Source: Synergistales bacterium
GTDB lineage: Bacteria; Synergistota; Synergistia; Synergistales; Aminobacteriaceae
Reading direction: 5' to 3'
DNA: 64,000 nt
NCBI GenBank assembly: GCA_036788195.1
Contig: DAIQNX010000007.1
Coordinates: 12,209-76,208, forward strand
Below the pieces are notes generated by a model. That model saw only the letters and a list, made by a program, of their open reading frames with translations, had not been told where the DNA came from and ran no database searches. The position numbers were made by a program, and so were the translations under genes. Positions within the stretch are counted from its first letter, which is position 1. Each line of letters begins with the position of its first letter. Positions 1 to 64,000 of this stretch are shown here, piece by piece.

Positions 1-680
1 CGGGGCTTTCGGCCGGCGTCGGCGTCCTCGCGGCCCTGAACGCGCGCACCGTCACGGGCCAGGGGCAGAAGGTCGACATCGCGCTCGTCGACTCCGTCGT
101 CGCGAGCCTCGAAATCATCAACATGATCTATCTCGTCCAGGGACGCATCCCCCAGCGCATCGGCAACCGCTACGAATCCACCTATCCCTACGACTCCTTC
201 CGGGGCTCCGACGGAAGCCTTGTGATCGGAGCGGGGAACGACAAGCTCTGGCAGGACCTCGCGAAGGTCATGGGAATGCCGGAACTCGCGGAGAAGCCCG
301 AATTCCGGACCGTCCCGGACCGCGTCGCCCACCACGAGGAACTCCGAAAGATCATCGAGGGGTGGACCGCGAAGTACACGGTGCAGCAGATCTACGACAT
401 GGTCGACGGCGCGGGCGTCCCCTGCGCGCCGATCTACTCGATCGACCAGGTCGTGAAGGATCCCCACATCGCGGGCGACCGGAAGATGTTCGTCGAGACC
501 GAACACCCCGTCGCGGGGAAGATCACGCTCACGGGCTCGCACCTGAAGCTCAGCGAAACGTCGACGGACGTCCGGAACCCGTCGCCCGCGCTCGGGCAGG
601 ATAACGAGAACGTCTACGAGGAACTTCTCGGCTATTCTCCGGAAAAGGTCGCCGAACTCAGGGCGGAAGGGGTGCTGTAG
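1..680 (+). CDS. Family III CoA-transferase (CaiB/BaiF type), C-terminal part; 5' end lies upstream of the window
   Basis: Frame 3 is open from nt 3 (GLSAGVGVLAALNARTVTGQGQKVDIALVDSVVASLE...) and continues into track ORF 123..680. The motifs GNRYESTYPYDSF and DKLWQDL..MG are typical of CaiB/BaiF CoA-transferases. TAG stop at 678-680. Confidence 0.85.
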   Translation, partial: GLSAGVGVLAALNARTVTGQGQKVDIALVDSVVASLEIINMIYLVQGRIPQRIGNRYESTYPYDSFRGSDGSLVIGAGNDKLWQDLAKVMGMPELAEKPEFRTVPDRVAHHEELRKIIEGWTAKYTVQQIYDMVDGAGVPCAPIYSIDQVVKDPHIAGDRKMFVETEHPVAGKITLTGSHLKLSETSTDVRNPSPALGQDNENVYEELLGYSPEKVAELRAEGVL

Positions 681-682
681 AT

Positions 683-1615
683 ATGAATTTCGACGGGCTG
701 CCGAAGCGCGCGCACATCCGCGAAGTCTGCCCCCGCGACGGCTTTCAGAGCGTGAAGGACTTCATTCCGACGGAGAAGAAGCTCGAGTTCATCGAGGCGA
801 TGATCGCCGCGGGAATCCGCGAGATGGAGGTCACGTCCTTCGTCAGTCCGAAGGCGATTCCGCAGCTCGCCGATTCGGCCGAAGTCCTGTCGGCCGTGAA
901 GGCGCGCTGCGGCGACGCGGTCCGGCTCGTCGCGCTCGTCCCGAACGTCAAGGGCGCGGAGCGGGCGCTCGCGGGCGGCGCGGACTGCCTCAACTACGTC
1001 TTCTCGGCGAGCGAGTCGCACAACAGGGCGAACCTGAACCGGAGCGTCGACGAATCCCTCGCGGGGCTCGCCGACGTCATCGCGCTCGCGAAGGGAAAGG
1101 CGGAGCTTTCCGTCTCGATCGCGACGTCGTTCATGTGCCCGTTCGAGGGGCGCACCGCCCCCGCGCGCGTCACGGATCTCATGGGGAAGGCCCTCGACAT
1201 GGGAGCCGACGGCATCTGCCTCGCCGAGACGATCGGGACGTGCAACCCGCTGCTCTTCTCCGAGACGCTCGCGGCCGTCCGGTCGCGTTTCGGCGACTAT
1301 CCGATCTACCTGCATATCCACGACACGTTCGGCATGGCGCTCCTGAACGTCAAGGCGGCGCTCGACCTGGGCTACAGCCGTTTCGACGCGGCCATCGGCG
1401 GGCTCGGCGGCTGTCCGTTCGCGCCCGGAGCCGCCGGAAACGCGGCGACGGAAGACCTCGTCTTCTTCCTGAACGGAATCGGCGTCGAAACCGGAATGGA
1501 CGCCGCGTCGCTCGTGAACGTCGCCCGCTCGCTTCAGGATTACGGGCTCAGGACGCTCGGACACCTCGTCGTCAGCAGCTTCGGACGGGAAAAGGAAGGG
1601 TGCTGCGGGGCATAG
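683..1615 (+). CDS. HMG-CoA lyase-like (HMGL family) oxoacid lyase
   Basis: 310-aa ORF whose ATG lies 2 nt after the upstream stop. N-terminus EVCPRDGFQS plus HIHDTFGMALLN and GGLGGCPFAPGAAGNAATEDL match the hydroxymethylglutaryl-CoA lyase TIM-barrel signature. Confidence 0.88.
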   Translation: MNFDGLPKRAHIREVCPRDGFQSVKDFIPTEKKLEFIEAMIAAGIREMEVTSFVSPKAIPQLADSAEVLSAVKARCGDAVRLVALVPNVKGAERALAGGADCLNYVFSASESHNRANLNRSVDESLAGLADVIALAKGKAELSVSIATSFMCPFEGRTAPARVTDLMGKALDMGADGICLAETIGTCNPLLFSETLAAVRSRFGDYPIYLHIHDTFGMALLNVKAALDLGYSRFDAAIGGLGGCPFAPGAAGNAATEDLVFFLNGIGVETGMDAASLVNVARSLQDYGLRTLGHLVVSSFGREKEGCCGA

Positions 1616-1643
1616 AGCTCCCGGGACAGCGCAACGACGAAGA

Positions 1644-1672
1644 GGGCGCCCGGACGGGGCGCCCCCTTTCTC
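1644..1672. terminator. GC-rich hairpin between convergent genes (candidate bidirectional terminator)
   Basis: GGGCGCCC (1644-1651) pairs with GGGCGCCC (1657-1664) across a 5-nt loop, followed by CCTTTCTC. It lies between the lyase stop (1615) and the dipeptidase stop (1689). Confidence 0.45.
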
Positions 1673-1688
1673 ATATCCGATACCCCGT

Positions 1689-3116
1689 TCAATATACGGG
1701 AGCGTTCCCGGTCCGGTCCTGGAACTTCCGGAGAAAGACATGCGCGCTCTGGAGGACGTCCTTCGCCTGCGAGAAGGTGAACCGGTCCAGGAGAGCGGCC
1801 GCCTCCGCCTTTTTCCCCTCGCCGATCAGCTTCAGCGCCCTCGCCTCGATCACGGCGCAACTGTTCGCGATCACGGCTCGCCGCCCTTCCCAGAAACTCT
1901 TCAGGATACAGAACAGGAGATCGTGATCGCCGTCCGTCACCTTCTGCAGCATCCTGAAGGTCCACCAGGCCGAGTTCGGGCCATAGGCGCTGTTGACGTT
2001 CCTGTACTCTTCCGGGATCAGGGATGCCCCCGCATATACGGGGAAGTATCCGGAGTACCCCGGAATCGTCATGGCGTACCACATGACGCAACCGACCTCG
2101 ACCGGAAGATGTCCGCGAAGATGCGCCACGGTGGACGACTGACAGAGATTCGTGCGGATCGCCCGCGGGATCAGGAGCTTGTCGGTCACGTCCTCCCATG
2201 GTTCCATATGATTGATCGGCTTGTGATACTTCGGAGTTCCCTCGTAGGCGTCCATCAGCACGGCCACGATATCGCCCGGCATGATCGCTCCTCTTTTGTC
2301 CTTCAGAAGATCGTAGGCGCGATTCTCACGATCGACATCGTATGGAGACGACATTCGTGCCGGATCGCCATAAACGGCCCTGAAGTTGAGCTTCGAACCT
2401 TCCTTTGCGGCGAACCAGCCCTTGTCCCGTGCCGTCTTCTCGAGACCCGCGCTCGCGAGATCGTATTCATCCCCGATCGTGAAACGGTTCGCTACGACGA
2501 GGACTTCGTCGTCCTTCACTCGCCTCGCGACCCAGTTTCTCGACGTCGTTTCGACGATCCAGGCTTCCGTCGGATCCGCGAGGCAATACGTCAGTCCGCC
2601 CCAGTCGGCCTGCCCGTACGTGTCGATCAGGGTCGCGATCAGCGAGACCGCTTCCCTTGCTGTCTTCGCGCGTTCGAGAATCAACTGCCGGATCGCGTAT
2701 CGCCGGACGCCCTTCCCCGGCAGATTTTCCTCCTTCGAGTACATCCAGTTGCAGCTCATCGTCACTCCGAACTCGTTCATCCCGACGAGGACCGAGTCGT
2801 ACGGTCGCGCTTCGGTCGCGATGCCGAGTCCGGAGGTTCCGAACGCGTTTCCCGACGCCCAGTAGCGGTACGTGACGCTCGGGACGTCGAGCTTCACGTA
2901 GGGGACGTCGACCTTTTCCCCCTGCCCGTGGGCGTTTCCTGCGACGGACCAGAGGCGTCCGACCGCCGTGAACCCCATATCCTCGTTATGTCCGTGCAAA
3001 ACGGCGCCGTCCGCGGTTGCGTTCTTTCCGACGAGAATCGTCGTGCATCCTTCGGACGGCGCCGGAACGCCGCAGAAAACCGCAACAAGCAGAAGAACGG
3101 CGATGCGTATTTTCAT
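1689..3116 (-). CDS. Secreted C69-family dipeptidase (Ntn-type Cys hydrolase)
   Basis: Only the C-terminal 475 aa of track ORF 1689..4016 look real. ATG at 3116 follows AAAGGAG with 8-nt spacing. Signal peptide MKIRIAVLLLVAVFCGVPAPSEG is followed by CTTILVGKNATADGAVLHGHNED, the C69 N-terminal nucleophile motif. The 300-aa upstream extension is Arg/Gly-rich shadow sequence overlapping the thiolase gene. Confidence 0.88.
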   Translation of the reverse strand: MKIRIAVLLLVAVFCGVPAPSEGCTTILVGKNATADGAVLHGHNEDMGFTAVGRLWSVAGNAHGQGEKVDVPYVKLDVPSVTYRYWASGNAFGTSGLGIATEARPYDSVLVGMNEFGVTMSCNWMYSKEENLPGKGVRRYAIRQLILERAKTAREAVSLIATLIDTYGQADWGGLTYCLADPTEAWIVETTSRNWVARRVKDDEVLVVANRFTIGDEYDLASAGLEKTARDKGWFAAKEGSKLNFRAVYGDPARMSSPYDVDRENRAYDLLKDKRGAIMPGDIVAVLMDAYEGTPKYHKPINHMEPWEDVTDKLLIPRAIRTNLCQSSTVAHLRGHLPVEVGCVMWYAMTIPGYSGYFPVYAGASLIPEEYRNVNSAYGPNSAWWTFRMLQKVTDGDHDLLFCILKSFWEGRRAVIANSCAVIEARALKLIGEGKKAEAAALLDRFTFSQAKDVLQSAHVFLRKFQDRTGNAPVY

Positions 3117-3217
3117 CTCGCAGACTCCTTTCTTTGCCGATTCGTCTCCGCACTCGGGAACGACGAAAAAGGAAAGACGGAGCGCTTTTCGTTCTCTTCC
3201 GCAGCGTTGGCTCGCTT

Positions 3218-4426
3218 CTACGCGAGCCGCCGCACGACCATCGCGACGCCCTGGCCGCCGCCGATGCAGGCCGAGACGACGCCGAGTTCCTTGTCCTTCC
3301 GTTTGAGGACGTTGATGAGCGTCGCGAGGATTTTCGCACCCGTCGCGCCGATCGGGTGTCCGAGCGCGATCGCGCCGCCGCACAGGTTGAGTTTGTCCAT
3401 GTCGAACGGCATCGCCCGATGACACGCGATGATCTGCGCCGCGAACGCCTCGTTGATCTCGATGACGTCCATGTCCGCAAGCGTCATCCCCGCCTTCGCG
3501 AGCGCCTTCGGCATCGCGAGCGTCGGCCCGAGGCCCATGTGATCGGCCGCGAGCGCCGCGGACGCATACCCCAGGATCTCGGCCATCGGCGCAAGCCCCT
3601 TCGACGCCGCCCAGTCGGGATCGGCGACGACGACCGCGCTTCCCGCGTCGCAGAGCGCCGAGCTGCTCCCCGCCGTGATCGTCCCGTCCTTGAAAAAGAC
3701 GGGCGGCAATTTCGCAAGAGCCTCGATGGTGGTGTCCTTCCGCGGGATCTCGTCCTGGCGGACGGGGATGTCGCCCTTCTTGCGGTCCTTGAGGACGACC
3801 GTCACGATCTCGTCGTCGAACGCGCCGGACTCCATCGCCGCGACGGCCTTTCTGTGGCTTTCGAGCGCGTAGGCGTCCTGCTCCTCCCGCGTGATGCCGT
3901 ATTCCTTGACGAGAATTTCCGCCGTCGCGCCCATGAGCATCCCTGCGAGCGGACACATGAAGCCGTCCTGATGCAGGCCGTCGACGGCCTTCTTCTCCCC
4001 CATCCGCATGCCCCACCGGGCGTCCGGAAGCAGGTAGGGCACGTTCGTCGCGGATTCCATGCCGCCCGCGACCATGCAGGCCGCGTCACCGAGGCGGATC
4101 CGGTCGGACGCGAGCATGATCGCCCGAAGCCCCGATCCGCAGCGCTTGTTGATCGTGAACGCCGGGATGTTCTGCGGCAGACCGGACCGGAAGAGCGCGA
4201 TCCGGGCCGGGTTCGCCCCGACGCCCGCCTGCCAGCCGTTTCCCATGATGACTTCCTCGACGTCGGACGGATCGACCTTCGCGCGCGCCATGGCCTCCTT
4301 TATGGCGACGGCGCCGAGGTCCGGAGCGCTGAGATCCTTGAACGCACCGCCGAACTTTCCGCCGGCCGTTCTGCACGCCGACAGGAGCACCGGGTGTTTC
4401 CCTGATACAGTGCAGGTCATTTGCAT
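3218..4426 (-). CDS. Acetyl-CoA C-acetyltransferase (thiolase)
   Basis: Real part of track ORF 3218..4732. Motifs INKRCGSGLRAI (active-site Cys), NEAFAAQ and GGAIALGHPIGATGAKIL..CIGGGQGVAMVV are thiolase signatures. Start is ATG at 4426 (MQMTC) or ATG at 4420, which forms an ATGA overlap with the upstream stop. Confidence 0.92.
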   Translation of the reverse strand: MQMTCTVSGKHPVLLSACRTAGGKFGGAFKDLSAPDLGAVAIKEAMARAKVDPSDVEEVIMGNGWQAGVGANPARIALFRSGLPQNIPAFTINKRCGSGLRAIMLASDRIRLGDAACMVAGGMESATNVPYLLPDARWGMRMGEKKAVDGLHQDGFMCPLAGMLMGATAEILVKEYGITREEQDAYALESHRKAVAAMESGAFDDEIVTVVLKDRKKGDIPVRQDEIPRKDTTIEALAKLPPVFFKDGTITAGSSSALCDAGSAVVVADPDWAASKGLAPMAEILGYASAALAADHMGLGPTLAMPKALAKAGMTLADMDVIEINEAFAAQIIACHRAMPFDMDKLNLCGGAIALGHPIGATGAKILATLINVLKRKDKELGVVSACIGGGQGVAMVVRRLA

Positions 4427-5091
4427 CCCTCCATGGGCAGGACCGTATCCGCGATCTTCAGCGTCATGTCCGTGTGTGCGACGAGTTCCTCGACGGTGAC
4501 TTCCGGCGCGATTTCGCAGAGCGTCATCACGCCGTCGATCTTCCGGACGACGCATAATTCGGTCACGATGACGTCCGTGACTTCGGCGCCCGTCAGCGGC
4601 AGCGTGCAGGTCTTCACGAGCTTCGACTTCCCCTTCTTGTCGCAGTGCGTCGTCGCGACGTACACGGTCTTCGCGCCCGTCACGAGATCCATCGCGCCCC
4701 CCATTCCGGGGACGAGCTTGCCGGGGATCCACCAGTTCGCGAGGTTGCCCTTCCCGTCGACCTCGAGCGCGCCCAGGACGGTCGCGTCGAGATGGCCGCC
4801 GCGGATCAGCCCGAAGCTCATGTCGCTCGCGACGATGCTCGATCCGGGAAGCAGCGACAGGCAGCGTCCGCCCGCGCCGATGAAGCGCCAGTCGTCTTTT
4901 TCGGGCTTGGGCCCGGCTCCGACGACGCCGTTTTCGGTCTGCGTCACGACCGAGCGCCCCTCCGGGACGTAGTCCGACACGAGCGTCGGAATCCCGATCC
5001 CGAGGTTCACGACCGCGCCGTCTTCGAGATCGAGCGCGATGCGTTTGGCGATCCGGTGACGGACGATCTCTTCATCAAGTACGGGAAGCAT
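4417..5091 (-). CDS. 3-oxoacid CoA-transferase subunit B (AtoA/ScoB type)
   Basis: 224 aa. NLGIGIPTLV, TQTENGVVG and GMGGAMDLV motifs are typical of the beta subunit. Overlaps the subunit A gene by 17 nt. Confidence 0.92.
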   Translation of the reverse strand: MLPVLDEEIVRHRIAKRIALDLEDGAVVNLGIGIPTLVSDYVPEGRSVVTQTENGVVGAGPKPEKDDWRFIGAGGRCLSLLPGSSIVASDMSFGLIRGGHLDATVLGALEVDGKGNLANWWIPGKLVPGMGGAMDLVTGAKTVYVATTHCDKKGKSKLVKTCTLPLTGAEVTDVIVTELCVVRKIDGVMTLCEIAPEVTVEELVAHTDMTLKIADTVLPMEGCK

Positions 5092-5782
5092 AGTATCCGT
5101 CTCCTTTCAGCACGAGGATGTCGACGACGATTCCCGGCGTGACGATGTCGTTGGGGTCGATGCCGCCGAGTTCAAGGATCGCGTCGACCTCTGCGATGAC
5201 GAGATCCGCGGCCGTCGCCATCGCGGGGTTGAAGTTCCGCCCCGTCCCGAAATAGGTCAGGTTGCCGTAGCGGTCCGCCTTGTGCGCCCGGATCAGCGCG
5301 ACGTTCGCGCGAAGCGGTTTTTCGACGATATATCGTTTGCCGTCGACCTCGACGATCTGCTTGTCGTCTTCGTAGCAGGTTCCGACGCCCGTCGGCGTGA
5401 GGACGCCGCCGAGCCCGAACCCGCCCGCGCGGATGCGTTCGACGAACGATCCCTGGGGCACGAGTTCCAGTTCGAGTTTCTTTTCGTTGAAAAGCCGTCC
5501 CGTCTCGCGGTTGAGCCCGATATGCGACGCGGTGACCTTTCGCACCTGCCCGTTCACGACGAGCATTCCGTGACCGACCCCCTGCGGAACCGAGTCGTTG
5601 GCGTAGAGCGTGTCGTTGGCGATCAGGTGGAGATCCTTCACGCCGGACTTCACGAGCGCATCGACGAGCGTGTAGGGAACGCCGCCGTAGTTGAAGCCGC
5701 CGACCATGACGGACATTCCGTCACGGACCCCCGTGACCGCCTCATCGGCGGACATGACGGGCTTGATGAGTTTTGCGGGCAC
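5075..5782 (-). CDS. 3-oxoacid CoA-transferase subunit A (AtoD/ScoA type)
   Basis: 235 aa with a GTG start preceded by GGGAGG. GGFNYGGVP, ELELVPQGSFVERIRAGGFGLGGVLTPTGVGT and RNFNPAMATAA resemble ScoA/AtoD. Confidence 0.92.
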   Translation of the reverse strand: MPAKLIKPVMSADEAVTGVRDGMSVMVGGFNYGGVPYTLVDALVKSGVKDLHLIANDTLYANDSVPQGVGHGMLVVNGQVRKVTASHIGLNRETGRLFNEKKLELELVPQGSFVERIRAGGFGLGGVLTPTGVGTCYEDDKQIVEVDGKRYIVEKPLRANVALIRAHKADRYGNLTYFGTGRNFNPAMATAADLVIAEVDAILELGGIDPNDIVTPGIVVDILVLKGDGYYASRT

Positions 5783-5827
5783 TTTTCACCGCACCTCCCT
5801 TTGTGTGTTCCGTCTCCCTCGCGCAGC

Positions 5828-7759
5828 CTACGTTAACTTTCCGCCGGCGAACCGGGATCGGAAGAAATAGAGTCCCGCGAGAATCACGACGCCGATGACA
5901 TCCGTAACGATGCTCGGATGGATGAGCATGAACGGCACGGCCAGCAGCAACGCGCGTTCGATCAGCGTCAGTTTCGAAGTGTAGAATCCCTGGATGCCGG
6001 CCGAAAGGCCGATGACACCCATGACCGCCGTCACGGTGCTCCAGACGATCGAGAGAACCGATCCCTGGCACAGGAGCGCCGGGTTGTACACGAACATGTA
6101 GGGCACGAGGAACCCCGCGAACGCCGTGACGAGCGCCGTGAACCCCGTCACGAGAACCCCCGACCCGGCGATCCCCGCCGCCGCGTAGGTCGCGAGCGCG
6201 ACCGGCGGCGTGACGTCGGCGAGCACGCCGAAATAGAGGCAGAACAGGTGCGCCGACATGAGCGGCACGCCCATCGCGTTCAGGGCCGGGGCTGCGAGCG
6301 TCGACGTGATGATGTACTGCGCCGTCGTCGGGACGCCCATTCCGAGAATGATCGATCCGATCATCGTGAGGATGAGCGCGAGCGGCAGGATTCCGTACGA
6401 CATGCTCATGACGAACGACGAGAACGCGAGACCGATCCCGGTGATGCCGATGACGCCGATGATCAGGCCCGAACACGCGCACGCGGCCGCGACTTCGACG
6501 GCTCCGCACGCGCCGTCTATGAGCGCCCGGAGGACGCTCTTCGGCGTCATGCGGTATTCGGGCCTCCCGAGCCACGTCGCCGCGATCATGAGGACGATCG
6601 ACCAGAAGACCGCCTTGACGGGCGAATATCCCGTCGCGAGGAATCCCACGAGCGTGACGAGCGGGAGAATATAGTGCCACCCGTTTTTGAGAACGAGCCG
6701 GACGTTCGGGATCATCTCCTCGGGCAATCCGGTGAGCCCCCGCTTCCCCGCCCTGAAGTGCACCATCGCGAACAGCGAGAAGAAATAGAGCGTCGCCGGG
6801 ATGAACGCCGCGACGACGATCTCCCAGTACGCGACTCCGAGGAACTGGGCCATGATGAACGCGGCCGCGCCCATGATCGGCGGCATGACCTGTCCTCCCG
6901 TGGACGCCGCCGCGACGACCGCGCCCGCGAATTCCGACCTGTATCCGCCCTTCTTCATGAGCGGAATCGTGAACGCGCCCGTCGTGACCGCGTTCGCGAC
7001 CGAGCTTCCCGAGACCATTCCCATGAGGCAGCTCGCGACGACCGCGGCCTTGCCCGGACCGCCGACGCTTCTCCCCGTGAGCGCGATCGCGAGGTCGATG
7101 AAAAACTGCCCCGCTCCCGAGACGCTCAGGAACGATCCGAAGACCACGAACAAAAAGATGAATGTCGCAGAAACGCCGAGAGGAACGCCGAAGATGCCGT
7201 CCGTCCGGAGGTACTGGAACGGTCCGAGTTCCTCGAGCGAGAATCCGGCGTGGGCGATGATGTCGGGAAGGTAGGGGCCGGCCATCGCGTAGAGCATCGC
7301 GACGATCGCCACGGAGGGCAACGCCCACCCCATCGAACGCCGGGCCGATTCGATGACGAGGACGATCATCATGACGCCGAGGACGATGTCCGAGGTGATC
7401 GGATTTCCCTCGCGCATCGAGATGGCTTCCCAGTTGAGGATGATGTTCATGCATCCGGCGATCATCAGGCCCGCGAGGATGAAGTCCCACCAGTCGATCC
7501 TGAGCCGGGAGCGATTCTTCGTCCCGGGATAGAGCAGAAAGATCAGCACACCCATCAGCATCCAGTGGATGCTTCGCTGGTACATTGCCGAGAGCAGGCC
7601 GAAGGCCGCCGTATATAGATGAAAGACGGACGCGGCGAGCGCTATGCCGGAGACGAGCCAGAGCTGCCACCCGCTCAGGCGGCGCTTCTTGCCCTCGCAT
7701 TCTTCGAGCAGTTCCGAGGGATCCCTCGCGACGCCCGTCGTATCCTGTTCCGTCGTCAT
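5828..7759 (-). CDS. TRAP transporter fused permease (TAXI-associated 4TM/12TM fusion)
   Basis: 643-aa polytopic membrane protein encoded immediately downstream of a TAXI receptor gene. Length and hydrophobic pattern fit fused TRAP permeases. Confidence 0.88.
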   Translation of the reverse strand: MTTEQDTTGVARDPSELLEECEGKKRRLSGWQLWLVSGIALAASVFHLYTAAFGLLSAMYQRSIHWMLMGVLIFLLYPGTKNRSRLRIDWWDFILAGLMIAGCMNIILNWEAISMREGNPITSDIVLGVMMIVLVIESARRSMGWALPSVAIVAMLYAMAGPYLPDIIAHAGFSLEELGPFQYLRTDGIFGVPLGVSATFIFLFVVFGSFLSVSGAGQFFIDLAIALTGRSVGGPGKAAVVASCLMGMVSGSSVANAVTTGAFTIPLMKKGGYRSEFAGAVVAAASTGGQVMPPIMGAAAFIMAQFLGVAYWEIVVAAFIPATLYFFSLFAMVHFRAGKRGLTGLPEEMIPNVRLVLKNGWHYILPLVTLVGFLATGYSPVKAVFWSIVLMIAATWLGRPEYRMTPKSVLRALIDGACGAVEVAAACACSGLIIGVIGITGIGLAFSSFVMSMSYGILPLALILTMIGSIILGMGVPTTAQYIITSTLAAPALNAMGVPLMSAHLFCLYFGVLADVTPPVALATYAAAGIAGSGVLVTGFTALVTAFAGFLVPYMFVYNPALLCQGSVLSIVWSTVTAVMGVIGLSAGIQGFYTSKLTLIERALLLAVPFMLIHPSIVTDVIGVVILAGLYFFRSRFAGGKLT

Positions 7760-7838
7760 AATGTCGTTTTCCCCCCAGATTGACAGATCTGAAGCGGTCC
7801 GGCGGGAACCAGCCGCGCCGGACCGCGGGAATGCCGGA

Positions 7839-8792
7839 CTACTTCTTCATCGTCACGCCTTTCTCGGTGAAGTATTTGACCGCACCGGGAGTGAAGGGGA
7901 TAATACCGACGCTGGCCTCTTCCGGAGTGAAATGCTCGGCCTGCTTCGTCACGGTCACGAGATCGTTCCGTTTTTCGACGAACGTCTTGACGATGTCGTA
8001 CGCGAGCTTTTCCTTCATGCCTTCCCTGACAACGAGGTAATTGGCGTCGGCGATGGTGAGAACATCGCCGTCGACCTTCGCGTAGGTTCCCTTTTTGATC
8101 GTGAACGGGAGCAGGAACGGATTCTTATCGACGACGCGCTTGACGAGATCCTCCGGAAGGGGAACCAGCACGATGTCGCGCTTTGCGGCGACTTCGAGGA
8201 CGGCCGCGCCGGGGATCGCGAAATTCCAGAACACCGCGTCGATGTTTCCGTCGCTCAGCGCCATGACGCCTTCCGGCTGCGTGAGCTGATATTTTTTGAT
8301 GTCCTTCTCGGGATCGATGCCGGCTTCCTTGAGGATCAGCTGCGTAAGGACCTGGTCGCCGCCGCCGGGGGCGCCGAGAGAGACTCTCTTGCCCTTGATG
8401 TCCTCGAACTTCTCGATGCCGGATCCCTTGACGGCCACGAGGTGCTGCGGCGCCGGGTACATGTTCATGAGGATCGAGAGCGGCAGCTTGCCGTCGTCCT
8501 TGAACGCCTCGATGCCGTTGACCGCCTGGAAGAGCGTCGAGCCCATCGACATTCCGATATGCGCCTTGCCGGACGCGACGAGGCGGCAGTTTTCCTTGGA
8601 CGCGGCCGTCGCGCGCGACGTGGCCTTCACGTCGATTCCGGCCTTGTTGAGCATTTCAGCCATCGCGCCTCCGAGCGGATAGTACGTTCCTCCGACGCCG
8701 CCGGAGCCGATCGTGACGAACTCGAGCGCATACGCGCCTCCGGCGAGAGCGAGAACCGCAACAAGCGACAATACCAATCCGAACCGTTTCAT
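7839..8792 (-). CDS. TAXI-family TRAP transporter solute receptor
   Basis: 317 aa with a signal peptide. The motif TIGSGGVGGTYYPLGGAMAEMLNK is characteristic of TAXI receptors. GGGAGG RBS upstream of the ATG at 8792. Confidence 0.88.
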   Translation of the reverse strand: MKRFGLVLSLVAVLALAGGAYALEFVTIGSGGVGGTYYPLGGAMAEMLNKAGIDVKATSRATAASKENCRLVASGKAHIGMSMGSTLFQAVNGIEAFKDDGKLPLSILMNMYPAPQHLVAVKGSGIEKFEDIKGKRVSLGAPGGGDQVLTQLILKEAGIDPEKDIKKYQLTQPEGVMALSDGNIDAVFWNFAIPGAAVLEVAAKRDIVLVPLPEDLVKRVVDKNPFLLPFTIKKGTYAKVDGDVLTIADANYLVVREGMKEKLAYDIVKTFVEKRNDLVTVTKQAEHFTPEEASVGIIPFTPGAVKYFTEKGVTMKK

Positions 8793-8832
8793 ACCCGTAC
8801 CTCCCTTCAGATTGCCGGCGCCTGCGGCGCCG

Positions 8833-10188
8833 TCATCCCCGCGCCTTCGCGAGAAGAATCTCCGCCGCAGCCGCGAGGCCTTCCCCGAGGCGACGGACGA
8901 TTTCGTCGATCTGCTGCGCCGTGGAGATCAGCGGAGGAGCGAGAAGGAACTGATCCCCGGCGCACCCGTCGATCTGCCCCGTCCCGGGGTAGATCACGAG
9001 TCCGCGCTCGAAGCACTCCGCGGTCGCTACGCCCGCCGCCTTGAACGACGCCGGGAAGGGTTCCTTCGTCCTTTTGTCCATGACGAGTTCGACGCCCCGC
9101 ATCATCCCCATGCCGCGGACCTCGCCGACGATCGGGTTGTCCGTCACGGACGCGAGCGCCGCGCCGAGCCGCTCTCCCTGGACGGCGGAGTTCCCGAAGA
9201 CGTCGTGGTCCTTCATGTACTTCACGGTCGCGGCCACGGCCGCCGCCGTGACGGGGTTCGCGTTGTACGTGTGTCCGTGAACGAAGGCCCCGCTCCCTTT
9301 CCGGAGCGTGTCGACGATCTCGTCCCGGACGATGATTCCTCCCGCGGGCGCGTACCCTCCGGTTATGGCCTTGGCCGTGCAGATGATGTCGGGCGTGACG
9401 TTCCAGTGATTGACGCAGAACGCCTTCCCCGTCCGGCCGAAGCCGGTCATGATTTCGTCGGCGATCAGAAGAACGTCGTATTTGCTGCAGATCTCCCGGA
9501 TGATCGGCCAGTACTCCGCCGGCGGGTGAAGTCCGCCGACCGTCGACCCGACGACGGGCTCGGCGACGAAAGCGGCCACATACTGCGGCCCGATCCTGCG
9601 GATCTCGCTCTCGAGCCGGCGCGCGCACACGACGTCGCATTCCGGATACGTCTTCCCGTAGGGGCAGCGGTAGCAATAGTGCGCCTCGATCTTCGGCCCT
9701 TCCCTGAAAATCGGTGCGTAGAGCTGTCTCCGGGCCATGCTTCCCGCGAGCGCCATCGTTCCGATCGTGCTCCCGTGGTAGGAGTTCCAGCGCGCGATGT
9801 ACACCGACTTCGCGCTCCCCGCCCCGTCGCGCTCCACGAAATACTGGCGGCTGATCTTCATCGCCGACTCGATCGCCTCGCTGCCGCCGCTGACGAGCCA
9901 GACCTGCGAAAGCCCCGCGGGAGCGATCGACGCGACCGCGTTGGCGGCCTCGACGGAGGCCTTCGATACCCAGCGCGATGGGTGGGCGAACTCGATCGAC
10001 TCGAGCTGGGCGATCATCGCCTCGCGGATCTCGCGGACGCCGTGCCCGATGCTCGACAACAGCGCGCCGCTGCATCCGTCGATGTACTGCTTCCCGTCTT
10101 CGTCCCAGATGTAGATCCCCTCGCCGCGAACGGCGGTCTTGAGCGAACTCGCGTAACTTCTCGGGATCAGATGTCCCCATTCAGTCAT
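8833..10188 (-). CDS. Class III (omega-type) pyridoxal-phosphate aminotransferase
   Basis: 451 aa. SGGSEAIESAMK, LLIADEIMTGFGRTG and TAKAITGGYAP (PLP lysine region) are class III aminotransferase motifs. The ATG forms an ATGA overlap with the RpiR stop. Confidence 0.9.
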   Translation of the reverse strand: MTEWGHLIPRSYASSLKTAVRGEGIYIWDEDGKQYIDGCSGALLSSIGHGVREIREAMIAQLESIEFAHPSRWVSKASVEAANAVASIAPAGLSQVWLVSGGSEAIESAMKISRQYFVERDGAGSAKSVYIARWNSYHGSTIGTMALAGSMARRQLYAPIFREGPKIEAHYCYRCPYGKTYPECDVVCARRLESEIRRIGPQYVAAFVAEPVVGSTVGGLHPPAEYWPIIREICSKYDVLLIADEIMTGFGRTGKAFCVNHWNVTPDIICTAKAITGGYAPAGGIIVRDEIVDTLRKGSGAFVHGHTYNANPVTAAAVAATVKYMKDHDVFGNSAVQGERLGAALASVTDNPIVGEVRGMGMMRGVELVMDKRTKEPFPASFKAAGVATAECFERGLVIYPGTGQIDGCAGDQFLLAPPLISTAQQIDEIVRRLGEGLAAAAEILLAKARG

Positions 10189-11123
10189 GATCGCTGTGAT
10201 TCCTCCTTTCCTTCGTGCCGTGCCTTCCGTTTCGATGTCCGCGCCCGATTCCCGCTCTCACCCCCCCGGTCGTTCATATCCGGAAACGGACCACCCGCCG
10301 CATAGACGCCCTGCTCGGTCCAGATCCGTTCGAGTTTTTCCAGACGTTCGCGAACACCGTCGAGATGGTTCGCGACCGAGAGGATCAGGCCGTTCAGCGC
10401 GCACAGCGGCGTCGTCAGCGAGTCGACGAACGAAACCGGCTGATACGCCACGGTCAGGAGGTGTCGCGCCTGTCGCCCGAGCGGACTCCCCGGCGTATCA
10501 GTCACGGCCGCGGTCGTCAGTCCCGAATTCCGTGCGAACGTGAGGACGTCCACGGTCCAGCGGGAGTAGCGCGGAAAGCTGATGCCGACGACGACGCTTT
10601 CCTTCGGGGCATTCACGAGCATTTCGTAGGGAACGTCATCCCCGATCAGGGAGACGTTCGGGAGAAGCCAGCAGAGGTAGAACGAGAGGTAATACGCGAG
10701 CGAATAGGAACTCCGGTACCCGGCGATGTAGACGGACGACGCGCGAGCGAGCGCCGCGCCGAGTTCGTCGGAGGCCTCCGGAACGAGCTGCCGCTGATAG
10801 GCCGAAAGAGTGACGAGATCCGCCTCTACGGCATCCGTCGCGGACGCCTTTCCGCCTCCCGTGGAGGATTTCTGCAGGCGTTCCAGCGTCGAGAGGTGGT
10901 CCATGAGCATTTCCTTTACGGCGTCCCTGAGCGCGTGGTATCCCGAAAAACCCAGGAAATACGCGAAGCGGATCACGCTCGCCTCGGAAACTCCCGCGGC
11001 GGCGCCAAGCTCCGTCGCGGTCATGAAGGCGGCTTCACGCGGAGAATGGAGGATCATGTCGGCGATTTTTCCCTGCCGGTCGGACATCTGCGATCGTCTG
11101 GTCTGGAGCAGCGTTCTCAGCAC
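10185..11123 (-). CDS. MurR/RpiR-family transcriptional regulator (HTH + SIS domain)
   Basis: N-terminus LRTLLQTRRSQMSDRQGKIADMILHSPREAAFMTATELGAAAGVSEASVIRFAYFLGFSGYHAL is a typical RpiR HTH, followed by an SIS-like domain. I prefer the GTG at 11123 (GGGAGG 8 nt upstream) over the track ATG at 11192, which would translate an AT-rich promoter-like stretch. Confidence 0.85.
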   Translation of the reverse strand: MLRTLLQTRRSQMSDRQGKIADMILHSPREAAFMTATELGAAAGVSEASVIRFAYFLGFSGYHALRDAVKEMLMDHLSTLERLQKSSTGGGKASATDAVEADLVTLSAYQRQLVPEASDELGAALARASSVYIAGYRSSYSLAYYLSFYLCWLLPNVSLIGDDVPYEMLVNAPKESVVVGISFPRYSRWTVDVLTFARNSGLTTAAVTDTPGSPLGRQARHLLTVAYQPVSFVDSLTTPLCALNGLILSVANHLDGVRERLEKLERIWTEQGVYAAGGPFPDMNDRGGESGNRARTSKRKARHEGKEESQRS

Positions 11124-11164
11124 CAAATGCGCCTCCCTTCGACAAGTAAAGAAAAAAATCATCG

Positions 11165-11210
11165 TGAAGGATTTTTTTCGTATACAATACATTTATGAAG
11201 GATTTCCTTC
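11165..11210. promoter_or_regulatory. Candidate operator upstream of the rpiR-led operon: direct repeat plus palindrome
   Basis: TGAAGGATTT occurs at 11165-11174 and 11196-11205 (31-bp phasing). The second copy is part of the palindrome GAAGGA-TT-TCCTTC (11197-11210). It sits in the AT-rich stretch just upstream of the GTG at 11123. Confidence 0.35.
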
Positions 11211-11611
11211 AAAACTGTAGCATCCGGCGCGTCGAGTGTCAAGAATTGTCTTGTAGCTGGTGTCGTCGGACAGCGATGTGTCGTATTGAAGTGGAACAAT
11301 GTCATGAAGACGCGGGGTGGTATTTTTCCGGGCGTCCGGAAAGCGGCACGAATAGCGGTGTTCGAGGGAACGCCGTGGGGAAAGGTGACGATGTCCGGTC
11401 AGGATGCCTCATTGCCGAAAGCTCAGTGTCGGACTGCGTCCGGCTTTTCGCTGTCACGAAGACCGGAAACGATTGAACTTCGGTTTTTCCGGAGCGAAGC
11501 GCCGCTCCGGAGTCCGTCCGGGATTTGCTACAATGTATACCATGTCGCCCGATGGATCCAAAAACGGATCGCATTCTGCGCGCATCATCTTCCCCTCAAG
11601 GAGTCGATACC

Positions 11612-13732
11612 ATGAACGTCAACCGTCTCGGTCCCCGCATCACGGCAATGGTCCTCATCCTTCTCGCCGTCGCCGTCGGAACCGTTTCGTGGTTCGCGCT
11701 CGCGCGAAGCACGAACAGCCTCGAAGCGGCCGCCGACGCCTACGGCCGCGAAGCCGCCCTCCGCGTCGCGAACCAGCTCAGCGACACCTTCGACCGTTTC
11801 GACGGAACCTTGCTCGCTCTCAAGGCCTTCCTCGAAGGCACGTTCGAATTCGAACAGGCGAAAGACAACATGAAGATCTACATGTCCGTCTTCGTCCACG
11901 ACAACAGACTGCTCGTCGAGAAGCTCGGCGGACAGTCGCCGGAGATCCGGGACATGTACATCTACTTCAACCCGGAGTTCTTCGGCGGCAAAGTCTTCGC
12001 CCTCACCTTCTCGCGTCCGGGCGAAAACGACGCGTTCGAACTCTCCCAGAAGCCGAAAGAAACCCAGGCGGAACTTTTCGACCGTGCGAATCCGCAGACA
12101 TCGTTCTTCTGGAAACCGTTCGACGACGGCCAGACGTGGGGCGCCCCATTCCGCAGGGGGGACGCCGAACTGATCGGCTACGGAATGCCCGTCACCTCGG
12201 GAGGCAAGACGGTCGCCGTTATCGGCATCAATTTCGACTACGCGTTCGTCCGGAAGACCCTGAAGGATATCCGTCTCTACGACACGGGATATGCTGTGCT
12301 GCTCAACAGGGATCTCAGGTTCCTCTACCACCCCGCGTTTCCGTTCGATGGCCCCGGGTTTCGCGAGGTCTCGGGCGGACAGCTCGCTCCATTCGCGGAT
12401 ACGATCCTGAAAAACGCGATCGGAAGATCGGACTACGTCATGAACGGCATTCGAAAGACCTTCCACTTCGCGCACATGAAGAACGAGTTCATCGCGCTGA
12501 TCGCCGTGAGCCGGAACGAGATCACCGCTCCCGTCGATTCGCTCAGGATGATGATCCTGATCGCCTCGGGGCTTATCTTCGCCGTCGCCGTCGTCGCTGC
12601 CGGGATCTTCGCGAAGAGCGTTTCCTCCCCGCTCCGCGCCGCCGCGGCCGCCGCGGCGGATGTCGCGAGGACCGGCGACCTCAGGCGCCGGATCGAGATC
12701 GCGACATCCATCGAGGAAATCCGCGGCGTTGCGGAATCCCTGAACGCCCTTGTTTCCGCAATGAAGGGGTCGGTCGGCGAGATCCTGGGCGGCGCGAACC
12801 GCGTGCTCGCGAAAGCGGAGGAGCTCAGCGCGGTTTCGGAGGAAACGACTGCCTCCGCCGAGGAAATCCTCGCGCTCGCCGACCGGGCGAGCAAACGCTC
12901 CGCGGACGCGGCATCGGCCGTCGAATCGGCGAACGCCGGCATCCAGGAGGTGGCGGCAGCCGCTACGACCGGCGCGAAGACCGCGGCCGAGGCCGGCGAA
13001 CGCGCCGCCGAGATCGCTGCCGCGTCCGAACGGGGGGGACAGGCGATCCGCGATACGGTTGCGCTCATCGATACGATGGCATCCTCGAGCGGCAAAGTGG
13101 GAACCGCGATCCGCGAACTGGCGGATTCCGTCGGCGGAATCACGGGGTTCGTCAATACGATCACCTCGATCGCGGATCAGACCAACCTTCTCGCGCTCAA
13201 CGCCGCAATCGAGGCGGCGCGCGCGGGCGAAGCCGGACGCGGATTCGCCGTCGTCGCGGAAGAAGTCAGAAAGCTCGCCGAGGAATCGGGCAGGGCTGCG
13301 CGAGAGGTCAGTTCCATCATATCGACCATCTCGTCGCGCACCGAGAACGCCGTCCGCGACAAGACGGAGGCCGACGGAAAGATGCGCCTCGTGATCGGAA
13401 AGGTCCGCGAGACCGAGGGAATCATCGGCGACGTGGTTTCGCGGATCGCGACGATCACGGACAACGTCCAGTCGATCGCGGCGGCGATGGAGGAACAGGC
13501 AGCCTCGTCGCAGGAGATGACGGCCGGAATGGATTCCGTCGCCCGCAACAGCGACGACATCGTGGAACAGCTCTCCTCGATCGACGCCGCGACGCAGGAG
13601 CAGGAGAAGGCGACCGAAACGCTCGCGCAGGCATCGGAAGAACTCGTCCGCCTGAGCGGCGAACTCCGGAACGCCGTCGCCCGATTCACGGTCGAAGACG
13701 CCGCGATCGAACCATCGCCTGCGACGAAGTAG
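11612..13732 (+). CDS. Methyl-accepting chemotaxis protein (Cache-like periplasmic domain, HAMP, MCP signalling domain)
   Basis: ATG at 11612 lies 8 nt after AAGGAG. There is an N-terminal TM helix, an extracytoplasmic domain of about 280 aa and a second TM helix. The conserved core is [39 protein letters not shown]. Confidence 0.92.
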
Positions 13733-13763
13733 CATCTGTCCGGGGACAGAAGGCTCAACGCCG

Positions 13764-13796
13764 GGCTCCTTCCGTTGCTGCGGGAGGAGCCTTTTT
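13764..13796 (+). terminator. Rho-independent terminator of the MCP gene
   Basis: GGCTCCTTCC (13764-13773) pairs with GGGAGGAGCC (13782-13791) as a 10-bp stem with one G-U pair and an 8-nt loop, followed by TTTTT (13792-13796). Confidence 0.8.
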
Positions 13797-13946
13797 CGTT
13801 CACCCGCGCTTTCCTCCGCAGTCTCGCAAGACGGAGCCGCGACCTCCTCCCTTTCGTTTTCCGCGACATAACCTTTCCGTCGTTCCCTTTCCCGGACGAA
13901 ACGAAAGTGTTATTGTTCCGACATGTTCAATCAGGAGGTGAACGAC

Positions 13947-15266
13947 ATGTTCGATTTTGCGCCGGAATTACCTGCAATGGCGATGATTGGAGTGCTTCTC
14001 TTCGCAACGCTCCCGGCAGGCGCCGCCGTGACGGCATCGGACGACGCGAAAGCGTCCGTACAGGCCTCGCGCGGTTCAGTACGCCTCCGGGGGTTCCGCG
14101 ACCCGGAGATGGACTTCCAGGTCATCCGCTCGATCGGCGCGGATGCCTATGGAGGCGGAACGATCGGGGAGATCCTCGCCGCCCGCGACTCGATCGCCGA
14201 CGGCGATCCGTCCGCGTGGACCGGCGCGTTCGCGGCTCTCGCGGAACGGCTCGAAGCCGACGGGAAAGACCGGATGCTGCGCGGGCATCCGGTCAGCGCC
14301 CGGGACGCCTTCCTTCGCGCCTCGAGCTATTGGCGGGCGGCGGAATACTACGGCGACCCTCGAAGAGATGATGCGCAGCGGTGCGGACTCCGATGCCGCG
14401 AGGCGTTTCTCGCCGGGACGCGACTCCTCCCCGGCGGAGTCGAAGATCTTCGCATCCCGTTCGGCGACACGCCGATCCGGGGATATTTCCTGCGGGCGGC
14501 ATCCGACGACGTCGTCCGTCCGACGGTCCTCATGATGAGCGGGTACGACGGAACCTCCGAGGAGATGTTCTTCGCGGCCGGACGCGCCGGACTCGAGCGC
14601 GGATACAATGTCCTGCTCTTCGACGGCCCGGGCCAGACGGGGATGCGGCGTTTCTTCCCCGACTCGGCCTTCATCCCCGATTACGGCCCCGTCATACGCG
14701 CGGTCATCGACCACGCGATGTCGCGGACGGACGTCGATCCGAAGCGCATCGCGCTCTACGGCGTCAGCATGGGCGGATACCTCGCGCTCAGCGGGTCGAT
14801 CGGCGAAGGACGCCTCGCGGCGCTCGTGCTCAACTCGCCGATTACGAATCTTCACGAGTACATGTCGGCCTTTATGTCCCGATCGCGCGACTCCCGGGAC
14901 GATATGACCCTCGACGAGCTCGCGGCGCTTCCCGACGACGTCATTCCGTGGGGGCTCCGCAGCGCCGGGATGAACTTCATCCGGCGCTTCGGGGCGACGA
15001 CGTTCTCGGGCGCGATGAAAGCGCTCGAGGCATTCGATAATCGTCCGCGCCTGAAGAGGCTGAAGGTTCCGACGCTCGCGCTCGCGTCTCGCGGCGAAGG
15101 AGCGGCCCCGGTGCGTCTTGCGGAAGAGTTCGCGGCGACGTCGCCCCGTCCCGTGACGCTCAGGATCTTCGAGCAATCGTCCGGAGCGAACATGCATTGT
15201 CAACTCGACAACCTGCCGCTGTCCGCGGCCGTGATCTTCGACTGGCTCGACGAAACCCTCCGGTGA
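13947..15266 (+). CDS. Secreted alpha/beta-fold hydrolase (FrsA/DUF1100-like esterase or peptidase)
   Basis: ATG at 13947 lies 8 nt after AGGAGG and is followed by a signal-like N-terminus. Nucleophile elbow GVSMGG sits after LLFDGPGQTG, and the overall length fits alpha/beta hydrolases with an N-terminal cap. Confidence 0.8.
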   Translation: MFDFAPELPAMAMIGVLLFATLPAGAAVTASDDAKASVQASRGSVRLRGFRDPEMDFQVIRSIGADAYGGGTIGEILAARDSIADGDPSAWTGAFAALAERLEADGKDRMLRGHPVSARDAFLRASSYWRAAEYYGDPRRDDAQRCGLRCREAFLAGTRLLPGGVEDLRIPFGDTPIRGYFLRAASDDVVRPTVLMMSGYDGTSEEMFFAAGRAGLERGYNVLLFDGPGQTGMRRFFPDSAFIPDYGPVIRAVIDHAMSRTDVDPKRIALYGVSMGGYLALSGSIGEGRLAALVLNSPITNLHEYMSAFMSRSRDSRDDMTLDELAALPDDVIPWGLRSAGMNFIRRFGATTFSGAMKALEAFDNRPRLKRLKVPTLALASRGEGAAPVRLAEEFAATSPRPVTLRIFEQSSGANMHCQLDNLPLSAAVIFDWLDETLR

Positions 15267-15304
15267 CGAAAGAGCGGGGGCGCGTTTTCCCCGCTCTTTC
15301 GTTT
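15267..15304. terminator. Strong hairpin between convergent genes (bidirectional terminator)
   Basis: CGAAAGAGCGGGG (15267-15279) pairs perfectly with CCCCGCTCTTTCG (15289-15301) as a 13-bp stem with a 9-nt loop, then TTT. It begins 1 nt after the hydrolase stop. Confidence 0.8.
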
Positions 15305-15332
15305 CATATTAGTCCGGCCGGCTTCGCGCGGG

Positions 15333-16459
15333 TTATTCCTCGAGGCGGACTCTCCCTTCCCGGAAAAGGGACTCGCATGCGTCGACGACTGCCGGGTCGT
15401 ACGCGATCCCCTTTTTCGATTCGATCTCGCCGAGCGCCGCGTCGATGCCGAGCGCGGGCCGGTAGGGCCGGTGCGACGCCATCGCCTCGACGACATCCGC
15501 AACCCCGATGATCCGCGCCGCGGGAAGGATGTCGCCGCCCGAAAGCCCTCTCGGATACCCAGACCCGTCGATCCTCTCATGATGCTGATAGACGATTTCC
15601 GCGAGCGGCCACGACAGTTCGATGCCCTTCAGCAGCCTGTACCCCGCGGCAGCGTGCTCACGCACCAGTTCGAGCTCGATCCGGCTGAGTTTCTTCGTTT
15701 TCCCGAGGATTTCCGACGGCGTCTCGATCTTGCCGAGGTCATGGACCAGCGCCGCGAGTTCGATATGCCTCGCCCCATCCGGGCTCATCCCCATCTCGAG
15801 CGCGATCGCCTTCGAGAGATGCGCCACTCTGCGCTGGTGTCCCGCCGTATAGGGGTCGCGCGCCTCGGTCGTCGCCGCGAGCACCCGGATCGTCTGGAGA
15901 CGCGCCCTTTCGAGCGCCGCTATTTCCTCCTGCAACCTCCTGTTGGAATCCGCCGCGCGGCGTTCCGCATCCTTGCGGGCGCCGATATCCTGATAGACCG
16001 CGTAAATCCCCGGCACCCGGGCGACAGCATCACGGGAAACCCGGTGAAAGCGACCTCGACGACGGTGCCATCCTTGAGTTCGAGCACCATGCGATGCTGC
16101 GCCGTGACGTCCGGCGTGTAGCCGAGGATCTTGCCTCCTTCGATGCGGACGATGTCGATTCTGTACCAACATCTGGCGCCGTCGCGCCTGTAGGAAAAGA
16201 TCCAGGAGTCCTCGTCCTTCAGGCGTCCGATACGGTCCCGCGCCTCGTTTTCCGCTTCCGGAGGAAGCAGCGTCCAGAGGGGTCCGGACATGGCCTGTCC
16301 TTCCTTCTGTTCCATCATGCGCAGAAATGCGGAGTTGACCTCGAGGACATTTCCCGCGGCGTCGGCGACGAACACGCCGATCGGGACGTGTTCGACATAG
16401 ACCCGGAAGCGTTCCGTGCTGAACCGAAGCTCGCGACGCATCCGGTCGACGCCCGTCAT
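15333..16459 (-). pseudogene. PAS-domain / HD-GYP phosphodiesterase gene interrupted by a frameshift (pseudogene, split gene or assembly error)
   Basis: The PAS part (MTGVDRMRRELRFSTERFRVYVEHVPIGVFVADAAGNVLEVNSAF...) is in the frame of track ORF 15920..17356. The linker (YQDIGARKDAERRA) and the HD-GYP domain (RDPYTAGHQRRVA, HDLGK, HHERIDGSGYP) are in the frame of ORF 15333..16580. The frames swap near the GGGAAACCC run at 16034-16042. Confidence 0.7.
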
Positions 16460-16481
16460 GTCGACGACGCGAGCGGTCGGC

Positions 16482-16550
16482 TTGACACGAAATAAAAAAA
16501 GCGTAGTATTTTGTGTTACGAAATAAAACTTTTGTGTTATAAATTGACGA
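16482..16550 (+). promoter_or_regulatory. Candidate nik promoter with phased direct repeats (possible operator)
   Basis: TTGACA (16482-16487), 16-nt spacer, TAGTAT (16504-16509). TTTTGTGTTA occurs at 16509-16518 and 16530-16539 (21-bp phasing). ACGAAATAAAA occurs at 16487-16497 and 16518-16528 (31-bp phasing). This is one of the clearest AT-rich patches I noticed. Confidence 0.45.
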
Positions 16551-16564
16551 AGGAGGGTATTTTT

Positions 16565-18151
16565 GTGACGAAACGCACACTCTCGCTTTTCGCGACGATT
16601 CTCTGCCTCGCGGCCTGCCTCGCGGCCGTTCCCGCGGCGGCGGCCCCTTCGACCGAAAAGACCATCACCTATTCCTGGCCCCTCAACGCCGGAGACATCA
16701 ATCCGCATCTCTACTCCCCGAACCAGATGTACGCCCAGGCGCTCGTCTACGAGCCGCTCGTGAGCTTCGGCGACTCCGGAAAGATCGAACCCTGCCTGGC
16801 GGTCTCGTGGGCGATTTCCGACGACGGAAAGGCATACACCTTCACGCTGCGCGACGGCGTGACGTTCAGCGACGGGACGCCCTTCGACGCCGCGGCCGCG
16901 AAGAAGAACTTCGACACGATCATGGCGAACGCGAAACGCCATTCGTGGCTCGCGATCGTCGAGCTCATCGAAAAAACAGAAGCCGTCGATCCGAAGATCT
17001 TCCGCCTGACGCTGAAGACCCCGTACGCGCCGACGCTCAACGACCTGTCGCTCATCCGCCCCTTCCGTTTCCTGTCGCCGAAGGCGTTTCCGGAGAGCGG
17101 CAATACCGCCGACGGCATCCGCGCGACGGTCGGAACCGGTCCGTGGGTGCTCGCGGAGACGAAGAAGGGCGAGTATGACGTCTTCGTGCGCAACGAGAAT
17201 TATTGGGGACCAAGGCCCTTCTTCGACAAGATCGTCGTCCGCGTTCTGCCCGATCCCGAGGGGCGCGTCGTGGCGTTCGAAACGGGCGAGATCGACCTGA
17301 TCTACGGATCGCAGATCAACATCGAATCCTTCATGCGCCTCAAGGGCTCCGGACAATACGCCACGGCCGTCTCCGGACCGATGACGACGCGCGCGTTCGC
17401 GATCAACTCAGCGCGCGGGGCGACGAAGGATCTTGGCGTCCGGCGCGCCATCCAGCACGCCGTGAACCGGGATGCGATCGTCCGATCGATCTTCCGCGAT
17501 CTCGAACCGCGCGCGGACTTCCTGTTCCCGACGACGACCGCCTATTGCGACACAGGCGCGACACCGTACGAATACGACCCGGCGAAGGCCGCGAAACTTC
17601 TCGACGATGCCGGATGGAAGAAGGTCGCAGGCCGCGACTACCGGGAAAAAGACGGCAAAAACCTCTCCATGGAGGTCTGTTTCGTCGGCAACGATCCGCT
17701 CCAGAAGGCGCTCGCCGAAGTGATTCAGGGCGACTTCCGGAAGGTCGGCATCGAGGCCGTCCTGATCGGCGAAGAGCGGGATTCGTTCTACGGCCGCCAG
17801 AAGACCGGCGAATTCGACCTGATCTTCAGCCAAACATGGGGAGCACCCTACGAACCGCACGCGGTCGTCGGATCGATGCGCGCGCCGTCGCACGCCGACT
17901 ATCAGGCGCAGGTCGGGTTGCCGATGAAGAAGGACCTCGACGCATCGATCACGAAGGTGCTGAGCGCCACCGACGAGGCCGAACGCGCGAAGCTCTACCG
18001 GGAAATCCTGACGACGCTTCACGAACAGGCCGTCTATCTGCCGCTGACCTATCCCACGCAACTTGCGGTCTACTCGAAGAAAATCGCGGACTTTCCATTC
18101 TCCGTGCTCCAGTATGTCGTTCCGTTCGAACGGATGAGCGAACGGAAGTAG
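16565..18151 (+). CDS. nikA: Nickel ABC transporter substrate-binding protein NikA-like
   Basis: GTG at 16565 lies 7 nt after AAGGAGGG and is followed by a signal peptide. Long collinear similarity to my recollection of E. coli NikA, for example NPHLYSPNQMYAQALVYEPLV, RPFRFLSPKAF, GTGPWVL...YDVFVRNENYWG, PDP..RVVAFETGEIDLIYG, WGAPYEPHA...MRAPSHADYQAQ. Confidence 0.85.
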   Translation: MTKRTLSLFATILCLAACLAAVPAAAAPSTEKTITYSWPLNAGDINPHLYSPNQMYAQALVYEPLVSFGDSGKIEPCLAVSWAISDDGKAYTFTLRDGVTFSDGTPFDAAAAKKNFDTIMANAKRHSWLAIVELIEKTEAVDPKIFRLTLKTPYAPTLNDLSLIRPFRFLSPKAFPESGNTADGIRATVGTGPWVLAETKKGEYDVFVRNENYWGPRPFFDKIVVRVLPDPEGRVVAFETGEIDLIYGSQINIESFMRLKGSGQYATAVSGPMTTRAFAINSARGATKDLGVRRAIQHAVNRDAIVRSIFRDLEPRADFLFPTTTAYCDTGATPYEYDPAKAAKLLDDAGWKKVAGRDYREKDGKNLSMEVCFVGNDPLQKALAEVIQGDFRKVGIEAVLIGEERDSFYGRQKTGEFDLIFSQTWGAPYEPHAVVGSMRAPSHADYQAQVGLPMKKDLDASITKVLSATDEAERAKLYREILTTLHEQAVYLPLTYPTQLAVYSKKIADFPFSVLQYVVPFERMSERK

Positions 18152-18164
18152 GCGTCCCCGAACG

Positions 18165-19106
18165 ATGCTGAAATTCATCGCGCGGCGTCTGCTCGCGCTC
18201 GTCCCGATCCTTCTGCTGATGTCCGTCGTCGTCTTCCTGATGCTCCGCATGGCGAAAGGAGACCCCGCGATGGCCTATCTCCAGCTGTCGAACATCCCTC
18301 CGACCGACGAGGCCATGGCCGAGGCGCGAAGCTCGCTCGGACTCGACCGACCGCTCGCCGTGCAGTACGTCGACTGGCTCGGGCGGGCGCTGCGCCTGGA
18401 TTTCGGCATTTCGTACACGTCGAAGCGGCCCGTTCTGGAAGGGATTCTCCGGTCGATGCCGGTGACGCTGGACCTCGCGTTCAAGGCGCTCGCCGTGACG
18501 CTTCTCGTCAGCTTTCCGCTCGGCATCCTGGCGGCGCTCCGCAAGGACCGCCTGCTCGACCACGCGACGCGCGTCTTCGCGTTCGTCGGCGTCTCGCTGC
18601 CGGGATTCTGGTTCGGCCTGATGCTCGTGACGCTCTTCTCGGTCGTCCTCAAGGTCCTGCCGCCGATGGGGCGCGGAACGCCCGCGCACTACATCATGCC
18701 ACTCGCGACGCTGTCGCTCATGTCGATCGCGATCAATATCCGCTTCATCCGCGCGTCGCTTCTCGAGCAGATGAAAAGCCGCTCCATACTCTACGCGCGC
18801 TCCCGGGGCCTCACGAAGGGCGCGATGCTGCTCCACGTGCTGCGCAACGCGCTGCTTCCCGTCGTGACCGCGATCGGAATGCACCTCGGAGAGCTTCTGG
18901 GCGGGGCGGTCATCGTCGAAAACATCTTCGCCTGGCCGGGCGTCGGGCGGTATGCGCTCTTCGCGATATCGAACCGCGACTACCCCGTGCTCCAGTGCTT
19001 CATCCTATTCATGACGGTCGTGTTCGTGCTCTGCACGCTCGCCTCCGATATCCTCTGCGCGTGGCTCGATCCGCGGCTTCGCCTCGGAAGCGGGGAACGG
19101 CAATGA
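18165..19106 (+). CDS. nikB: Nickel ABC transporter permease NikB-like
   Basis: 313 aa, collinear with remembered E. coli NikB (GDPAMAYLQLSNIPPT, LDFGISY, RPVL, ENIFAWPGVGRYALFAISNRDYPVLQCF). Confidence 0.85.
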   Translation: MLKFIARRLLALVPILLLMSVVVFLMLRMAKGDPAMAYLQLSNIPPTDEAMAEARSSLGLDRPLAVQYVDWLGRALRLDFGISYTSKRPVLEGILRSMPVTLDLAFKALAVTLLVSFPLGILAALRKDRLLDHATRVFAFVGVSLPGFWFGLMLVTLFSVVLKVLPPMGRGTPAHYIMPLATLSLMSIAINIRFIRASLLEQMKSRSILYARSRGLTKGAMLLHVLRNALLPVVTAIGMHLGELLGGAVIVENIFAWPGVGRYALFAISNRDYPVLQCFILFMTVVFVLCTLASDILCAWLDPRLRLGSGERQ

Positions 19107-19927
19107 CGTTCTTCCGGCAGCCGCTCGTCGCCGTCGCGGCCGTGATTCTCGCGTTCATCGCCGGGCTTGCGCTCTTCGCCCCGATCGTCGGCTCGGGCGA
19201 CCCCGTCGACACGCACCTCGAACGCAAGCTGGAGGGACCGAGCGCCGAGCACTGGCTCGGAACCGACCACCTCGGCCGGGACGTCCTCTCGCGCCTCGCG
19301 TTCGGGGCGCGGACGTCGCTCGGCGCCGTCTCGGTCATCCTCGCGATGATCCTCGTTGCGAGCACCACGGTCGGATGCGTCTCCGCGCTGTGCGGCGGCA
19401 TCGTCGACTCGGTGCTGATGCGCCTCTGCGACACGTTCCTGACCTTTCCGACGATCATCCTGGCGATGTTCCTGACCGGAATCCTCGGCACGGGGATCGT
19501 CAACGTCGTCATCGCCGTCGTCCTGACGCACTGGGCGTGGTACGCGCGGATCATCCGGAGCCTCGTGCTTTCGGTCAAGAACCGCGAGTACGTCGCGGCC
19601 GCGAAGGTTTCCGGAACGACCGGAATCCGAACGGTCTTCCGGCATATCCTGCCCGCGACGGCCGCGCAGCTCGTCGTCCTCGCGACGCTCGACATCGGAC
19701 ACATGATGCTCCACGTCTCGGGGCTCTCGTTCCTCGGACTCGGCGTCCGTCCCCCGCTGCCGGAGTGGGGCGTCATGATCAACGACGCGCGCCCCTATCT
19801 GTGGACGCAACCGCATCTGATCCTCTACCCCGGTCTGCTGATCTTCCTGACCGTCGCGGCGTTCAACCTCTTGGGCGACGCGCTCCGGGACTTCCTCGAC
19901 GTCGCCTCGACCGGAGGAAACCCATGA
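19103..19927 (+). CDS. nikC: Nickel ABC transporter permease NikC-like
   Basis: ATG at 19103 forms an ATGA overlap with the nikB stop. It is a DppC/NikC-type permease (HWLGTDHLGRDVLSRL, binding-protein-dependent transport EAA region). The upstream part of track ORF 18995..19927 overlaps nikB and is not coding. Confidence 0.82.
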   Translation: MTFFRQPLVAVAAVILAFIAGLALFAPIVGSGDPVDTHLERKLEGPSAEHWLGTDHLGRDVLSRLAFGARTSLGAVSVILAMILVASTTVGCVSALCGGIVDSVLMRLCDTFLTFPTIILAMFLTGILGTGIVNVVIAVVLTHWAWYARIIRSLVLSVKNREYVAAAKVSGTTGIRTVFRHILPATAAQLVVLATLDIGHMMLHVSGLSFLGLGVRPPLPEWGVMINDARPYLWTQPHLILYPGLLIFLTVAAFNLLGDALRDFLDVASTGGNP

Positions 19928-20778
19928 GCGACACGCTTCTGTCCGTCGAAAACCTGTCCGTCGCGCTTTCCCGCAGTCCTGAGGCGCGTCTCGTGCGTTC
20001 GGCGTCGCTTTCGGTCCGGCGCGGGCGCGTGACGGGGCTCGTGGGCGAGTCGGGGTGCGGCAAGAGCCTGACGTGCCTCTCGGTCCTCGGCCTTCTCCCG
20101 GAGGGGGTCGCCCTTACGGGCGGATCGATCGACCTCCTCGGAACGCGCATGGACCGCGCATCCGAGGAGGAGCTTCGCGACATCCGGGGGCGTACGGCGG
20201 CCTTCGTGCTCCAGAACCCTGCGAGCTGCTTCGACCCCCTCTTCACGATCCGCCGGCATTTCTCGGAGACGCTGTCGTCCCACGGGGTCGGCGACCGGAA
20301 GCGACAGCGCGAACTGGCGGCGGCGCGCCTCGTCGAGGTCGGATTCCCGTCTCCGGCCGGGATTCTGGACGCCTATCCGTTCCAGCTCTCGGGGGGCATG
20401 CTCCAGCGCGTGATGATCGCGATCGCGCTCCTCTTCGACCCGCCGCTTCTCGTCGCGGACGAGCCGACGACCGATCTCGACTCCGTGTCGCAGTCGCACG
20501 TCCTCGACCTGCTCCAGACCGTCCGAAAGCGGTACGGTATGTCCATTCTCCTCGTGACGCACGATCTGTCGGTCATCGACCGGATGGCCGACGACGTCTT
20601 CGTGATGCGGCACGGCGAGATCGTCGATTCGGGAACGAAGGAGGAGCTGTTCGAGCGAAGCCGTCAGCCCTACACGCGGCTTCTGGTCGAGGCGCACCGG
20701 AAACTCTGCGCCTCGTGCGACGGGACGAAAGAGGGAGAAACACATGCAGACGCTGCTGTCGCTGCAAAGGGTTCATAA
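19924..20778 (+). CDS. nikD: Nickel import ATP-binding protein NikD-like
   Basis: ATG at 19924 forms an ATGA overlap with the nikC stop. Walker A GESGCGKS, signature LSGGMLQRV and Walker B LLVADEPTTDLD are present. Confidence 0.82.
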   Translation: MSDTLLSVENLSVALSRSPEARLVRSASLSVRRGRVTGLVGESGCGKSLTCLSVLGLLPEGVALTGGSIDLLGTRMDRASEEELRDIRGRTAAFVLQNPASCFDPLFTIRRHFSETLSSHGVGDRKRQRELAAARLVEVGFPSPAGILDAYPFQLSGGMLQRVMIAIALLFDPPLLVADEPTTDLDSVSQSHVLDLLQTVRKRYGMSILLVTHDLSVIDRMADDVFVMRHGEIVDSGTKEELFERSRQPYTRLLVEAHRKLCASCDGTKEGETHADAAVAAKGS

Positions 20779-21547
20779 GTCGTACAGCCGCGGGGGCGTC
20801 TTCTCGCGCGGCGAACGGATCGACGTCCTGAAAGGCGTCGACCTGTCCCTTCCCGAGGGGGGCTCCGTCGGCCTGATCGGGCTGAGCGGGTCGGGCAAGA
20901 GCACGCTCTCGCGCGTCGCGCTCGGGATCGAGCGCCCCGACTCGGGAACCGTGTCGTACCTCGGGCGCGATATCCGGACGGGCGGCCGCGGCTGTTTCGC
21001 GGATTTCCGCCGGAACGTCCAGGTCGTCTTCCAGAACGTCCCGGCGTCGGTGAACCCGCGGATGACCGCCGCGCGGATCATCGCGGAGCCATTGTCGAAC
21101 TTCGAATCGCTGACGGACAAAGAGACGCGCGAGCGCGTCCTCGAACTCCTGTCCGACGTCGGACTCAAGGCGACCGACGCGGAGAAGCTCCCTCACGAAT
21201 TCAGCGGCGGCGAACTCCAGCGCGTGTGCATCGCGCGTGCGATCGCGGCGCGTCCGCGCCTGATCGTCTACGACGAGGCCGTCAGCAGCCTCGACATGCT
21301 CGTGCAGGCGCAGATCTTGTCGCTGATCGAGCGCCTTCGCGCGTCGCTCGGAACCGCGTCGCTCTTCATCTCGCACGACCTTCGCGTCGTCCGCTCGGTC
21401 TGCGACGACATCGCGATGCTTCACGAAGGCCGCATCGTCGAACGGCTTCCTGCCGGCCGACCGCTTTCGGCGTGGTCGCATCCGGCAGCCGTCGACATCG
21501 CGAGGGCCGCCGCGAGGAACCTGCGCCCGTCCTGGGCGGGAGCCTGA
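20744..21547 (+). CDS. nikE: Nickel import ATP-binding protein NikE-like
   Basis: 267 aa. Walker A GLSGSGKS, signature FSGGELQRVCIARA and Walker B LIVYDEAVSSLD are present. Overlaps nikD by 35 nt. Gene order A-B-C-D-E as in E. coli. Confidence 0.82.
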   Translation: MQTLLSLQRVHKSYSRGGVFSRGERIDVLKGVDLSLPEGGSVGLIGLSGSGKSTLSRVALGIERPDSGTVSYLGRDIRTGGRGCFADFRRNVQVVFQNVPASVNPRMTAARIIAEPLSNFESLTDKETRERVLELLSDVGLKATDAEKLPHEFSGGELQRVCIARAIAARPRLIVYDEAVSSLDMLVQAQILSLIERLRASLGTASLFISHDLRVVRSVCDDIAMLHEGRIVERLPAGRPLSAWSHPAAVDIARAAARNLRPSWAGA

Positions 21548-21601
21548 CGAGCGGATTCCCGGGAGGCCGTCAGCAGCCCGGACTCCCGGGAATCCGCTCG
21601 T
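21547..21601. terminator. 19-bp perfect inverted repeat at the convergent nikE / response-regulator gene ends
   Basis: ACGAGCGGATTCCCGGGAG (21547-21565) and CTCCCGGGAATCCGCTCGT (21583-21601) with a 17-nt loop. The left arm starts at the last base of the nikE stop. The right arm lies inside the last codons of the minus-strand regulator gene. Confidence 0.6.
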
Positions 21602-22004
21602 TCGTGAGGATCCAGTAAAGGCCGACGCGCTGGACGGCCTGGGTGAACTCGTCGAAGCTCACGGGCTTGCGGACGTAGCCGTTCGCGCCGAGATTGTAGC
21701 TCTCGACGATATCCCGCTCCTCGCTCGACGACGTGAAGACGACGACCGGAAGAAACCGCGTCCGCTCCTCCGAGCGGATGCGGCGGAGGACGTCGAGCCC
21801 GTCCACCTTGGGAAGCTTCAGATCCAGGAGGACGACGACTGGAAGTTCCCGGCTCCGCTCCGGCCCGAGCAGGCGGTCGATCGCCTGCGCCCCGTCCCGG
21901 ACGACCGTGATCCGGTTCGTGATGTTCGCCTTCCGGAGCGCCCGCACCGTGAGTTCCTCGTCGTCCGGATTGTCTTCCACAAGAAGGATTTCCCTGTCTT
22001 CCAC
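21570..22004 (-). CDS. Single-domain CheY-like response regulator
   Basis: 144 aa with a GTG start after GAGG. ILLVEDNPDD, phospho-acceptor region VVLLDLKLPKVDG, FTSS and YVRKP (conserved Lys) are present. No output domain. Confidence 0.9.
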   Translation of the reverse strand: MEDREILLVEDNPDDEELTVRALRKANITNRITVVRDGAQAIDRLLGPERSRELPVVVLLDLKLPKVDGLDVLRRIRSEERTRFLPVVVFTSSSEERDIVESYNLGANGYVRKPVSFDEFTQAVQRVGLYWILTNERIPGSPGC

Positions 22005-22011
22005 CGCCGCC

Positions 22012-24150
22012 TCACACTCCCTCTTCCGGCGCCGGCATCGTGAACGAGAAGGTCGCCCCCCCGTCGACGATTCCGTCCGCCCATATCCGTCCGCCGTGCC
22101 GCCGGACGATCCGCTGGACCGTCACGAGCCCGATTCCCGACCCGGGGAACTCGTCCGCGCGGTGCAACCGCTGAAACGGACCGAACAGCTTGTTCGCGTA
22201 CTCCATGTCGAATCCCGCGCCGTCGTCCTTCACGAAGCACTCCCACATGTCGTCGTTCCTCGCCGCGCCGAATTCGATCCGCGCGGACGGCTTTTTCCCC
22301 GTGAACTTCCACGCGTTGCGCAGGAGGTTATCCATGACGATCCGCGCGAGCCCCCGGTCCGCCATCACGGGGACGCTCTCCGGGACAACCGTTTCGACGC
22401 GGCGGTCCGACTCCGCCTCCCGAAGCTCCTTCAGGATCGCCCGCGCGAGTTCCGCGAGATCGACGCGCTCGGGGTGCAGCTCGGATCGCGAGATCCGGGA
22501 CAGCATCAGCAGGTCGTCGATCAGGCCGCCCATCCGGTCCGCCGCCGCGCAGATCCGGCCGACATACCCCCGGCACCGTTCGTCGAGCGCGTCGCCACAA
22601 TCCTCGGAAAGCGCCTGTCCGAACCCCGTCATGGCGCGGAGCGGCGCGCGTAGGTCGTGGGAAACGGAATAGGTGAACGCCTCCATCTCCGCCGTCGCCG
22701 TTTCGAGCTCCCTGGTCCGCTCGCGGACGCGCGACTCGAGATCGGCGTTCATCGTCCGGATGGTCTCCTCGGCGCGCTTGCGTTCGGTGACATCGCGGAT
22801 GATGGCCTGGAAGAAAGTCCTGCCGTCGACGACGATGGATCGCGCGCTGATCTCCACGGGGAAGACGGTTCCGTCCCTTTTCCGGTGAAGCGCTTCGCTG
22901 CGGTAGGCTCCTTCGCGACCGATCCTGCGGATCCTTTGCCGGAACTCCTCGAGATCTTCGGGGGCGACGAGGTCGGTCGTCCGGAGCCGGAGGATCTCGT
23001 CCCCCGAATAGCCGTACGCCTCGGACGCGCGTTCGTTCGCCTCGACGATCCGTTCGTCGCCGTCGACGAGAAGGATGATGTCGTTGGCATACCGCACGAG
23101 GTATTCGAAATGACGGAGCAGCGCGTCGCGCTCGCGCCGCGCCTCGGCTTCGGCGCGGTAGCGTTCCTTCTGCACGCGCTGCACGAAGAAACCGGACACG
23201 ACGAGGACGAGTGCCATGGAACCGAAAACGAGTGAAAAGATCAGCGCCGACTGCGTCCGGAAGCCTTCGAAAGCCTCCTCCTCGCTGATCTTTGCGATCA
23301 GGAACCACGACATCGACGGGATGGGTTCGATCACGGCAAACACCGGAACGCCGTTGTAATCCCGCCCGCGCGTGAAGCCCGTGTATCCGCGCATCGCCGC
23401 GACCGCCGGGACATCGGCCGTTTCGTCTCCGATGCGCACGCGGAGCGTCATTGCCGTGTTCCTGCGTTGGCGGAGTTCGTTGAGGGCCAGCACGAACTCT
23501 CCGTCTCTGCGGACGATCAGCGATTCGGCCGTTCGGCTCGGAACCGGCCAGGTCCGGATCATCGGGTAGAGGAACTCATCGGGGGAAATTTCGAGGTAGA
23601 CCGCCCCGATCGCGCGAGCGGAGGCGCTGCCGCGCCGGAACAGCGGCGTCGCTACGCCGCACGCGGCGCCGTGCCCGGGCGCCGTGTGGAGATCGACGAA
23701 AAACGGCGTCCGGAGCTCCATGGCCCGGAGCGCCGCCGAGTGGACCTCCGGGCAGACGGGCTTCGGATCGCCGGAGAGGTTCAGGATACGTTCACCATCA
23801 GCGTCGAGCAGAATGACATCGGAATACCCGTAATAGAGCCGAAAACGTCTCAGGATTCCACGGACGCTGTCGGCGTCGGCTGAGGGATCTTTCGAAAGCA
23901 GCCGTTCGACCTCGCGGACGAGAAAGGGGCTTTCCATGACGATCCCGCCGTCGCCGAGCCGCTCGCGCCGCCAGAGTCCGATCTGATCGACCTTGAGGCG
24001 CGCGACCGTCAGGAGTTCGTTCCGGACGTCCGCGAGCACTCTCCCCTCGCGGACGTGATGGAAGACGAGCCCTCCCGCGAGAATGAGTCCCTCGACGAGA
24101 AGGACGACGAAAACGAAGGAAAACGGAAAAATCCGTTCCGTCTTCGCCAT
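22012..24150 (-). CDS. Sensor histidine kinase (extracytoplasmic sensor domain, TM, PAS, HisKA, HATPase)
   Basis: Two TM segments flank a domain of about 260 aa. A PAS region precedes the H-box YSVSHDLRAPLRA and the N/G boxes LLRNAWKF, DDGAGFD, GSGIGL. I prefer the ATG at 24150 (MAKTERIF); the track ORF starts with TTG at 24180. Confidence 0.9.
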   Translation of the reverse strand: MAKTERIFPFSFVFVVLLVEGLILAGGLVFHHVREGRVLADVRNELLTVARLKVDQIGLWRRERLGDGGIVMESPFLVREVERLLSKDPSADADSVRGILRRFRLYYGYSDVILLDADGERILNLSGDPKPVCPEVHSAALRAMELRTPFFVDLHTAPGHGAACGVATPLFRRGSASARAIGAVYLEISPDEFLYPMIRTWPVPSRTAESLIVRRDGEFVLALNELRQRRNTAMTLRVRIGDETADVPAVAAMRGYTGFTRGRDYNGVPVFAVIEPIPSMSWFLIAKISEEEAFEGFRTQSALIFSLVFGSMALVLVVSGFFVQRVQKERYRAEAEARRERDALLRHFEYLVRYANDIILLVDGDERIVEANERASEAYGYSGDEILRLRTTDLVAPEDLEEFRQRIRRIGREGAYRSEALHRKRDGTVFPVEISARSIVVDGRTFFQAIIRDVTERKRAEETIRTMNADLESRVRERTRELETATAEMEAFTYSVSHDLRAPLRAMTGFGQALSEDCGDALDERCRGYVGRICAAADRMGGLIDDLLMLSRISRSELHPERVDLAELARAILKELREAESDRRVETVVPESVPVMADRGLARIVMDNLLRNAWKFTGKKPSARIEFGAARNDDMWECFVKDDGAGFDMEYANKLFGPFQRLHRADEFPGSGIGLVTVQRIVRRHGGRIWADGIVDGGATFSFTMPAPEEGV

Positions 24151-24189
24151 AGCCTCACGTCCGGCGCAGTCCGTCCTCAAAACGCGCCG

Positions 24190-26052
24190 TCATCGCTCCA
24201 CCGCCGGCGGAAAATCGAACCGGCCTTCCCGAAACAACGCGACGCACGCGTCGGCGACGCAGGCGTCGTAGAGAACGCCGCGTCTCGCCCCGATCTCCGC
24301 GAGCGCGGCGTCGAGGCCGAGCGCGCTCCTGTACGGACGATCGGAGGTCATGGCCTCAACGACGTCCGCCACGGCCAGTATCCGGGCCTCTTCGCAGATC
24401 GCGTCGCCGGTCAGCCCGTCGGGGTACCCCGAGCCGTCCATTCGCTCGTGGTGTTCCCTGACGATCCGGGCAAGCAGCGGCGGGAAACCGACCTCGCCGA
24501 TGATCCGGCCCCCCTCGGAGGCATGCCGCCGGACGAGATCCATCTCCTGCGGCGTCAGGGCGCCGGGCTTCCCGAGGATGTCCGGAGGAATCGAGATCAT
24601 GCCGATGTCGTGAAGCATCGCGGCCGCCCGGACGAGATCGGTCCGCTCGGGATCGTAACCGAGTTCCCGCGCGACGGCCTCGGCGAGCAGGGCCGCCCTC
24701 CTGTCGTGCCCGGTTTCCGGACACTCCAGGCGATCCAGGATCTTCGTCGTGAGCGCGATGGCGTCGTCCATGAGCTTTCGGACGCGGCTCTTCTGCATGT
24801 CGGACTCCGAGAGAAGATCTTCGATAATCCGGGTGCGTCGCTCGAGATCCTCATTCGCCCGCCGGAGCTTCTCCTCCGCCTCGTGAAAGTCCGTGACGTC
24901 GTGGGCGATCGAAAAGATCATCGTCGCGCCCTCCATTTCGACCGGGCCCGCGAAGACCTCCATCCACCGGGATGAGCCGTCCCTGAGGCGATGCGGCATG
25001 AGATACCTCCGCGGCCCCTGCGACGCTTCCAGAAGCCGTTGCCGTAACTCCTCCTCGACGGGCTCGGCGCTCAGGTCGCGTGTCCGGAGCTTCAGGAACT
25101 TCTCCCTCGGGTAACCGTAGAACTTCGTCGTCGCAGCGTTGCAATCGACGTATCGGCCGGTCTTCGGATCGACGATGTACATGACGGCGTGGGATTTGTG
25201 GAAGATGCTGCTGTATCGCCGCTCGCTCTCGCGCAGCGCGGTCTCCGTCTCGCTCTGCGCCGTGATGTCCCGCCCGACGAGTATGATCCCGGTCGGATCG
25301 CCGCCGGATGCCTCGTAGAGGTTCCGGACGGTCCATCGCATGTGGCGGCTCTTGCCGGATTTCGTTCGGATCGTCGAGATGAAATCTTCCGACGTTCCCT
25401 CCCCGCCGCCCAGGATCCTGAGACGCGACTCGACGGACGCCCGGTAGACCGGATCGGGATACAGCCACTCCCTGAATCCGGCCCCCTCCATGACGACTTC
25501 GCCTCGCGTGTATCCGCTGATGATCTCCGCCGCCCTGTTCCAGATGACGGGTTCGCGGTTTTCGTTGAGGACCTCGAACCAGATGTTCGCGTGATCGATG
25601 ACGCTTTCGAGGTACTGCTTCAGGCTTTCCTGTTCCTGTTCCGCGAGGATATGCTTCGTCACGTCGCTCAGGATCGTCGCGAAGTATCCGAGCGCGGGCG
25701 AAAAGACGGAGATATCGAGGTGCTTGCCGAGTTTCGGATAGTACGCGACGAAGCGCGTCGAATCCCGTTCGAGCGCGGCTCTCGCGTAGATCGACAGATA
25801 CGGGACGGGCGATCCGAAAAGCCCGCCTCCCCTTTTTCCGACGATTTCCTCGCGCGAGAGTCCGACGATGCGTTCGTAGGCGCGGTTGACGTCGAGAAAC
25901 TCGTAGTCCGCGGCCCTTCCGTTCTCCATGATGACCCTGTGGAGCGCAAGGCCTTCCGCCATATTCGTGAACAGGGATCCGGCGAGATCGTGGATCCGGG
26001 CCGGGGATGGCTTCATATCGCTTTCCGCGCGACTTTCGATTTTCCTCTCCAT
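24190..26052 (-). CDS. Multi-PAS / HD-GYP domain phosphodiesterase (cytoplasmic)
   Basis: ATG at 26052 lies 9 nt after GGAGG. About three PAS-like repeats are followed by HD-GYP motifs (HDIGMISIP, HHERMDGSGYP, ADVVEAMTSDRPYR). Confidence 0.9.
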   Translation of the reverse strand: MERKIESRAESDMKPSPARIHDLAGSLFTNMAEGLALHRVIMENGRAADYEFLDVNRAYERIVGLSREEIVGKRGGGLFGSPVPYLSIYARAALERDSTRFVAYYPKLGKHLDISVFSPALGYFATILSDVTKHILAEQEQESLKQYLESVIDHANIWFEVLNENREPVIWNRAAEIISGYTRGEVVMEGAGFREWLYPDPVYRASVESRLRILGGGEGTSEDFISTIRTKSGKSRHMRWTVRNLYEASGGDPTGIILVGRDITAQSETETALRESERRYSSIFHKSHAVMYIVDPKTGRYVDCNAATTKFYGYPREKFLKLRTRDLSAEPVEEELRQRLLEASQGPRRYLMPHRLRDGSSRWMEVFAGPVEMEGATMIFSIAHDVTDFHEAEEKLRRANEDLERRTRIIEDLLSESDMQKSRVRKLMDDAIALTTKILDRLECPETGHDRRAALLAEAVARELGYDPERTDLVRAAAMLHDIGMISIPPDILGKPGALTPQEMDLVRRHASEGGRIIGEVGFPPLLARIVREHHERMDGSGYPDGLTGDAICEEARILAVADVVEAMTSDRPYRSALGLDAALAEIGARRGVLYDACVADACVALFREGRFDFPPAVER

Positions 26053-26073
26053 GGTCTCAATCCTCCGCGACAC

Positions 26074-27603
26074 TCATTTGAAGGCTTCGCGAACGATGGC
26101 GTTTCCGTCCGTGTCCAGTGTGAAAGAGGAGAACGTTTCCACTTTCCTGATGATCATCGTCTGGTCGAAAATCCGGATCGTCACGTTCGGGTAGATCTTC
26201 TCCCGGATACGGACCTTCGGCAGCACGACGCCGTCCGCGAACGGCCGCCGCCGCACGAGCTCCTCCTCGGCCGCCTGAAGCTCCGAGAGCGTCTTCACGA
26301 GTTTCGTGTGGTGCTGCGCGAGAGCGAGAACCGTCTTCCGGTCGTCGACGGACATCAGATCCTGCTGGAATCCATGAGTCTTCGTCTTCATCGACGCGAG
26401 GGCGAGTTCCACGCGCCCTTTCAGTTCTTCCGACTCTTTCTTCCTGGCAACGATATCCCTGAGCCACTCCTGAACGAACGGATCGGAACCGGCCTGGAGC
26501 TGCGTCACCGGCTCGAGGACCGATCCCGCGCCGAACAGCTCGATGAGGTTCCTCGCCATGACCTGCCCTCCGACGACACCGCGCTGGTTCTTCCCGAGCA
26601 CGAAGACTGTATCCCGCGACTTGAGCGTCGCGAAAAGCGAATACCCCTGGACGTTGATATTCCCCGCCGCAATCACCGTTCCATACTCCACGAAACCGAC
26701 CGTGGCCCCCTTGTCCGCCCGGATTACCGACTGGTCGCCGATCACGCCGCCCCTGACGAGGCAGACGCCTCCGCAGAAGACCTTTGCGTTGAGGACGCTC
26801 CTCGCGATCTCGACGTTTCCCGTCGCCTTGATCCGGAAGCCTTGCTGGAGACTTCCGCTGACGACGACCGCGCCGGGAAAGTCGATATCTCCCGTGTGCA
26901 TCCCGACGTCTCCCTTTATATTCAGGACGGAGACGACGTCCAGAATTCTTCCGTCGAACGAAGGCTGTCCGTCGATTCGCGAAAGGACGCGCAGCGCGTC
27001 TCCTTCGGGGACGGCCTCGACGTTCGGACCGCAGGCGATCCCGAGATCCTTCGCGGGCGCAGCCGGAACCGGGGCGCCGAAGACATCCGTGCCGTCGCTC
27101 CCCGGAACCGGCAACGTGACGATCGCGATGGAATCGCCTTTCGCGACGACGGGGTTGCTCCACATATTCTTCCAGTCGATCGCCTGTTCCGTATTCGTAT
27201 CATAGGAACGCGTCCGCTCCATTCGACACAGGAAGTCGATCGAGGAGGGCGTCGGTGACGTCGGCGGCGTTCCGCGCAGGACGACCGCCTTTTCGTCGAC
27301 GATCGTTTCGCCGCTGTTGCAGCGTTCGACGAGCGACGTCGCAAGAGAGCGATCGACTTCGAGACGTTCCTGCTCGAGCGCGAGAAGAACTTCGGCCAGA
27401 TCGACGGAGGCTCCTCCCGAGACTGGAGGGTAGAGCTCCAGCCATGCCGTCATCCGGTCCCGGTCGACGCGGATCTTGTAGCTGCCGTCGCGCGGCACGG
27501 GATCCGGAGGTTCCTGAATCGTCACTCCTGAGAGAAGGCGTTCGACGTCTTTCACGAGTTTCTGCAGGTTCGCGAGTTTCAGATCTTCGGTCGTCGGTTT
27601 CAT
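26074..27603 (-). CDS. FapA / DUF342-family protein (N-terminal FapA_N-like domain, beta-solenoid, C-terminal coiled coil)
   Basis: KIRVDRDRMTAWLELYPPVSGG resembles the DUF342 N-domain. The repetitive G-x-V/I beta-helix stretch (GDIDFPGAVVVSGSLQQGFRIKATGNVEIARSV...GNINVQGY...) and the terminal coiled coil fit the family. I prefer the ATG at 27603; the track ORF begins with TTG at 27666. Confidence 0.75.
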   Translation of the reverse strand: MKPTTEDLKLANLQKLVKDVERLLSGVTIQEPPDPVPRDGSYKIRVDRDRMTAWLELYPPVSGGASVDLAEVLLALEQERLEVDRSLATSLVERCNSGETIVDEKAVVLRGTPPTSPTPSSIDFLCRMERTRSYDTNTEQAIDWKNMWSNPVVAKGDSIAIVTLPVPGSDGTDVFGAPVPAAPAKDLGIACGPNVEAVPEGDALRVLSRIDGQPSFDGRILDVVSVLNIKGDVGMHTGDIDFPGAVVVSGSLQQGFRIKATGNVEIARSVLNAKVFCGGVCLVRGGVIGDQSVIRADKGATVGFVEYGTVIAAGNINVQGYSLFATLKSRDTVFVLGKNQRGVVGGQVMARNLIELFGAGSVLEPVTQLQAGSDPFVQEWLRDIVARKKESEELKGRVELALASMKTKTHGFQQDLMSVDDRKTVLALAQHHTKLVKTLSELQAAEEELVRRRPFADGVVLPKVRIREKIYPNVTIRIFDQTMIIRKVETFSSFTLDTDGNAIVREAFK

Positions 27604-27671
27604 CCCCTTTTTCGGAGGATCCGGCTGCGGTGACACGCGAAAAAACGCGAAAGACTCTACACGCAAATGGG

Positions 27672-27701
27672 ATTTTACTGTATTGTTATACCATACTCGA
27701 A
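27672..27701 (-). promoter_or_regulatory. Candidate sigma70-like promoter for the FapA-led operon
   Basis: On the minus strand: TTCGAG (27701-27696), 18-nt spacer, TAAAAT (27677-27672). It lies in the AT-rich divergent intergenic region 27604-27778. If used, it excludes the TTG start at 27666. Confidence 0.3.
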
Positions 27702-27778
27702 CGTAGAAAACATATTACCGTGGTCCACAGGCGCACTTCCGAACGATGCTCCGCCCGGGAAACGAGGTGAGTGACGGG

Positions 27779-29833
27779 ATGGCGCGCGAACCGCAGTGTC
27801 GCATCGGACTGTTCCGCTTCAGTCGATTCGGGAACGCCGCGATCGGATCGGGAATTGTTCTTGCGCTCTCGCTCGTCGCGCTTCATATCGCCGGGGAAAC
27901 GTATCGCGAACGCCTGCTCGCGGAAGAACGAACCCGCGTCTCAGCGGAACTCACGCCGTACGGAATCGCCCTCGGCGTCCTCCTCGACCGCCAATTCGCC
28001 GCCATCGACGGGCTCGACTCGCTCATACGCTCGCATGCGGGAGGAGACATCGAAAATCTCCGGGATCACTTCCTCCGGTACGCCGAGAACTTCTACCCTC
28101 GCAGGAAGGGTCTTCGCGCACTTCAGATCTTTCCGCGTTCGGGAAGGGTTTTCGTCTATCCCGAGGCCGGGAACGAGGCGTCGCTGAAACGGACGCTCGA
28201 TGACCTCGTCAACGATGAACGCCCCGCCGTCCGCGAGGACGTCCGGCGCGCGATCGAAACGAAAAGTTCGACGGTGAGTGGTCCGTACGAACTGCGTCAG
28301 GGTGGACTCGGGCTCGTCACGCGACGCGCCGTCTTCACGGGCGATACGCTCTGGGGAATCACCGTCATCGTCACGGACATCCCGTCCCTGCTTCGCGAGG
28401 CGGGTCTCGAACCCTCTCCCGACGGCATCGAGACCGCCATACGGAACGATCGCGGATTCGTCTTCCACGGACGAACGGAGGTCTTCGATTCCCTTCCCGC
28501 ATCCTGCGACATTCCTCTCGCCTCGGGACACTGGCGGCTCGCCGCGATACCGGCCGAAGGCTGGGAACGTTCCGTCTCGGGCTCGATGCGTCTTTTCAGG
28601 ATCATGGGGACGATGCTTGCGCTTCTCCTCTCGTTCCTCGCGTTTCTGTCGGTCTACCGGGGAGAGACGCTCAGAGAGCTCGTCAAGGCGCAGAACATCG
28701 AGCTCGACGACTCTCGACACCGCTACCGCCAGCTCTTCGACGCGAATCCGGACGCGCTGTTCGTCGTGACGCCCACGGGGGAGATCCTCGACGCGAACCG
28801 GTCCGCATGCAACTCCTACGGATATTCGCCCGAGGAATTCCGCTCCCTCGGGATCGAAACGCTCTCCCCCGACGACCGCAACAGGGAGATCCGGAAACGA
28901 CTCGTCGTCGCGTCCCTCTCCGGAACGCCGTTCGAGTGGCGTCACCGGCGCAGGGACGGGAGCGAATTCTCCGTCGAGATCCATTCCGCGGCGATCACGC
29001 TCCAGAAGAGATCGTGCCTGCTCGAAACGGTCCGTGACATCACCGAACGCAAGGAGGAGACGATGCGACGGGAGATGGAACTCGAACGCCGCGTCCTGGA
29101 GCGCACCGCGAAACTCGAAGCCGCCAACGCGGAACTCGAGAGCTTCTCGTACTCTGTCTCGCACGATCTCCGGGCTCCCCTCCGGGCGATCAACGGATAC
29201 ACGGGAATCCTCCTCGAGGATCACGCGCCGCATCTCGACGACGAGGGGCGGCGCGTCTGTTCCATCATCCTCGAGAATACGACCCGGATGAGCGCCCTGA
29301 TCGACGGCCTTCTGACCCTGTCGCGCTTCGGGCGGATGGCGATGTCCCTTGTCCCCATCGATACGGAGGCCATGGTGCGTTCGGTCATCGGAGACATCGC
29401 GGCCGGGGGCGGGGAAGGACGCATCGACTTCCGCGTCGGTCCGCTCCCCGACGCAATCGGGGACGCCACGCTGCTGCGGCAGGTCTGGACCAATCTGATC
29501 TCGAACGCGGTCAAATTCTCGTCGAAACGGGATCACCCGCGCATCGAGATCGAAGGGAACGACGACGGCGCGGAGTTGACATTCACGGTCCGGGACAACG
29601 GCGCCGGGTTCGACATGCAGTATGCGGACCGGCTGTTCGGCGTCTTCAGACGGCTTCACAGCCCAGAGGATTTCGACGGCACGGGGGTCGGCCTCGCGAT
29701 CGTCCGGCGCATCGTCGAACGCCATGGAGGCGGCATCCGCGCGGAAGGCCGGGTGGACGCGGGAGCGTCGTTCGTCTTCACGCTCCCGCATCTCCGGGAA
29801 GAGATGGGAAACCAAGACGGGGGGAAAGGTTGA
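27779..29833 (+). CDS. Sensor histidine kinase (CHASE/Cache-like extracytoplasmic domain, PAS, HisKA, HATPase)
   Basis: ATG at 27779 lies 9 nt after GAGGTG. Two TM segments flank a domain of about 250 aa. PAS region, H-box YSVSHDLRAPLRA and G boxes DNGAGFD, GTGVGL are present. The catalytic core is paralogous to the kinase at 22012-24150. Confidence 0.9.
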   Translation: MAREPQCRIGLFRFSRFGNAAIGSGIVLALSLVALHIAGETYRERLLAEERTRVSAELTPYGIALGVLLDRQFAAIDGLDSLIRSHAGGDIENLRDHFLRYAENFYPRRKGLRALQIFPRSGRVFVYPEAGNEASLKRTLDDLVNDERPAVREDVRRAIETKSSTVSGPYELRQGGLGLVTRRAVFTGDTLWGITVIVTDIPSLLREAGLEPSPDGIETAIRNDRGFVFHGRTEVFDSLPASCDIPLASGHWRLAAIPAEGWERSVSGSMRLFRIMGTMLALLLSFLAFLSVYRGETLRELVKAQNIELDDSRHRYRQLFDANPDALFVVTPTGEILDANRSACNSYGYSPEEFRSLGIETLSPDDRNREIRKRLVVASLSGTPFEWRHRRRDGSEFSVEIHSAAITLQKRSCLLETVRDITERKEETMRREMELERRVLERTAKLEAANAELESFSYSVSHDLRAPLRAINGYTGILLEDHAPHLDDEGRRVCSIILENTTRMSALIDGLLTLSRFGRMAMSLVPIDTEAMVRSVIGDIAAGGGEGRIDFRVGPLPDAIGDATLLRQVWTNLISNAVKFSSKRDHPRIEIEGNDDGAELTFTVRDNGAGFDMQYADRLFGVFRRLHSPEDFDGTGVGLAIVRRIVERHGGGIRAEGRVDAGASFVFTLPHLREEMGNQDGGKG

Positions 29834-29836
29834 TCC

Positions 29837-30892
29837 GTGGACACTCCACTGCGAATCCTGATGGTCGAAGACATGCCCGCCGACGCGGAGCTCGCGCGGC
29901 GCGAAATCTCGCGGGACATTCCCGAATGCGCGTTCCGGAGGGTCGAGACGAAGGAAGACCTCCTGCGGGAACTCGAGGAGTTCCGTCCGGACGTCGTCGT
30001 CTCGGACTATTCGATGCCGCGCTTCGACGGGATGACCGCGCTGCGCCTGAGCATCGGGCGCGATCCGACCATTCCGGTGATCATCCTGACGGGATCGATG
30101 AACGAGGACACCGCGGTCGCGTGCATGAAGGCAGGAGCGACCGATTACGTCATCAAGGAACACACCAAGCGTCTGGGCCCGGCAATCCTCGGCGCGATCG
30201 AGAAGCGGAGGCTCTGGGTGGATGCGGCCCGCAGGGAGCGCGAGCGCGAAGATCTGTTCGCACGCCTTCGCGCGTCGCTCGACGGAACCGTCCACATCAT
30301 CTCGACGATCGTCGAAAAGCGGGACCCCTACACGGCCGGACATCAGCGGCGAGTCGCGCTCCTTGCGGCGAGGATCGCCGGGGAAATGGGACTCCCGGAC
30401 GACCGCGTCGAAGGGGTCCGGATCGCCGGAGTCCTGCACGACATCGGAAAGGTCGCGATTCCGTCGGAAATTCTGAGCAAGCCGTCGAGCCTGACGCGCA
30501 ACGAGTTCACGCTCATCCGGCAGCACCCGTTCGAAGGGTACGAAATCCTGAAGGACACCGACTTCCCGTGGCCGCTCGCGCGAATGGTCCTCGAACATCA
30601 CGAACGCATCAACGGTTCGGGATATCCGGACGGCAGACGGGGGGAGGATCTTCTGCCCGAGTCGAAGATCCTGATGGTCGCCGACGTCGTCGAGGCCATG
30701 GCGAGTCACCGCCCGTACCGGCCGGCGCTCGGCGTCGACGCGGCGCTCGATTTCGTCGCGGGAAGCAGCGGAACGCTCTTCGACCCACAGGTCGTCGACG
30801 TGTGCATCTCGCTTTTCCGCGAACGGGGCTTCATGTGGGACGGCGCTCCGTCCGCTTTCGGCGCTGTCCGGATAAACGAAAATACCCCCTGA
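29837..30892 (+). CDS. Response regulator with HD-GYP output domain
   Basis: GTG start 3 nt after the kinase stop. REC domain (ILMVEDMP, VVVSDYSMPRFDG, ILTGS, DYVIK) plus HD-GYP (RDPYTAGHQRRVA, HDIGKVAIP, HHERINGSGYP). Confidence 0.92.
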   Translation: MDTPLRILMVEDMPADAELARREISRDIPECAFRRVETKEDLLRELEEFRPDVVVSDYSMPRFDGMTALRLSIGRDPTIPVIILTGSMNEDTAVACMKAGATDYVIKEHTKRLGPAILGAIEKRRLWVDAARREREREDLFARLRASLDGTVHIISTIVEKRDPYTAGHQRRVALLAARIAGEMGLPDDRVEGVRIAGVLHDIGKVAIPSEILSKPSSLTRNEFTLIRQHPFEGYEILKDTDFPWPLARMVLEHHERINGSGYPDGRRGEDLLPESKILMVADVVEAMASHRPYRPALGVDAALDFVAGSSGTLFDPQVVDVCISLFRERGFMWDGAPSAFGAVRINENTP

Positions 30893-30916
30893 GGACCGGA
30901 CGGAGGATGGCTTTCG

Positions 30917-31888
30917 TCAGCCCCGGATGTCCGCCACCGAGGGATACCCGAACCCGCCGCGGGCGGAACGGACCGCGTCTGCGACCGCCTCCTCGACCGC
31001 GCGCGACGCGAGCGCGCCGAGCGCGTTCAGGTCGGCATCGAGATCGCCGACCGACAGGGCGAATATCGTGTCTCCGTCGACCATCGTATGCGACGGCCTC
31101 ATGGATCGTGCGTATCCGTCGTGCGACATCGACGCGAGCTTTCCGGCCTGCGCCTTCGTCATATGCGCGTTCGTCGCGACGACGCCGATCGTCGTATTTC
31201 CGGAAAAGACGTCCCGCTTCTCCCCGAGCGCCGCGATGACCGCGTCCTCTGTTCCGAGGAAGCGTCTCTCGTCGCGATCCCACGCTCCCGCGAGAATCCG
31301 TCCCGTCCCCGGTTCGATGACATCGCCGAGACAGTTCACGGCGATCAGGGCGCCGACGACGACCGCCCCGGCCCGCCATGCGCACGCTCCAACGCCGCCG
31401 CGCATCGCGAACTCCGCTCCGTGGAACTTGCCGACGGTCGCGCCCATGCCGGCCCCGACGGAACCGCACGAGGGAACGTACGCAGGATCGATCGCGTTTT
31501 CCGCGGCCCTGAGTCCCATTTCGCGCCCCGGTCTTCGGGACCAGTCGCCGCAAAACAGGTCGAAAAGAACGGCCGAACAGACGATCGGCACCTTCGTGAC
31601 GCCGACATCGAAACCGACACCGCGCCGTTCGAGAAACTCCATCACCCCCGAGGCGGCGTCGAGGCCGAACGCGCTTCCGCCCGACAGCACGATCGCGTGA
31701 ATTCGCTCGACCAGGTTCCGCGGGTCGAGAAGATCCGTTTCGCGCGTCCCTGGCGCGCCGCCCCGGACATCGACCCCCGCTACGGCACCGCCCTCGCAGA
31801 GCACGACCGTACATCCGGTCCCTGCCGTCTCGTCATGCGCGTGTCCAACGCTCAATCCCGGAATATCGAAAAACGACATCGATTCCAT
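30917..31888 (-). CDS. P1/S58 (DmpA-type) aminopeptidase family protein
   Basis: 323 aa with GGAGGGAG 8 nt upstream of the ATG. GLSVGHAHDETAGTGCTVVL, SGGSAFGLDAASGVM and GNTTIGVVATNA (self-processing/nucleophile region) resemble DmpA/ornithine-acetyltransferase-fold peptidases. Confidence 0.8.
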   Translation of the reverse strand: MESMSFFDIPGLSVGHAHDETAGTGCTVVLCEGGAVAGVDVRGGAPGTRETDLLDPRNLVERIHAIVLSGGSAFGLDAASGVMEFLERRGVGFDVGVTKVPIVCSAVLFDLFCGDWSRRPGREMGLRAAENAIDPAYVPSCGSVGAGMGATVGKFHGAEFAMRGGVGACAWRAGAVVVGALIAVNCLGDVIEPGTGRILAGAWDRDERRFLGTEDAVIAALGEKRDVFSGNTTIGVVATNAHMTKAQAGKLASMSHDGYARSMRPSHTMVDGDTIFALSVGDLDADLNALGALASRAVEEAVADAVRSARGGFGYPSVADIRG

Positions 31889-32189
31889 CAGAACCGCTCC
31901 CTCCGTCCTTCCACGACATCGTCAGCGCGCGGTCGATGGCGATCAGAACGCCCGTGACGCCCTCGGCGTGCACTGGTCTCGGAATGACCGTGCGCGTTAC
32001 GGATCGCTCACGATGCTCCCCTTCCCGTCTCTTCGGACGGAACCGGCCCGGTCCGATGAAGGGCGAATTCGCGAATAATGCAGTGAAGTACGCAATATGC
32101 ACGCAGTATAGATATCGGATCCGGCGCTGTCAAACGAACGGAATGTTTTCCGTATACATTTCAGCAGGTTCCGCCAATTAGTGAACTCA

Positions 32190-32218
32190 TTGACGAATGG
32201 TATGGACAGTGATATCGT
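32190..32218 (+). promoter_or_regulatory. Candidate promoter of the alcohol dehydrogenase gene
   Basis: TTGACG (32190-32195), 17-nt spacer, TATCGT (32213-32218), about 45 nt upstream of the start codon. Confidence 0.3.
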
Positions 32219-32264
32219 CTTCCCCGAAGATACGTGAAATACTTCTCATTGTTTGAGGGAGGGA

Positions 32265-33482
32265 ATGAACGTGTGGGACAGTACGATAGACATCGGTTCC
32301 GTTCGCGAGATCAGGACGAAAACGACGGCGTATCTTGGCGTCGGCGCCATCGCGAAGATCGCCGACATCGCGACGGAGCTTCGCAACAGGGGAATCGACA
32401 GGGTGCTCGTCATGTGCGGCAGGGGATCCTACCGCTCGACGGGGGCGTGGGATCACGTGCAAAAGGCACTCGCTGCAAGCCGTATCGCGTTCGCGCTCTA
32501 CGATAGAGTCACGCCGAACCCCACCGTCGACAGCGTGGACGAGGCCGTGGCACTCGGTCGTTCGTTCGGCGCACGGGCCGTCGTCGCGATCGGCGGCGGA
32601 AGCCCGATCGACGCGGGCAAGAGCGCGGCCATTCTTCTGGAATACGGGGACAAAAGCGCGCGCGACCTCTACGAGCTGAAATTCGTCCCTGAACGGGCCG
32701 TGCCGGTCGTCGCCGTGAACCTCACGCACGGGACCGGCACCGAAGTCGACCGCTTCGCCGTCGTGAGCATCCCGGAGAAGGAGTTCAAGCCCGCGATCGC
32801 CTACGACTGCATCTACCCGCTCTACGCGATCGACGACCCGGCGCTGATGACGGGCCTGTCGTCCGATCAGACGCGCTTCGTCTCGATCGATGCGGTGAAC
32901 CATGTCCTCGAGGCATGCACGACGAAGGCTGCGTCCCCTTACACGATCCTGCTCGCGCAGGAGACCGTCCGTCTCGTAGCCCATTATCTGCCGATCGCGA
33001 TCGAAAATCCGAAAGATCTCCGCGCCCGGTACTTCCTGCTGTACGCGTCGATGATCGCGGGAATCTGCTTCGACAACGGTCTTCTGCACTTCACGCACGC
33101 GCTCGAGCATCCGCTGTCCGCGATGAAGCCGGAACTCGCGCACGGTCTCGGGCTTGCGATGATCGTGCCGGCCGTCGTTCGCGAGATTTATCCGGCGGTG
33201 CCGGCCGTTCTCGCTTCCGTCCTCGAACCGATCACCGGACCGCTCAAGGGGCTTCCCGAAGAGGCCGAGACAGTCGCAAAGGCTCTCGAATCGTGGCTCT
33301 TTTCGCTCGGTGTCACGAAGAAACTCAGGGACGAAGGGTTTGCCGAAGACGCAATCGCCCGTCTCGTACACCTCGCGCGGCACACGCCGTCGCTCGACGG
33401 GCTGCTTTCGATGGCTCCCGTCGCGTCCGGCGATGACGTCATCGAACGGATCTACCGGACCTCGCTCGCTCCCCTGGCGTAA
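32265..33482 (+). CDS. Iron-containing (group III) alcohol dehydrogenase
   Basis: About 405 aa. GGGSPIDAGK (NAD-binding), the histidine-rich metal region FTHALEHPLSA and overall Fe-ADH collinearity are present. Start is ATG 32265 or GTG 32271 after GAGGGAGGG; the track ORF begins with TTG at 32253. Confidence 0.9.
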   Translation: MNVWDSTIDIGSVREIRTKTTAYLGVGAIAKIADIATELRNRGIDRVLVMCGRGSYRSTGAWDHVQKALAASRIAFALYDRVTPNPTVDSVDEAVALGRSFGARAVVAIGGGSPIDAGKSAAILLEYGDKSARDLYELKFVPERAVPVVAVNLTHGTGTEVDRFAVVSIPEKEFKPAIAYDCIYPLYAIDDPALMTGLSSDQTRFVSIDAVNHVLEACTTKAASPYTILLAQETVRLVAHYLPIAIENPKDLRARYFLLYASMIAGICFDNGLLHFTHALEHPLSAMKPELAHGLGLAMIVPAVVREIYPAVPAVLASVLEPITGPLKGLPEEAETVAKALESWLFSLGVTKKLRDEGFAEDAIARLVHLARHTPSLDGLLSMAPVASGDDVIERIYRTSLAPLA

Positions 33483-33519
33483 CGCCCGGGGACTTCCTCT
33501 TTCGCAGCTCCACCCCCGA

Positions 33520-33554
33520 AACGAACGGCCGGGATTTCTTCCCGGCCGTTCGTT
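33520..33554. terminator. Bidirectional hairpin terminator between convergent genes
   Basis: AACGAACGGCCGGGA (33520-33534) pairs perfectly with TCCCGGCCGTTCGTT (33540-33554) as a 15-bp stem with a 5-nt loop TTTCT. It lies between the ADH stop (33482) and the thioesterase stop (33585). Confidence 0.7.
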
Positions 33555-33584
33555 GTCCGTTCCGTTATCTCCGCCGTCGCGACC

Positions 33585-34349
33585 TCAGGAATCCGCCGCA
33601 CCGGACGGCCGCGGGCTCCATTCCGTGAACAGGCGCGCGCGTTCGGCTCCATCGGCGCCGAGGACCGAATGAAGGTAGCTTCGGACACCCGAGGGAGATT
33701 CCATCGTTTGCGTCCGCACGCTCACGAGCCCCCGTCCTTCGGTCGGACGCAGGAACTCCGCCTCGACGTGCGAGATTGCCCGCCCGCGCAGAACGCCGTC
33801 GGGAACGGCCTCCGCCGCCCAGGCGAAGTACACCGCGTTGTTGACGTGTCCGTTCAGGTCGAGATCCCATTCCCGGATCCGGAACGGCACTTCGAAATCC
33901 TCCCCGTCGAACGGAGGCAGATCCGGCAAATCGCCGGCGACCGGACGCGCCTCGCTGACGTAAAGGGGCGTCGAGCATCGGTCGAGCCGTATGGGGCGTC
34001 CGCGTCCGACGTCGATCAGAATCCAGCACGTCAGTGCCGTCGCGAAAGTTCCGTCGTCGTCGCGCATTTCGAACGCGCGCATCGAGTAGAGGTTTCTGTG
34101 CGGCTCGTGCCACGTCGTCACGTGGAGTTCCCGTCCGTGAACGGGGTAGCGGTCCACGCGGATGCTGTAGCGGCGCAGAACCCAGCTCACGCCGCGCGGC
34201 AGAAGGTTCGCGACGGACATGTCCATCCGACGCGCGTCGCGGTCCGCCATGTCCTGAAAGATGTCGAGAAGTACGGGGAATTTCATCCGTCCGTCCGGAC
34301 CGATTCCCGCATACGGAATCTGTAAGGTCGCCTCGAGCACACGCATCAT
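33585..34349 (-). CDS. Acyl-ACP thioesterase family protein
   Basis: The real gene is the C-terminal 254 aa of track ORF 33585..34577 (start MMRVLEATLQIPY). It has a double hot-dog layout with DLDLNGHVNNAVYFAWAAE, typical of acyl-ACP thioesterases. The upstream extension crosses AT-rich promoter sequence. Confidence 0.8.
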   Translation of the reverse strand: MMRVLEATLQIPYAGIGPDGRMKFPVLLDIFQDMADRDARRMDMSVANLLPRGVSWVLRRYSIRVDRYPVHGRELHVTTWHEPHRNLYSMRAFEMRDDDGTFATALTCWILIDVGRGRPIRLDRCSTPLYVSEARPVAGDLPDLPPFDGEDFEVPFRIREWDLDLNGHVNNAVYFAWAAEAVPDGVLRGRAISHVEAEFLRPTEGRGLVSVRTQTMESPSGVRSYLHSVLGADGAERARLFTEWSPRPSGAADS

Positions 34350-34389
34350 CCCGTTTCGTCGAATAGTGATCTTTCGTATTATGCGCCTT

Positions 34390-34419
34390 TTCGCACGTTC
34401 GCGGCGGGCGTCGTATAAT
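34390..34419 (+). promoter_or_regulatory. Candidate sigma70-like promoter of the LysM/M23 gene
   Basis: TTCGCA (34390-34395), 18-nt spacer, perfect TATAAT (34414-34419), about 60 nt upstream of the ATG at 34480. Confidence 0.45.
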
Positions 34420-34479
34420 ATTGAAATTGGATGGCATTTCATTCGCGCCCGAACCCGGGCGCCGGAGGTCGAACGACGC

Positions 34480-35613
34480 ATGAGGCGTACTGTCCGCGCG
34501 CTATTGATGCCGCTTCTCCTGTTGGCGGCCTGGGCCGGCTCCCTCTCCGCGGCGGAGCATCCGTTCGCGGTCCACACGGTGAAGGCCGGAGATACCGTTC
34601 AGGGCGTCGCAGCCCGCTATCGCATCGATCCCATGAACCTGACCGCCGCCAACGGGCTCTCCGCAGCGGACGCGCTGCCGCCGGCGGGGACGGTCCTTCT
34701 GATTCCGAAGTCGCCGAAGGACGTCCTCGCGACGCTCTACGAGGCCAAGCGCCGGGGACTCGGAGCATGGCCGAAACCGCGGTTCGCAGACGAATTTCTC
34801 GCGCCGCTCGTCCCGCAGGAGGACGTTCCCGAAAGTCGGGACTACCGCGCAAAGGTTCCCGATCGCGTCAGCGTCGCGACGCCGAAGGGCGGACACGAAC
34901 AGCTGCGCCCCGACGAAGCGGCCGCAACCGCGCCGACACCGGCGCCGAAGGGCGAAGAACCCGCAGCCCCGCCCGCTCCCGAAGCGGCCTCCGGACGGAA
35001 GCCGGACGCAACGGAACATCTGGTCCGCGAGGGAGACACTCTCTACCGCATCGCGAGATCCTACGGGGTTTCGTTCTCGGAACTCCTGCGCGTCAACTCC
35101 TTCACGGAGTCGACCGTCATCCGGATCGGGCAGACGATCCGGCTTCCCGGCGCGGCGGACACGCCGACGCAGGAAAAGGCCCCTCCGAAGTCCGCGAAGC
35201 CGCGCGCCCGGGAGGCGAAGCCGACGCAACCACCGCAGCCCGCGAAGCAGAGCGGCCTCGAACTCCAGTGGCCGCTCCGGAGCGGTTCGGCTCCCAAACA
35301 GGTGGGCACGAACTTCGGATCGGGGCTGAGCGCGAGCGCGAAGCCCGGCGAGACCGTCTATGCAGCCGCCGACGCGACCGTGCTCCACGGCGGATGGATG
35401 AAGGACTTCGGCAACGCGGTCTACCTCAACCACGGCAACGGCATCGCCACGTTCTACGGAGGGCTCGGAACTCTCTACGTCACATCGGGACAGACCGTGA
35501 AGCGCGGGACGAAGATCGCGACAATCGGCGACGGCCCGGCCCCGAAGCTGGTCTTCCATCTCCTGCGCGACGGCAAGTCCGTCGATCCGAGGCCCTATCT
35601 GGCGAAGCAGTGA
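34480..35613 (+). CDS. Secreted LysM-domain / M23-family peptidoglycan endopeptidase
   Basis: ATG at 34480 after GGAGG, then a signal peptide. Two LysM-like repeats (HTVKAGDTVQGVAARYRI; HLVREGDTLYRIARSYGVSFSELLRVN) are separated by a Pro/Ala-rich linker. The C-terminal M23 region includes NAVYLNHGNGIATFYG. Confidence 0.88.
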   Translation: MRRTVRALLMPLLLLAAWAGSLSAAEHPFAVHTVKAGDTVQGVAARYRIDPMNLTAANGLSAADALPPAGTVLLIPKSPKDVLATLYEAKRRGLGAWPKPRFADEFLAPLVPQEDVPESRDYRAKVPDRVSVATPKGGHEQLRPDEAAATAPTPAPKGEEPAAPPAPEAASGRKPDATEHLVREGDTLYRIARSYGVSFSELLRVNSFTESTVIRIGQTIRLPGAADTPTQEKAPPKSAKPRAREAKPTQPPQPAKQSGLELQWPLRSGSAPKQVGTNFGSGLSASAKPGETVYAAADATVLHGGWMKDFGNAVYLNHGNGIATFYGGLGTLYVTSGQTVKRGTKIATIGDGPAPKLVFHLLRDGKSVDPRPYLAKQ

Positions 35614-35614
35614 T

Positions 35615-35633
35615 CTCCCCCCGGCCCGGGGAG
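35615..35633. terminator. Short GC hairpin between convergent genes
   Basis: CTCCCC (35615-35620) pairs with GGGGAG (35628-35633) across a 7-nt loop, in the 34-nt gap between the stops at 35613 and 35648. Confidence 0.35.
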
Positions 35634-35647
35634 CGCGGACGACAGGA

Positions 35648-36754
35648 TCAGGTTCCGAGCGTCAGCCGTTCCCCGTAGCTGTCGAGGAAGTTGTACGCGA
35701 TATCTCTGAATTCCCGTTCGTTCGCGAGGAACGCGTCGACGACGTCGGGATCGAAGCTCTTTCCCCGCTCTCCGGTGATGATTTCCACCGCCTTCGCGTG
35801 GGAGTAGGGCGGTTTGTAGACGCGCCGGCTGATCAGCGCGTCGTAGACGTCCGCAAGAGCCATGAGACGTCCGGAAACGGGGATGTCCTCGCCGGCCAGT
35901 CCGCAGGGATACCCCTGTCCGTTCCATTTTTCGTGATGCGTCGCGGCGATTTCGGCGGCAATCCGCAGGAAGGTACTCCCTCCCATGCTTTCCTCGGCGT
36001 TCCGTAACGCGCTCCGGCCATAGGCGGTGTGGAGCTTCATCTCCTCGAATTCCTCGCCGCTCAGCTTTCCGGGTTTCTTGAGGATCTGGTCCGGGATCCC
36101 GACCTTGCCGATATCGTGCAGCGGCGCTGTCTTGAACAGGAGGTCGATGATACCGTCCTCCGAGAGGTAGACACGGAATTTCGGGTGGCTTCTGAGGTGT
36201 TCGGCAAGCACGCGGACATAGCGCTGCGTACGCAGGATATGGCCGCCGGTCTCGAGATCCCTCGTCTCGGCGAGCGCGGAGAGGCTGTTGATCATGACCT
36301 CCTGCAGGGCGACGATTTCTCTGGTTCGTTCCCGGACGAGCTCCTCGAGGTGATCGCGGTATCTCTTGAGGTTCAGGTGGTTTTTCACGCGGGCCTTCAC
36401 GAGCTCCAGAATGAACGGCTTCGTGATGTAATCCACGGCACCCATCGCCAGGCCGCGGGCCTCGTCGCTTTCCTCCGTCTTCGCGGTCAGGAAGATCACG
36501 GGGATATCCGCCGTTTCCGGAGCGGCAGACAGGCGTTCGTAGACCTCGTATCCGTCCATATCGGGCATGATGATGTCGAGCAGGATGAGATCGGGGCGGT
36601 CTTCGGCGGCGGTTTCCAGCGCCGTCTGTCCGTCCATCGCCACGCGGACGTCATAGAGATCCCCGAGCGCCGAGACGAGCTCGTCGACACTCGATTCGAC
36701 GTCATCGACGATGAGGACTTTCGCCGGGGAAGATTCAACCATGTTTTCCGTCAC
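35648..36754 (-). CDS. Response regulator with HD-GYP output domain (RpfG-like), distal copy
   Basis: 368 aa. REC domain (VLIVDD, LILLDIIMPDMDG, FLTA, DYITKP), then [42 protein letters not shown]. The track start is GTG at 36754; ATG at 36742 is an alternative. Confidence 0.92.
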   Translation of the reverse strand: MTENMVESSPAKVLIVDDVESSVDELVSALGDLYDVRVAMDGQTALETAAEDRPDLILLDIIMPDMDGYEVYERLSAAPETADIPVIFLTAKTEESDEARGLAMGAVDYITKPFILELVKARVKNHLNLKRYRDHLEELVRERTREIVALQEVMINSLSALAETRDLETGGHILRTQRYVRVLAEHLRSHPKFRVYLSEDGIIDLLFKTAPLHDIGKVGIPDQILKKPGKLSGEEFEEMKLHTAYGRSALRNAEESMGGSTFLRIAAEIAATHHEKWNGQGYPCGLAGEDIPVSGRLMALADVYDALISRRVYKPPYSHAKAVEIITGERGKSFDPDVVDAFLANEREFRDIAYNFLDSYGERLTLGT

Positions 36755-36802
36755 TTCCTTCCTGTTGCGAAACAGCGTACTCCATCCGACCGCAATTTTC
36801 CA

Positions 36803-37885
36803 CTATTCCTCTTTATCCGAAATATCGTCATCCGGGAATTCGCGGGCTATTTCCCCGATTTCATCCCCTACCCCGAGGAAACAGTCCGTCATTCCGGGAT
36901 CGAACGACGTCCCGCGCCCTTCGGCGACGACCGAAATCGCGCGGTCATGCGGAAACGGCTCCTTGTACACCCGACGGCTGACCAGTGCGTCGTACACGTC
37001 GGCAAGAGCCATGATCCGACCCGAAACCGGGATTTCGGCTCCCCCGACGCCGCGGGGGTATCCGCTTCCGTCCCATTTCTCGTGGTGGGAGTACGCGATC
37101 TCGGCCGCCAGACGCATGAACGAGTTGGATCCGAGCCTCTTTTCCGCCATACGCAACGCCCGGAGTCCATACACTGTGTGTCGCTTCATCTCCTCGAACT
37201 CCTCGTGCGTGAGCTTTCCCGGCTTTCTGAGAATCGCATCGGGAACGCCGACCTTTCCGATATCGTGGAGTGGCGCGGATTTGTACAGGAGGTCGATCGT
37301 CGCGTCGTTCAGGGAGTCCCGGTATTCAGGAAGCAGGCTCAGACGTTCGGCGAGAAGGCGGACGTACCGCTGCGTCCGGAGTATGTGGCCGCCCGTCTCG
37401 GGATCCCGCGTTTCGGTGAGCGACGCGAGGCAATATATCGCCACCTCCTGTGTCGCCGCCAGTTCGGCGGTGCGTTCCCGCACGAGATCCTCCAGTTTGT
37501 CGCGATAGCGCTTGAGTTCGATCTGGTTGTTCACGCGCGATTTCACGAGTTCGGGGCTGAAGGGTTTCGCGATGTAGTCCACCGCGCCGAGCGCAAGCCC
37601 GCGCGCCTCGTCGCTCTCGCTTGTCATCGCCGTCAGGAAGATGACGGGGATATCGTTCGTCGCGGCATTCGCCTTGAGGCGACGGCACACCTCGTACCCG
37701 TCCATTCCGGGCATCATCACGTCGAGAAGGATCATGTCCGGCTTTTCTTCCGAGACCGCCTCGAGCGCGCCCGCTCCGTCCATCGCGACGCGGACGTCGT
37801 AAACCGCGTCGAGCGTTCCGACGAGGACATCGACGTTCGCCTCCGTATCGTCGACAACCAACACCTTCGGCGGACCTCCTGTCAT
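36803..37885 (-). CDS. Response regulator with HD-GYP output domain (RpfG-like), proximal copy
   Basis: Real part (360 aa, [13 protein letters not shown]...) of track ORF 36803..38596. The ATG at 37885 forms an ATGA overlap with the hybrid kinase stop. It has the same REC + HD-GYP motifs as the neighbour ([11 protein letters not shown]). Confidence 0.92.
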
Positions 37886-40800
37886 CCGTCTTTCGCCTCC
37901 TCTCCGGACAGCACGCGCAGGAGCGCCGTCACGCGGAGTTCCGCCTCCCTGAACTTGTACTGTCCGAGCAACGCGTCCATCTCGACCAGGGACCGGGAGT
38001 ACCCGTCCGGCCACGAAAAGGCAAGGATCTCCGCCATGATTTCCCGGCACGGCCGCGGTTTGCGCTTTCGCATTTCGGGGAGCAGCCTTTCGAGCATCGA
38101 CGCGAGCCGGGCAACGTCTCCGGGTTCGCTTCCTCCGGCGGACGAGGCTTCTTCCCCGGCAAGGCAGGCGACTACCGGATCGAGATCCCGGATCACGCGC
38201 ACCAGCTCCTGCTCGAACGGCACCAGCGCACTCTCGTCCGTGAGTCCGGAGGAAACCGCCAGCGCCGATTCGAGGAGTTCGGCCCTTCTCTGGAGATCCG
38301 GCGCCCCGATCGTTCCCGCGACGCCTTTGATCGTGTGCGCCATTCTGAGGGCGCTCTCCGTGTCCCCGCCAGAGAGGGCGGAACGGATCTGTCCGGAAAT
38401 CCCGGCGTAATCGCGATGGAACTTTCCCAAAAGGCTCGCGTACAGCTTCGTGTTCCCGGATACTCGGGAGAGACCGATCTCGCTGTTCACGACCGAGAGA
38501 CTCGACAGGTCGCACGGATTCCCTTCCTCTTCCGGAACCGCTGGATTCGGGACCGCGTATTCCGGCGGGAGCGTCCGCTCTCCGGGACGGATCCACCGCA
38601 CGAGCGTCCGCAAAACGTCCGCAGGGTCTACGGGCTTGGTCACGTAATCGTCCATTCCGCTTTCGAGGACCCGTTCCCGCACCCCCGCCATGGCGTCGGC
38701 GGTCATCGCGACAATCGGCACGGCGGTGGCCGCTCCGCCGGGTCCGACCTCCGCTTTTTCCCGGCGACGGATCTCGGAGGCGGCCGCGAATCCATCCATC
38801 TCCGGCATCTGAAGGTCCATGAGGACGACGTCGTAGGGCGTGGACGATCGTCTCGCCTCCGTCACCCGTTCGACGCCGATGCGTCCGTTTTCGGCGATGT
38901 CGACGAAGAACCCCTCCGACGAGAGAAGTTCCGTGGCGAGCTGCCGGTTGATTTCGTTGTCCTCTACCAGCAGCAGACGCGCCCCTCGGCGCTCGTCGAG
39001 CCCGTCCGGCGCCTCGATCTTCCGCTTCCCCTTCTCGATTCCCTGTTCCGCGGGATGCCCGAAAGCCTCCATGATCGCATCGAAGAGAAGGGACTGTGTC
39101 ACGGGTTTGAGAAGATATCCGTCGAGATTGATCCGTTTCGCGTCCTCCATGACGTCATCCCGACCGTAACCGGTCACGAGGATGATTTTCGGGATCCGTT
39201 CGAGTGTGGATTCCTGCTGGATCCGTTTCGCCGCCTCGATGCCGTCCATTCCTGGCATCATCCAGTCCATGAAGACGAGGTCGAAGGGAAGCTCTCCCAT
39301 AAAGGCGTCGGAACGGAGTTTTTCGACGGCCGCTTCCCCCGAGGCGGCGGAGAAAACGTCGCACGAGAACCCCCTCAGATAGTGCTCCATGACCTCGCGG
39401 AATGTGGCGTTATCGTCGACGACCATGATCTTCAGGCCGCGCACGGCCTCCGGAGCTGCGACGCGCGAGGACTGCCCTTTCCGGAGGCCGAATTCCGCGG
39501 TGAACCGGAAGACGCTTCCCTTCCCCGGCACGCTCTCGACTCCGATCGAACCTCCCATGTGCTCGACGAGGTTGCGACTGATGCTCAGACCGAGTCCCGT
39601 TCCGCCATAGCGCCGCGTCGTCGAGGCATCGGCCTGTTCGAAGGAGCGAAAAAGCCTGTTTCGCTGCTCTTCCGTCATTCCGATTCCGGTATCGCTGACC
39701 GCGAAGTTCAGCGTCGCGTCGTCCGGGCCGGCCCGGCCGCACGCGACGGAAACGACGACCTCGCCCCTTTCCGTGAACTTGACCGCATTGTTCACGAGGT
39801 TGAGCAACACCTGCCCCAGCCGCAACGGATCGCCGACGAGCGCCCCCGGAACGTCCGGAGCGACGTCGAAGATCAGTTCGAGTCCCTTCTCCTGTGCCTT
39901 CATCGTGACCTGATTCGCGAGATTTCCGAGGACTCCGCTGAGTTCGAAGTCGATTCGTTCGAGATCGAGTTTTCCGGCCTCGATCTTCGAGAAATCGAGA
40001 ATGTCGTTGATGATCCCGAGGAGGTTCTGTGCCGAGGCGTTGACTTTCGTGACGTAGTCCCGCTGCTTCGGCGTAAGGTCGGTCCTGAGGGCCAGATGGC
40101 TCATTCCGATGATCGCGTTCATCGGCGTCCGGATCTCGTGGCTCATGTTCGCGAGAAAGTCGCCCTTCGCCTTCGTCGCCTCTTCGGCCTCGCGCCGGGC
40201 CTTCTCGAGGTCCGCCAGCATTTCCTGCATCCTGCCCTTCGCACGGTCACGTTCGGCGATCTGCACGCGCAGCTCTTCGCCGGTGCGATTGAGTTCGGCG
40301 ACGACATGCCGGAGTTCGTTTTCTGCCTGCTTTCTCGCGGATACCTCGGACGAGAGCCGTCGGTTCCAGAACAGGATCAGCGAGAGCAGGAAGAGTGCCC
40401 CTGCCGTGACTTTCCAGACGAGCGCGTAGTCGATTCCCTTCGCGTATTCGACGTGCATCCAGCGGCTTTCGATCTCCCGGTGTTCCTGTTCCGTCATCGA
40501 CGCGAAGACCTTGTCGATGATCGAGACAGCCTCAGGAAACCGCAAGTCGACGCCGATCCGGTGGTCGAACCGATACCCCGCCTCGCCCGCGATCTTGAGG
40601 TTCGAGAGACCGAGATCCCGCATCACCTCGATGGCGACCGCCATGTGCTCCACGAACGCGAACGCGCTGCCGTCGGCGACTCTCAGGAGTCCTTCGGCGA
40701 CGTCGTTCGTTTCGACGATTCGGATTTCGGGGTAGTGCCTCCTGAGATAGTTCGCGGCCGTATACCCCCTGCCCGCGGCGACGGTCCGTCCCGCAAGCTC

Positions 40801-42702
40801 GCCGATGTCCCTGATGTAACTCACGTCGTTCCTCGTGACGATGACGAGCGGAAAAGAGGCGTACGGGGCGGACAGGAGGATCTCCCGTCCAGCGTCGTCG
40901 CCGCTCGCGAGCGCCGGGATCATGTCGATCTCGCGGCGGGCGTAGGCATCGAGAACATCGGACCACGTGTCGCGTTTGCGATACTCGAAACGCAGCCCGG
41001 AACGCTCCGTGATGATCTTCAGGTAATCGGCGATCAGTCCGTCGAAGGCTCCGGATTCATCGACGACGGATATCGGCCTCCAGTCGACATCGCTGAAGGT
41101 CATCGGTCCGTGGGATTCGACAAATGCCCGTTCGGCGGGCGTGAGCGGAATTCGCCCGTCCTTCCGGACCGACGCGGACTTCTTCCCGGTCCATTTTTCG
41201 TAGAGCCGCCGGACGTCGCTCTCCGGGATCAGCGCCATCCCACGACGAAGGATCGACGCGAGCAGCGGCTGATCCTTCCTGACCGCGACGTGCAGCCGCA
41301 GCGGACCGGCTCCCGCGATTCCGATATCGTCGCCGCGGACGAGTTCCTGTTCCCCGAGCCTCTCGCAGAGGAATTCGACCACGGGAACCGCGTCGACAAC
41401 GACGTCCGCCTTCCCCCGTGCGACGGCCCAGACCGCCTCGCTCGAATCGGGAGTCTCGAACAGGTCGATCGAGGCGAAGCGATGAAGGATGTCCCGGAAA
41501 ACGAACCCCCTCGTGACCGCGACGCGACGGCCGGAAAGATCCTTCACCGAGGTCACGCGGGGCGTTCCCCGGCTCGTGAACGGAGCGACCTCGACGGACG
41601 CGTACGCGGGCAGGAACGAGAGGAACTCCTCCCGTTCAGAAGTTGCCGCGACATTCAAAAGGACATCGAGATCCCCGGAGCGAATCATCGAGAAGAAATC
41701 GTTCCACTTTCCGTGAGTGACGAAACGGATGTCAAGCCCCGTCTTTTCCGCGAGCAGCATCATGTATTCGATCGAGAGTCCCTTCGGAATGCCGCCCTCA
41801 CGGTAGTTCAGCGGCGCCCAGTCCTCCTCGTTCTGGACGCGGATCTCCCGCGTGTTCGCGAGAAAGGTCTGTTCCTCGTCGGTAAGCGCGGCCGCGAACT
41901 CGGCCGGGATCTGTCTCGCGTGACGGACGATCCACTTCTTCTCCAGTCCGTCGCGATCCCTGACGGAGATCTTTCCGAGCCCATCGTTGATGAGAGGAAG
42001 CAGGTCGGCTCTGTCCCGGGATACGGCGGCGCAGTAGACCTGCGAGAAGAGCGGCGCGGATTCGTCGAATGAGAAGATGTTCGAGAGGCGGTTTTGTCCC
42101 AGAAAGTAGTTCAGGCCGATCTTCGTCGACACGAAGACCTTGACGTCCCCACGCATCGCTGCGCGGAAGAGCGCGTCGAAGTCGTCGTAGAACGCGATTC
42201 GCGAAGCCGGGAGACGGGCCCAGAGAAAATCCTGCGTATAGCCGCTGGTGGCGATGCCGACGATCAGTCCGGACGTGTCGTCGAGCGTCCGGACGCGGCG
42301 GATCGCCGGGTGGGAGAACAGGAAGTAGTCGAGGCTCAGGATTGGGGCGGAAAACGCGAGGTACGATTCCCGCTCCGGCGTGCGGAAGACTCCGGCATGG
42401 ATATCGGCGCTTCCCGTCCTGAGGTATTCGAGTGATTCGTTCAGTCCGGGGGCGCGCACGAGGTCGACGGACACTCCGGCCTTTTCCGACCAGAGCCGCC
42501 AGAAGTCTGCGAAGAGCCCCATCGCGTCCCCGGATTCGCTCTCGAACTTCAGCGGCGCGACGCCTGGGTTGTAGACAAAACTCAGCCGCGCTCCTCCCGA
42601 CGTGGCGCCGGAATGCGTCGGAAACATCATGAAGGCCGCGAGCAGAAGAACGGCGAACAATGGAACGAACCGGCCGGAACGGGAACGGTCGCATTTCCGC
42701 AT
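37882..42702 (-). CDS. Hybrid sensor histidine kinase: 3 periplasmic solute-binding (SBP_bac_3/Venus-flytrap) domains, TM, HisKA, HATPase, 2 REC domains, Hpt domain
   Basis: 1606 aa, with the ATG at 42702 after GAGGAGAGG. After the signal peptide there are three PBP-like repeats (approx aa 38-258, 286-505, 533-750) and a TM helix (approx 759-781). These are followed by a coiled coil, H-box [13 protein letters not shown] and G boxes DTGIGM, GTGLGL. REC1 is [14 protein letters not shown]2 is [11 protein letters not shown] and the Hpt motif is [12 protein letters not shown]. About 100 aa follow the Hpt domain. Confidence 0.93.
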
Positions 42703-42813
42703 CGGGCACCTCTCCTCGGAGACTGCGTCAGAATGCGTTCATGTTTCCCCGGGTTTCCGGAATACCGTGTCGTATAATCGCCTGTCTGCGGACATACGAA
42801 CCCTGTCAGTTGT

Positions 42814-42822
42814 ATTCTATCA
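42814..42822 (-). promoter_or_regulatory. Candidate extended -10 promoter element for the hybrid kinase operon
   Basis: The minus strand reads TGATAGAAT (TG-n-TAGAAT), about 110 nt upstream of the ATG at 42702, in the 164-nt gap after the upstream operon. Confidence 0.3.
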
Positions 42823-42866
42823 GAATCTTCGCTCTCCCGCTCCGTTTTTCCCTCGTTTTGTCCGCG

Positions 42867-43811
42867 TCAGGCCGTGAGCCGGCCTCCTTCGACGACGACG
42901 CGGCCGTCGAGCCGCAGCGTCGGCTTGCGCATGACGCCGTCGATGTGAATTCCCGCGGCGACGGTTCCTCCGAACGTATCGTTGCTGCCGAGCGCGATGT
43001 GTACCGTCCCGTAGATCTTTTCATCCTCGAGAATCACGCCCGTGAAGCGTGCGCGGTCGTTCGTCCCGATGCCGAGCTCCGCGAGGTTGCGGGCCTTCGG
43101 ATTGTCCCCGAGCTGCGCGAGGATCGTGGAGCCTCCCCTTCCCTCGATGCCGGCGAGAAGCCCGTCCCGGAACGTCAGCAGCAGCGGTTCGTCGAGGACG
43201 CCGAGCCCGACGAACGATCCGTCGATGACCACGGAGCCGTTCGCACTCCCTTCGACCGGCGCGATGTACGCCTCTCCCGAAGGGAGGTTGCCCGATTCGC
43301 CCCTGTTGCGATAGACGCCCGTGCTCGGATGCCCTTCGCGCCCGGCGAGGGACATCGAGAGAGAGTGTCCGCCCGTTATGATCTCGGCCGTTCCGGCGTG
43401 GGAAAGCAACTCAGTGTAGCGTTTCGTCACCGCTTCGACGATCGTGTAGTCGGCCGTGATCGGACCGTTGAAGTACATATCCCCGGTGATTCGCGGCATC
43501 GTCGCCACGCGGGCTCCCGCTTCGCACGCGCGCTTTCGCGCCTGCGTATGCGTCAGCGAGGCCCCGGTCGGGGCCACAACGACGTCGGCGGCCTTCATCG
43601 CGGCCGAGACGATGTCGTCCGGCTCAGCGCCGTTCCGTTCGGGAACGGGAATCCGGATCGCAGCCGTCTTCGCACCCAGGGCGCATCCCGCGAGAAACAG
43701 ACTCTCGCCGATCTGCAATGTCGTCTCGTCGTAGACGACGACCAGCCGTTCGCCGGCGACAAGCCCCATATTGTCCTTCAGAAGCCGCTTCGACACATCG
43801 ACGAAATCCAT
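42867..43811 (-). CDS. M29-like (aminopeptidase T/S fold) metallohydrolase, short form
   Basis: Real part (314 aa, MDFVDVSKRLL...) of track ORF 42867..44672, with GAGGAGGGG upstream of the ATG at 43811. GEAYIAPVEGSANGSVVIDGS and ELGIGTN...EDEKIYGTVHIALG resemble the M29 metal-binding C-terminal half. Confidence 0.7.
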   Translation of the reverse strand: MDFVDVSKRLLKDNMGLVAGERLVVVYDETTLQIGESLFLAGCALGAKTAAIRIPVPERNGAEPDDIVSAAMKAADVVVAPTGASLTHTQARKRACEAGARVATMPRITGDMYFNGPITADYTIVEAVTKRYTELLSHAGTAEIITGGHSLSMSLAGREGHPSTGVYRNRGESGNLPSGEAYIAPVEGSANGSVVIDGSFVGLGVLDEPLLLTFRDGLLAGIEGRGGSTILAQLGDNPKARNLAELGIGTNDRARFTGVILEDEKIYGTVHIALGSNDTFGGTVAAGIHIDGVMRKPTLRLDGRVVVEGGRLTA

Positions 43812-43828
43812 ATTCCGAACGCCCCTCC

Positions 43829-44503
43829 TCATCCGATCAGTTCGCGAACGACGCGGGCGACGATGCCCCGCGCCAGGATCACGGGCCTGTCCGTCACTTC
43901 CCGGACCGCTTCCTGCATCGCAAGCGTATACCCCATGCAGTCCATGACCGTGAGATCGGCCCCCCATTCCTTCATCTCCGCCGCGGCCGCCCGAACGGCC
44001 CTTTCGGCATCCGCGTAGGGCGACGCCGGAACCACGCGAAGATCCGAGCAGACGCTCTTCCAGCGACGTCCGGATTGCGCGATCTGGTCGCGCGACGGCG
44101 TCAGGAACCCGACGCGCAATCCTTTCGCGACCGCCTCGACCGTATTGTACAGGATGCGTTGCGGACGCAGGAGCAGACCGTCGGTCGGGAAATCCGGGAA
44201 TTCTCCCGTGCAGAGCAGCAGAACGGTCGAAAGACCGTTGTCGAAATGCTCCGCGATCCTGGCTTCCACGCGGGGCGCGATATATTTTTCGGCGACCTGG
44301 ATCGACGAACCGTCCGCCAGGCGCGTGACGAGAACGTAGTCTCCGGTCTCGGGGGCGAGAGACGCGATCTCGTCCCGGGAGAGTCCGTCGAGCGCGCCGG
44401 CCTCGACGATGTCGATTCCGTCGCCGAGAATCGCGCGCAGATCGGGCGTCACGTCCGTTCGCGGCGACTGTCCGATCGTCACCGTTCCGAGAATCCGTTT
44501 CAT
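43829..44503 (-). CDS. aroM: AroM-family protein (function unknown)
   Basis: 224 aa, collinear with my recollection of E. coli AroM (TIGQSPRTDV.P, GLSRDEIASLAPE, GADLTVMDCMGY, PVILARGIVARVVRELI). The ATG forms an ATGA overlap with the upstream stop. Confidence 0.8.
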   Translation of the reverse strand: MKRILGTVTIGQSPRTDVTPDLRAILGDGIDIVEAGALDGLSRDEIASLAPETGDYVLVTRLADGSSIQVAEKYIAPRVEARIAEHFDNGLSTVLLLCTGEFPDFPTDGLLLRPQRILYNTVEAVAKGLRVGFLTPSRDQIAQSGRRWKSVCSDLRVVPASPYADAERAVRAAAAEMKEWGADLTVMDCMGYTLAMQEAVREVTDRPVILARGIVARVVRELIG

Positions 44504-45339
44504 CGGTCATTCTCCTTTCGAAGTTCGTCCCGATAACAGCACGCGAGATGATCCGCGCCGTTCGGTCCGCAGCGGAGGCACTCGTCGATGGAGCCGGCGA
44601 CGCCGCTCGTCTCCGCTCCCCTGACACTCTCGAGAACCATCCGGAACGTCTCGAACCATCGGTCGTCGCCATCGACGACGAACGTCGCTCCGCCTTCGGC
44701 TCCCGAGACGCCGCCGCGTCCGATTACCCACGCGTCGCGCGCCCCGAGCGCGCGCAACGCCTCGGGTTCGCTCACGATCCGCCCGAAGAGGGGCACGAGT
44801 CCCACCGCCATGCCCATGGACCACACCGGCGCCTTTCGGCCGCAGGCTTTCATCGCCTCCGGCACGGAAGTCGGGGAGATCTTCTCGACTCCCGCGGCGA
44901 TGATGCATCGCACCCCCTGCGACGGCAGGAGCGGCAGTATCCGTCCCGGCTCGCCGCCCATGAACCGCCCGGCCATCATCGCCGCGTTCCCGCAGGAGTC
45001 GACGATGTTGGCGCCGCAGACGACGACGTCGTCCGGGCCCATCTCGGCGGCGATCGCCTCAAGACGGCCATCTGCCGCTTCGGGACGCCCTCCGCGAAGC
45101 AACAGGGAGTGCGCCCCTTCGACGGTCCGGGCCGCCGCGACGGTCCCCCGGAGGGATATCCGTCCGGAAATCCGGAGCGGCGTCCCGGCCAGTTCTTCCG
45201 CGAGCGCCGAGACCGTCGTCCCGCCCTTGAGCAGGATCATCCCGTCCGCCAACGCGCGGCGCACTTCGGGAAGCGCGGCGATCCCCTTCGCGATCAGTTT
45301 TTTGCCTTCCGCGACGGTAAGGGAAAACTGCGCTTTCAT
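44500..45339 (-). CDS. Hypothetical protein, 279 aa, no family recognised; C-terminal Cys cluster
   Basis: Clean ORF with codon usage like its neighbours. The start lies 1 nt after the DUF1177 stop, and the stop overlaps the aroM start. Gly/Ala-rich Rossmann-like stretches (LLKGGTTV, VVVCGANIVD, IIAAGVEK) end with ECLRCGPNGADHLACC. Confidence 0.75.
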   Translation of the reverse strand: MKAQFSLTVAEGKKLIAKGIAALPEVRRALADGMILLKGGTTVSALAEELAGTPLRISGRISLRGTVAAARTVEGAHSLLLRGGRPEAADGRLEAIAAEMGPDDVVVCGANIVDSCGNAAMMAGRFMGGEPGRILPLLPSQGVRCIIAAGVEKISPTSVPEAMKACGRKAPVWSMGMAVGLVPLFGRIVSEPEALRALGARDAWVIGRGGVSGAEGGATFVVDGDDRWFETFRMVLESVRGAETSGVAGSIDECLRCGPNGADHLACCYRDELRKENDR

Positions 45340-45340
45340 C

Positions 45341-46276
45341 TCATACGTCGCCCATTCCCTGAAGGTGCGTCATCGGGCCGTAGAGTTCGACCATGCGGTC
45401 GTATTCGGTCGGATCGTAGAAAGACAGATTCCCTTCGCCGAAGGCCTTCGCGACCTCGATGACGAACCGGACGGCCGATTCGATATCGACCGGCTGCGAC
45501 GCACCCGTCGCGCATCCGGGAACCGCCGACTCCGCCGTAAGCGCGACGCCGACAACCGGAGCCGACGTCGCCGTGCACGGCTGCAGGATGCTGTTCAGAT
45601 GGTAGAGTCCGTTGCCGTACGGGGTGATGTCCTGCATCGACAGCGGGAAGACGACGGGGGCGCGCCCGGTCACGTACGACATGACGGAGAGCAGGTCCTC
45701 GCTGACGCGCATGATCCAGCCCTCCCTGACGGTCGGCGAGATGGCGAACCCGCGATGGTTGATGACCCGGTTGCCGCGCGTCGTATCCACGGAGAGGACC
45801 GCGTCGAGATTTCCGGACATCTCCTCCGCGTTCGCGATCGCCATGTTGATCGGAGAATCCATGAACGGGACGGGGTCGTGCGGGCGCGTCGGAGCGTTCG
45901 GACAGATGTGGGTCGATACGAAGACGTCACCTTTCAGGACGTCTCCGACGGCCGACATGCGGGCCAGCTTCATCGCCGTCGCCACGGCCGTGACGGCTCC
46001 GTCTGCGTCCGACACCAGGCCGGTCCGCTCGGGTCTCGCCCCGATGCCGCCCAGTCGTCCGACGATTCCGAGCGTCGGGGCTGTTCCCCCCGATATTCTG
46101 CCCGACGAACCGCGTACCCAGACCTTCACGAAGTCGGTGTTTCCTTTCGGTCCCGTGACGGTCCGCACGACGACGTCCGCCTCCCCCGCCTCCAGAATCG
46201 CCGCCCTGACGGATTCTCCCGTGACGACCGGAGAATCCAGAAGTTCCATGGCCTTCATGGTCCAGTAGAGAGACAT
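45341..46276 (-). CDS. DUF1177-like protein (function unknown)
   Basis: 311 aa with AAGGAG 7 nt upstream of the ATG. The assignment rests on my recollection of DUF1177 sequences and of their co-occurrence with DUF917/AroM/OPT genes. It needs an HMM check. Confidence 0.55.
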   Translation of the reverse strand: MSLYWTMKAMELLDSPVVTGESVRAAILEAGEADVVVRTVTGPKGNTDFVKVWVRGSSGRISGGTAPTLGIVGRLGGIGARPERTGLVSDADGAVTAVATAMKLARMSAVGDVLKGDVFVSTHICPNAPTRPHDPVPFMDSPINMAIANAEEMSGNLDAVLSVDTTRGNRVINHRGFAISPTVREGWIMRVSEDLLSVMSYVTGRAPVVFPLSMQDITPYGNGLYHLNSILQPCTATSAPVVGVALTAESAVPGCATGASQPVDIESAVRFVIEVAKAFGEGNLSFYDPTEYDRMVELYGPMTHLQGMGDV

Positions 46277-46279
46277 GAA

Positions 46280-47386
46280 TTAGCTCCTTTCCCGGGATCC
46301 CCCGCGCGCATCGAAGGACAGGTACGCGAGAACGGGCTCCCCGACTATGCCCTCGACGGGCTCGAACAATTCCCTGCACCGCATCCCCGCTCCGAGAAGC
46401 AGGTTTCCGGACGGCGCGGCCAGAACGACGACGCGCATGTCGCGCCGAAGCTCCGCGGTCGTCACTGGAACTCCCGTCCCCGCGTCGAGCGTCATGATGA
46501 GGTCGGGGAACGTGTACCGGCGTTTTCCTCCGACGTCGAGCGTCATGTATTCGTTCCAGAAGGTCGCGGACACTCCCCCTTCGACCTCGATCCGGCCGTG
46601 GTCGAACCCGCCTTCGGTCGCGAGGTCGTACCGCACGACCGCGCCTTCCGCAACGACCGTTCCGCCGAGGAGCGCAGCCGCGGCGGCCGCGACCGCTTCC
46701 CCGCCGAAACCGGCGTCGCGCATCGCGAATCCGACCTCGATCGCCCTCCGGACCCCGCCAGGCGCCGCGTGCCGTTTCGCGTACGACGCCGGTACCGGAT
46801 TTCGGGCCACGGACACAAGTCCGCCCGCACGTACGGAACTCTGTCGTACGAGCGCCGATACCGCCTCCATCGGTCCCCTGAAGATCGCCTCGAGGTACGT
46901 CCCCTTCTCAGGATCCCCACCCGCCGCGGCCTGCACCGAGCGATACGCGGCGTCGCGATGGAGCCCCATCGAGCCCATGAGCCCCGTCGGATGGGCGCGA
47001 CCGTTGCACGGGGCGTCAACTACCGGTCGCCCGGTCATCGCGGCGGGAACCCATCCGTTGCAGATCGCGCTGCCACCGCATTCGTTCGTGATGAGCCCGC
47101 CGACCGAGAGATCCTCGAAACGTTCGAGCATCGTCACGACGCGTCCCGCCGCCTCCGGCGAAGCGCAGGCGTCTCTCGCCGCCGGCGCCCCTACGGCCGA
47201 ACACGTCAGCAGCACGACTTCCGGATCGACATCGTCGATATCGACGAGGTTCACTCCCCCGAGGCGCACCGCCTCGACCGCGAGAAGGCGCCCCTTCTCC
47301 ATGGATCCGCCGCCGCCGCCGCCGAGCAGGCACCCTCCGAGAATCGCGGCATCGATTTCTTCCCGTGTCAGTTTCATACCCTTCAC
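46280..47386 (-). CDS. DUF917-family protein (hydantoinase-like two-domain fold; function unknown here)
   Basis: 368 aa. The N-terminal AAILGGCLLGGGGGGS glycine run and NECGGSA, followed by a second domain of similar size, match my recollection of DUF917. The track start is GTG at 47386; ATG at 47377 is an alternative. Confidence 0.65.
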   Translation of the reverse strand: MKGMKLTREEIDAAILGGCLLGGGGGGSMEKGRLLAVEAVRLGGVNLVDIDDVDPEVVLLTCSAVGAPAARDACASPEAAGRVVTMLERFEDLSVGGLITNECGGSAICNGWVPAAMTGRPVVDAPCNGRAHPTGLMGSMGLHRDAAYRSVQAAAGGDPEKGTYLEAIFRGPMEAVSALVRQSSVRAGGLVSVARNPVPASYAKRHAAPGGVRRAIEVGFAMRDAGFGGEAVAAAAAALLGGTVVAEGAVVRYDLATEGGFDHGRIEVEGGVSATFWNEYMTLDVGGKRRYTFPDLIMTLDAGTGVPVTTAELRRDMRVVVLAAPSGNLLLGAGMRCRELFEPVEGIVGEPVLAYLSFDARGGSRERS

Positions 47387-47405
47387 CCGCGTTTCGTTCT
47401 CTACG

Positions 47406-48059
47406 TCAGCAGAGTGCGGCGCGCATGGCCGCTCCCGCCGCGATCAGCGGATCGATGACGACAAGCCCCGTCTGCTCCCGAAGCACGGCCGCGATTCCGA
47501 TCGTCGCGAACCCCGTACACGCGAGCGCGAGCACCCGGGCGCCGCGATCCCTCATCAGGCGCGCCGAAGCGATCGTCCGTTCCCGTCCTCCGTGAGTCAT
47601 GAGGTCGAGCGTCGACGACACCCCATCCGGACGTCCGGACGCAACCAGCGCGTCGCCGAGAATCGCGCGCATCTCTTCCGGGACGTCCTCCATGATGCCG
47701 AGAACGCCCACCGCCGCCCCGAACGAACGGGCAAGATGCGCCGTCGCGATTCCCGCGCCGACGACCGGAACCGTGAGATCCCGCTGAAGCGTCCGTACGG
47801 CGGGATCTCCCGCACAGCTCACGAGAATCCCCCCGACCCCATCTCGTTCCATTTCGCGGGCAAGCGCGATCACTTTCGGAATCGCGAGGCGCTCCGTCCC
47901 GGAATCGTGGATCCCCTCGGGTTGGTCCGGAATGCAGCGGGACTCCACCCGAAGCCCCGGAAAGGTCCGTTCGAGGATGTCGCCGTGACGCCGGAGCAGC
48001 GACTCGTCGTCCGTGGTCAGGACCCGGATGAGGCCGACTTTCGCTTCGGTCACCACCAT
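47406..48059 (-). CDS. Asp/Glu/hydantoin racemase-family protein
   Basis: 217 aa. The two-Cys layout VSCAGDPAV ... LALACTGF is typical of cofactor-independent Asp/Glu/hydantoin racemases. The start overlaps the OPT gene end by 10 nt. Confidence 0.7.
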   Translation of the reverse strand: MVVTEAKVGLIRVLTTDDESLLRRHGDILERTFPGLRVESRCIPDQPEGIHDSGTERLAIPKVIALAREMERDGVGGILVSCAGDPAVRTLQRDLTVPVVGAGIATAHLARSFGAAVGVLGIMEDVPEEMRAILGDALVASGRPDGVSSTLDLMTHGGRERTIASARLMRDRGARVLALACTGFATIGIAAVLREQTGLVVIDPLIAAGAAMRAALC

Positions 48060-49684
48060 CCGAAACTCCTCCCGAGCGCGTTCACGAAGCCGTAGATTCC
48101 GTCTCCGGCAATGAACCCCGCGCCGTACAGCTCGAGGAGCTCCCCGTGATTCTTCTCGAACGCGAGTCTGATGGCGACGGCGACAAGAAGCCCTATCCCG
48201 TAGATCGGGTTGTTAATCAGGAGTCCCGTCGCGAAGAGCACGCCGAGCGCCTTTTTCGCGCCTCCCGCGAACTGGAGCGCCGCTCCGGCAACCGACCAGA
48301 CCAGAAGCTGGCGCAGGATCTCCGGGTGCGATCCCGCCTTGATCGTCGCCGCAAACACCTTGCTGACGGGCGGGATGAGATTCTGCCGGAAGTGCATGTC
48401 CATGAGAAGTCCGACGACGACCATCGCGATGACGCCGCCGATCAGCTCGGAGATCACCTGCTGGCGTCTGCCGTCGAGCTCGTATGCCGGGTTCGTTCCC
48501 CTGCCGCGGATGATCCATCCGGTCTTCAGGTCGTATCCCATATCCGCGAAGCACGGCCCGGTGCTGGCGACATACCCCGTCAGCAGCGCGAGCGCCGCGG
48601 GGGGGAACCCCATGAAGAGTCCGAGACTCAGGAAGATGATGCTGATCGCGAACCCGGGAAACCATCCCGAGTGCATCGCGCAGAGCCCGACGAGAATCGG
48701 GCTGACCAGCGCGGAAATCGTGCTCCAGGTCACCCAGAGCGACAGCGTCGAAGCCGACATCTCCGACCAGATGCCCGAGATGAGCGACAGGGCCACGGCG
48801 CCCGCGAGGAAGAGGACGAAGCCCATTCCGATGGCCTTCTTCGTGGCGTCTTTGCTCACACTGTACGTATCCTGCATTGTTTCCGCGGCGCCGTTTCCGG
48901 ATTTGCGCGTGATGATGACGATGGCCTGGATCAGCGAGACGACTCCGGCCCCGATCATGACGCCATGGGGGATATAGGTCTTCCCGAGATCGACTGGGAG
49001 CCCCGAAATTCCCAGACTTCCAAGAAACGCCGCGATCTGCGGGAAGTACCCGCGGACGAGGAGTCCAAGGGCCAGCGCGACCATCGCGAACGTATTCGCG
49101 ATGAAGGCGATGCCGACTCCCGCCATCGGCAGTCCGGCGGCGAGAAACGGCTTGATCTTGAGAGCCGCTCCCGCCGCTCCGAGCAGGATGCCTCCGAAGA
49201 GCAGCCGCCCCTTTCGTCCGCCTTCATCCCCCGCTATGAGCGCCTGCGCCGTCGCGACGCCGGGAGGCCATGAACCGCTCGCCGGGAACAGCTCGGAATC
49301 GTAGACGCGATACACGAAGTACATCCCGATCAGCGTCGCGATCCCCGATCCGACGAGCATCGGAATGAGCTGCTTCATGTCGCCGAAGGCGAACAGGATT
49401 CCGACCGCGAGGAGTCCGCAGTTCGCCGCCCCGAAACCGGCGGCGGATGTCATCGTCTGCACGAGATTCTGCCTGTCGAGACTCCGGAACTTTTCCATCG
49501 ACGCGAGCGGAATCCGCGCTATCGCCATCGCGAGCAGCGCCCCGATCACGGATGTGTTCGGGGTGATGCCGATCCTCGCGATGATCTGCATGCAGATCAC
49601 GGCCGACAGAACCGAAACGAAGACGCTGACCAGCAGCGTCTCCCTCTCGAGCGCCTTCACGTGTGGTTCGTGTGGATCCTTCAT
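48050..49684 (-). CDS. OPT-family oligopeptide transporter
   Basis: 544-aa polytopic membrane protein. N-terminus ...TLLVSVFVSVLSAVICMQIIARIGITPNTSVIGALLAMAI and the overall 14-16 TM pattern fit bacterial OPT-superfamily proteins. First gene of the operon. Confidence 0.8.
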   Translation of the reverse strand: MKDPHEPHVKALERETLLVSVFVSVLSAVICMQIIARIGITPNTSVIGALLAMAIARIPLASMEKFRSLDRQNLVQTMTSAAGFGAANCGLLAVGILFAFGDMKQLIPMLVGSGIATLIGMYFVYRVYDSELFPASGSWPPGVATAQALIAGDEGGRKGRLLFGGILLGAAGAALKIKPFLAAGLPMAGVGIAFIANTFAMVALALGLLVRGYFPQIAAFLGSLGISGLPVDLGKTYIPHGVMIGAGVVSLIQAIVIITRKSGNGAAETMQDTYSVSKDATKKAIGMGFVLFLAGAVALSLISGIWSEMSASTLSLWVTWSTISALVSPILVGLCAMHSGWFPGFAISIIFLSLGLFMGFPPAALALLTGYVASTGPCFADMGYDLKTGWIIRGRGTNPAYELDGRRQQVISELIGGVIAMVVVGLLMDMHFRQNLIPPVSKVFAATIKAGSHPEILRQLLVWSVAGAALQFAGGAKKALGVLFATGLLINNPIYGIGLLVAVAIRLAFEKNHGELLELYGAGFIAGDGIYGFVNALGRSFGWW

Positions 49685-49909
49685 GTGACCGCCCCCCTCA
49701 ATTCGTCGTCAGAAAACGAACGGAACCGGAAAACACGCGCAACCGTAACGATCGTATCGCTCTCTCCTCTCTCCCGACCCGGGCACAGTGTACTATTTCC
49801 ACTCGTCGGACGATATCGGCCATGTCGTATTTTCTGACATGACGAGGTCCGGAACAATGGTCCGTGGACACGAAAGTCCCCGAACTTCTCTGTGCGGGAG
49901 GCACACTCC

Positions 49910-50854
49910 TCAGGTGCGGCCTGAGTGCAGGTGACAGGAGACCTCCCGTCCGCCCGCCAGAACGCGGGGAGGCGGAGTTTCGCAAACATCGGACGCATCC
50001 GGACACCGTGTCCGGAAGGCGCAGCCTCCCGGCGGGTCGAGCGGACTCGGAATCTCTCCCCGGACGGGGTCGGATGTCATTCTCCGTCCCGGATCGGGAA
50101 CGGCGCTCAGTAACGCCCTCGTGTACGGGTGAAGCGGAGAGTCGACGATATCCGAGACAGTTCCGCTTTCCACGATCCGCCCGAGGTACATGACCGCGAC
50201 GCGGTCGGAGAAGCAGCTGACGATCTTGAGGTCGTGCGTGATGAGCAGGTATGTCAGGGTCCGCGTTCCGCGGATTTCCATAAGGAGGTTGAGAATCTGC
50301 GCCTGCACCGAGACGTCGAGTGCGGACGTCGGCTCGTCCAGCAGGAGCAGTTGCGGTTCGAGGATCAGGGATCGCGCGATCGCGACGCGCTGCTTCTGTC
50401 CGCCAGACAGTTCGTGCGGATACTTCGGAAGCAGATCCCTTCCGAGGCCGACGAGATCGAGCATCGCGGAAACCCGACCGGAGCGTTCGCGCGCGTTCCC
50501 CATTCCGCGGATCAGGAGTCCCTCCTCTATCTGGAACCTGATAGTCTTCCTCGGATCGAGCGATGATTCGGGGTCCTGAAAGACCATCTGGACGCACGCG
50601 CGCCTCCTGTCCGACTCCTTCAGCGGTTCGCCGGAGAGCAGAATCTCGCCCGACGTCGGCCGATGAACGCCGGCGACGAGATTGGCGACGGTCGACTTCC
50701 CCGATCCGCTCTCGCCGACGATACTGAACACGCTTCCGCGCGGAACCGAAAACGACACGGAACGTACGGCGTGAAGTTCGAGCGTCGGACGTCCGAACAG
50801 GTTTTTCCGGACCGGAAACGTCTTTCCCACGTTGCGCACTTCGAGGATGTCCAT
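49910..50854 (-). CDS. Oligopeptide/dipeptide ABC transporter ATP-binding protein (OppF/DppF type)
   Basis: Real part (314 aa, MDILEVRNVGKTF...) of track ORF 49910..51037. Walker A GESGSGKST, signature LSGGQKQRVAIARS, Walker B LLLLDEPTSALD and the C-terminal oligopeptide-type extension (HPYTRALL, GGCAFRTRCP) are present. Confidence 0.9.
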   Translation of the reverse strand: MDILEVRNVGKTFPVRKNLFGRPTLELHAVRSVSFSVPRGSVFSIVGESGSGKSTVANLVAGVHRPTSGEILLSGEPLKESDRRRACVQMVFQDPESSLDPRKTIRFQIEEGLLIRGMGNARERSGRVSAMLDLVGLGRDLLPKYPHELSGGQKQRVAIARSLILEPQLLLLDEPTSALDVSVQAQILNLLMEIRGTRTLTYLLITHDLKIVSCFSDRVAVMYLGRIVESGTVSDIVDSPLHPYTRALLSAVPDPGRRMTSDPVRGEIPSPLDPPGGCAFRTRCPDASDVCETPPPRVLAGGREVSCHLHSGRT

Positions 50855-50859
50855 GGGTT

Positions 50860-51834
50860 TCACGCCCCTTCTCCACGGTATTTCCAGCACCAGACGACGC
50901 GGCCGCCGAAATCGCGGGGGGGCGGCGGCTGAGTCCGGCACACGTCCATGACCGCGTCGCACCTGGGATGGAACCGACACCCCGGCGGAGGGGAGAGCGG
51001 ACTCGGGACGGTGCCCCGGATCGCCGCGAGCGGACATCCCCTCCGTTCCGCCCCGAGCGTCGGAATCGACCGGAGCAGACCGACGGTGTACGGATGGAGG
51101 GGATTCGCGAAGATGTCCGCGACCGGCGCGATCTCCATGACCCTCCCCGCGTACATCACCATGATCCGCTGCGCTATCTGCGACACGACCCCGAGGTCGT
51201 GCGTGATGAAGATGAGCGCCGTGTTCGACACCCGCTGCAACTCCCGGAAGAGATGAAGGATCTGCGCCTGGCTGATCACGTCGAGCGCCGTCGTCGGTTC
51301 GTCGGCGACCAGCAGCGCCGGTTCGCAGAGCATCGCCATTGCGATCATGACGCGCTGCCGCATTCCGCCGCTGAATTCGAACGGATACCGCTCCAGCATC
51401 CGCTCGGGGTCGGGAATCGCGAGGCGCTCCATCATTCCGACGACCCGGTCCCTGGCGGACGGGCCCGGCATTCCCAGATGCTCCTCCAGTACCTCGCCGA
51501 GCTGCCTGCCGATACGGATGGACGGGTTCAACGAGTTGAGGGGGTTCTGGAAGACCATCGACACGTCGCGGCCGCGGAACGCGGCCAGCGACGCGCAGGG
51601 CTGTCCCCTGAACGTCAGGTTTCCTTCCCTCCGGACCGATGGAGCCGAAACGAGATCCATGATCGAGAGGACCGTGACGCTCTTACCCGAACCGCTCTCC
51701 CCGACGATGCCGAGGGACTCCCCCCTTTCGACCGAGAAGGAGACGTCTTCGCACGCCGTCAGGATCCCTTCCGGAAGGCGGAAGCGGACCGAAAGCGAGC
51801 TGACGGAGAGCAGCGGAACGGAACGGTCCGTCAA
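50860..51834 (-). CDS. Oligopeptide/dipeptide ABC transporter ATP-binding protein (OppD/DppD type)
   Basis: TTG at 51834 forms a TTGA overlap with the M20 stop, with AGGAG 9 nt upstream. GESGSGKS, FSGGMRQRVMIAMA, LLVADEPTTALD, HPYTVGLL and GCRFHPRC are present. Confidence 0.88.
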   Translation of the reverse strand: MTDRSVPLLSVSSLSVRFRLPEGILTACEDVSFSVERGESLGIVGESGSGKSVTVLSIMDLVSAPSVRREGNLTFRGQPCASLAAFRGRDVSMVFQNPLNSLNPSIRIGRQLGEVLEEHLGMPGPSARDRVVGMMERLAIPDPERMLERYPFEFSGGMRQRVMIAMAMLCEPALLVADEPTTALDVISQAQILHLFRELQRVSNTALIFITHDLGVVSQIAQRIMVMYAGRVMEIAPVADIFANPLHPYTVGLLRSIPTLGAERRGCPLAAIRGTVPSPLSPPPGCRFHPRCDAVMDVCRTQPPPPRDFGGRVVWCWKYRGEGA

Positions 51835-53003
51835 AAATCCCGTCTCCTCTCGCGGAAGTACCGCGTCGCTTCGCGCATCAGATCTTCGTCGGCGAAGAGA
51901 TCGCACGCCGTCAGCGCGAGAGCCTTGACGGCCCGGAGCATCGCGCCGTAGCCGTATTCGGAATCGGAACACGCGGCGAACTCGGGCGTATGCGTCGGGA
52001 TCTTCTCTCCGGCCGTGATGTCGATATACCCCTGCGTTCCGGCGACGACCTGCGTCACCGCCCCGACGTCCGTGGATCCGACTCCGTCCCCGTAGATCCG
52101 CGGAGACACCTTCTCGCCGACGAGTTCGTAGTTCCTGTCGATCGTCCGCGCGATCGGGACGTTAACGTACACCTCGGGCTGCGCGTCCCGGAGCGTCAGC
52201 GAAACGCGGCAGCCCGTCATTTTCGCGGCGCCCTCCGCGATGTCGCGCAGTCGGACCTCCATCGCGTCGACTTCCTCCATGGTCAGCGCCCGGAGGCCGA
52301 TCTCCGCCTTCGTATAGTCGGGGATCGTGTTGAACGACTGTCCTCCGTCGAGGATGATGCCGTGGACGCGCGTCCGCTCCTTCATCTGCTGGCGCATGAG
52401 ACCGATGCCATTGAAGAGAGAGATCATGGCGTCGAGCGCGTTGACGCCCTTGTAGGGGCCGGCGGCCGCGTGCGCCGAGTGGCCGAAGAATTCGACGTAG
52501 AAGACCTTGATTGCGTACGAGATGTCGAACCCCGTGCTGAGCGTCGTCGGATGGATGATCATCGCCGCGTCCACGTCGCGGAAAACGCCTTTTTCGACGA
52601 GATGGATCTTGCCGCCGCCGTGCTCTTCGGCGGGGCAGCCCACGAACAGGATCGTCCCCCGGCCCGGCGAGGGGATTCCACAGCTCCTGAGCGCGACGGC
52701 GGCTCCGGCTCCGATCGTTCCGATCATATTGTGGCCGCACGCGTGACCGACGCCCGGCAGGGCGTCGTACTCGCCGAGAAGCGCGATCCTCGGCGTTCCG
52801 GAACCGGACCGGGCGACGAACGCGGTCTCGAGTCCGCCCGCGTTCCACTCGACGTCGAATCCGTTTTTCCCGAGGAACTCGGCCAGCTCGCGCGACGAAC
52901 GACGTTCCTGCCACGAAAGCTCATTGTATTCAAAAATCCGCTTCGCGATTCCGACAAGCTCATCCGAAAGAGCGTCGACACGGGATATGATTCGCTGCTT
53001 CAC
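51831..53003 (-). CDS. M20-family amidohydrolase (AbgB / aminoacylase / carbamoylase-like) embedded in the ABC operon
   Basis: Real part (390 aa, VKQRIISRVDALSDELV...) of track ORF 51831..53564, with a GTG start at 53003 after AAGGAG. LLGEYDALPGVGHACGHN and PAEEHGGGK are metal-ligand motifs of the M20D-type amidohydrolases. Confidence 0.85.
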   Translation of the reverse strand: MKQRIISRVDALSDELVGIAKRIFEYNELSWQERRSSRELAEFLGKNGFDVEWNAGGLETAFVARSGSGTPRIALLGEYDALPGVGHACGHNMIGTIGAGAAVALRSCGIPSPGRGTILFVGCPAEEHGGGKIHLVEKGVFRDVDAAMIIHPTTLSTGFDISYAIKVFYVEFFGHSAHAAAGPYKGVNALDAMISLFNGIGLMRQQMKERTRVHGIILDGGQSFNTIPDYTKAEIGLRALTMEEVDAMEVRLRDIAEGAAKMTGCRVSLTLRDAQPEVYVNVPIARTIDRNYELVGEKVSPRIYGDGVGSTDVGAVTQVVAGTQGYIDITAGEKIPTHTPEFAACSDSEYGYGAMLRAVKALALTACDLFADEDLMREATRYFRERRRDF

Positions 53004-53035
53004 CGCATACACATCTCCTTTTCTTTCCGCGCCCC

Positions 53036-53872
53036 TCACGAACGCATGCGCGGGTCGAGGACGTCCCTGAGGCCGTCGCCCAGAAGGTTGAATCCGAGAC
53101 ACGTCACGAGAATCGCGACGCCCGGGAATATCGCGAGGAGTGGCGCCTTGTCGATGAAGGGCATCGCTTCGCTCAGCATACTCCCCCACGAAGGCGTCGG
53201 CGGCTGGATGCCGAGTCCGAGGAAGCTCAGCGTCGCTTCGCTGATCACGGCGCCCGCGAAGCTCAGCGAGGCGTAGATGATCACGGTCGGCATGATGTTG
53301 ACGATCAGGTGTCGCGAGATGACCCACCATCCCGACGCGCCGAGAACACGCGAGGCGGTGACGAAGTCCTCGTTTCTGAGGCCGAGAACGGAACTCCGGA
53401 CGACACGCGCGAAGCTCGGCACCATGACGAGTCCGATCGCTATCATCGCGTTGAAGAGACCGGCGCCGAGCGTCGCCATCATCGCGATCGCGAGGAGAAT
53501 GTAGGGAAACGAAAGAAGCGCGTCCATGAGACGCATGAACAGGGCGTCGGGGAAACCGCCGCAATATCCCACGACGACGCCGATGGTCGTCCCCACGAAC
53601 GCTCCGATGCCGACCGCGATGACGCCGACGAGAAGAGAGACGCGGGCCCCCCAGACGAGCCGCGTGAAAACGTCGCGCCCGAAATCGTCCGTTCCGAGGG
53701 GATGTCCGCCGACGCCCGGCGACGCGAGCGTATTCGCGAAGTCCATATCCTCGAACCCGAACGGCGAGATCGCGGGAGCGCCGAACGCGAGCGCGACGTT
53801 CAGCAGAACGATGCAGAGTCCCATGACTCCCTGCTTGCTCCTGAAAAAACGTTTCAGAAACGTCCCGGACAT
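53036..53872 (-). CDS. Peptide ABC transporter permease (DppC/OppC type)
   Basis: 278 aa. HPLGTDDFGRDVFTRL and the binding-protein-dependent permease core are present. The start lies 1 nt after the upstream stop. Confidence 0.9.
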   Translation of the reverse strand: MSGTFLKRFFRSKQGVMGLCIVLLNVALAFGAPAISPFGFEDMDFANTLASPGVGGHPLGTDDFGRDVFTRLVWGARVSLLVGVIAVGIGAFVGTTIGVVVGYCGGFPDALFMRLMDALLSFPYILLAIAMMATLGAGLFNAMIAIGLVMVPSFARVVRSSVLGLRNEDFVTASRVLGASGWWVISRHLIVNIMPTVIIYASLSFAGAVISEATLSFLGLGIQPPTPSWGSMLSEAMPFIDKAPLLAIFPGVAILVTCLGFNLLGDGLRDVLDPRMRS

Positions 53873-53873
53873 C

Positions 53874-54830
53874 TCACGCGCCTCCGTACGATTTTCGGAT
53901 TTTCGGGTTCAGGAAGGCGTAGATCACATCGACGGCGAGGTTCACGAAGATATACAGGACCGCGATGAACAGGACCTCTCCCTGGACGAGAAGGTAGTCG
54001 CGGCGCATGATCGCGTCGACCATCAGCTTCCCGAGCCCCGGAAGGGCGAAGACCGACTCCGTGAGCACCGCTCCGGCGAGAAGGTGCCCGAGCTGGAGTC
54101 CGACGACCGTCACGACCGGGACGAGCGCGTTCCGAAGCGCATGTCGCCCGAGAACGAGCCGATCTCTGAGTCCCTTCGAACGGGCCGTCCGGATGTAATC
54201 CTGACGCATGACCTCGAGCATGCTCGAACGCGTGAAGCGGGTGATGATCCCCATGGACTGGAATGCGAGCGCGAAGGAAGGAAGGATGAGATGGCTCGCG
54301 ACGTCCCATGCCCCCTTCTCCCAGCTTCCGAGACCGACCGAGGGAAGCCAGCCGAGAGTGAGGACGAAAAACACGATGAGCATCATTCCCACCCAGAAGA
54401 TCGGCACCGATACCCCGGTGAGCGCGAATGTCGTTATGAGAAGATCGCTGAAACGATTGTGGCGGAGAGAAGCCCATATTCCGAGGGGCACGCCTGACAG
54501 CACCGCGAGAGAAAGCGCGCAGACGCTGAGCGTCATCGTCACGGGAAGCCGTTCGAAAATCAAGGAAAGGACATCCTGCCTGTAAATCAGCGAACGGCCG
54601 AGATCGCCCCTGAAGACACCCGAGACATAGGACGCGAACTGCGCGGGCAGAGACCGGTCGAGACCGAGTTCGACACGGAAGCGCGCGACATCTTCGGGAC
54701 TCGCCTCGGGACCGAGAAGCACGAGAGCGGGATCACCCGGTATCATCTTCATGAGAAGAAAGATGACGAGCAGAACGAAAAACAGAGTCGGAACAATCTG
54801 GATGCAACGTCTGAGAATGAATCGTCCCAC
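53874..54830 (-). CDS. Peptide ABC transporter permease (DppB/OppB type)
   Basis: GTG at 54830 lies 7 nt after AAGGAGG and gives VGRFILRRCIQIVPTLFFV..., the canonical DppB N-terminus. The track ORF begins 13 codons upstream at 54869. Confidence 0.9.
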   Translation of the reverse strand: MGRFILRRCIQIVPTLFFVLLVIFLLMKMIPGDPALVLLGPEASPEDVARFRVELGLDRSLPAQFASYVSGVFRGDLGRSLIYRQDVLSLIFERLPVTMTLSVCALSLAVLSGVPLGIWASLRHNRFSDLLITTFALTGVSVPIFWVGMMLIVFFVLTLGWLPSVGLGSWEKGAWDVASHLILPSFALAFQSMGIITRFTRSSMLEVMRQDYIRTARSKGLRDRLVLGRHALRNALVPVVTVVGLQLGHLLAGAVLTESVFALPGLGKLMVDAIMRRDYLLVQGEVLFIAVLYIFVNLAVDVIYAFLNPKIRKSYGGA

Positions 54831-54918
54831 TCCGGCGCCTCCTTGCTCTGAATCCGGAATTCCTTCCATCCTGCGCGGGAAACGCCGTCTCAGCCGCGAA
54901 AAACGGAACGGAATCGGT

Positions 54919-54982
54919 GATATCCGCTCCGGGACCCCGGGAAGGGGGAGAGGCAGGTTCCCAGGTTTCCGGAGCGGATATC
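54919..54982 (-). repeat. Intercistronic 14-bp perfect inverted repeat between the binding-protein and permease genes
   Basis: GATATCCGCTCCGG (54919-54932) and CCGGAGCGGATATC (54969-54982) with a 36-nt loop. A third partial copy, GGAGCGGATCTC, lies at 54995-55006. Confidence 0.6.
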
Positions 54983-55028
54983 GCGGCGGGACGCGGAGCG
55001 GATCTCCCCCCCGCCGGTGGTACGACGA

Positions 55029-56588
55029 TCAGTCGGAAAGCCAGGCGCTGTATCCGGGGCCGAACAGGCGAATCACGCCGTTCGTCGCCGGGTGATAGTC
55101 CCTGAGACGCTTGTCCACGCCGTTGAGCGGCACGAGATGGTAGAGCGGATAGTAGCAGCGGTCCTTCATGATCAGCTCTTCGGCCTGTCGGTAGCAGCGG
55201 ATTCGGTCTTCCTGCTTTCCTGTGGCCGCCGCCTTGTTGATGAGCGCGTCGACCTCCGGATTGCTGTACGCTCCGCCGTTTCCGTAACTCCCCTTCTTTT
55301 CCGAATGGAACATGTAGTAGATAAAGAACAGGGGGTCGGGATACCAGGTCCAGCCGATCGCGTAGATATCGGCGTCCGCCTTCGCGGTGACGCCCATGAA
55401 GCTTCCCCACTCGAGCGAAATGACCTCGACGTCGACGCCGACCTTCCGGAGCATCGCCTGCGCGATCACGGCGGCCTTCTTCCGGCGCTCGTCTTCGGAC
55501 GTGTATATTTTCAGCTTCAATTCGCCGGGTTTCTTTCCAAGTTCCTTCAGAAGCTCGACAGCGCGCGCGGGGTCGTGCTTCGTATAGAAGCTGCGGACAT
55601 CGGGATTATAGGCCCACGTTCCCGGAGGAATGGGTCCGTACGCCGCACGGCCGCTTTCGCCCGGGAAAAGGACTTTGGCGATCTGCTCGACGTCGACCGC
55701 ACGGAAGAAGAGTTCGCGAACCTTCGGATCCGTCGTCGGCCCCTTGACCGAGTTCATATAGAAGGCGTAGACGTTGCACGGAGCCGCGGAAACGATATCG
55801 TACCCCGCCGCGGCCCTGATCTTCGAGACGTCCTGGTCGAGGACCTCCCGCGTCACGTGGACCTGTCCGCTCAGGAGCGCCGTCGTCATCGCGGTCTTGT
55901 TCGTGATGTACCGGAACGTGATCTTCTTCGGGAAGGGCTTGTGTTCCGCGTCCCAGTAATTCTCGTCGAGGGCGAGCGTCATGTGCGAGTCCTTCACCCA
56001 CTCGACCATGCGGTACGGACCGCTTCCCACGGGGTGCAACGTGAAATCGGCGCCCCACTTCTCCACGTCCTCCTTCGGCACGACCGCCGCACCGACGTCG
56101 GTCAGAACCGCAAGGAGCGCCGCGAAGGGCTGGTTGAGCACGAGCTTCGCCGTACAGGCGTCGACGACCTCGACGTGATCGAGCATGAACAGGCGCTTCA
56201 TCGGCGCGATCCTCGCCGCCCGTTCGAAGCTGTACTTGACGTCCTCGGCCGTGATTTCGCGTCCGGGCTGGTTGTCGGTCTTCTGGAAGCGCACGCCCCC
56301 GCGAAGCCGGAAGGTCCACGTCCGGAGGTCTTCGGAGAACGACCACGATTCGGCGATGCACGGGACGACCTCCGTCATCGGTCCGTTGTACCGAACGAGC
56401 GTCTCGTATACGTGGTACATGACCTGCGACGACGCCGCGTCCTGATACAGGGCCGGATCCATCGTGGTGGTGTTCTGATCCGTTCCGACGACGATCTCCC
56501 CCGAGCGATCCCCGGCCGCGAGGGCGATCGGGGTCGCAAACGCAGTCAGCGAGACGAGACACAACACAACGAAGCACCTTCTCATCAT
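55029..56588 (-). CDS. Peptide/opine-type ABC transporter substrate-binding protein (family 5)
   Basis: ATG at 56588 (MMRRCFVVLCLVSL...) lies 8 nt after GGAGG; the track GTG at 56597 lies inside that RBS. A signal peptide and SBP_bac_5-like collinearity (YNGPMTEVVPCIAESW, VRFQKTDNQPGREITAEDVKYSFER) are present. Confidence 0.9.
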   Translation of the reverse strand: MMRRCFVVLCLVSLTAFATPIALAAGDRSGEIVVGTDQNTTTMDPALYQDAASSQVMYHVYETLVRYNGPMTEVVPCIAESWSFSEDLRTWTFRLRGGVRFQKTDNQPGREITAEDVKYSFERAARIAPMKRLFMLDHVEVVDACTAKLVLNQPFAALLAVLTDVGAAVVPKEDVEKWGADFTLHPVGSGPYRMVEWVKDSHMTLALDENYWDAEHKPFPKKITFRYITNKTAMTTALLSGQVHVTREVLDQDVSKIRAAAGYDIVSAAPCNVYAFYMNSVKGPTTDPKVRELFFRAVDVEQIAKVLFPGESGRAAYGPIPPGTWAYNPDVRSFYTKHDPARAVELLKELGKKPGELKLKIYTSEDERRKKAAVIAQAMLRKVGVDVEVISLEWGSFMGVTAKADADIYAIGWTWYPDPLFFIYYMFHSEKKGSYGNGGAYSNPEVDALINKAAATGKQEDRIRCYRQAEELIMKDRCYYPLYHLVPLNGVDKRLRDYHPATNGVIRLFGPGYSAWLSD

Positions 56589-56684
56589 ACGTGTCACCTC
56601 CAGTGGATTTGTCGCAATTCCCGGCTTTCTTCCGACGCACCGGTCGCGCAGCGCCGATTCGCCTCAACAATACATATTTTATTT

Positions 56685-56714
56685 ATTATGAAACAAATGT
56701 TGCGAAATGCGCAA
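56685..56714 (-). promoter_or_regulatory. Candidate promoter/operator of the peptide-ABC operon
   Basis: On the minus strand: TTGCGC, about 18 nt, CATAAT (56690-56685). The -35 region is part of the palindrome TTGCG-N5-CGCAA (56700-56714). It lies in the AT-rich stretch between the PucR-like gene and the operon. Confidence 0.35.
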
Positions 56715-56769
56715 TGTGTCGCGGAGACGAAAGAACTTCCACGCATTTATGCACTCCGCACGAGAACAT

Positions 56770-57909
56770 TCAGTGGTTCAGCGCGAGGAATGTGAGGGCG
56801 ATACGGTAGAGGAACGCTTCGTACCCTGTGAGCGCTCCGGGAGGAAGGAGTTCTTCGATCTTCGAAAGGCGGTATCGCAGCGTGTTTCTGTGGATATGGA
56901 GGATTTCCGCGGCTTCTTTGCAGGAACGGTCGCATTCGAGGAAGACTTTCAGTGTCTCGCAGAGGCTGGCGTTGTGTTCGCGATCGAACGATGACAGCGG
57001 CCCGAGGAGGGAACGCAGAGACGCAAGAAACTCCTCCCTCGCCGGATGATCGTCGAGACACGACAGGATCCCGCAGTCGCGGAAACGGAACACTCCGCTG
57101 CGACACCCGAGCGCGGCGACGATGTCGAGGGTCCTTCGGGCTTCGTAGAGGCTCCGGCGCACGCCGCACGAGAGCCCGTGCGATTCTCCGGCGCCGATGA
57201 GGAACGCCATGTCGCCCGAGTCCGGCCGGAAGCGTCGCAGCATCGGCGCCGGATCCTCATCGGGGGGACTCTTCAGCAGAAAGACGATATCTTCGCCCCT
57301 GACGGTCAGGAGAAAGTCACGTCCGAGCGACACGAACATCTCGTACAGAGCGCTCCTGATCCACGACGCTGCGCTCCCGCCCGCCCGGAGGACAACGATC
57401 CGTACGGGGGCGTGTGCCTCCCAGCCGAAACTGCCGAGTTCCTCGGCGGCCTTTTCGGGCTCCGTCCCGTAGAGCAGCCGCGCAAGGCAGTCCTGCCGGA
57501 GCGACGTCGAGCGCATCTGCGCCTCCCGGTCGAAGATCGCGGACATGACTTCCCTGATGATGGGGATATAGGCTGTGGAACGGTGGAGTCGGACGATCGG
57601 GAGCGCGCTCTCGTCGGCGATGCGGTACGCCTCGGGCGGCAGGTCGTCGATGAACCTCCCGAGCTTGATTCCGAATCCCGAGACCCTTCGTTCGACCCCC
57701 GCGCGGATCAGGCGGCAGAGGGCTTCGGGTTCGTCCTTGAAGGCATAGGCCGTCGTGAAGAGGAAGCAGTCCGGGATGATCCAGTTTTCGGCATCCGGGA
57801 CCTCGATGACGTCGACCGAACAGACGTACCGGTCGACGCCTCTTGCGCCGGCAATGACCTCGGCTTCCGCGAAGAGCGGCAGCCTGAGCATTTCCCCGAC
57901 CCGGATCAC
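56770..57909 (-). CDS. PucR/CdaR-family transcriptional regulator
   Basis: 379 aa with a GTG start 7 nt after GGAGG. The C-terminal HTH is CKEAAEILHIHRNTLRYRLSKIEELL, and the N-terminal purine-catabolism-regulator-like domain is (RLPLFAEAEVIAGARG). Confidence 0.85.
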   Translation of the reverse strand: MIRVGEMLRLPLFAEAEVIAGARGVDRYVCSVDVIEVPDAENWIIPDCFLFTTAYAFKDEPEALCRLIRAGVERRVSGFGIKLGRFIDDLPPEAYRIADESALPIVRLHRSTAYIPIIREVMSAIFDREAQMRSTSLRQDCLARLLYGTEPEKAAEELGSFGWEAHAPVRIVVLRAGGSAASWIRSALYEMFVSLGRDFLLTVRGEDIVFLLKSPPDEDPAPMLRRFRPDSGDMAFLIGAGESHGLSCGVRRSLYEARRTLDIVAALGCRSGVFRFRDCGILSCLDDHPAREEFLASLRSLLGPLSSFDREHNASLCETLKVFLECDRSCKEAAEILHIHRNTLRYRLSKIEELLPPGALTGYEAFLYRIALTFLALNH

Positions 57910-58009
57910 GCCCCTTCCTCCTTCCCTGTATCCTCACGGAAGATCGGCTTCCGGTACAAGGGTACCCCATCGGGAGGCCCGACGCAACGCTCCCGATGGA
58001 ACCGCCCCG

Positions 58010-58834
58010 TCATGCGTCCAGAGGGATCCGCAGGAGTTCCGGAAGTTCCATGATCCGGACCTCGGGCCCGAAGGCGTTCGCCGCGGGGATGATCGCCGTT
58101 CCCATGAGGATCGCCGGGATTCCGGCCGCGTGCGCCCCCACGACGTCGATCTCCGGCGTGTCGCCGACCATGACGCACCGGGTCCCGGAAGGGAGTGTCG
58201 CAAGTGCCTGCCGGAACATGTCCGGCGAGGGCTTTCCGACGACGTGCGGCTCGCGCCCGGTCGCGATCTTCAGCGCCTCGACGAGAACGCCGACGGCCGG
58301 GAGCGGGCCGCGTTCGGAGGGGTACGTCCTGTCAGCGTTCGTCGCGATGAAGCGGGCTCCTTCCCGGATCGCGATGCACGCCTCGCGGACATCCCGCATC
58401 GTGATCGCGTCGGCCCAGCCGACGATCACGGCGTCCCAGCCGGAACCGTCGCCGGTGGGACGCACGTCGAGCCCGGCCTCGCGGCATTCGTCGAGGAGCG
58501 CGTCGCCGCCGAGGATCATCGGCCGCTTGAGCCCTTCCGAGCCCGCGTATATCGCCGTCGCCCTGGCGGCCGTGAAGACCTCTTCGGGGAACGCGTCGAC
58601 GCCCATCCGGTTCAGGCGCGCGGCGATCCCTTCGCGCGAGACGCTCGGATTGTTCGTCAGGAAACGCAGCCGCTTCCCGCGCGACCGGAGTTCGCGCAGC
58701 GTCTCGGGCGCCCGGGGCGTCGGATTGCGCCCGATGTACACGACGCCGTCGAGATCGAAGAAAAACGCGTCGAAAGAATCCGCGATGGTCCGTTGTTCCA
58801 CGGCTCCGGTCCCCTTTGTCCGGTTTACGGTCAT
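58010..58834 (-). CDS. HAD-IIA (NagD-type) sugar-phosphate phosphatase family protein
   Basis: 274 aa. Motif I FFFDLDGVVY, then LTNN, and the terminal GDTPEIDVVGAHAAG fit HAD subfamily IIA. Confidence 0.85.
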   Translation of the reverse strand: MTVNRTKGTGAVEQRTIADSFDAFFFDLDGVVYIGRNPTPRAPETLRELRSRGKRLRFLTNNPSVSREGIAARLNRMGVDAFPEEVFTAARATAIYAGSEGLKRPMILGGDALLDECREAGLDVRPTGDGSGWDAVIVGWADAITMRDVREACIAIREGARFIATNADRTYPSERGPLPAVGVLVEALKIATGREPHVVGKPSPDMFRQALATLPSGTRCVMVGDTPEIDVVGAHAAGIPAILMGTAIIPAANAFGPEVRIMELPELLRIPLDA

Positions 58835-58844
58835 ATCCGTCGCG

Positions 58845-59807
58845 TCACTGCCGGGCGCGCAGCAGACGCAGCGCGATGACGAAGAGCAGGATGCCTCCCC
58901 AGAGCGCGATGGCCAGATGCGGGCTCAGCCCCAGGAGGTTCAGACCGCTGCCGATCACCTGAAGCACCATCAGCGCCGCGACGAGCCCTCCGACCTTGCC
59001 GAAGCCGCCGTCGGGATTCACGCCGCCCAGAACGGACGCGAGAACGGTCACGAGCAGGTAGGAGCTGCCGTACCCCGCGCGCGCCGAGTTGAACCGCGCG
59101 ATCATGATCAGGGCGGCGACGCCGCAGAGCAGGCCCGAAAGAATGTACGCCTTCATGAGAACGCGCTTCACGTCCACGCCCGAGTAGGCCGCGGCGTTCG
59201 CGTTCGAGCCGGTCATCCGGACGCCGACGCCCCAGGGCGTCCGGTCGATCCATACGCCGACGAGCACGGCGCAGACCGCGAAGATCACGATCGGAACCGG
59301 GATCCCGAGGACCGTTCCGTTCCCGACGAAGAGCACCGCGTCCGGAAAGCCCGAGATCACCGATCCCCGCGTGACGAGGACGCCGATCCCCTCGAGAACC
59401 GTCGTCGTCCCGAGCGTCGCGAGAATCGCGGAGACGCCCAGGTGCGCGACGACGAAGCCGTTCGCGGCGCCGACCAGCGCGGAGACGACCATGGCCGAAG
59501 CGTAGGCGAGCGCCGTAATTCCGAGGACCGCGCCGGACGACGCGTCGGCGCCGGCGAGCCGCGTGAAGCAGAACGCGGCGGTGATTCCCGCGAGATTCGC
59601 GGTCGTGATGATCGAGAGGTTGATGCCCCCGGTCATCATCGCGACCATCATCGCGAGCGCGAGGATGCCGAGCTCCGGGAGCTGGAAGGCCATCGACTGA
59701 AGGTTCGCGAGGCTGAAGAACCGCCCACCGAGAAGCGACGCGAAGAGCGCAACGAGGCAGGCCAGCAGCGCGAGCAGCGAACGGATCACGGGATCAATCC
59801 GGAACAT
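58845..59807 (-). CDS. rhaQ: Monosaccharide ABC transporter permease (RhaQ-like)
   Basis: 320-aa RbsC-type permease. It is the fourth gene in the order binding protein, ATPase, permease, permease downstream of a rhamnulokinase gene. The symbol is assigned by synteny only. Confidence 0.65.
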   Translation of the reverse strand: MFRIDPVIRSLLALLACLVALFASLLGGRFFSLANLQSMAFQLPELGILALAMMVAMMTGGINLSIITTANLAGITAAFCFTRLAGADASSGAVLGITALAYASAMVVSALVGAANGFVVAHLGVSAILATLGTTTVLEGIGVLVTRGSVISGFPDAVLFVGNGTVLGIPVPIVIFAVCAVLVGVWIDRTPWGVGVRMTGSNANAAAYSGVDVKRVLMKAYILSGLLCGVAALIMIARFNSARAGYGSSYLLVTVLASVLGGVNPDGGFGKVGGLVAALMVLQVIGSGLNLLGLSPHLAIALWGGILLFVIALRLLRARQ

Positions 59808-60837
59808 CGATGCCGACCCCCCTTCCGGCTCCGTTCCGCGCGTTCCACGCCGTGGCGCTCACGGACGACAGGATCACGCACCCGATGACGATCTGGTGCC
59901 AGTACGACGAAACTCCCAGAAGCGTCAGCCCGTTCTGCAGGATCGCGATCAGCGCGACGCCGAGCATCGTCCCGAGGAGCGTTCCGCCGCCGCCCGAGAG
60001 GCTCGCGCCCCCGAGGACGACGGCCGCGAGGACTTCCAGTTCCCGCCCGACGATCGAGTTCGGAGCGACCGTCTGCATGACCTGCGCCTGGACGACCGCG
60101 CCGACCGCCGCGAGAAAGCCCATGTAGCAGAAGACGAACAGGCGCAGGCCGAGCAGGTTGAAGCCCATGCGCGTCGCGGCCTCCGGGTTTCCGCCCATCG
60201 CGTAGATCTTGCGCCCGAGCGTCGTCCGGTTCAGAAGGAAGGCCGTGAACGCGAGAACGGCGATCAGCGCGCAGATCGCGAGCGACAGGCTGTAGGTCGC
60301 GCCGCCCTGCGTGAAGCTCCAGACGTTCACGCCGTCGGCGAACCACTTCGGGAAGTCGTAGAGCCACTTTCCGCGCGTCACGAAGATCAGGATTCCGTAG
60401 AAGACGTTCAGCGTCGCGATCGTCACGATCATCGCGGAGACGCGGAGCGAGTGGACCAGCAGACCGTTCACCGCGCCGAGCAGCAATCCCGTGCAGGCGG
60501 CCGCGCTGAAGATCACGATCCAGCCGAAGGGAGCCCCCATCGACCCGCCATACTGCACGAGGATCGACGCGACGACGTACTGGGCCACCGTGGCGGTCGC
60601 CGTGAAGGAGATGTCGATTCCGCCCGAGATGAGGACCGTGAGCAGCCCGGCCGCCATGATCCCGACGAAGGCGTAGCTGTTCAGCAGATCGAAGAGATTG
60701 CTCCACGAGAGAAAGCCGTCGGTCTTCGCGCCGAGAAAAGCGACGAGGAGCAGGATCACCCCCGCGAGCAGGAACTCCCCGCGCAGGGCCGCGAAGCCCA
60801 CGCGCGTTCGGCCGCAGAGGCGTTCGTCATTCCGCAT
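59794..60837 (-). CDS. rhaP: Monosaccharide ABC transporter permease (RhaP-like)
   Basis: 347-aa RbsC-type permease. It overlaps both neighbours (14 nt and 11 nt). The symbol is assigned by synteny only. Confidence 0.65.
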   Translation of the reverse strand: MRNDERLCGRTRVGFAALRGEFLLAGVILLLVAFLGAKTDGFLSWSNLFDLLNSYAFVGIMAAGLLTVLISGGIDISFTATATVAQYVVASILVQYGGSMGAPFGWIVIFSAAACTGLLLGAVNGLLVHSLRVSAMIVTIATLNVFYGILIFVTRGKWLYDFPKWFADGVNVWSFTQGGATYSLSLAICALIAVLAFTAFLLNRTTLGRKIYAMGGNPEAATRMGFNLLGLRLFVFCYMGFLAAVGAVVQAQVMQTVAPNSIVGRELEVLAAVVLGGASLSGGGGTLLGTMLGVALIAILQNGLTLLGVSSYWHQIVIGCVILSSVSATAWNARNGAGRGVGIDVPD

Positions 60838-62314
60838 TGATCTTCACCGCCAGTTCCTTTTGAGAGATGCTGTCGGGGCGATACTCCCCGACGATCCGCC
60901 CCTTGCGCATCAGCAGCACGCGATGGGCGTTGCAGAGAACTTCGGGAACCTCGTCGGAGATCAGGATGATCCCGATCCCCCTGGCCGCGAGCGCCTTCAC
61001 GATCTCGAAGATGCCGTGCTTCGCCGCGATGTCCACGCCGACCGTCGGCGAATCGAGGATCAGGATCTTCGGGTTCGTCGCGAGCCACTTGGCGAGAACC
61101 ACCTTCTGCTGGTTGCCCCCCGAAAGCGTCCGGACCGGTACGACCGGGTCGGAGACCTTGATGTTCAGGCTTTCGATCCACTCCCGTACGGTCGCGTCGC
61201 ACCTTCGGCCGTCGATGAGGCCCCCGCGGCCGACGAGGGAGTCGACAATCGAGAGGACGACGTTGTCCCCCGCCGACTGGTCCAGGACGAGCCCGAGCGT
61301 CAGCCGGTCCTCGGGCAGGTAGCCGATCCCGGCCCGGATCGCGTCGCGGTTCGATTCGAGCCGGACGGCCGTCCCCTCGACGCGGATTTCCCCGGAGTCC
61401 GGCGCGGAGCAGCCGAAGAGCGACAGCGCGAGTTCGGTGCGGCCCGATCCGAGCAGCCCCGTGACGCCGAGGATCTCCCCCCGGCGCAGCGTGAACGAAA
61501 TATCGGCGTAGTTGCGCTTCTTCGAGAGATTCCGGACTTCGAGCAGCGGCGCGTTCCCCTCGCAGGAGGTCCGGTTGATGCCCCAGGTAAACTGCTTCCC
61601 CGTCATCAGAAACGCGAGACGGGCGTCGTCCAGCTCCCGCGCGTCGTACACGCCGGCCTGTTCGCCGTCGCGCAGGACGGTCACGCGCCGGGCGATCTCC
61701 ATGACCTCGTCGAGCCTGTGGCTCACGAAGAGAATCGCGAGGTCCCGGCGCTGCAGATCGCGGACGACCGAAAGGAGCGCGTCGACCTCCGTTCGCGTCA
61801 GGGAGGCCGTCGGCTCGTCCATGATGACGAGACGAGCGTCCTCCGCGATCGCGCGGCAGATCGCGACGAGCTGGCGGTCCGCGATCGACAGCTCGCGGAC
61901 GGGCCTGTCGGGGTCGAGCGACACGCCGATCCGGCGCATCGCGTCGTCGGCGGACTTCCGGAGCCGCCGCCAGTCCACGAGGCGCCGTCCCTTCTCCATG
62001 TACTGCCGGATGCCGATGTTCTCGGCCACGGAGAGGTTCGGGAAGAGCGAAAGATCCTGATAGATCACCTGGACGCCCGCCGCGATCGACTCGTGCGGCG
62101 TCAGGCGCGCGCACGGCTTGCCGTCGATGCGGATCTCTCCCGCGTCGGGCGCGTAGACGCCGGACATGATCTTGATGAGCGTGCTCTTGCCGGAGCCGTT
62201 CTCCCCGACCAGGCAATGGACCTCGCCCGGGGAGATCGAAAAATCGACCCCCTTCAGCGCGTGGACGCCGCCGAAGGACTTTCGTATTCCCGTGAGTTCG
62301 ATGACGCAGGGCAT
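60827..62314 (-). CDS. rhaT: Monosaccharide ABC transporter ATP-binding protein with duplicated ABC domains (RhaT-like)
   Basis: 495 aa with two ABC cassettes (GENGSGKST ... LSIADRQLVAICRA ... LVIMDEPTA; second LSGGNQQKVVLAKW ... ILILDSPTVGVD). Confidence 0.75.
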   Translation of the reverse strand: MPCVIELTGIRKSFGGVHALKGVDFSISPGEVHCLVGENGSGKSTLIKIMSGVYAPDAGEIRIDGKPCARLTPHESIAAGVQVIYQDLSLFPNLSVAENIGIRQYMEKGRRLVDWRRLRKSADDAMRRIGVSLDPDRPVRELSIADRQLVAICRAIAEDARLVIMDEPTASLTRTEVDALLSVVRDLQRRDLAILFVSHRLDEVMEIARRVTVLRDGEQAGVYDARELDDARLAFLMTGKQFTWGINRTSCEGNAPLLEVRNLSKKRNYADISFTLRRGEILGVTGLLGSGRTELALSLFGCSAPDSGEIRVEGTAVRLESNRDAIRAGIGYLPEDRLTLGLVLDQSAGDNVVLSIVDSLVGRGGLIDGRRCDATVREWIESLNIKVSDPVVPVRTLSGGNQQKVVLAKWLATNPKILILDSPTVGVDIAAKHGIFEIVKALAARGIGIILISDEVPEVLCNAHRVLLMRKGRIVGEYRPDSISQKELAVKINAE

Positions 62315-62333
62315 ATTCCGAGCCTCCAGACTG

Positions 62334-62367
62334 AAAAAGGAGCCGCGCCGACTGCGGGAGCGGCTCC
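62334..62367 (-). terminator. Intra-operon terminator-like hairpin between the binding-protein and ATPase genes
   Basis: The minus-strand RNA reads GGAGCCGC-(13 nt)-GCGGCUCC followed by UUUUU (arms 62360-62367 and 62339-62346; T-run from A 62334-62338). A second 8-bp hairpin, AACGGCGT/ACGCCGTT, lies at 62390-62420. Confidence 0.55.
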
Positions 62368-62437
62368 CTTTGCTGCTGCTTTTTCCGCGAACGGCGTGCG
62401 GACTTCCCGCGAACGCCGTTATTGACTTCCCGCGCCG

Positions 62438-63436
62438 CTAGAAGCCGAGCTTCCCGGCGCTCTCCGCCGTGATGTCGAGGATCTTGTCGAACGTGATGAC
62501 CTTTCCCTTCGTGTCCGGGTCAGTCACGATCTTCATGGCGCCGAGTCCCTTGATTTCCTGCCCCTCTTTGATCTCCTGCTTGTCGAGCATGGCCTTCGCC
62601 ACCGCGACCATCGCGTAGCCCGCGTCCGCCGGATCCCAGAGGTAGCCGTGCGTGATGTAGCCGTCCTTGAGGGAGGGGGCCGCGTGGCTCGGGATCACCG
62701 TTCCGACGACCGCGACAGCGCCCGCCGGGCCCTTCTTCTTCAGGGCCTGCGCCGCGCCGATGGGGCCGAGGCTTCCGAAGCCGACGATGCCCTTGAGGTT
62801 CGGATAGGTCTTGAGAAGGTCGTTCGTCTTCTTGAACGACTCCTCGACCGACTCGCCGCAGGGGATCCGGTCGGTGACGAGCTTCATCTCCGGATACTTC
62901 GCCTTCACGTAGGCGAGGCCGACATCCGCCCAGTAGTTGTGGAGCGGAACGGTCAGGCTGCCGACGAATACCGCGAACTCGCCCTTGCCGCCCATTGCCT
63001 TCGCGACGCGCTCGAAATTCATCTCGCCGAACTTCTTGTTGTCGATCAGCTCGATGTCGAAATCCGCGCCCTTCTGCTTGTCGGACTCGTGCGTCAGGAC
63101 GATGATGCCCTTGGCCTTCGCCTTCGCAAAGACGGGTTCGAGCGCCTTCGCGTCGTTCGGGACGACGCAGATCGCGCTCACGCCCTTGGCGATGAGGTCT
63201 TCGACGATCTTGACCTGCTGCGCCGGGTCGGCGTCCGACGGCCCCTGCTGATAGGCGTTGACCTTGAGTTCGCCGGCCGCCCGCTTGACGCCCTCTTCAA
63301 GGCGGTTGAACCAGGGAATACCGCTGATCTTCACGACGACCGCGATTTCGGCGTCCTTCGCCTCCGCGGCGACGCCGCAGAGGATCAGGGAAAGAGCCAT
63401 GACAAGCGCAAGAGCCACAGATACGTTCTTCCTCAT
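62438..63436 (-). CDS. Rhamnose-type (RhaS/LsrB-family) periplasmic sugar-binding protein
   Basis: ATG at 63436 (MRKNVSVALAL...) lies 9 nt after AAGGAG; the track GTG at 63442 is too close to the RBS. A signal peptide and PBP type I fold collinear with RhaS/LsrB-like receptors are present. Confidence 0.8.
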   Translation of the reverse strand: MRKNVSVALALVMALSLILCGVAAEAKDAEIAVVVKISGIPWFNRLEEGVKRAAGELKVNAYQQGPSDADPAQQVKIVEDLIAKGVSAICVVPNDAKALEPVFAKAKAKGIIVLTHESDKQKGADFDIELIDNKKFGEMNFERVAKAMGGKGEFAVFVGSLTVPLHNYWADVGLAYVKAKYPEMKLVTDRIPCGESVEESFKKTNDLLKTYPNLKGIVGFGSLGPIGAAQALKKKGPAGAVAVVGTVIPSHAAPSLKDGYITHGYLWDPADAGYAMVAVAKAMLDKQEIKEGQEIKGLGAMKIVTDPDTKGKVITFDKILDITAESAGKLGF

Positions 63437-63484
63437 ATCCACACTCTCCTTCGTGCGATGATCCCCCGTTTTCGGGGGGAGAAC

Positions 63485-64000
63485 TCATCCCCGCGCGGCC
63501 CGGAGCTTCCGCAGGGCCGCGTCCCACTTCCCATCCCGCCCCGGTTCGTAGGTCGCGATGTCGTACGATCGTCCGACGATCTCCCTCCCTTCCTTCGTTC
63601 CGGAAACGTCTCCCGTCGCGACGAGCTGCGACAGCATGTTGCCGACCGCCGTCGCCTCGACGGGCCCGGCGTGGACCGGCAGGCCCGAGGCGTCCGCCGT
63701 GAAGCGGCACAGAAGCTCGGCCTGCGACCCGCCGCTGACGATGTGAACGGCCGTCACGGGCCGTCCGAAGATCCGTTCCATATCCCCGATCGCAAGGGCG
63801 TGATTCAGCGCGAGGCTCTCGTACACCGAGCGCGCGATCTCCGCTGTGGACCGCGGCGCGTCCTCGCCCCGGTCCGAGAACCACGCGGCGATCTCGCGCG
63901 GCATGTTGTCCGGATTCATGAACCGGGGGTCGTCGGGGTCGAACACGAAGCGGAGCCCCTCCGCCTCCCGCGCGGCGGCGTGGATGTCCGCGAACGAGAG
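63485..64000 (-). CDS. rhaB: Rhamnulokinase (FGGY family), C-terminal part; 5' end beyond the window
   Basis: The frame is open to the window edge. FDPDDPRFMNPDNMPREI, AEIARSVYESLAL, HIVSGGSQAELLCRFTADASGLPVHAGPVEATAVGN is collinear with my recollection of the E. coli RhaB C-terminus. Confidence 0.8.
   Translation of the reverse strand, partial: LSFADIHAAAREAEGLRFVFDPDDPRFMNPDNMPREIAAWFSDRGEDAPRSTAEIARSVYESLALNHALAIGDMERIFGRPVTAVHIVSGGSQAELLCRFTADASGLPVHAGPVEATAVGNMLSQLVATGDVSGTKEGREIVGRSYDIATYEPGRDGKWDAALRKLRAARG

What the first reader, a model, noticed from the sequence alone, without database searches (positions are those of the whole stretch)
35648..42702. 1606-aa hybrid kinase with three tandem Venus-flytrap domains feeding two tandem REC-HD-GYP paralogues
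Seen: one ORF encodes three SBP_bac_3-like periplasmic domains, a TM helix, a kinase core, two receiver domains and an Hpt domain (HTIKG), plus about 100 extra C-terminal residues. Its TGA overlaps the ATG of the first of two consecutive REC-HD-GYP genes. By eye these two are roughly two-thirds identical to each other. BvgS-type kinases, as I recall, carry two flytrap domains, so three is unusual. The architecture implies a His-Asp-His-Asp relay branching onto two phosphodiesterases, which would couple periplasmic amino-acid-like ligands to cyclic dinucleotide turnover.
Basis: partly seen in the sequence, partly recalled or inferred. Interest (0 to 1): 0.6.

Follow-up and report, generated by a model that had tools for sequence, protein, structure and literature searches.

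The report
Three-flytrap sensor kinase with twin phosphodiesterases
[quoted passage not shown] Every part is of a known type, so it is a well-preserved but fairly ordinary example.

Summary
One minus-strand ORF (37882-42702, 1606 aa) carries three SBP_bac_3 (Venus-flytrap) domains. Each passes Pfam's cut-off on its own. They are followed by one TM helix, HisKA/HATPase, two receivers, an Hpt domain (H1456, HTIKG) and an unassigned tail.

The kinase's TGA overlaps the ATG of a 360-aa REC-HD-GYP gene (ATGA). A second REC-HD-GYP gene follows after 60 nt and is 64% identical to the first. Both keep the phospho-acceptor Asp, all eight metal ligands, and the KPG, GYP and RxxK motifs.

- Three flytraps is not new. 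The BvgS literature already records one to five, and relatives found here have four or five.
- Flytrap kinases that feed c-di-GMP phosphodiesterases are known (RocS1/RocR, ArrS/ArrR). Hybrid kinases that feed REC-HD-GYP regulators are known too (RpfC/RpfG).
- The twin regulators come from a lineage-specific duplication kept in five related genomes, and both are under purifying selection.
- Neither the branching of the relay nor amino-acid-like ligands is shown. None of the flytraps has the canonical amino-acid-binding triad.

The most interesting by-product is the C-terminal tail. It is a confidently predicted four-helix module with no family assignment, and it caps more than 2000 clusters of two-component proteins.

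The parts
37882..42702 (-). Hybrid sensor histidine kinase, 1606 aa (whole gene)
   Evidence: ORF and translation. Pfam domains. Orthologues at 69-76% identity with the same architecture.
42604..42669 (-). N-terminal signal peptide or TM1 (residues 12-33)
   Evidence: One of only two hydrophobic peaks in a Kyte-Doolittle scan.
41917..42594 (-). VFT1, an extra membrane-distal SBP_bac_3 domain (residues 37-262)
   Evidence: Scores 45.0 bits on its own against a cut-off of 26.4. It lies N-terminal to the part that aligns with BvgS.
41167..41853 (-). VFT2 (residues 284-512), counterpart of BvgS VFT1
   Evidence: 68.3 bits. Aligns with BvgS chain 4q0c.
40447..41112 (-). VFT3 (residues 531-752), membrane-proximal, counterpart of BvgS VFT2
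   Evidence: 48.8 bits. Aligns with BvgS 4q0c/3mpk and with the VFT of chain 7ejg_C, 'EAL domain-containing protein', E 1.8e-30.
40366..40425 (-). Transmembrane helix (residues 760-779)
   Evidence: Highest hydrophobicity peak.
40171..40365 (-). About 65-residue cytoplasmic linker with no PAS domain (residues 780-844)
   Evidence: No PAS hit. That the stretch is helical is read from its sequence only, not predicted. PAS-less BvgS homologues with a single helical linker are described in PMC5829827.
39496..40170 (-). Kinase core: HisKA (845-910, H855) and HATPase_c (957-1069)
   Evidence: Pfam 77 and 101 bits. H-box [12 protein letters not shown] and the N, G1 and G2 boxes are read in the sequence.
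39073..39429 (-). Receiver 1 (residues 1092-1210, D1146)
   Evidence: Pfam 85.6 bits. The DD, D, T and K positions are present.
38605..38982 (-). Receiver 2 (residues 1241-1366, D1296)
   Evidence: Pfam 83.6 bits. The ED, D, T and K positions are present.
38143..38481 (-). Hpt domain (residues ~1408-1520, H1456 in HTIKG)
   Evidence: Pfam 43.5-45 bits. The AF2 model matches solved Hpt domains 3myf, BarA and ArcB.
37900..38127 (-). C-terminal four-helix module with no family assignment (residues 1526-1601)
   Evidence: AF2 mean pLDDT 88, helices 137-206 of the 213-residue piece. No Pfam, NCBIfam or PDB match. Not Hpt-like by hhalign. A profile finds 2321 clusters. In 138 of the 146 best hits re-scored, the match lies within 15 residues of the C terminus.
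36803..37885 (-). RR1: REC-HD-GYP response regulator, 360 aa (D55; HD 207-208; [11 protein letters not shown] 267-277)
   Evidence: ATGA overlap with the kinase stop. Pfam. PDB relatives PA4781 and PmGH. Residue table.
35648..36742 (-). RR2: REC-HD-GYP response regulator, 364 aa from the ATG (D56; HD 209-210; HHEKWNGQGYP 269-279). An upstream GTG at 36754 is also possible.

Best explanation
This is a three-gene two-component operon. The kinase belongs to the PAS-less branch of the BvgS family of Venus-flytrap sensor kinases. It has one extra membrane-distal flytrap in front of the BvgS-like pair.

Inferred mechanism:
1. A periplasmic cue, chemical or physical, changes the conformation of the flytrap stack.
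2. The single TM helix and a ~65-residue linker pass this change to the kinase core.
3. Phosphate moves from H855 to a receiver Asp (D1146 or D1296), then to H1456 of the Hpt domain.
4. From there it moves to D55 of RR1 and D56 of RR2.
5. RR1 and RR2 are RpfG-family REC-HD-GYP enzymes with a complete trinuclear-type active site. [quoted passage not shown]

Shown here: the genes, domains and catalytic residues, the conservation of the operon, and purifying selection on both regulators.

Inferred only: phosphotransfer to each regulator, the sign of the control, the substrate, and the ligand.
For: - Architecture and residues.
- VFT2-VFT3 align with BvgS VFT1-VFT2 (4q0c, E 2.8e-33).
- Translational coupling of the kinase and RR1 (ATGA) and a 60-nt gap to RR2.
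- The order kinase-RR1-RR2 is kept in G001, G002, G003 and GCA_032942435.1.
- A more distant lineage (G021, G030) has the same 3xVFT-HK-REC-REC-Hpt-tail kinase with one overlapping REC-HD-GYP gene.
- In both regulators and their orthologues, E185, H189, H221, D222, H250, H276, H277 and D305 (PmGH numbering) are kept, together with KPG, GYP and RxxK. Their roles are given in the HD-GYP survey (10.1101/2021.11.05.467447).
- Regulators of the same REC-HD-GYP architecture in Desulfovibrio vulgaris, such as DVUA0086 (1092-bp gene, so about the same size), hydrolyse c-di-GMP in vitro (PMC4114195). Their identity to RR1 or RR2 was not measured here.
- dN/dS is 0.09-0.13 for each paralogue between species.
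- The genome has about 30 GGDEF, 5 EAL and at least 14 HD-GYP-like matches, so it has a c-di-GMP network to act on.
- In 17 of 80 loci picked only by kinase similarity, an HD-GYP gene lies near the kinase, directly downstream in most.
Against: - No experiment exists on this system or on a close relative.
- Gene adjacency does not prove phosphotransfer, least of all to RR2, which is not translationally coupled.
- The helix alpha-1 residues of the two receivers differ consistently ([12 protein letters not shown] against DDVESSVDELVS). They may therefore differ in affinity for the Hpt domain, or in partner.
- The sign of control is open. Phosphorylation inhibits the EAL regulator ArrR.
- Some REC-HD-GYP domains (DVU1181) showed no c-di-GMP hydrolysis in vitro.
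- No ligand can be inferred.
- No sigma-70-like promoter or intrinsic terminator was found around the operon. The transcription unit is therefore inferred from spacing only.
Confidence: 0.7

Rival explanations
1. Only one of the two regulators is the working output. The other competes for phosphate from the Hpt domain, or modulates its twin, for example by forming heterodimers. That would shape the response rather than double it. The model is the NO-sensing HnoK network, where one kinase feeds a phosphodiesterase regulator and an HD-GYP regulator that controls it (from my knowledge of Plate and Marletta 2012; not checked here).
For: The two clades differ consistently in receiver helix alpha-1 and in the N-terminal loop of the HD-GYP domain. 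Both stem branches are long, 0.29 and 0.38. dN/dS between the paralogues (0.21) is higher than between orthologues. Related lineages work with one regulator.
Against: Both keep every catalytic, metal-binding and substrate-binding residue, unlike the degenerate HnoD. Both are under equally strong purifying selection.
Confidence: 0.15
2. The paralogues have divided the substrates. One could act on c-di-GMP and the other on pGpG or on 3'3'-cGAMP, as the Vibrio cholerae HD-GYP enzymes (V-cGAPs) do.
For: HD-GYP domains can hydrolyse cGAMP; chain 5z7c is among the PDB relatives, and the survey discusses this. Product spectra differ among closely related HD-GYPs.
Against: The RxxK pair that reads guanine 1 and the KPG motif are unchanged in both. 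The third-metal Glu, linked to full hydrolysis to GMP, is also present in both. No cGAMP synthase was looked for.
Confidence: 0.08
The adjacency is a remnant of gene transfer, and they take phosphate from other kinases of this kinase-rich genome.
For: The genome has many hybrid kinases and at least three further REC-HD-GYP genes. Two of them lie next to their own kinases: window 27746-30892, and contig C29.
Against: There is an ATGA overlap. The gene order is kept in five genomes of the lineage, and the kinase-regulator pair also in G021 and G030. Kinase-HD-GYP adjacency is widespread.
Confidence: 0.05

Closest known systems
BvgS (Bordetella pertussis) and EvgS (E. coli): the BvgS family of Venus-flytrap sensor kinases
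   Same: Tandem periplasmic SBP_bac_3 domains, a single TM helix, HisKA-HATPase, a receiver and Hpt on one chain. VFT2-VFT3 align with BvgS VFT1-VFT2.
   Different: It has three flytraps instead of two, no PAS domain, two receivers and an extra C-terminal module. The partners are HD-GYP enzymes, not a DNA-binding regulator. It scores far below the NCBIfam EvgS cut-off (233 against 1995 bits).
RpfC/RpfG of Xanthomonas
   Same: A hybrid kinase with fused receiver and Hpt passes phosphate to a REC-HD-GYP regulator that degrades c-di-GMP.
   Different: RpfC senses the fatty-acid signal DSF through a membrane-embedded input. Here the input is a periplasmic flytrap stack, there are two regulators, and no rpfF-like synthase was noted among the neighbouring genes.
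RocS1/RocR (Pseudomonas aeruginosa) and ArrS/ArrR (Aeromonas veronii)
   Same: BvgS-like two-flytrap hybrid kinases whose partner regulator is a c-di-GMP phosphodiesterase (PMC11841396). RocS1 also serves a second regulator, so a branched output has a precedent.
   Different: Their phosphodiesterase domain is EAL, not HD-GYP. They have two flytraps and a PAS domain.
REC-HD-GYP regulators of Desulfovibrio vulgaris (DVUA0086, DVU0722) and Thermotoga TM0186
   Same: The same REC-HD-GYP (RpfG family) layout, and for DVUA0086 about the same size. They are metal-dependent c-di-GMP hydrolases in vitro.
   Different: Their kinases and signals are unknown. No tandem pair behind a flytrap kinase is described.
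RmcA (PA0575) and CdgH: flytrap domains fused directly to c-di-GMP enzymes
   Same: A periplasmic flytrap input controls c-di-GMP turnover (papers listed). VFT3 resembles the flytrap of an 'EAL domain-containing protein' (7ejg_C).
   Different: In those proteins sensing and catalysis sit on one chain without a phosphorelay.

Membership tests
BvgS family of VFT sensor kinases | One or more periplasmic SBP_bac_3 (VFT) domains N-terminal to a TM segment | tested here: met
   Three domains, each above Pfam's cut-off on its own. TM helix at residues 760-779. Alignment with BvgS 4q0c at E 2.8e-33.
BvgS family of VFT sensor kinases | HisKA + HATPase_c kinase core on the same chain (the selection rule of Lesne 2018: PF00497 and PF00512 together) | tested here: met
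BvgS family of VFT sensor kinases | Receiver and Hpt domains that form an internal phosphorelay | tested here: met
   Two receivers with acceptor Asp (D1146, D1296) and Hpt with H1456. The Hpt fold is confirmed by the model.
BvgS family of VFT sensor kinases | Cytoplasmic PAS domain between TM and kinase (present in BvgS and EvgS, absent in about 30% of the family) | tested here: not met
   No PAS hit. The protein falls in the described PAS-less subgroup with a single helical linker, so this does not exclude membership.
BvgS family of VFT sensor kinases | Intertwined dimeric flytrap stack that controls kinase/phosphatase switching | not testable with these tools
   This needs a structure of the dimer or biochemistry.
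RpfG family (REC-HD-GYP response regulators) | N-terminal receiver with acidic pocket, acceptor Asp, Thr and Lys | tested here: met
   RR1: D12/D13, D55, T85, K107. RR2: D13/D14, D56, T86, K108.
RpfG family (REC-HD-GYP response regulators) | HD-GYP domain with HD, HHExh(D/N)GxGYP, metal ligands, and the KPG and RxxK motifs | tested here: met
   All are kept in both. RR2 has N in the D/N position.
RpfG family (REC-HD-GYP response regulators) | c-di-GMP phosphodiesterase activity controlled by phosphorylation | not testable with these tools
   This needs an enzyme assay. It has been shown for relatives.
Rpf (DSF) quorum-sensing system | RpfC-type membrane input that senses DSF, with an rpfF synthase nearby | tested here: not met
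   The input is a periplasmic flytrap stack. The called neighbours in the syntenic locus L096 are a peptide-transport and hydrolase cluster, a LysM/M23 peptidase, an acyl-ACP thioesterase and an Fe-ADH. The system works like Rpf downstream of the kinase but is not an Rpf system.
Amino-acid-binding SBP_bac_3 proteins (GlnBP/HisJ type) | Thr70, Arg75 and Asp157 (GlnBP numbering), which hold the alpha-carboxylate and alpha-amino groups | tested here: inconclusive
   By alignment, VFT1 has F/R/T, VFT2 has A/R/A (with Asp one position earlier) and VFT3 has A/A/H. The alignment is at about 20% identity.

The most novel reading that the evidence does not exclude
The ~76-residue four-helix module that ends the kinase (residues 1526-1601) may be an undescribed, widespread domain of two-component proteins. 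It is almost always the last element of the chain. It usually follows an Hpt domain and sometimes follows the catalytic domain directly. It could be a docking or gating element that decides which response regulator gets the phosphate, here RR1 or RR2. It has no Pfam, NCBIfam or PDB relative.
Probability: 0.3. Interest if true: 0.5.

Novelty: new member of a known kind. Interest (0 to 1): 0.27.

Why it matters
If the reading is right, this organism uses a periplasmic cue to set its c-di-GMP level through two parallel phosphodiesterases. That is a tidy natural case for two questions:
- how a duplicated output of one phosphorelay diverges;
- how a third flytrap is integrated into the BvgS-type mechanical switch.

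The lineage is said to be Synergistaceae, where c-di-GMP signalling has hardly been studied and HD-GYP enzymes outnumber EAL enzymes.

None of this overturns current knowledge. Each module and each wiring principle has a described precedent. The unassigned C-terminal module is the one element that could add something new to the parts list of two-component signalling.

Tried and rejected
- **Is the tail a degenerate second Hpt?** The hhalign comparison of the tail profile with the Hpt profile gave probability 0.6%. Rejected.
- **Does the tail have relatives in PDB or NCBIfam?** Only chance-level hits. Foldseek on the Hpt+tail model returned only Hpt domains and designed helical bundles.
- **Is the kinase an equivalog of BarA, TorS, ArcB, EvgS, LuxQ or RcsC?** All hits are far below the NCBIfam cut-offs. 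Rejected.
- **Promoters and terminators.** No promoter-like sites were found, and terminator-like sites are no more frequent than in shuffles. Uninformative.
- **Rooting the regulator tree with the window's third REC-HD-GYP (29837-30892).** Its branch was far too long (6.8) and left a basal polytomy. It was dropped.
- **Naming the organism.** The listing of cluster members gave no names. A scan with RpoB returned only distant named genomes: Bacillota at 57-60% and Cyanobacteria at about 54%.
- **A functional link to the upstream OPT/racemase/DUF917/DUF1177/AroM/M29 operon.** The adjacency is kept in the genus and in L096 but is absent in G030. It is therefore not treated as part of the system.
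Full report
**1. What is there**

Three ORFs lie head to tail on the minus strand.
- The first is 37882-42702 and encodes 1606 residues.
- Its stop codon shares two bases with the start codon of the second gene (GGATGACAGG). That gene is 36803-37885 and encodes 360 residues.
- The third gene follows after about 60 nt. The mechanical ORF starts at a GTG (36754). The orthologue in locus L096 and the database cluster P0161 both begin at the ATG four codons later (36742, 364 residues). I take that as the start.

Purine-rich ribosome-binding sites precede the starts of the kinase and RR1, and the preferred ATG of RR2.

**2. The kinase**

Pfam finds SBP_bac_3 three times, then HisKA, HATPase_c, Response_reg twice and Hpt. 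I cut the periplasmic part into three pieces and scanned each alone. The scores were 45.0, 68.3 and 48.8 bits against a gathering score of 26.4. Each match covers nearly the whole profile. The count of three does not depend on summed scores.

Only two hydrophobic segments exist, at residues 12-30 and 760-779. The three domains are therefore periplasmic, and one helix crosses the membrane.

About 65 residues link the membrane to HisKA, and no PAS domain is present.

The catalytic signatures are intact:
- H855 in [12 protein letters not shown];
- the N, G1 and G2 boxes;
- D1146 and D1296 in two complete receivers;
- H1456 in AHTIKGVAG.

**3. Relation to BvgS**

Against solved structures, the second and third flytraps align as a pair with VFT1-VFT2 of BvgS (4q0c, E 2.8e-33). 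They also match the isolated BvgS VFT2, Geobacter HK29s (3h7m) and EvgS. The protein is thus a BvgS-family kinase with one extra membrane-distal flytrap.

This is not new to the field. Dupre et al. 2015 write that the more than 2000 BvgS homologues contain one to five VFT domains, and they discuss three, four or five in tandem (PMC4352136). Lesne et al. 2018 describe the PAS-less subgroup with a single helical linker, about 30% of the two-VFT members (PMC5829827).

The nearest relatives outside the lineage come from Desulfobacterales metagenome bins. They carry four or five SBP_bac_3 domains (P0006-P0010).

No NCBIfam equivalog (BarA, TorS, ArcB, EvgS, LuxQ, RcsC) comes near its cut-off.

**4. 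The two regulators**

Both have a receiver plus HD/HD_5 and are 64% identical. Their closest solved relatives are the HD-GYP domains of PA4781 (4r8z) and PmGH (4mcw).

I aligned them with PmGH and read off the residues whose roles are given in the HD-GYP survey of Galperin and colleagues. Both proteins and all their orthologues keep:
- E185, H189, H221, D222, H250, H276, H277 and D305;
- the KPG motif;
- GYP;
- the RxxK pair that reads guanine.

The one difference is Asn for Asp in HHEKWNGQGYP of RR2. This lies inside the published consensus HHExh(D/N)GxGYP.

The third-metal Glu places both in the trinuclear class, which is usually able to go on to GMP.

The receivers have the acidic pair, the acceptor Asp (D55 and D56), Thr and Lys.

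Regulators of the same REC-HD-GYP architecture in Desulfovibrio vulgaris hydrolyse c-di-GMP in vitro with Mn2+ (PMC4114195). One of them, DVUA0086, is about the same size.

**5. Conservation and origin**

The order kinase-RR1-RR2 recurs in three other species of the genus (G001-G003). Some contigs end inside RR2. It also recurs in GCA_032942435.1, together with the flanking genes.

Two genomes of another family of the same order (G021, G030) have the same kinase layout: three flytraps, two receivers, Hpt and the same tail. It is 35-36% identical over residues 50-1598. It is followed by a single, overlapping REC-HD-GYP gene.

In a tree of 130 REC-HD-GYP proteins, the RR1 clade and the RR2 clade are each other's nearest relatives (SH-aLRT 97.9) once a very distant outgroup is removed. 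Adding the single-copy regulators to that group is not rejected (p-AU 0.47). Both stems are long, so long-branch attraction cannot be excluded.

The simplest reading is a tandem duplication in the ancestor of this lineage. Between species, each paralogue shows dN/dS of about 0.09-0.13 (dS is near 1, so the figures are rough). Both are therefore maintained by selection.

The two clades differ consistently in receiver helix alpha-1 ([12 protein letters not shown] against DDVESSVDELVS) and around the first metal-binding loop. Those are the places where partner choice and regulation would be expected to change.

**6. How it most likely works**

The proposed path is a His-Asp-His-Asp relay from the flytrap stack to the two phosphodiesterases, which then reset c-di-GMP.

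The scheme has precedents for each link:
- RpfC/RpfG for hybrid kinase to REC-HD-GYP;
- RocS1/RocR and ArrS/ArrR for BvgS-like kinase to c-di-GMP phosphodiesterase;
- RmcA and CdgH for flytrap input to c-di-GMP enzymes.

The pairing is also common. Among 80 loci chosen only for similarity to the kinase, 17 carry an HD-GYP gene near the kinase, directly downstream in most. They come from Desulfobacterota, Nitrospirota, Planctomycetota, Betaproteobacteria and others. Earlier notes of this scan describe similar cassettes in Bacillota; those are leads only.

The genome has the network to act on: about 30 GGDEF, 5 EAL and at least 14 HD-GYP-like matches.

Four things remain inferred:
- transfer to each regulator;
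- which internal receiver relays the phosphate;
- the sign of control, since phosphorylation inhibits ArrR;
- the substrate.

**7. The ligand**

The claim of amino-acid-like ligands rests on the family name only. I aligned the three flytraps with E. coli GlnBP. None of the three flytraps has the Thr70/Arg75/Asp157 triad. The BvgS flytraps lack it too, and they respond to nicotinate, sulfate and temperature.

The alignment is at low identity, so I call this inconclusive rather than negative.

The neighbouring upstream operon (OPT transporter, racemase, DUF917, DUF1177, AroM, M29 peptidase) is kept next to the kinase in this lineage but not in G030. I do not count it as evidence.

**8. The C-terminal tail**

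The Pfam Hpt model ends early. The Hpt bundle itself runs to about residue 1520.

What follows, residues 1526-1601, is conserved in relatives from several lineages. AlphaFold2 on a 15-sequence alignment models it with confidence as four helices after the Hpt bundle (mean pLDDT 88).

It has no match in:
- Pfam;
- NCBIfam;
- PDB sequences;
- a fold search, apart from the Hpt portion.

It is not a second Hpt by profile comparison.

A profile of the module finds 2321 representative clusters at E <= 0.001 and 153 at E <= 1e-10. I re-scored 146 of the best 150 hits. In 138 of them the match ends within 15 residues of the C terminus. An Hpt-like His motif lies upstream in 98, and 72 have a HisKA H-box.

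Of ten sampled proteins, eight have two-component domains. These include small Hpt proteins and plain kinases where the module follows HATPase_c directly.

This looks like an unannotated terminal module of two-component proteins. Its function is unknown.

**9. Verdict**

This is a new, well-conserved member of known kinds: a BvgS-family kinase wired to RpfG-family regulators, with a lineage-specific duplication of the output. Interest is modest. The tail module is the item most worth a further look.

Noticed in passing
window 37900-38127 (-), kinase residues 1526-1601: This is a conserved four-helix C-terminal module with no Pfam, NCBIfam or PDB relative. A profile finds 2321 clusters, almost always at the very end of Hpt proteins, hybrid kinases and some plain kinases.
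   Followed up: partly
window 27746-29833 (+) and 29837-30892 (+); also 24190-26073 (-): The same window holds a second kinase followed after 3 nt by another REC-HD-GYP regulator (33% identical to RR2), and a multi-PAS HD-GYP protein. The genome has at least 14 HD-GYP-like matches against 5 EAL.
   Followed up: partly
window 35648-42702 compared with loci L001, L004, P0006-P0010, P0051-P0066: The nearest relatives of both the kinase and the regulators outside the lineage are from Desulfobacterales bins; the regulators are 66-73% identical. The genome's RpoB found no Thermodesulfobacteriota among its best named hits, which were Bacillota at 57-60%.
   Followed up: partly
window 42867-49684 (-): A seven-gene cluster (OPT transporter, Asp/Glu racemase, DUF917, DUF1177, an unassigned protein, AroM, M29 peptidase) lies directly upstream on the same strand, 164 nt from the kinase start. 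It is syntenic in GCA_032942435.1 but absent beside the kinase of G030.
   Followed up: partly
proteins P0011, P0012, P0014-P0018, P0020, P0021, P0023, P0024: Many relatives of the flytrap region are multi-SBP_bac_3 plus multi-PAS membrane proteins with no kinase domain on record. Some carry SpoIIE/PP2C (PF07228) instead.
   Followed up: no
G001 contigs C282 and C350: G001 holds two copies of the RR1-RR2 pair on separate short contigs, 85-86% identical to the window's RR2. The genome is listed with 7% contamination, so this may be strain mixture rather than a further duplication.
   Followed up: no

What the first reader, a model, noticed from the sequence alone, without database searches (positions are those of the whole stretch)
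42867..49684. Seven-gene OPT / hydantoin-racemase / DUF917 / DUF1177 / orphan / AroM / M29 operon: candidate undescribed pathway for a small peptide-like or cyclic-amide substrate
Seen: seven co-directional genes packed at spacings of -10, +19, +3, +1, -4 (ATGA) and +17 nt, so almost certainly one transcript. A 225-nt leader precedes them and 164 nt of non-coding DNA follow. At least four products have no established biochemistry here (DUF917, DUF1177, the 279-aa orphan, AroM). The recognisable parts form a consistent theme. There is an importer for small peptides (OPT) and two proteins related to cofactor-independent racemases (Asp/Glu/hydantoin racemase with a two-Cys layout, and AroM). There is a DUF917 protein; as far as I recall, the only characterised relatives act on (thio)hydantoin-type rings. 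There is also an M29-fold metallohydrolase. Inference: the logic resembles hydantoin utilisation (racemase + ring-opening enzyme + amidase), yet none of the canonical hydantoinase, dihydropyrimidinase or HyuA/B enzymes is present. This may therefore be a non-canonical route for hydantoin-like, cyclic dipeptide or D-residue-containing peptide salvage.
Basis: partly seen in the sequence, partly recalled or inferred. Interest (0 to 1): 0.78.

Follow-up and report, generated by a model that had tools for sequence, protein, structure and literature searches.

The report
Conserved uncharacterised peptide-derivative breakdown operon
Seven tightly packed genes in a Synergistaceae genome (a peptide importer, two racemase-like enzymes, three hydrolase-like enzymes and a partner protein with no family assignment) recur together across many bacterial and archaeal lineages, have no known biochemistry, and most likely break down small peptide-derived ring compounds such as cyclic dipeptides.

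Summary
Seven minus-strand genes lie at 42867-49684 with exactly the stated spacings, and all six family calls pass Pfam's thresholds. The set is not a chance arrangement. In 42 other species genomes with full flanks, the DUF1177 gene has AroM within 6 kb in 32, M29 in 21, OPT in 18, DUF917 in 17 and the racemase in 16, nearly always on the same strand. These span Synergistota, Bacillota, Spirochaetota, Actinomycetota, Thermococci and Bathyarchaeia.

New findings:
- The "orphan" belongs to a conserved family (1027 representatives) with no Pfam model, and it occurs naturally fused to AroM.
- DUF1177 is predicted to have an M17/M28 aminopeptidase-like fold.
- Both racemase-like proteins keep two invariant cysteines.
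- The short M29-like protein keeps the peptidase-type metal ligands.
- The operon sits behind a PucR regulator, a Dpp-type ABC importer and an M20 amidohydrolase on the same strand.
- Cyclodipeptide-oxidase gene pairs flank the cluster in 4 of 80 related loci.

No biochemistry exists for this cluster. One 2024 paper notes part of the co-occurrence in passing. The best reading is stereo-converging catabolism of imported cyclic dipeptides or related ring amides. The substrate is inferred, not shown.

The parts
56770..57909 (-). PucR-family transcriptional regulator. It is the candidate regulator of the whole locus.
   Evidence: Pfam PucR, GGDEF_2 and HTH_30. PucR-family regulators adjoin the cluster in 16 of the 80 related loci (12 long-form and 4 short-form) and in L081, L084 and L085.
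55029..56597 (-). Family-5 solute-binding protein of a Dpp/Opp/Gsi-type ABC importer.
   Evidence: Pfam SBP_bac_5, 264 bits. The best NCBIfam hits are GsiB and DppA, both below cut-off. Family-5 binding proteins recur in 18 related loci.
53874..54869 (-). ABC permease (DppB/OppB type).
   Evidence: Pfam BPD_transp_1; NCBIfam.
53036..53872 (-). ABC permease (DppC/OppC type).
   Evidence: Pfam BPD_transp_1 and OppC_N.
51831..53012 (-). M20 amidohydrolase (N-acyl-amino-acid amidohydrolase / carboxypeptidase subfamily) embedded in the ABC operon.
   Evidence: Pfam Peptidase_M20 and M20_dimer. NCBIfam TIGR01891 scores 210 bits against a cut-off of 154. The GTG start at 53012 follows an AAAGGAG ribosome-binding site.
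50860..51972 (-). ABC ATPase (OppD/DppD type). The listed ORF overlaps the M20 gene, so the true start probably lies further in.
   Evidence: Pfam ABC_tran and oligo_HPY.
49910..51037 (-). ABC ATPase (DppF/OppF type). The true start probably lies further in than the listed ORF.
   Evidence: Pfam ABC_tran and oligo_HPY.
49685..49909 (-). 225-nt leader before OPT, with a GAGGGGGG ribosome-binding site.
   Evidence: Sequence. There is no Rfam match and no promoter or terminator signal above background.
48050..49684 (-). OPT-family membrane transporter (544 aa), the presumed importer.
   Evidence: Pfam OPT, 72 bits. An OPT gene lies within 6 kb of DUF1177 in 18 of 42 genomes.
47406..48059 (-). Asp/Glu/hydantoin-racemase-family protein (217 aa) with two catalytic cysteines, C82 and C181.
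   Evidence: Pfam Asp_Glu_race. PDB 2eq5 from Pyrococcus horikoshii matches at E 3.5e-67. C82 and C181 are invariant in 30 homologues.
46280..47386 (-). DUF917 / S-Me-THD-family protein (368 aa).
   Evidence: Pfam S-Me-THD_N and S-Me-THD_C. NCBIfam thiohydantoin desulfurase scores 258 bits, below the 440 cut-off. The only PDB relative is the hypothetical protein 2o3i, E 2e-27.
45341..46276 (-). DUF1177 protein (311 aa), the signature and most conserved member. It is predicted to have an M17/M28 exopeptidase-like fold.
   Evidence: Pfam DUF1177, 440 bits. At least 7985 homologues were found, including one 66% identical in Pyrococcus horikoshii. The AF2 model has pLDDT 79.8. Foldseek matches M17 and M28 aminopeptidases at E ~1e-8 and TM ~0.5.
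44500..45339 (-). Conserved protein with no Pfam model (279 aa), here read as an AroM partner. It has a Rossmann-like core and a C-terminal Cys/His tail, C254-x2-C257-x6-H264-x2-C267.
   Evidence: It has at least 488 homologues and 1027 representatives at 50% identity. The AF2 model has pLDDT 93.7, with only weak fold matches. Natural fusions to AroM exist: P0247 and P0264.
43829..44503 (-). AroM-family protein (224 aa), racemase-like, with two invariant cysteines, C98 and C189.
   Evidence: Pfam AroM, 263 bits. NCBIfam PRK10481 scores 233 bits against a cut-off of 198. C98 and C189 are invariant in 56 homologues. An AroM gene lies within 6 kb of DUF1177 in 32 of 42 genomes.
42867..43811 (-). 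Short (314 aa) M29-fold metallohydrolase with the aminopeptidase-type ligand set E180, E245, H271, H289 and D291.
   Evidence: Pfam Peptidase_M29, 35 bits. A profile matches PDB NicX 7cn3 at 5e-17 and PepS, AmpT and AmpS more weakly. Ligand conservation is shown.
42703..42866 (-). 164-nt spacer that separates the operon from the next minus-strand gene, a hybrid histidine kinase.
   Evidence: Coordinates; Pfam of the kinase.

Best explanation
This is a catabolic (nutrient-salvage) operon for small, imported, peptide-derived compounds that carry a racemisable alpha-carbon. The most likely substrates are 2,5-diketopiperazines (cyclic dipeptides) or closely related cyclic amides or ureides.

Proposed steps, all inferred:
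1. The compound enters through the OPT transporter, and in this genome probably also through the upstream Dpp-type ABC system.
2. The two-cysteine hydantoin-racemase-like enzyme interconverts ring stereoisomers, so that every isomer reaches the form the hydrolase accepts.
3. The DUF917 enzyme carries out the hydrolytic step on the ring.
4. AroM is a second two-cysteine epimerase. It works together with the 279-aa partner protein and acts on the opened product.
5. DUF1177 (M17/M28-like fold), the short M29-type metallohydrolase and the upstream M20 amidohydrolase cleave the remaining amide bonds to free amino acids for fermentation.
6. A PucR-family regulator controls the locus.

Shown here: the gene set, its conservation, the catalytic-residue patterns, the DUF1177 fold and the orphan-AroM fusion. 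Inferred: the substrate, the order of steps and the direction (breakdown rather than synthesis).
For: - Operon-like packing of the seven genes.
- Same-strand co-occurrence of the partners with DUF1177 across bacterial phyla and archaea. All seven genes are together in Thermoanaerobacterium thermosaccharolyticum.
- The minimal recurring core is OPT plus DUF1177 plus AroM, i.e. importer, peptidase-like protein and epimerase-like protein.
- C82/C181 in the racemase and C98/C189 in AroM are invariant.
- The M29-like protein keeps the Glu/Glu/His/His/Asp ligand set.
- DUF1177 has an aminopeptidase-like fold.
- Orphan::AroM fusions occur inside the same cluster type.
- Recurrent neighbours are PucR regulators, Dpp-type ABC importers and M20 peptidases. 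Other peptidases (C15, M28, S9-like) are adjacent in single loci.
- CDOA plus CDOB (DUF6092) pairs lie next to the cluster in 4 of 80 loci. All characterised CDOs act on cyclic dipeptides, and non-CDPS CDO clusters are reported as enriched in hydantoin racemase, DUF917, AroM, OPT and peptidases.
- OpaE shows that this racemase family can epimerise a residue in derivatives of a nonribosomal anthranilyl tripeptide with a fused pyrimidinone ring (abstracts of PMC12661438 and PMC7530659).
- The hosts are largely peptide or amino-acid fermenters such as Synergistaceae, Thermococci and Clostridia (the physiology is from general knowledge).
- No ligase, NRPS or cyclodipeptide synthase is present in the locus.
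Against: - No experiment bears on any of these proteins.
- The only named relatives of DUF917 are thiohydantoin desulfurases, which exchange sulfur at C2 of a hydantoin ring rather than open a ring. This protein scores far below their cut-off.
- CDO pairs are absent from this window and from most related loci.
- Some related loci carry NCS1 permeases, HyuA-like proteins or a carbon-nitrogen hydrolase. These fit hydantoin or ureide substrates better.
- The 80 loci were chosen by similarity to this DUF1177, so the co-occurrence frequencies are not an unbiased sample.
- DUF1177 shows fold-level similarity only. No sequence match to a peptidase and no mapped metal site was obtained.
Confidence: 0.5

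Rival explanations
1. The operon salvages linear peptides that contain D-amino acids, for example cell-wall stem peptides or racemised or damaged peptides. OPT imports the peptide, the two racemase-like enzymes epimerise residues within peptides or free amino acids, and DUF1177, M29 and M20 act as the peptidases. DUF917 would have an accessory role.
For: - The recurring core is OPT plus DUF1177 (peptidase-like fold) plus AroM (two Cys).
- Peptidase genes are frequent neighbours.
- Dpp-type ABC importers recur.
Against: - It gives no role to the tightly linked racemase-DUF917 pair, whose family relatives act on five-membered ring ureides.
- It does not explain the CDO association.
- Known peptide epimerases belong to other folds, such as the enolase superfamily (general knowledge).
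Confidence: 0.2
2. The operon is a non-canonical route for 5-substituted hydantoins, N-carbamoyl amino acids or other ureides (allantoin-like compounds). The racemase is a true hydantoin or allantoin racemase, DUF917 replaces the hydantoinase, and DUF1177, M29 or M20 replaces the carbamoylase.
For: - The racemase belongs to the hydantoin/allantoin racemase family.
- DUF917's named relatives act on thiohydantoins.
- PucR-type regulators are classically linked to purine and ureide catabolism (the link is general knowledge).
- NCS1 permeases, HyuA-like proteins and a carbon-nitrogen hydrolase occur in some related loci.
Against: - The importers here are peptide-type (OPT and Dpp-like) rather than NCS1.
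- Two aminopeptidase-like enzymes and a second epimerase are more than a hydantoin route needs.
- There is no urease, ureidoglycolate or carbamate-handling gene in the locus.
Confidence: 0.15
3. The cluster makes or tailors a small peptide-derived secondary metabolite or metallophore, and OPT acts as exporter or re-importer.
For: - The 2024 CDO paper raises biosynthesis of peptide-based metabolites as one possibility.
- OPT and Dpp/Nik-type systems can carry metal chelates (NCBIfam shows weak CntA-like hits).
Against: - No bond-forming enzyme (NRPS, CDPS, ATP-grasp or ligase) is present in this locus.
- The enzymes are hydrolase-like or racemase-like.
- The locus is linked to catabolic-type regulators and peptidases.
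- The distribution in fermenters and hyperthermophiles fits nutrient use better.
Confidence: 0.05
4. The seven genes are adjacent by chance and are not a functional unit.
For: None beyond the absence of transcript data.
Against: - Two junctions are overlapping and the other four are gaps of 1 to 19 nt.
- The partners are conserved on the same strand in dozens of species from different phyla and domains.
- Two members are fused in some genomes.
Confidence: 0.01

Closest known systems
Bacterial hydantoin-utilisation (hyu) clusters: hydantoin racemase HyuE, hydantoinase, N-carbamoyl-amino-acid amidohydrolase and NCS1 permease
   Same: The logic is the same: an importer, a cofactor-independent two-cysteine racemase that funnels both enantiomers, and amidohydrolases that release an amino acid. 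The racemase belongs to the same Pfam family.
   Different: There is no dihydropyrimidinase-type or HyuA/HyuB hydantoinase and no NCS1 permease. The importers are peptide-type. The cluster has extra members with no counterpart in hyu systems: DUF1177, AroM, its partner protein and the M29-like enzyme.
Non-CDPS cyclodipeptide-oxidase (CDO) gene clusters described in Nat Commun 2024;15:3574 (PMC11055893)
   Same: The accompanying genes are the same: hydantoin racemase, DUF917, AroM, OPT or ABC peptide transporters, and peptidases. CDOA/CDOB pairs directly flank the cluster in L020, L035, L040 and L042.
   Different: This window has no CDO genes, and most DUF1177 clusters lack them. The paper's text and searchable supplements do not mention DUF1177, the partner protein or M29, and it reports no biochemistry for these genes.
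Thiohydantoin and S-methyl-thiohydantoin desulfurases (NCBIfam NF058529 and NF058532; Pfam S-Me-THD)
   Same: The window's DUF917 protein is a full-length homologue (E 1e-76) with both Pfam domains.
   Different: It scores 258 bits against a cut-off of 440, so it is not an equivalog. It sits with peptide importers and peptidase-like genes, and no other gene of ergothioneine catabolism is recognisable in the locus.
OpaE, a fungal Asp/Glu-racemase-family epimerase (PDB 9qbx; J Biol Chem 2025, PMC12661438)
   Same: It belongs to the same racemase superfamily and epimerises a D-aminoacyl residue in derivatives of a nonribosomal anthranilyl tripeptide that carry a fused pyrimidinone ring (abstracts of PMC12661438 and PMC7530659). 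This shows the family is not restricted to free amino acids or hydantoins.
   Different: The relationship is distant (E 4.6e-5). OpaE is fungal and biosynthetic.
M29 aminopeptidases (AmpS, AmpT, PepS) and the M29-fold dioxygenase NicX
   Same: The fold is the same, and the five metal-ligand positions of the aminopeptidases are conserved. The overall short architecture is closest to NicX (profile E 5e-17).
   Different: The protein is about 90 residues shorter than the aminopeptidases. Unlike NicX, it keeps the two glutamate ligands. The hosts are largely anaerobes, which makes a dioxygenase role unlikely (inference).

Membership tests
Canonical hydantoin-utilisation (hyu) system | Two-cysteine hydantoin racemase | tested here: met
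   Pfam Asp_Glu_race scores 73 bits. C82 and C181 align with the catalytic cysteines of 2eq5 and 3qvj and are invariant. Substrate specificity was not tested.
Canonical hydantoin-utilisation (hyu) system | Hydantoinase (dihydropyrimidinase-type amidohydrolase or HyuA/HyuB) | tested here: not met
   None of the 14 genes of the locus has such a domain. There is no HyuA-like match anywhere in the window.
Canonical hydantoin-utilisation (hyu) system | N-carbamoyl-amino-acid amidohydrolase (M20 or carbon-nitrogen hydrolase type) | tested here: inconclusive
   An M20 amidohydrolase of subfamily TIGR01891 lies upstream. That subfamily covers many acyl-amino-acid hydrolases. There is no carbon-nitrogen hydrolase in the window.
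Canonical hydantoin-utilisation (hyu) system | NCS1-type hydantoin permease | tested here: not met
   No NCS1 homologue occurs in the window. The importers are OPT and a Dpp-type ABC system.
Thiohydantoin desulfurase (NCBIfam NF058529 equivalog) | Whole-protein score at or above the curated cut-off | tested here: not met
   The score is 258 bits against a cut-off of 440. For S-methyl thiohydantoin desulfurase it is 238 against 450.
DUF917 / S-Me-THD superfamily (Pfam PF06032 plus PF20906) | Both domains above the gathering score | tested here: met
   The scores are 70.6 and 90.6 bits against cut-offs of 27.
AroM family (PF07302; NCBIfam PRK10481) | Full-length match above the cut-offs | tested here: met
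   Pfam scores 263 bits over profile positions 1-219 of 219. NCBIfam scores 233 bits against a cut-off of 198.
Cofactor-independent two-thiol racemases (mechanistic class) | Two conserved catalytic cysteines, one in each half of the fold, in AroM | tested here: met
   C98 (LLCTG) and C189 (DCMG) are invariant in 56 homologues. Catalysis itself cannot be tested with these tools.
M29 aminopeptidases | Glu/Glu/His/His/Asp ligand set of the two-metal site | tested here: met
   E180, E245, H271, H289 and D291 are conserved in at least 90% of 33 homologues. E180, E245 and H289/D291 align with PepS, and H289/D291 align with NicX. Reading these positions as the metal ligands, and H271 as the fifth, rests on my recollection of the AmpS structure.
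M29 aminopeptidases | Full-length (~400-aa) architecture matched by the Pfam model | tested here: not met
   The protein has 314 aa, and only residues 173-276 match positions 241-348 of the 406-position profile. Its best solved relative is the short NicX.
NicX-type 2,5-dihydroxypyridine dioxygenase | NicX residues at the two acidic ligand positions (no Glu at the first, His at the second) | tested here: not met
   In the alignment, the window protein's E180 and E245 face a non-acidic residue and a His in NicX. The protein therefore has the peptidase pattern, not the NicX pattern.
OPT transporters (PF03169) | Pfam match above the gathering score | tested here: met
   The score is 72 bits against 25.8. 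Transport direction and substrate cannot be tested here.
Zn-dependent exopeptidases (M17/M28-like fold), for DUF1177 | Fold similarity | tested here: met
   Foldseek against the PDB gives 170 hits at E <= 1e-3. The best are M17 leucyl aminopeptidases and the S. griseus M28 aminopeptidase, at E ~1e-8 and TMq 0.5-0.55. The model has pLDDT 79.8.
Zn-dependent exopeptidases (M17/M28-like fold), for DUF1177 | Recognisable metal-ligand motif or sequence homology | tested here: inconclusive
   There is no sequence-level match to any solved structure. Conserved Asp/His/Glu/Cys residues exist (D90, D92, H123, C125, H133, E152, D164, D216, H226), but they could not be superposed on a known site.
Non-CDPS cyclodipeptide-oxidase clusters | CDOA (nitroreductase) plus CDOB (DUF6092) gene pair | tested here: not met
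   The window has no homologue of the CDOA or CDOB queries. The pair is present beside the cluster in L020, L035, L040 and L042.

The most novel reading that the evidence does not exclude
This would be the first genetically defined pathway for catabolism of 2,5-diketopiperazines (cyclic dipeptides). The hydantoin-racemase-like enzyme would act as a diketopiperazine epimerase and DUF917 as the long-sought ring-opening cyclic-dipeptide hydrolase. An AroM-partner complex would be a new kind of two-thiol peptide epimerase. DUF1177 would be a new metallopeptidase family, conserved at 54-69% identity from bacteria to archaea. Four families of unknown function would gain a role at once.
Probability: 0.27. 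Interest if true: 0.85.

Novelty: new variant of a known kind. Interest (0 to 1): 0.66.

Why it matters
Cyclic dipeptides form spontaneously from peptides, especially on heating, and many organisms make them as signals and antibiotics. A 2013 survey concluded that little was known about their degradation and that peptidases do not cleave them (PMC3852281). My searches found no later gene assignment.

This cluster is widespread: at least 7985 DUF1177 sequence clusters. It occurs in gut, sediment, digester and hydrothermal lineages, and it contains three families without any assigned function (DUF1177, AroM and the partner protein), plus a DUF917 subfamily that falls outside the characterised desulfurases.

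Even if the substrate turns out to be different, solving one carrier would annotate thousands of genes. It would define what AroM does, which has been open since the E. coli aroL-aroM operon was sequenced in 1986. It would probably also yield new stereo-inverting and ring-opening biocatalysts.

Tried and rejected
- Riboswitch or leader RNA: Rfam at E <= 1 over 42000-58500 gave only noise.
- Promoter and terminator consensus scans found no more sites than shuffled sequence.
- Shared operator between the OPT leader and the ABC-operon leader: a 22-nt similarity (CTTTCGTsTCCrCGgACaCATTG, preceded by GAAGTTC in both) was reached by 7 of 500 shuffles. It is suggestive only.
- Sequence searches of DUF1177 (single sequence and profile), AroM (single sequence) and the partner protein (profile) against the PDB gave nothing meaningful.
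- Fold search of the partner protein gave only weak matches (E >= 2e-3, TM ~0.3) to MTR-1-P isomerase, eIF2B and CoA-transferase-type Rossmann domains. No function is assigned from them.
- The shorter, tail-less relatives of the partner protein lie on a very short contig or in an unrelated context and told me nothing.
- Literature searches for DUF1177, DUF917, the Pfam and InterPro accession numbers, AroM family and thiohydantoin desulfurase found no functional study. The other DUF917 mentions concern a different context (permease, DUF917 and hydantoinase A).
- A dioxygenase (NicX-like) role for the M29-like protein was rejected on the ligand pattern and the anaerobic hosts.
- Horizontal-transfer composition signal: GC is 0.63-0.68 across the operon against 0.60-0.68 across the window, so there is no anomaly.

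Full report
**Observation.** The window is GC-rich (about 64%). It comes from an uncultured Synergistaceae bacterium: locus L001, from a Synergistaceae MAG, encodes a DUF1177 protein 98% identical to the window's. Seven minus-strand ORFs lie at 48050-49684, 47406-48059, 46280-47386, 45341-46276, 44500-45339, 43829-44503 and 42867-43811. Their junctions are -10, +19, +3, +1, -4 and +17 nt.

Pfam confirms the six family calls:
- OPT
- Asp_Glu_race
- S-Me-THD_N plus S-Me-THD_C (the former DUF917)
- DUF1177 (440 bits)
- AroM (263 bits)
- Peptidase_M29, a partial match (35 bits against a cut-off of 27)

The 279-aa protein matches nothing in Pfam or NCBIfam.

**Surroundings.** The genes directly upstream lie on the same strand:
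- a PucR-family regulator (56770-57909)
- a family-5 solute-binding protein
- two permeases
- an M20 amidohydrolase of subfamily TIGR01891 (51831-53012)
- two Opp/Dpp-type ATPases

Beyond these lie unrelated genes: a HAD hydrolase and a sugar-type ABC system on one side, and a hybrid histidine kinase on the other. The seven genes are therefore the distal half of a 14-gene locus of about 15 kb. The leader has no Rfam match and no promoter or terminator signal above background.

**Conservation.** A scan of one genome per species with the DUF1177 protein returned 80 loci. I mapped the seven window proteins onto them with tblastn. Among the 42 loci with at least 6 kb on both sides, excluding the same organism, the partners lie within 6 kb of DUF1177 as follows:

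| Partner | Loci (of 42) |
|---|---|
| AroM | 32 |
| M29-like | 21 |
| OPT | 18 |
| DUF917 | 17 |
| racemase | 16 |
| 279-aa protein | 4 |

Nearly all of these are on the same strand as DUF1177. Eleven loci have the five main partners and four have all six. The carriers include Synergistota, Bacillota (Paenibacillus, Brevibacillus, Lachnospiraceae, Oscillospiraceae), Spirochaetota, Actinomycetota, Acidobacteriota, Thermococci and Bathyarchaeia.

Gene order varies but two modules persist. One is DUF1177-AroM, often preceded by OPT. The other is racemase-DUF917, often with M29. All seven genes occur together, in a different order, in Thermoanaerobacterium thermosaccharolyticum.

An unbiased clustering of all ORFs in the 80 loci found these further recurrent neighbours: Dpp-type ABC components, PucR and IclR regulators, M20 peptidases, and less often NCS1 permeases, HyuA-like proteins and a carbon-nitrogen hydrolase.

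One caveat applies. The loci were chosen as the closest DUF1177 relatives, so these frequencies describe that neighbourhood of the family and not the whole family.

**The individual proteins.**
- *Racemase.* It is 3.5e-67 from the solved Pyrococcus horikoshii "hydantoin racemase" 2eq5. It keeps both catalytic cysteines (C82 and C181), which are invariant in 30 homologues.
- *AroM.* It has two invariant cysteines in the equivalent LLCTG and DCMG motifs (C98 and C189; 56 homologues). It is therefore also a plausible two-thiol epimerase.
- *DUF917.* It is a full-length homologue of the NCBIfam thiohydantoin desulfurases but scores far below their cut-offs (258 against 440). Its only solved relative is the hypothetical protein 2o3i.
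- *M29-like protein.* It is short (314 aa) and its best solved relative is NicX (profile E 5e-17). It conserves E180, E245, H271, H289 and D291, which I read as the aminopeptidase ligand set; NicX lacks the two glutamates. Reading these five positions as the metal ligands rests on my recollection of the AmpS structure.
- *DUF1177.* It has at least 7985 homologous sequence clusters, including one 66% identical in P. horikoshii. It is the most conserved member of the set. Median identity to the window protein outside Synergistaceae is 60%, against 40-49% for five other members and 51% (three loci only) for the 279-aa protein. That comparison is biased by how the loci were chosen. Its AlphaFold model (pLDDT 79.8) matches M17 and M28 aminopeptidases at E about 1e-8 and TM about 0.5. 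No sequence-level relationship to any solved protein was found.

**The "orphan".** This protein is not an orphan. It has at least 488 close homologues and 1027 representatives at 50% identity, none with an informative source name or Pfam domain. The model is confident (pLDDT 93.7). It resembles solved structures only weakly, through MTR-1-P isomerase, eIF2B and CoA-transferase-type Rossmann domains. Invariant residues include K13, K38, S44, E48, R60, H77, D104, N111, D114, E152, K153 and E191, plus a C-terminal C254/H264/C267 motif that looks like a metal site.

Two representatives (504 and 502 aa) are natural fusions of this domain to AroM, in the same order as the overlapping genes in the window. 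One of them stands for seven distinct sequences from separate assemblies, so it is not a sequencing artefact. Both fusions sit in racemase/DUF917-DUF1177-[fusion]-OPT clusters with a PucR-family regulator adjacent. I read the protein as a partner or subunit of AroM.

**Literature.** The library holds no functional study of DUF1177, AroM or this DUF917 subfamily. The one relevant paper is Nat Commun 2024;15:3574. It reports that 88% of cyclodipeptide-oxidase (CDO) clusters lack a cyclodipeptide synthase, and that these clusters are enriched in hydantoin racemases, DUF917, AroM, OPT and ABC peptide transporters, and peptidases. It gives no biochemistry for these genes, and neither its text nor its searchable supplements mention DUF1177.

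I confirmed the link from the other side. CDOA (nitroreductase) plus CDOB (DUF6092) pairs lie next to the cluster in a Thermococci MAG, a Bacillota MAG, Laedolimicola and an Oscillospiraceae genome. The window itself has none.

Two further papers bear on the interpretation. OpaE, a fungal member of the same racemase family, epimerises a D-aminoacyl residue in derivatives of a nonribosomal anthranilyl tripeptide with a fused pyrimidinone ring (abstracts of PMC12661438 and PMC7530659). A 2013 survey found that some bacteria degrade diketopiperazines and that the tested peptidases do not; no genes were assigned.

**Interpretation.** The locus holds importers, two two-thiol racemase-like enzymes, a ring-acting DUF917, and three metallohydrolase-like proteins. 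It lacks any bond-forming enzyme, it has a catabolic-type regulator, and its hosts are largely peptide fermenters. Together these point to catabolism of a small peptide-derived compound whose stereocentres must be equilibrated.

The CDO link and the peptide-type importers favour cyclic dipeptides. The NCS1, HyuA and carbon-nitrogen-hydrolase neighbours in a minority of loci keep hydantoin-like ureides in play. The OPT-DUF1177-AroM core keeps D-residue linear peptides in play. The locus is not a canonical hyu system, because it has neither a hydantoinase nor an NCS1 permease.

**Verdict.** I rate it a new variant of a known kind (a transport, racemase and amidohydrolase catabolic operon) built largely from families of unknown function. 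Interest is 0.66.

Noticed in passing
window 49910-57909 (-): A PucR-family regulator, a Dpp/Opp-type ABC importer and an embedded M20 amidohydrolase lie directly upstream on the same strand. The seven-gene operon is probably half of a larger locus. In related Synergistaceae (L002, L006) a PucR-type regulator sits immediately before OPT, without the ABC genes.
   Followed up: partly
window 49685-49909 and 56598-56769: The leaders of OPT and of the ABC binding-protein gene share GAAGTTC followed by CTTTCGTsTCCrCGgACaCATTG. This could be a common operator, but 7 of 500 shuffles score as well.
   Followed up: partly
window 37882-42702 (-) and 35648-36754 (-): A very large hybrid histidine kinase (1606 aa) has three periplasmic SBP_bac_3 domains, two receiver domains and an Hpt domain. 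A response regulator with an HD-GYP-type domain follows it. Any relation to the operon is unknown.
   Followed up: no
window 45341-46276 (-), DUF1177: The four lowest-confidence loops of the AlphaFold model (residues 77-88, 133-139, 218-226 and 253-257) are the most invariant sequence motifs of the family: GGxGARP, PHDPVPF, DITPYGN..H and PGCxTG. They may become ordered only with metal, substrate or an oligomer.
   Followed up: no
L020 4133-16083 (Thermococci MAG): This locus carries a second racemase-DUF917-racemase-M29 module beside an ABC importer. After OPT it also has a further racemase-family gene and a CDOA/CDOB pair, so it holds up to four racemase-like genes.
   Followed up: partly
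L081 2095-16808 (Thermoanaerobacterium thermosaccharolyticum): All seven genes are present, with an IS element inserted between the PucR regulator and the racemase. Downstream lie a family-5 binding protein, pyroglutamyl peptidase (C15) and DUF969/DUF979 membrane proteins. This hints at a link to N-terminally cyclised peptides.
   Followed up: no
P0294, P0344, P0382; L087: The partner-protein family also has tail-less members of about 250 aa in unrelated genomic contexts, and one member fused to an N-terminal helix-turn-helix domain.
   Followed up: partly
L018, L051, L046, L066, L080: In some Bacillota, DUF1177 lies near a second, distant DUF917 type (about 27% identity) paired with HyuA-like proteins and NCS1 permeases. 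The same permease/DUF917/hydantoinase-A trio appears in papers on C. difficile and L. rhamnosus.
   Followed up: partly
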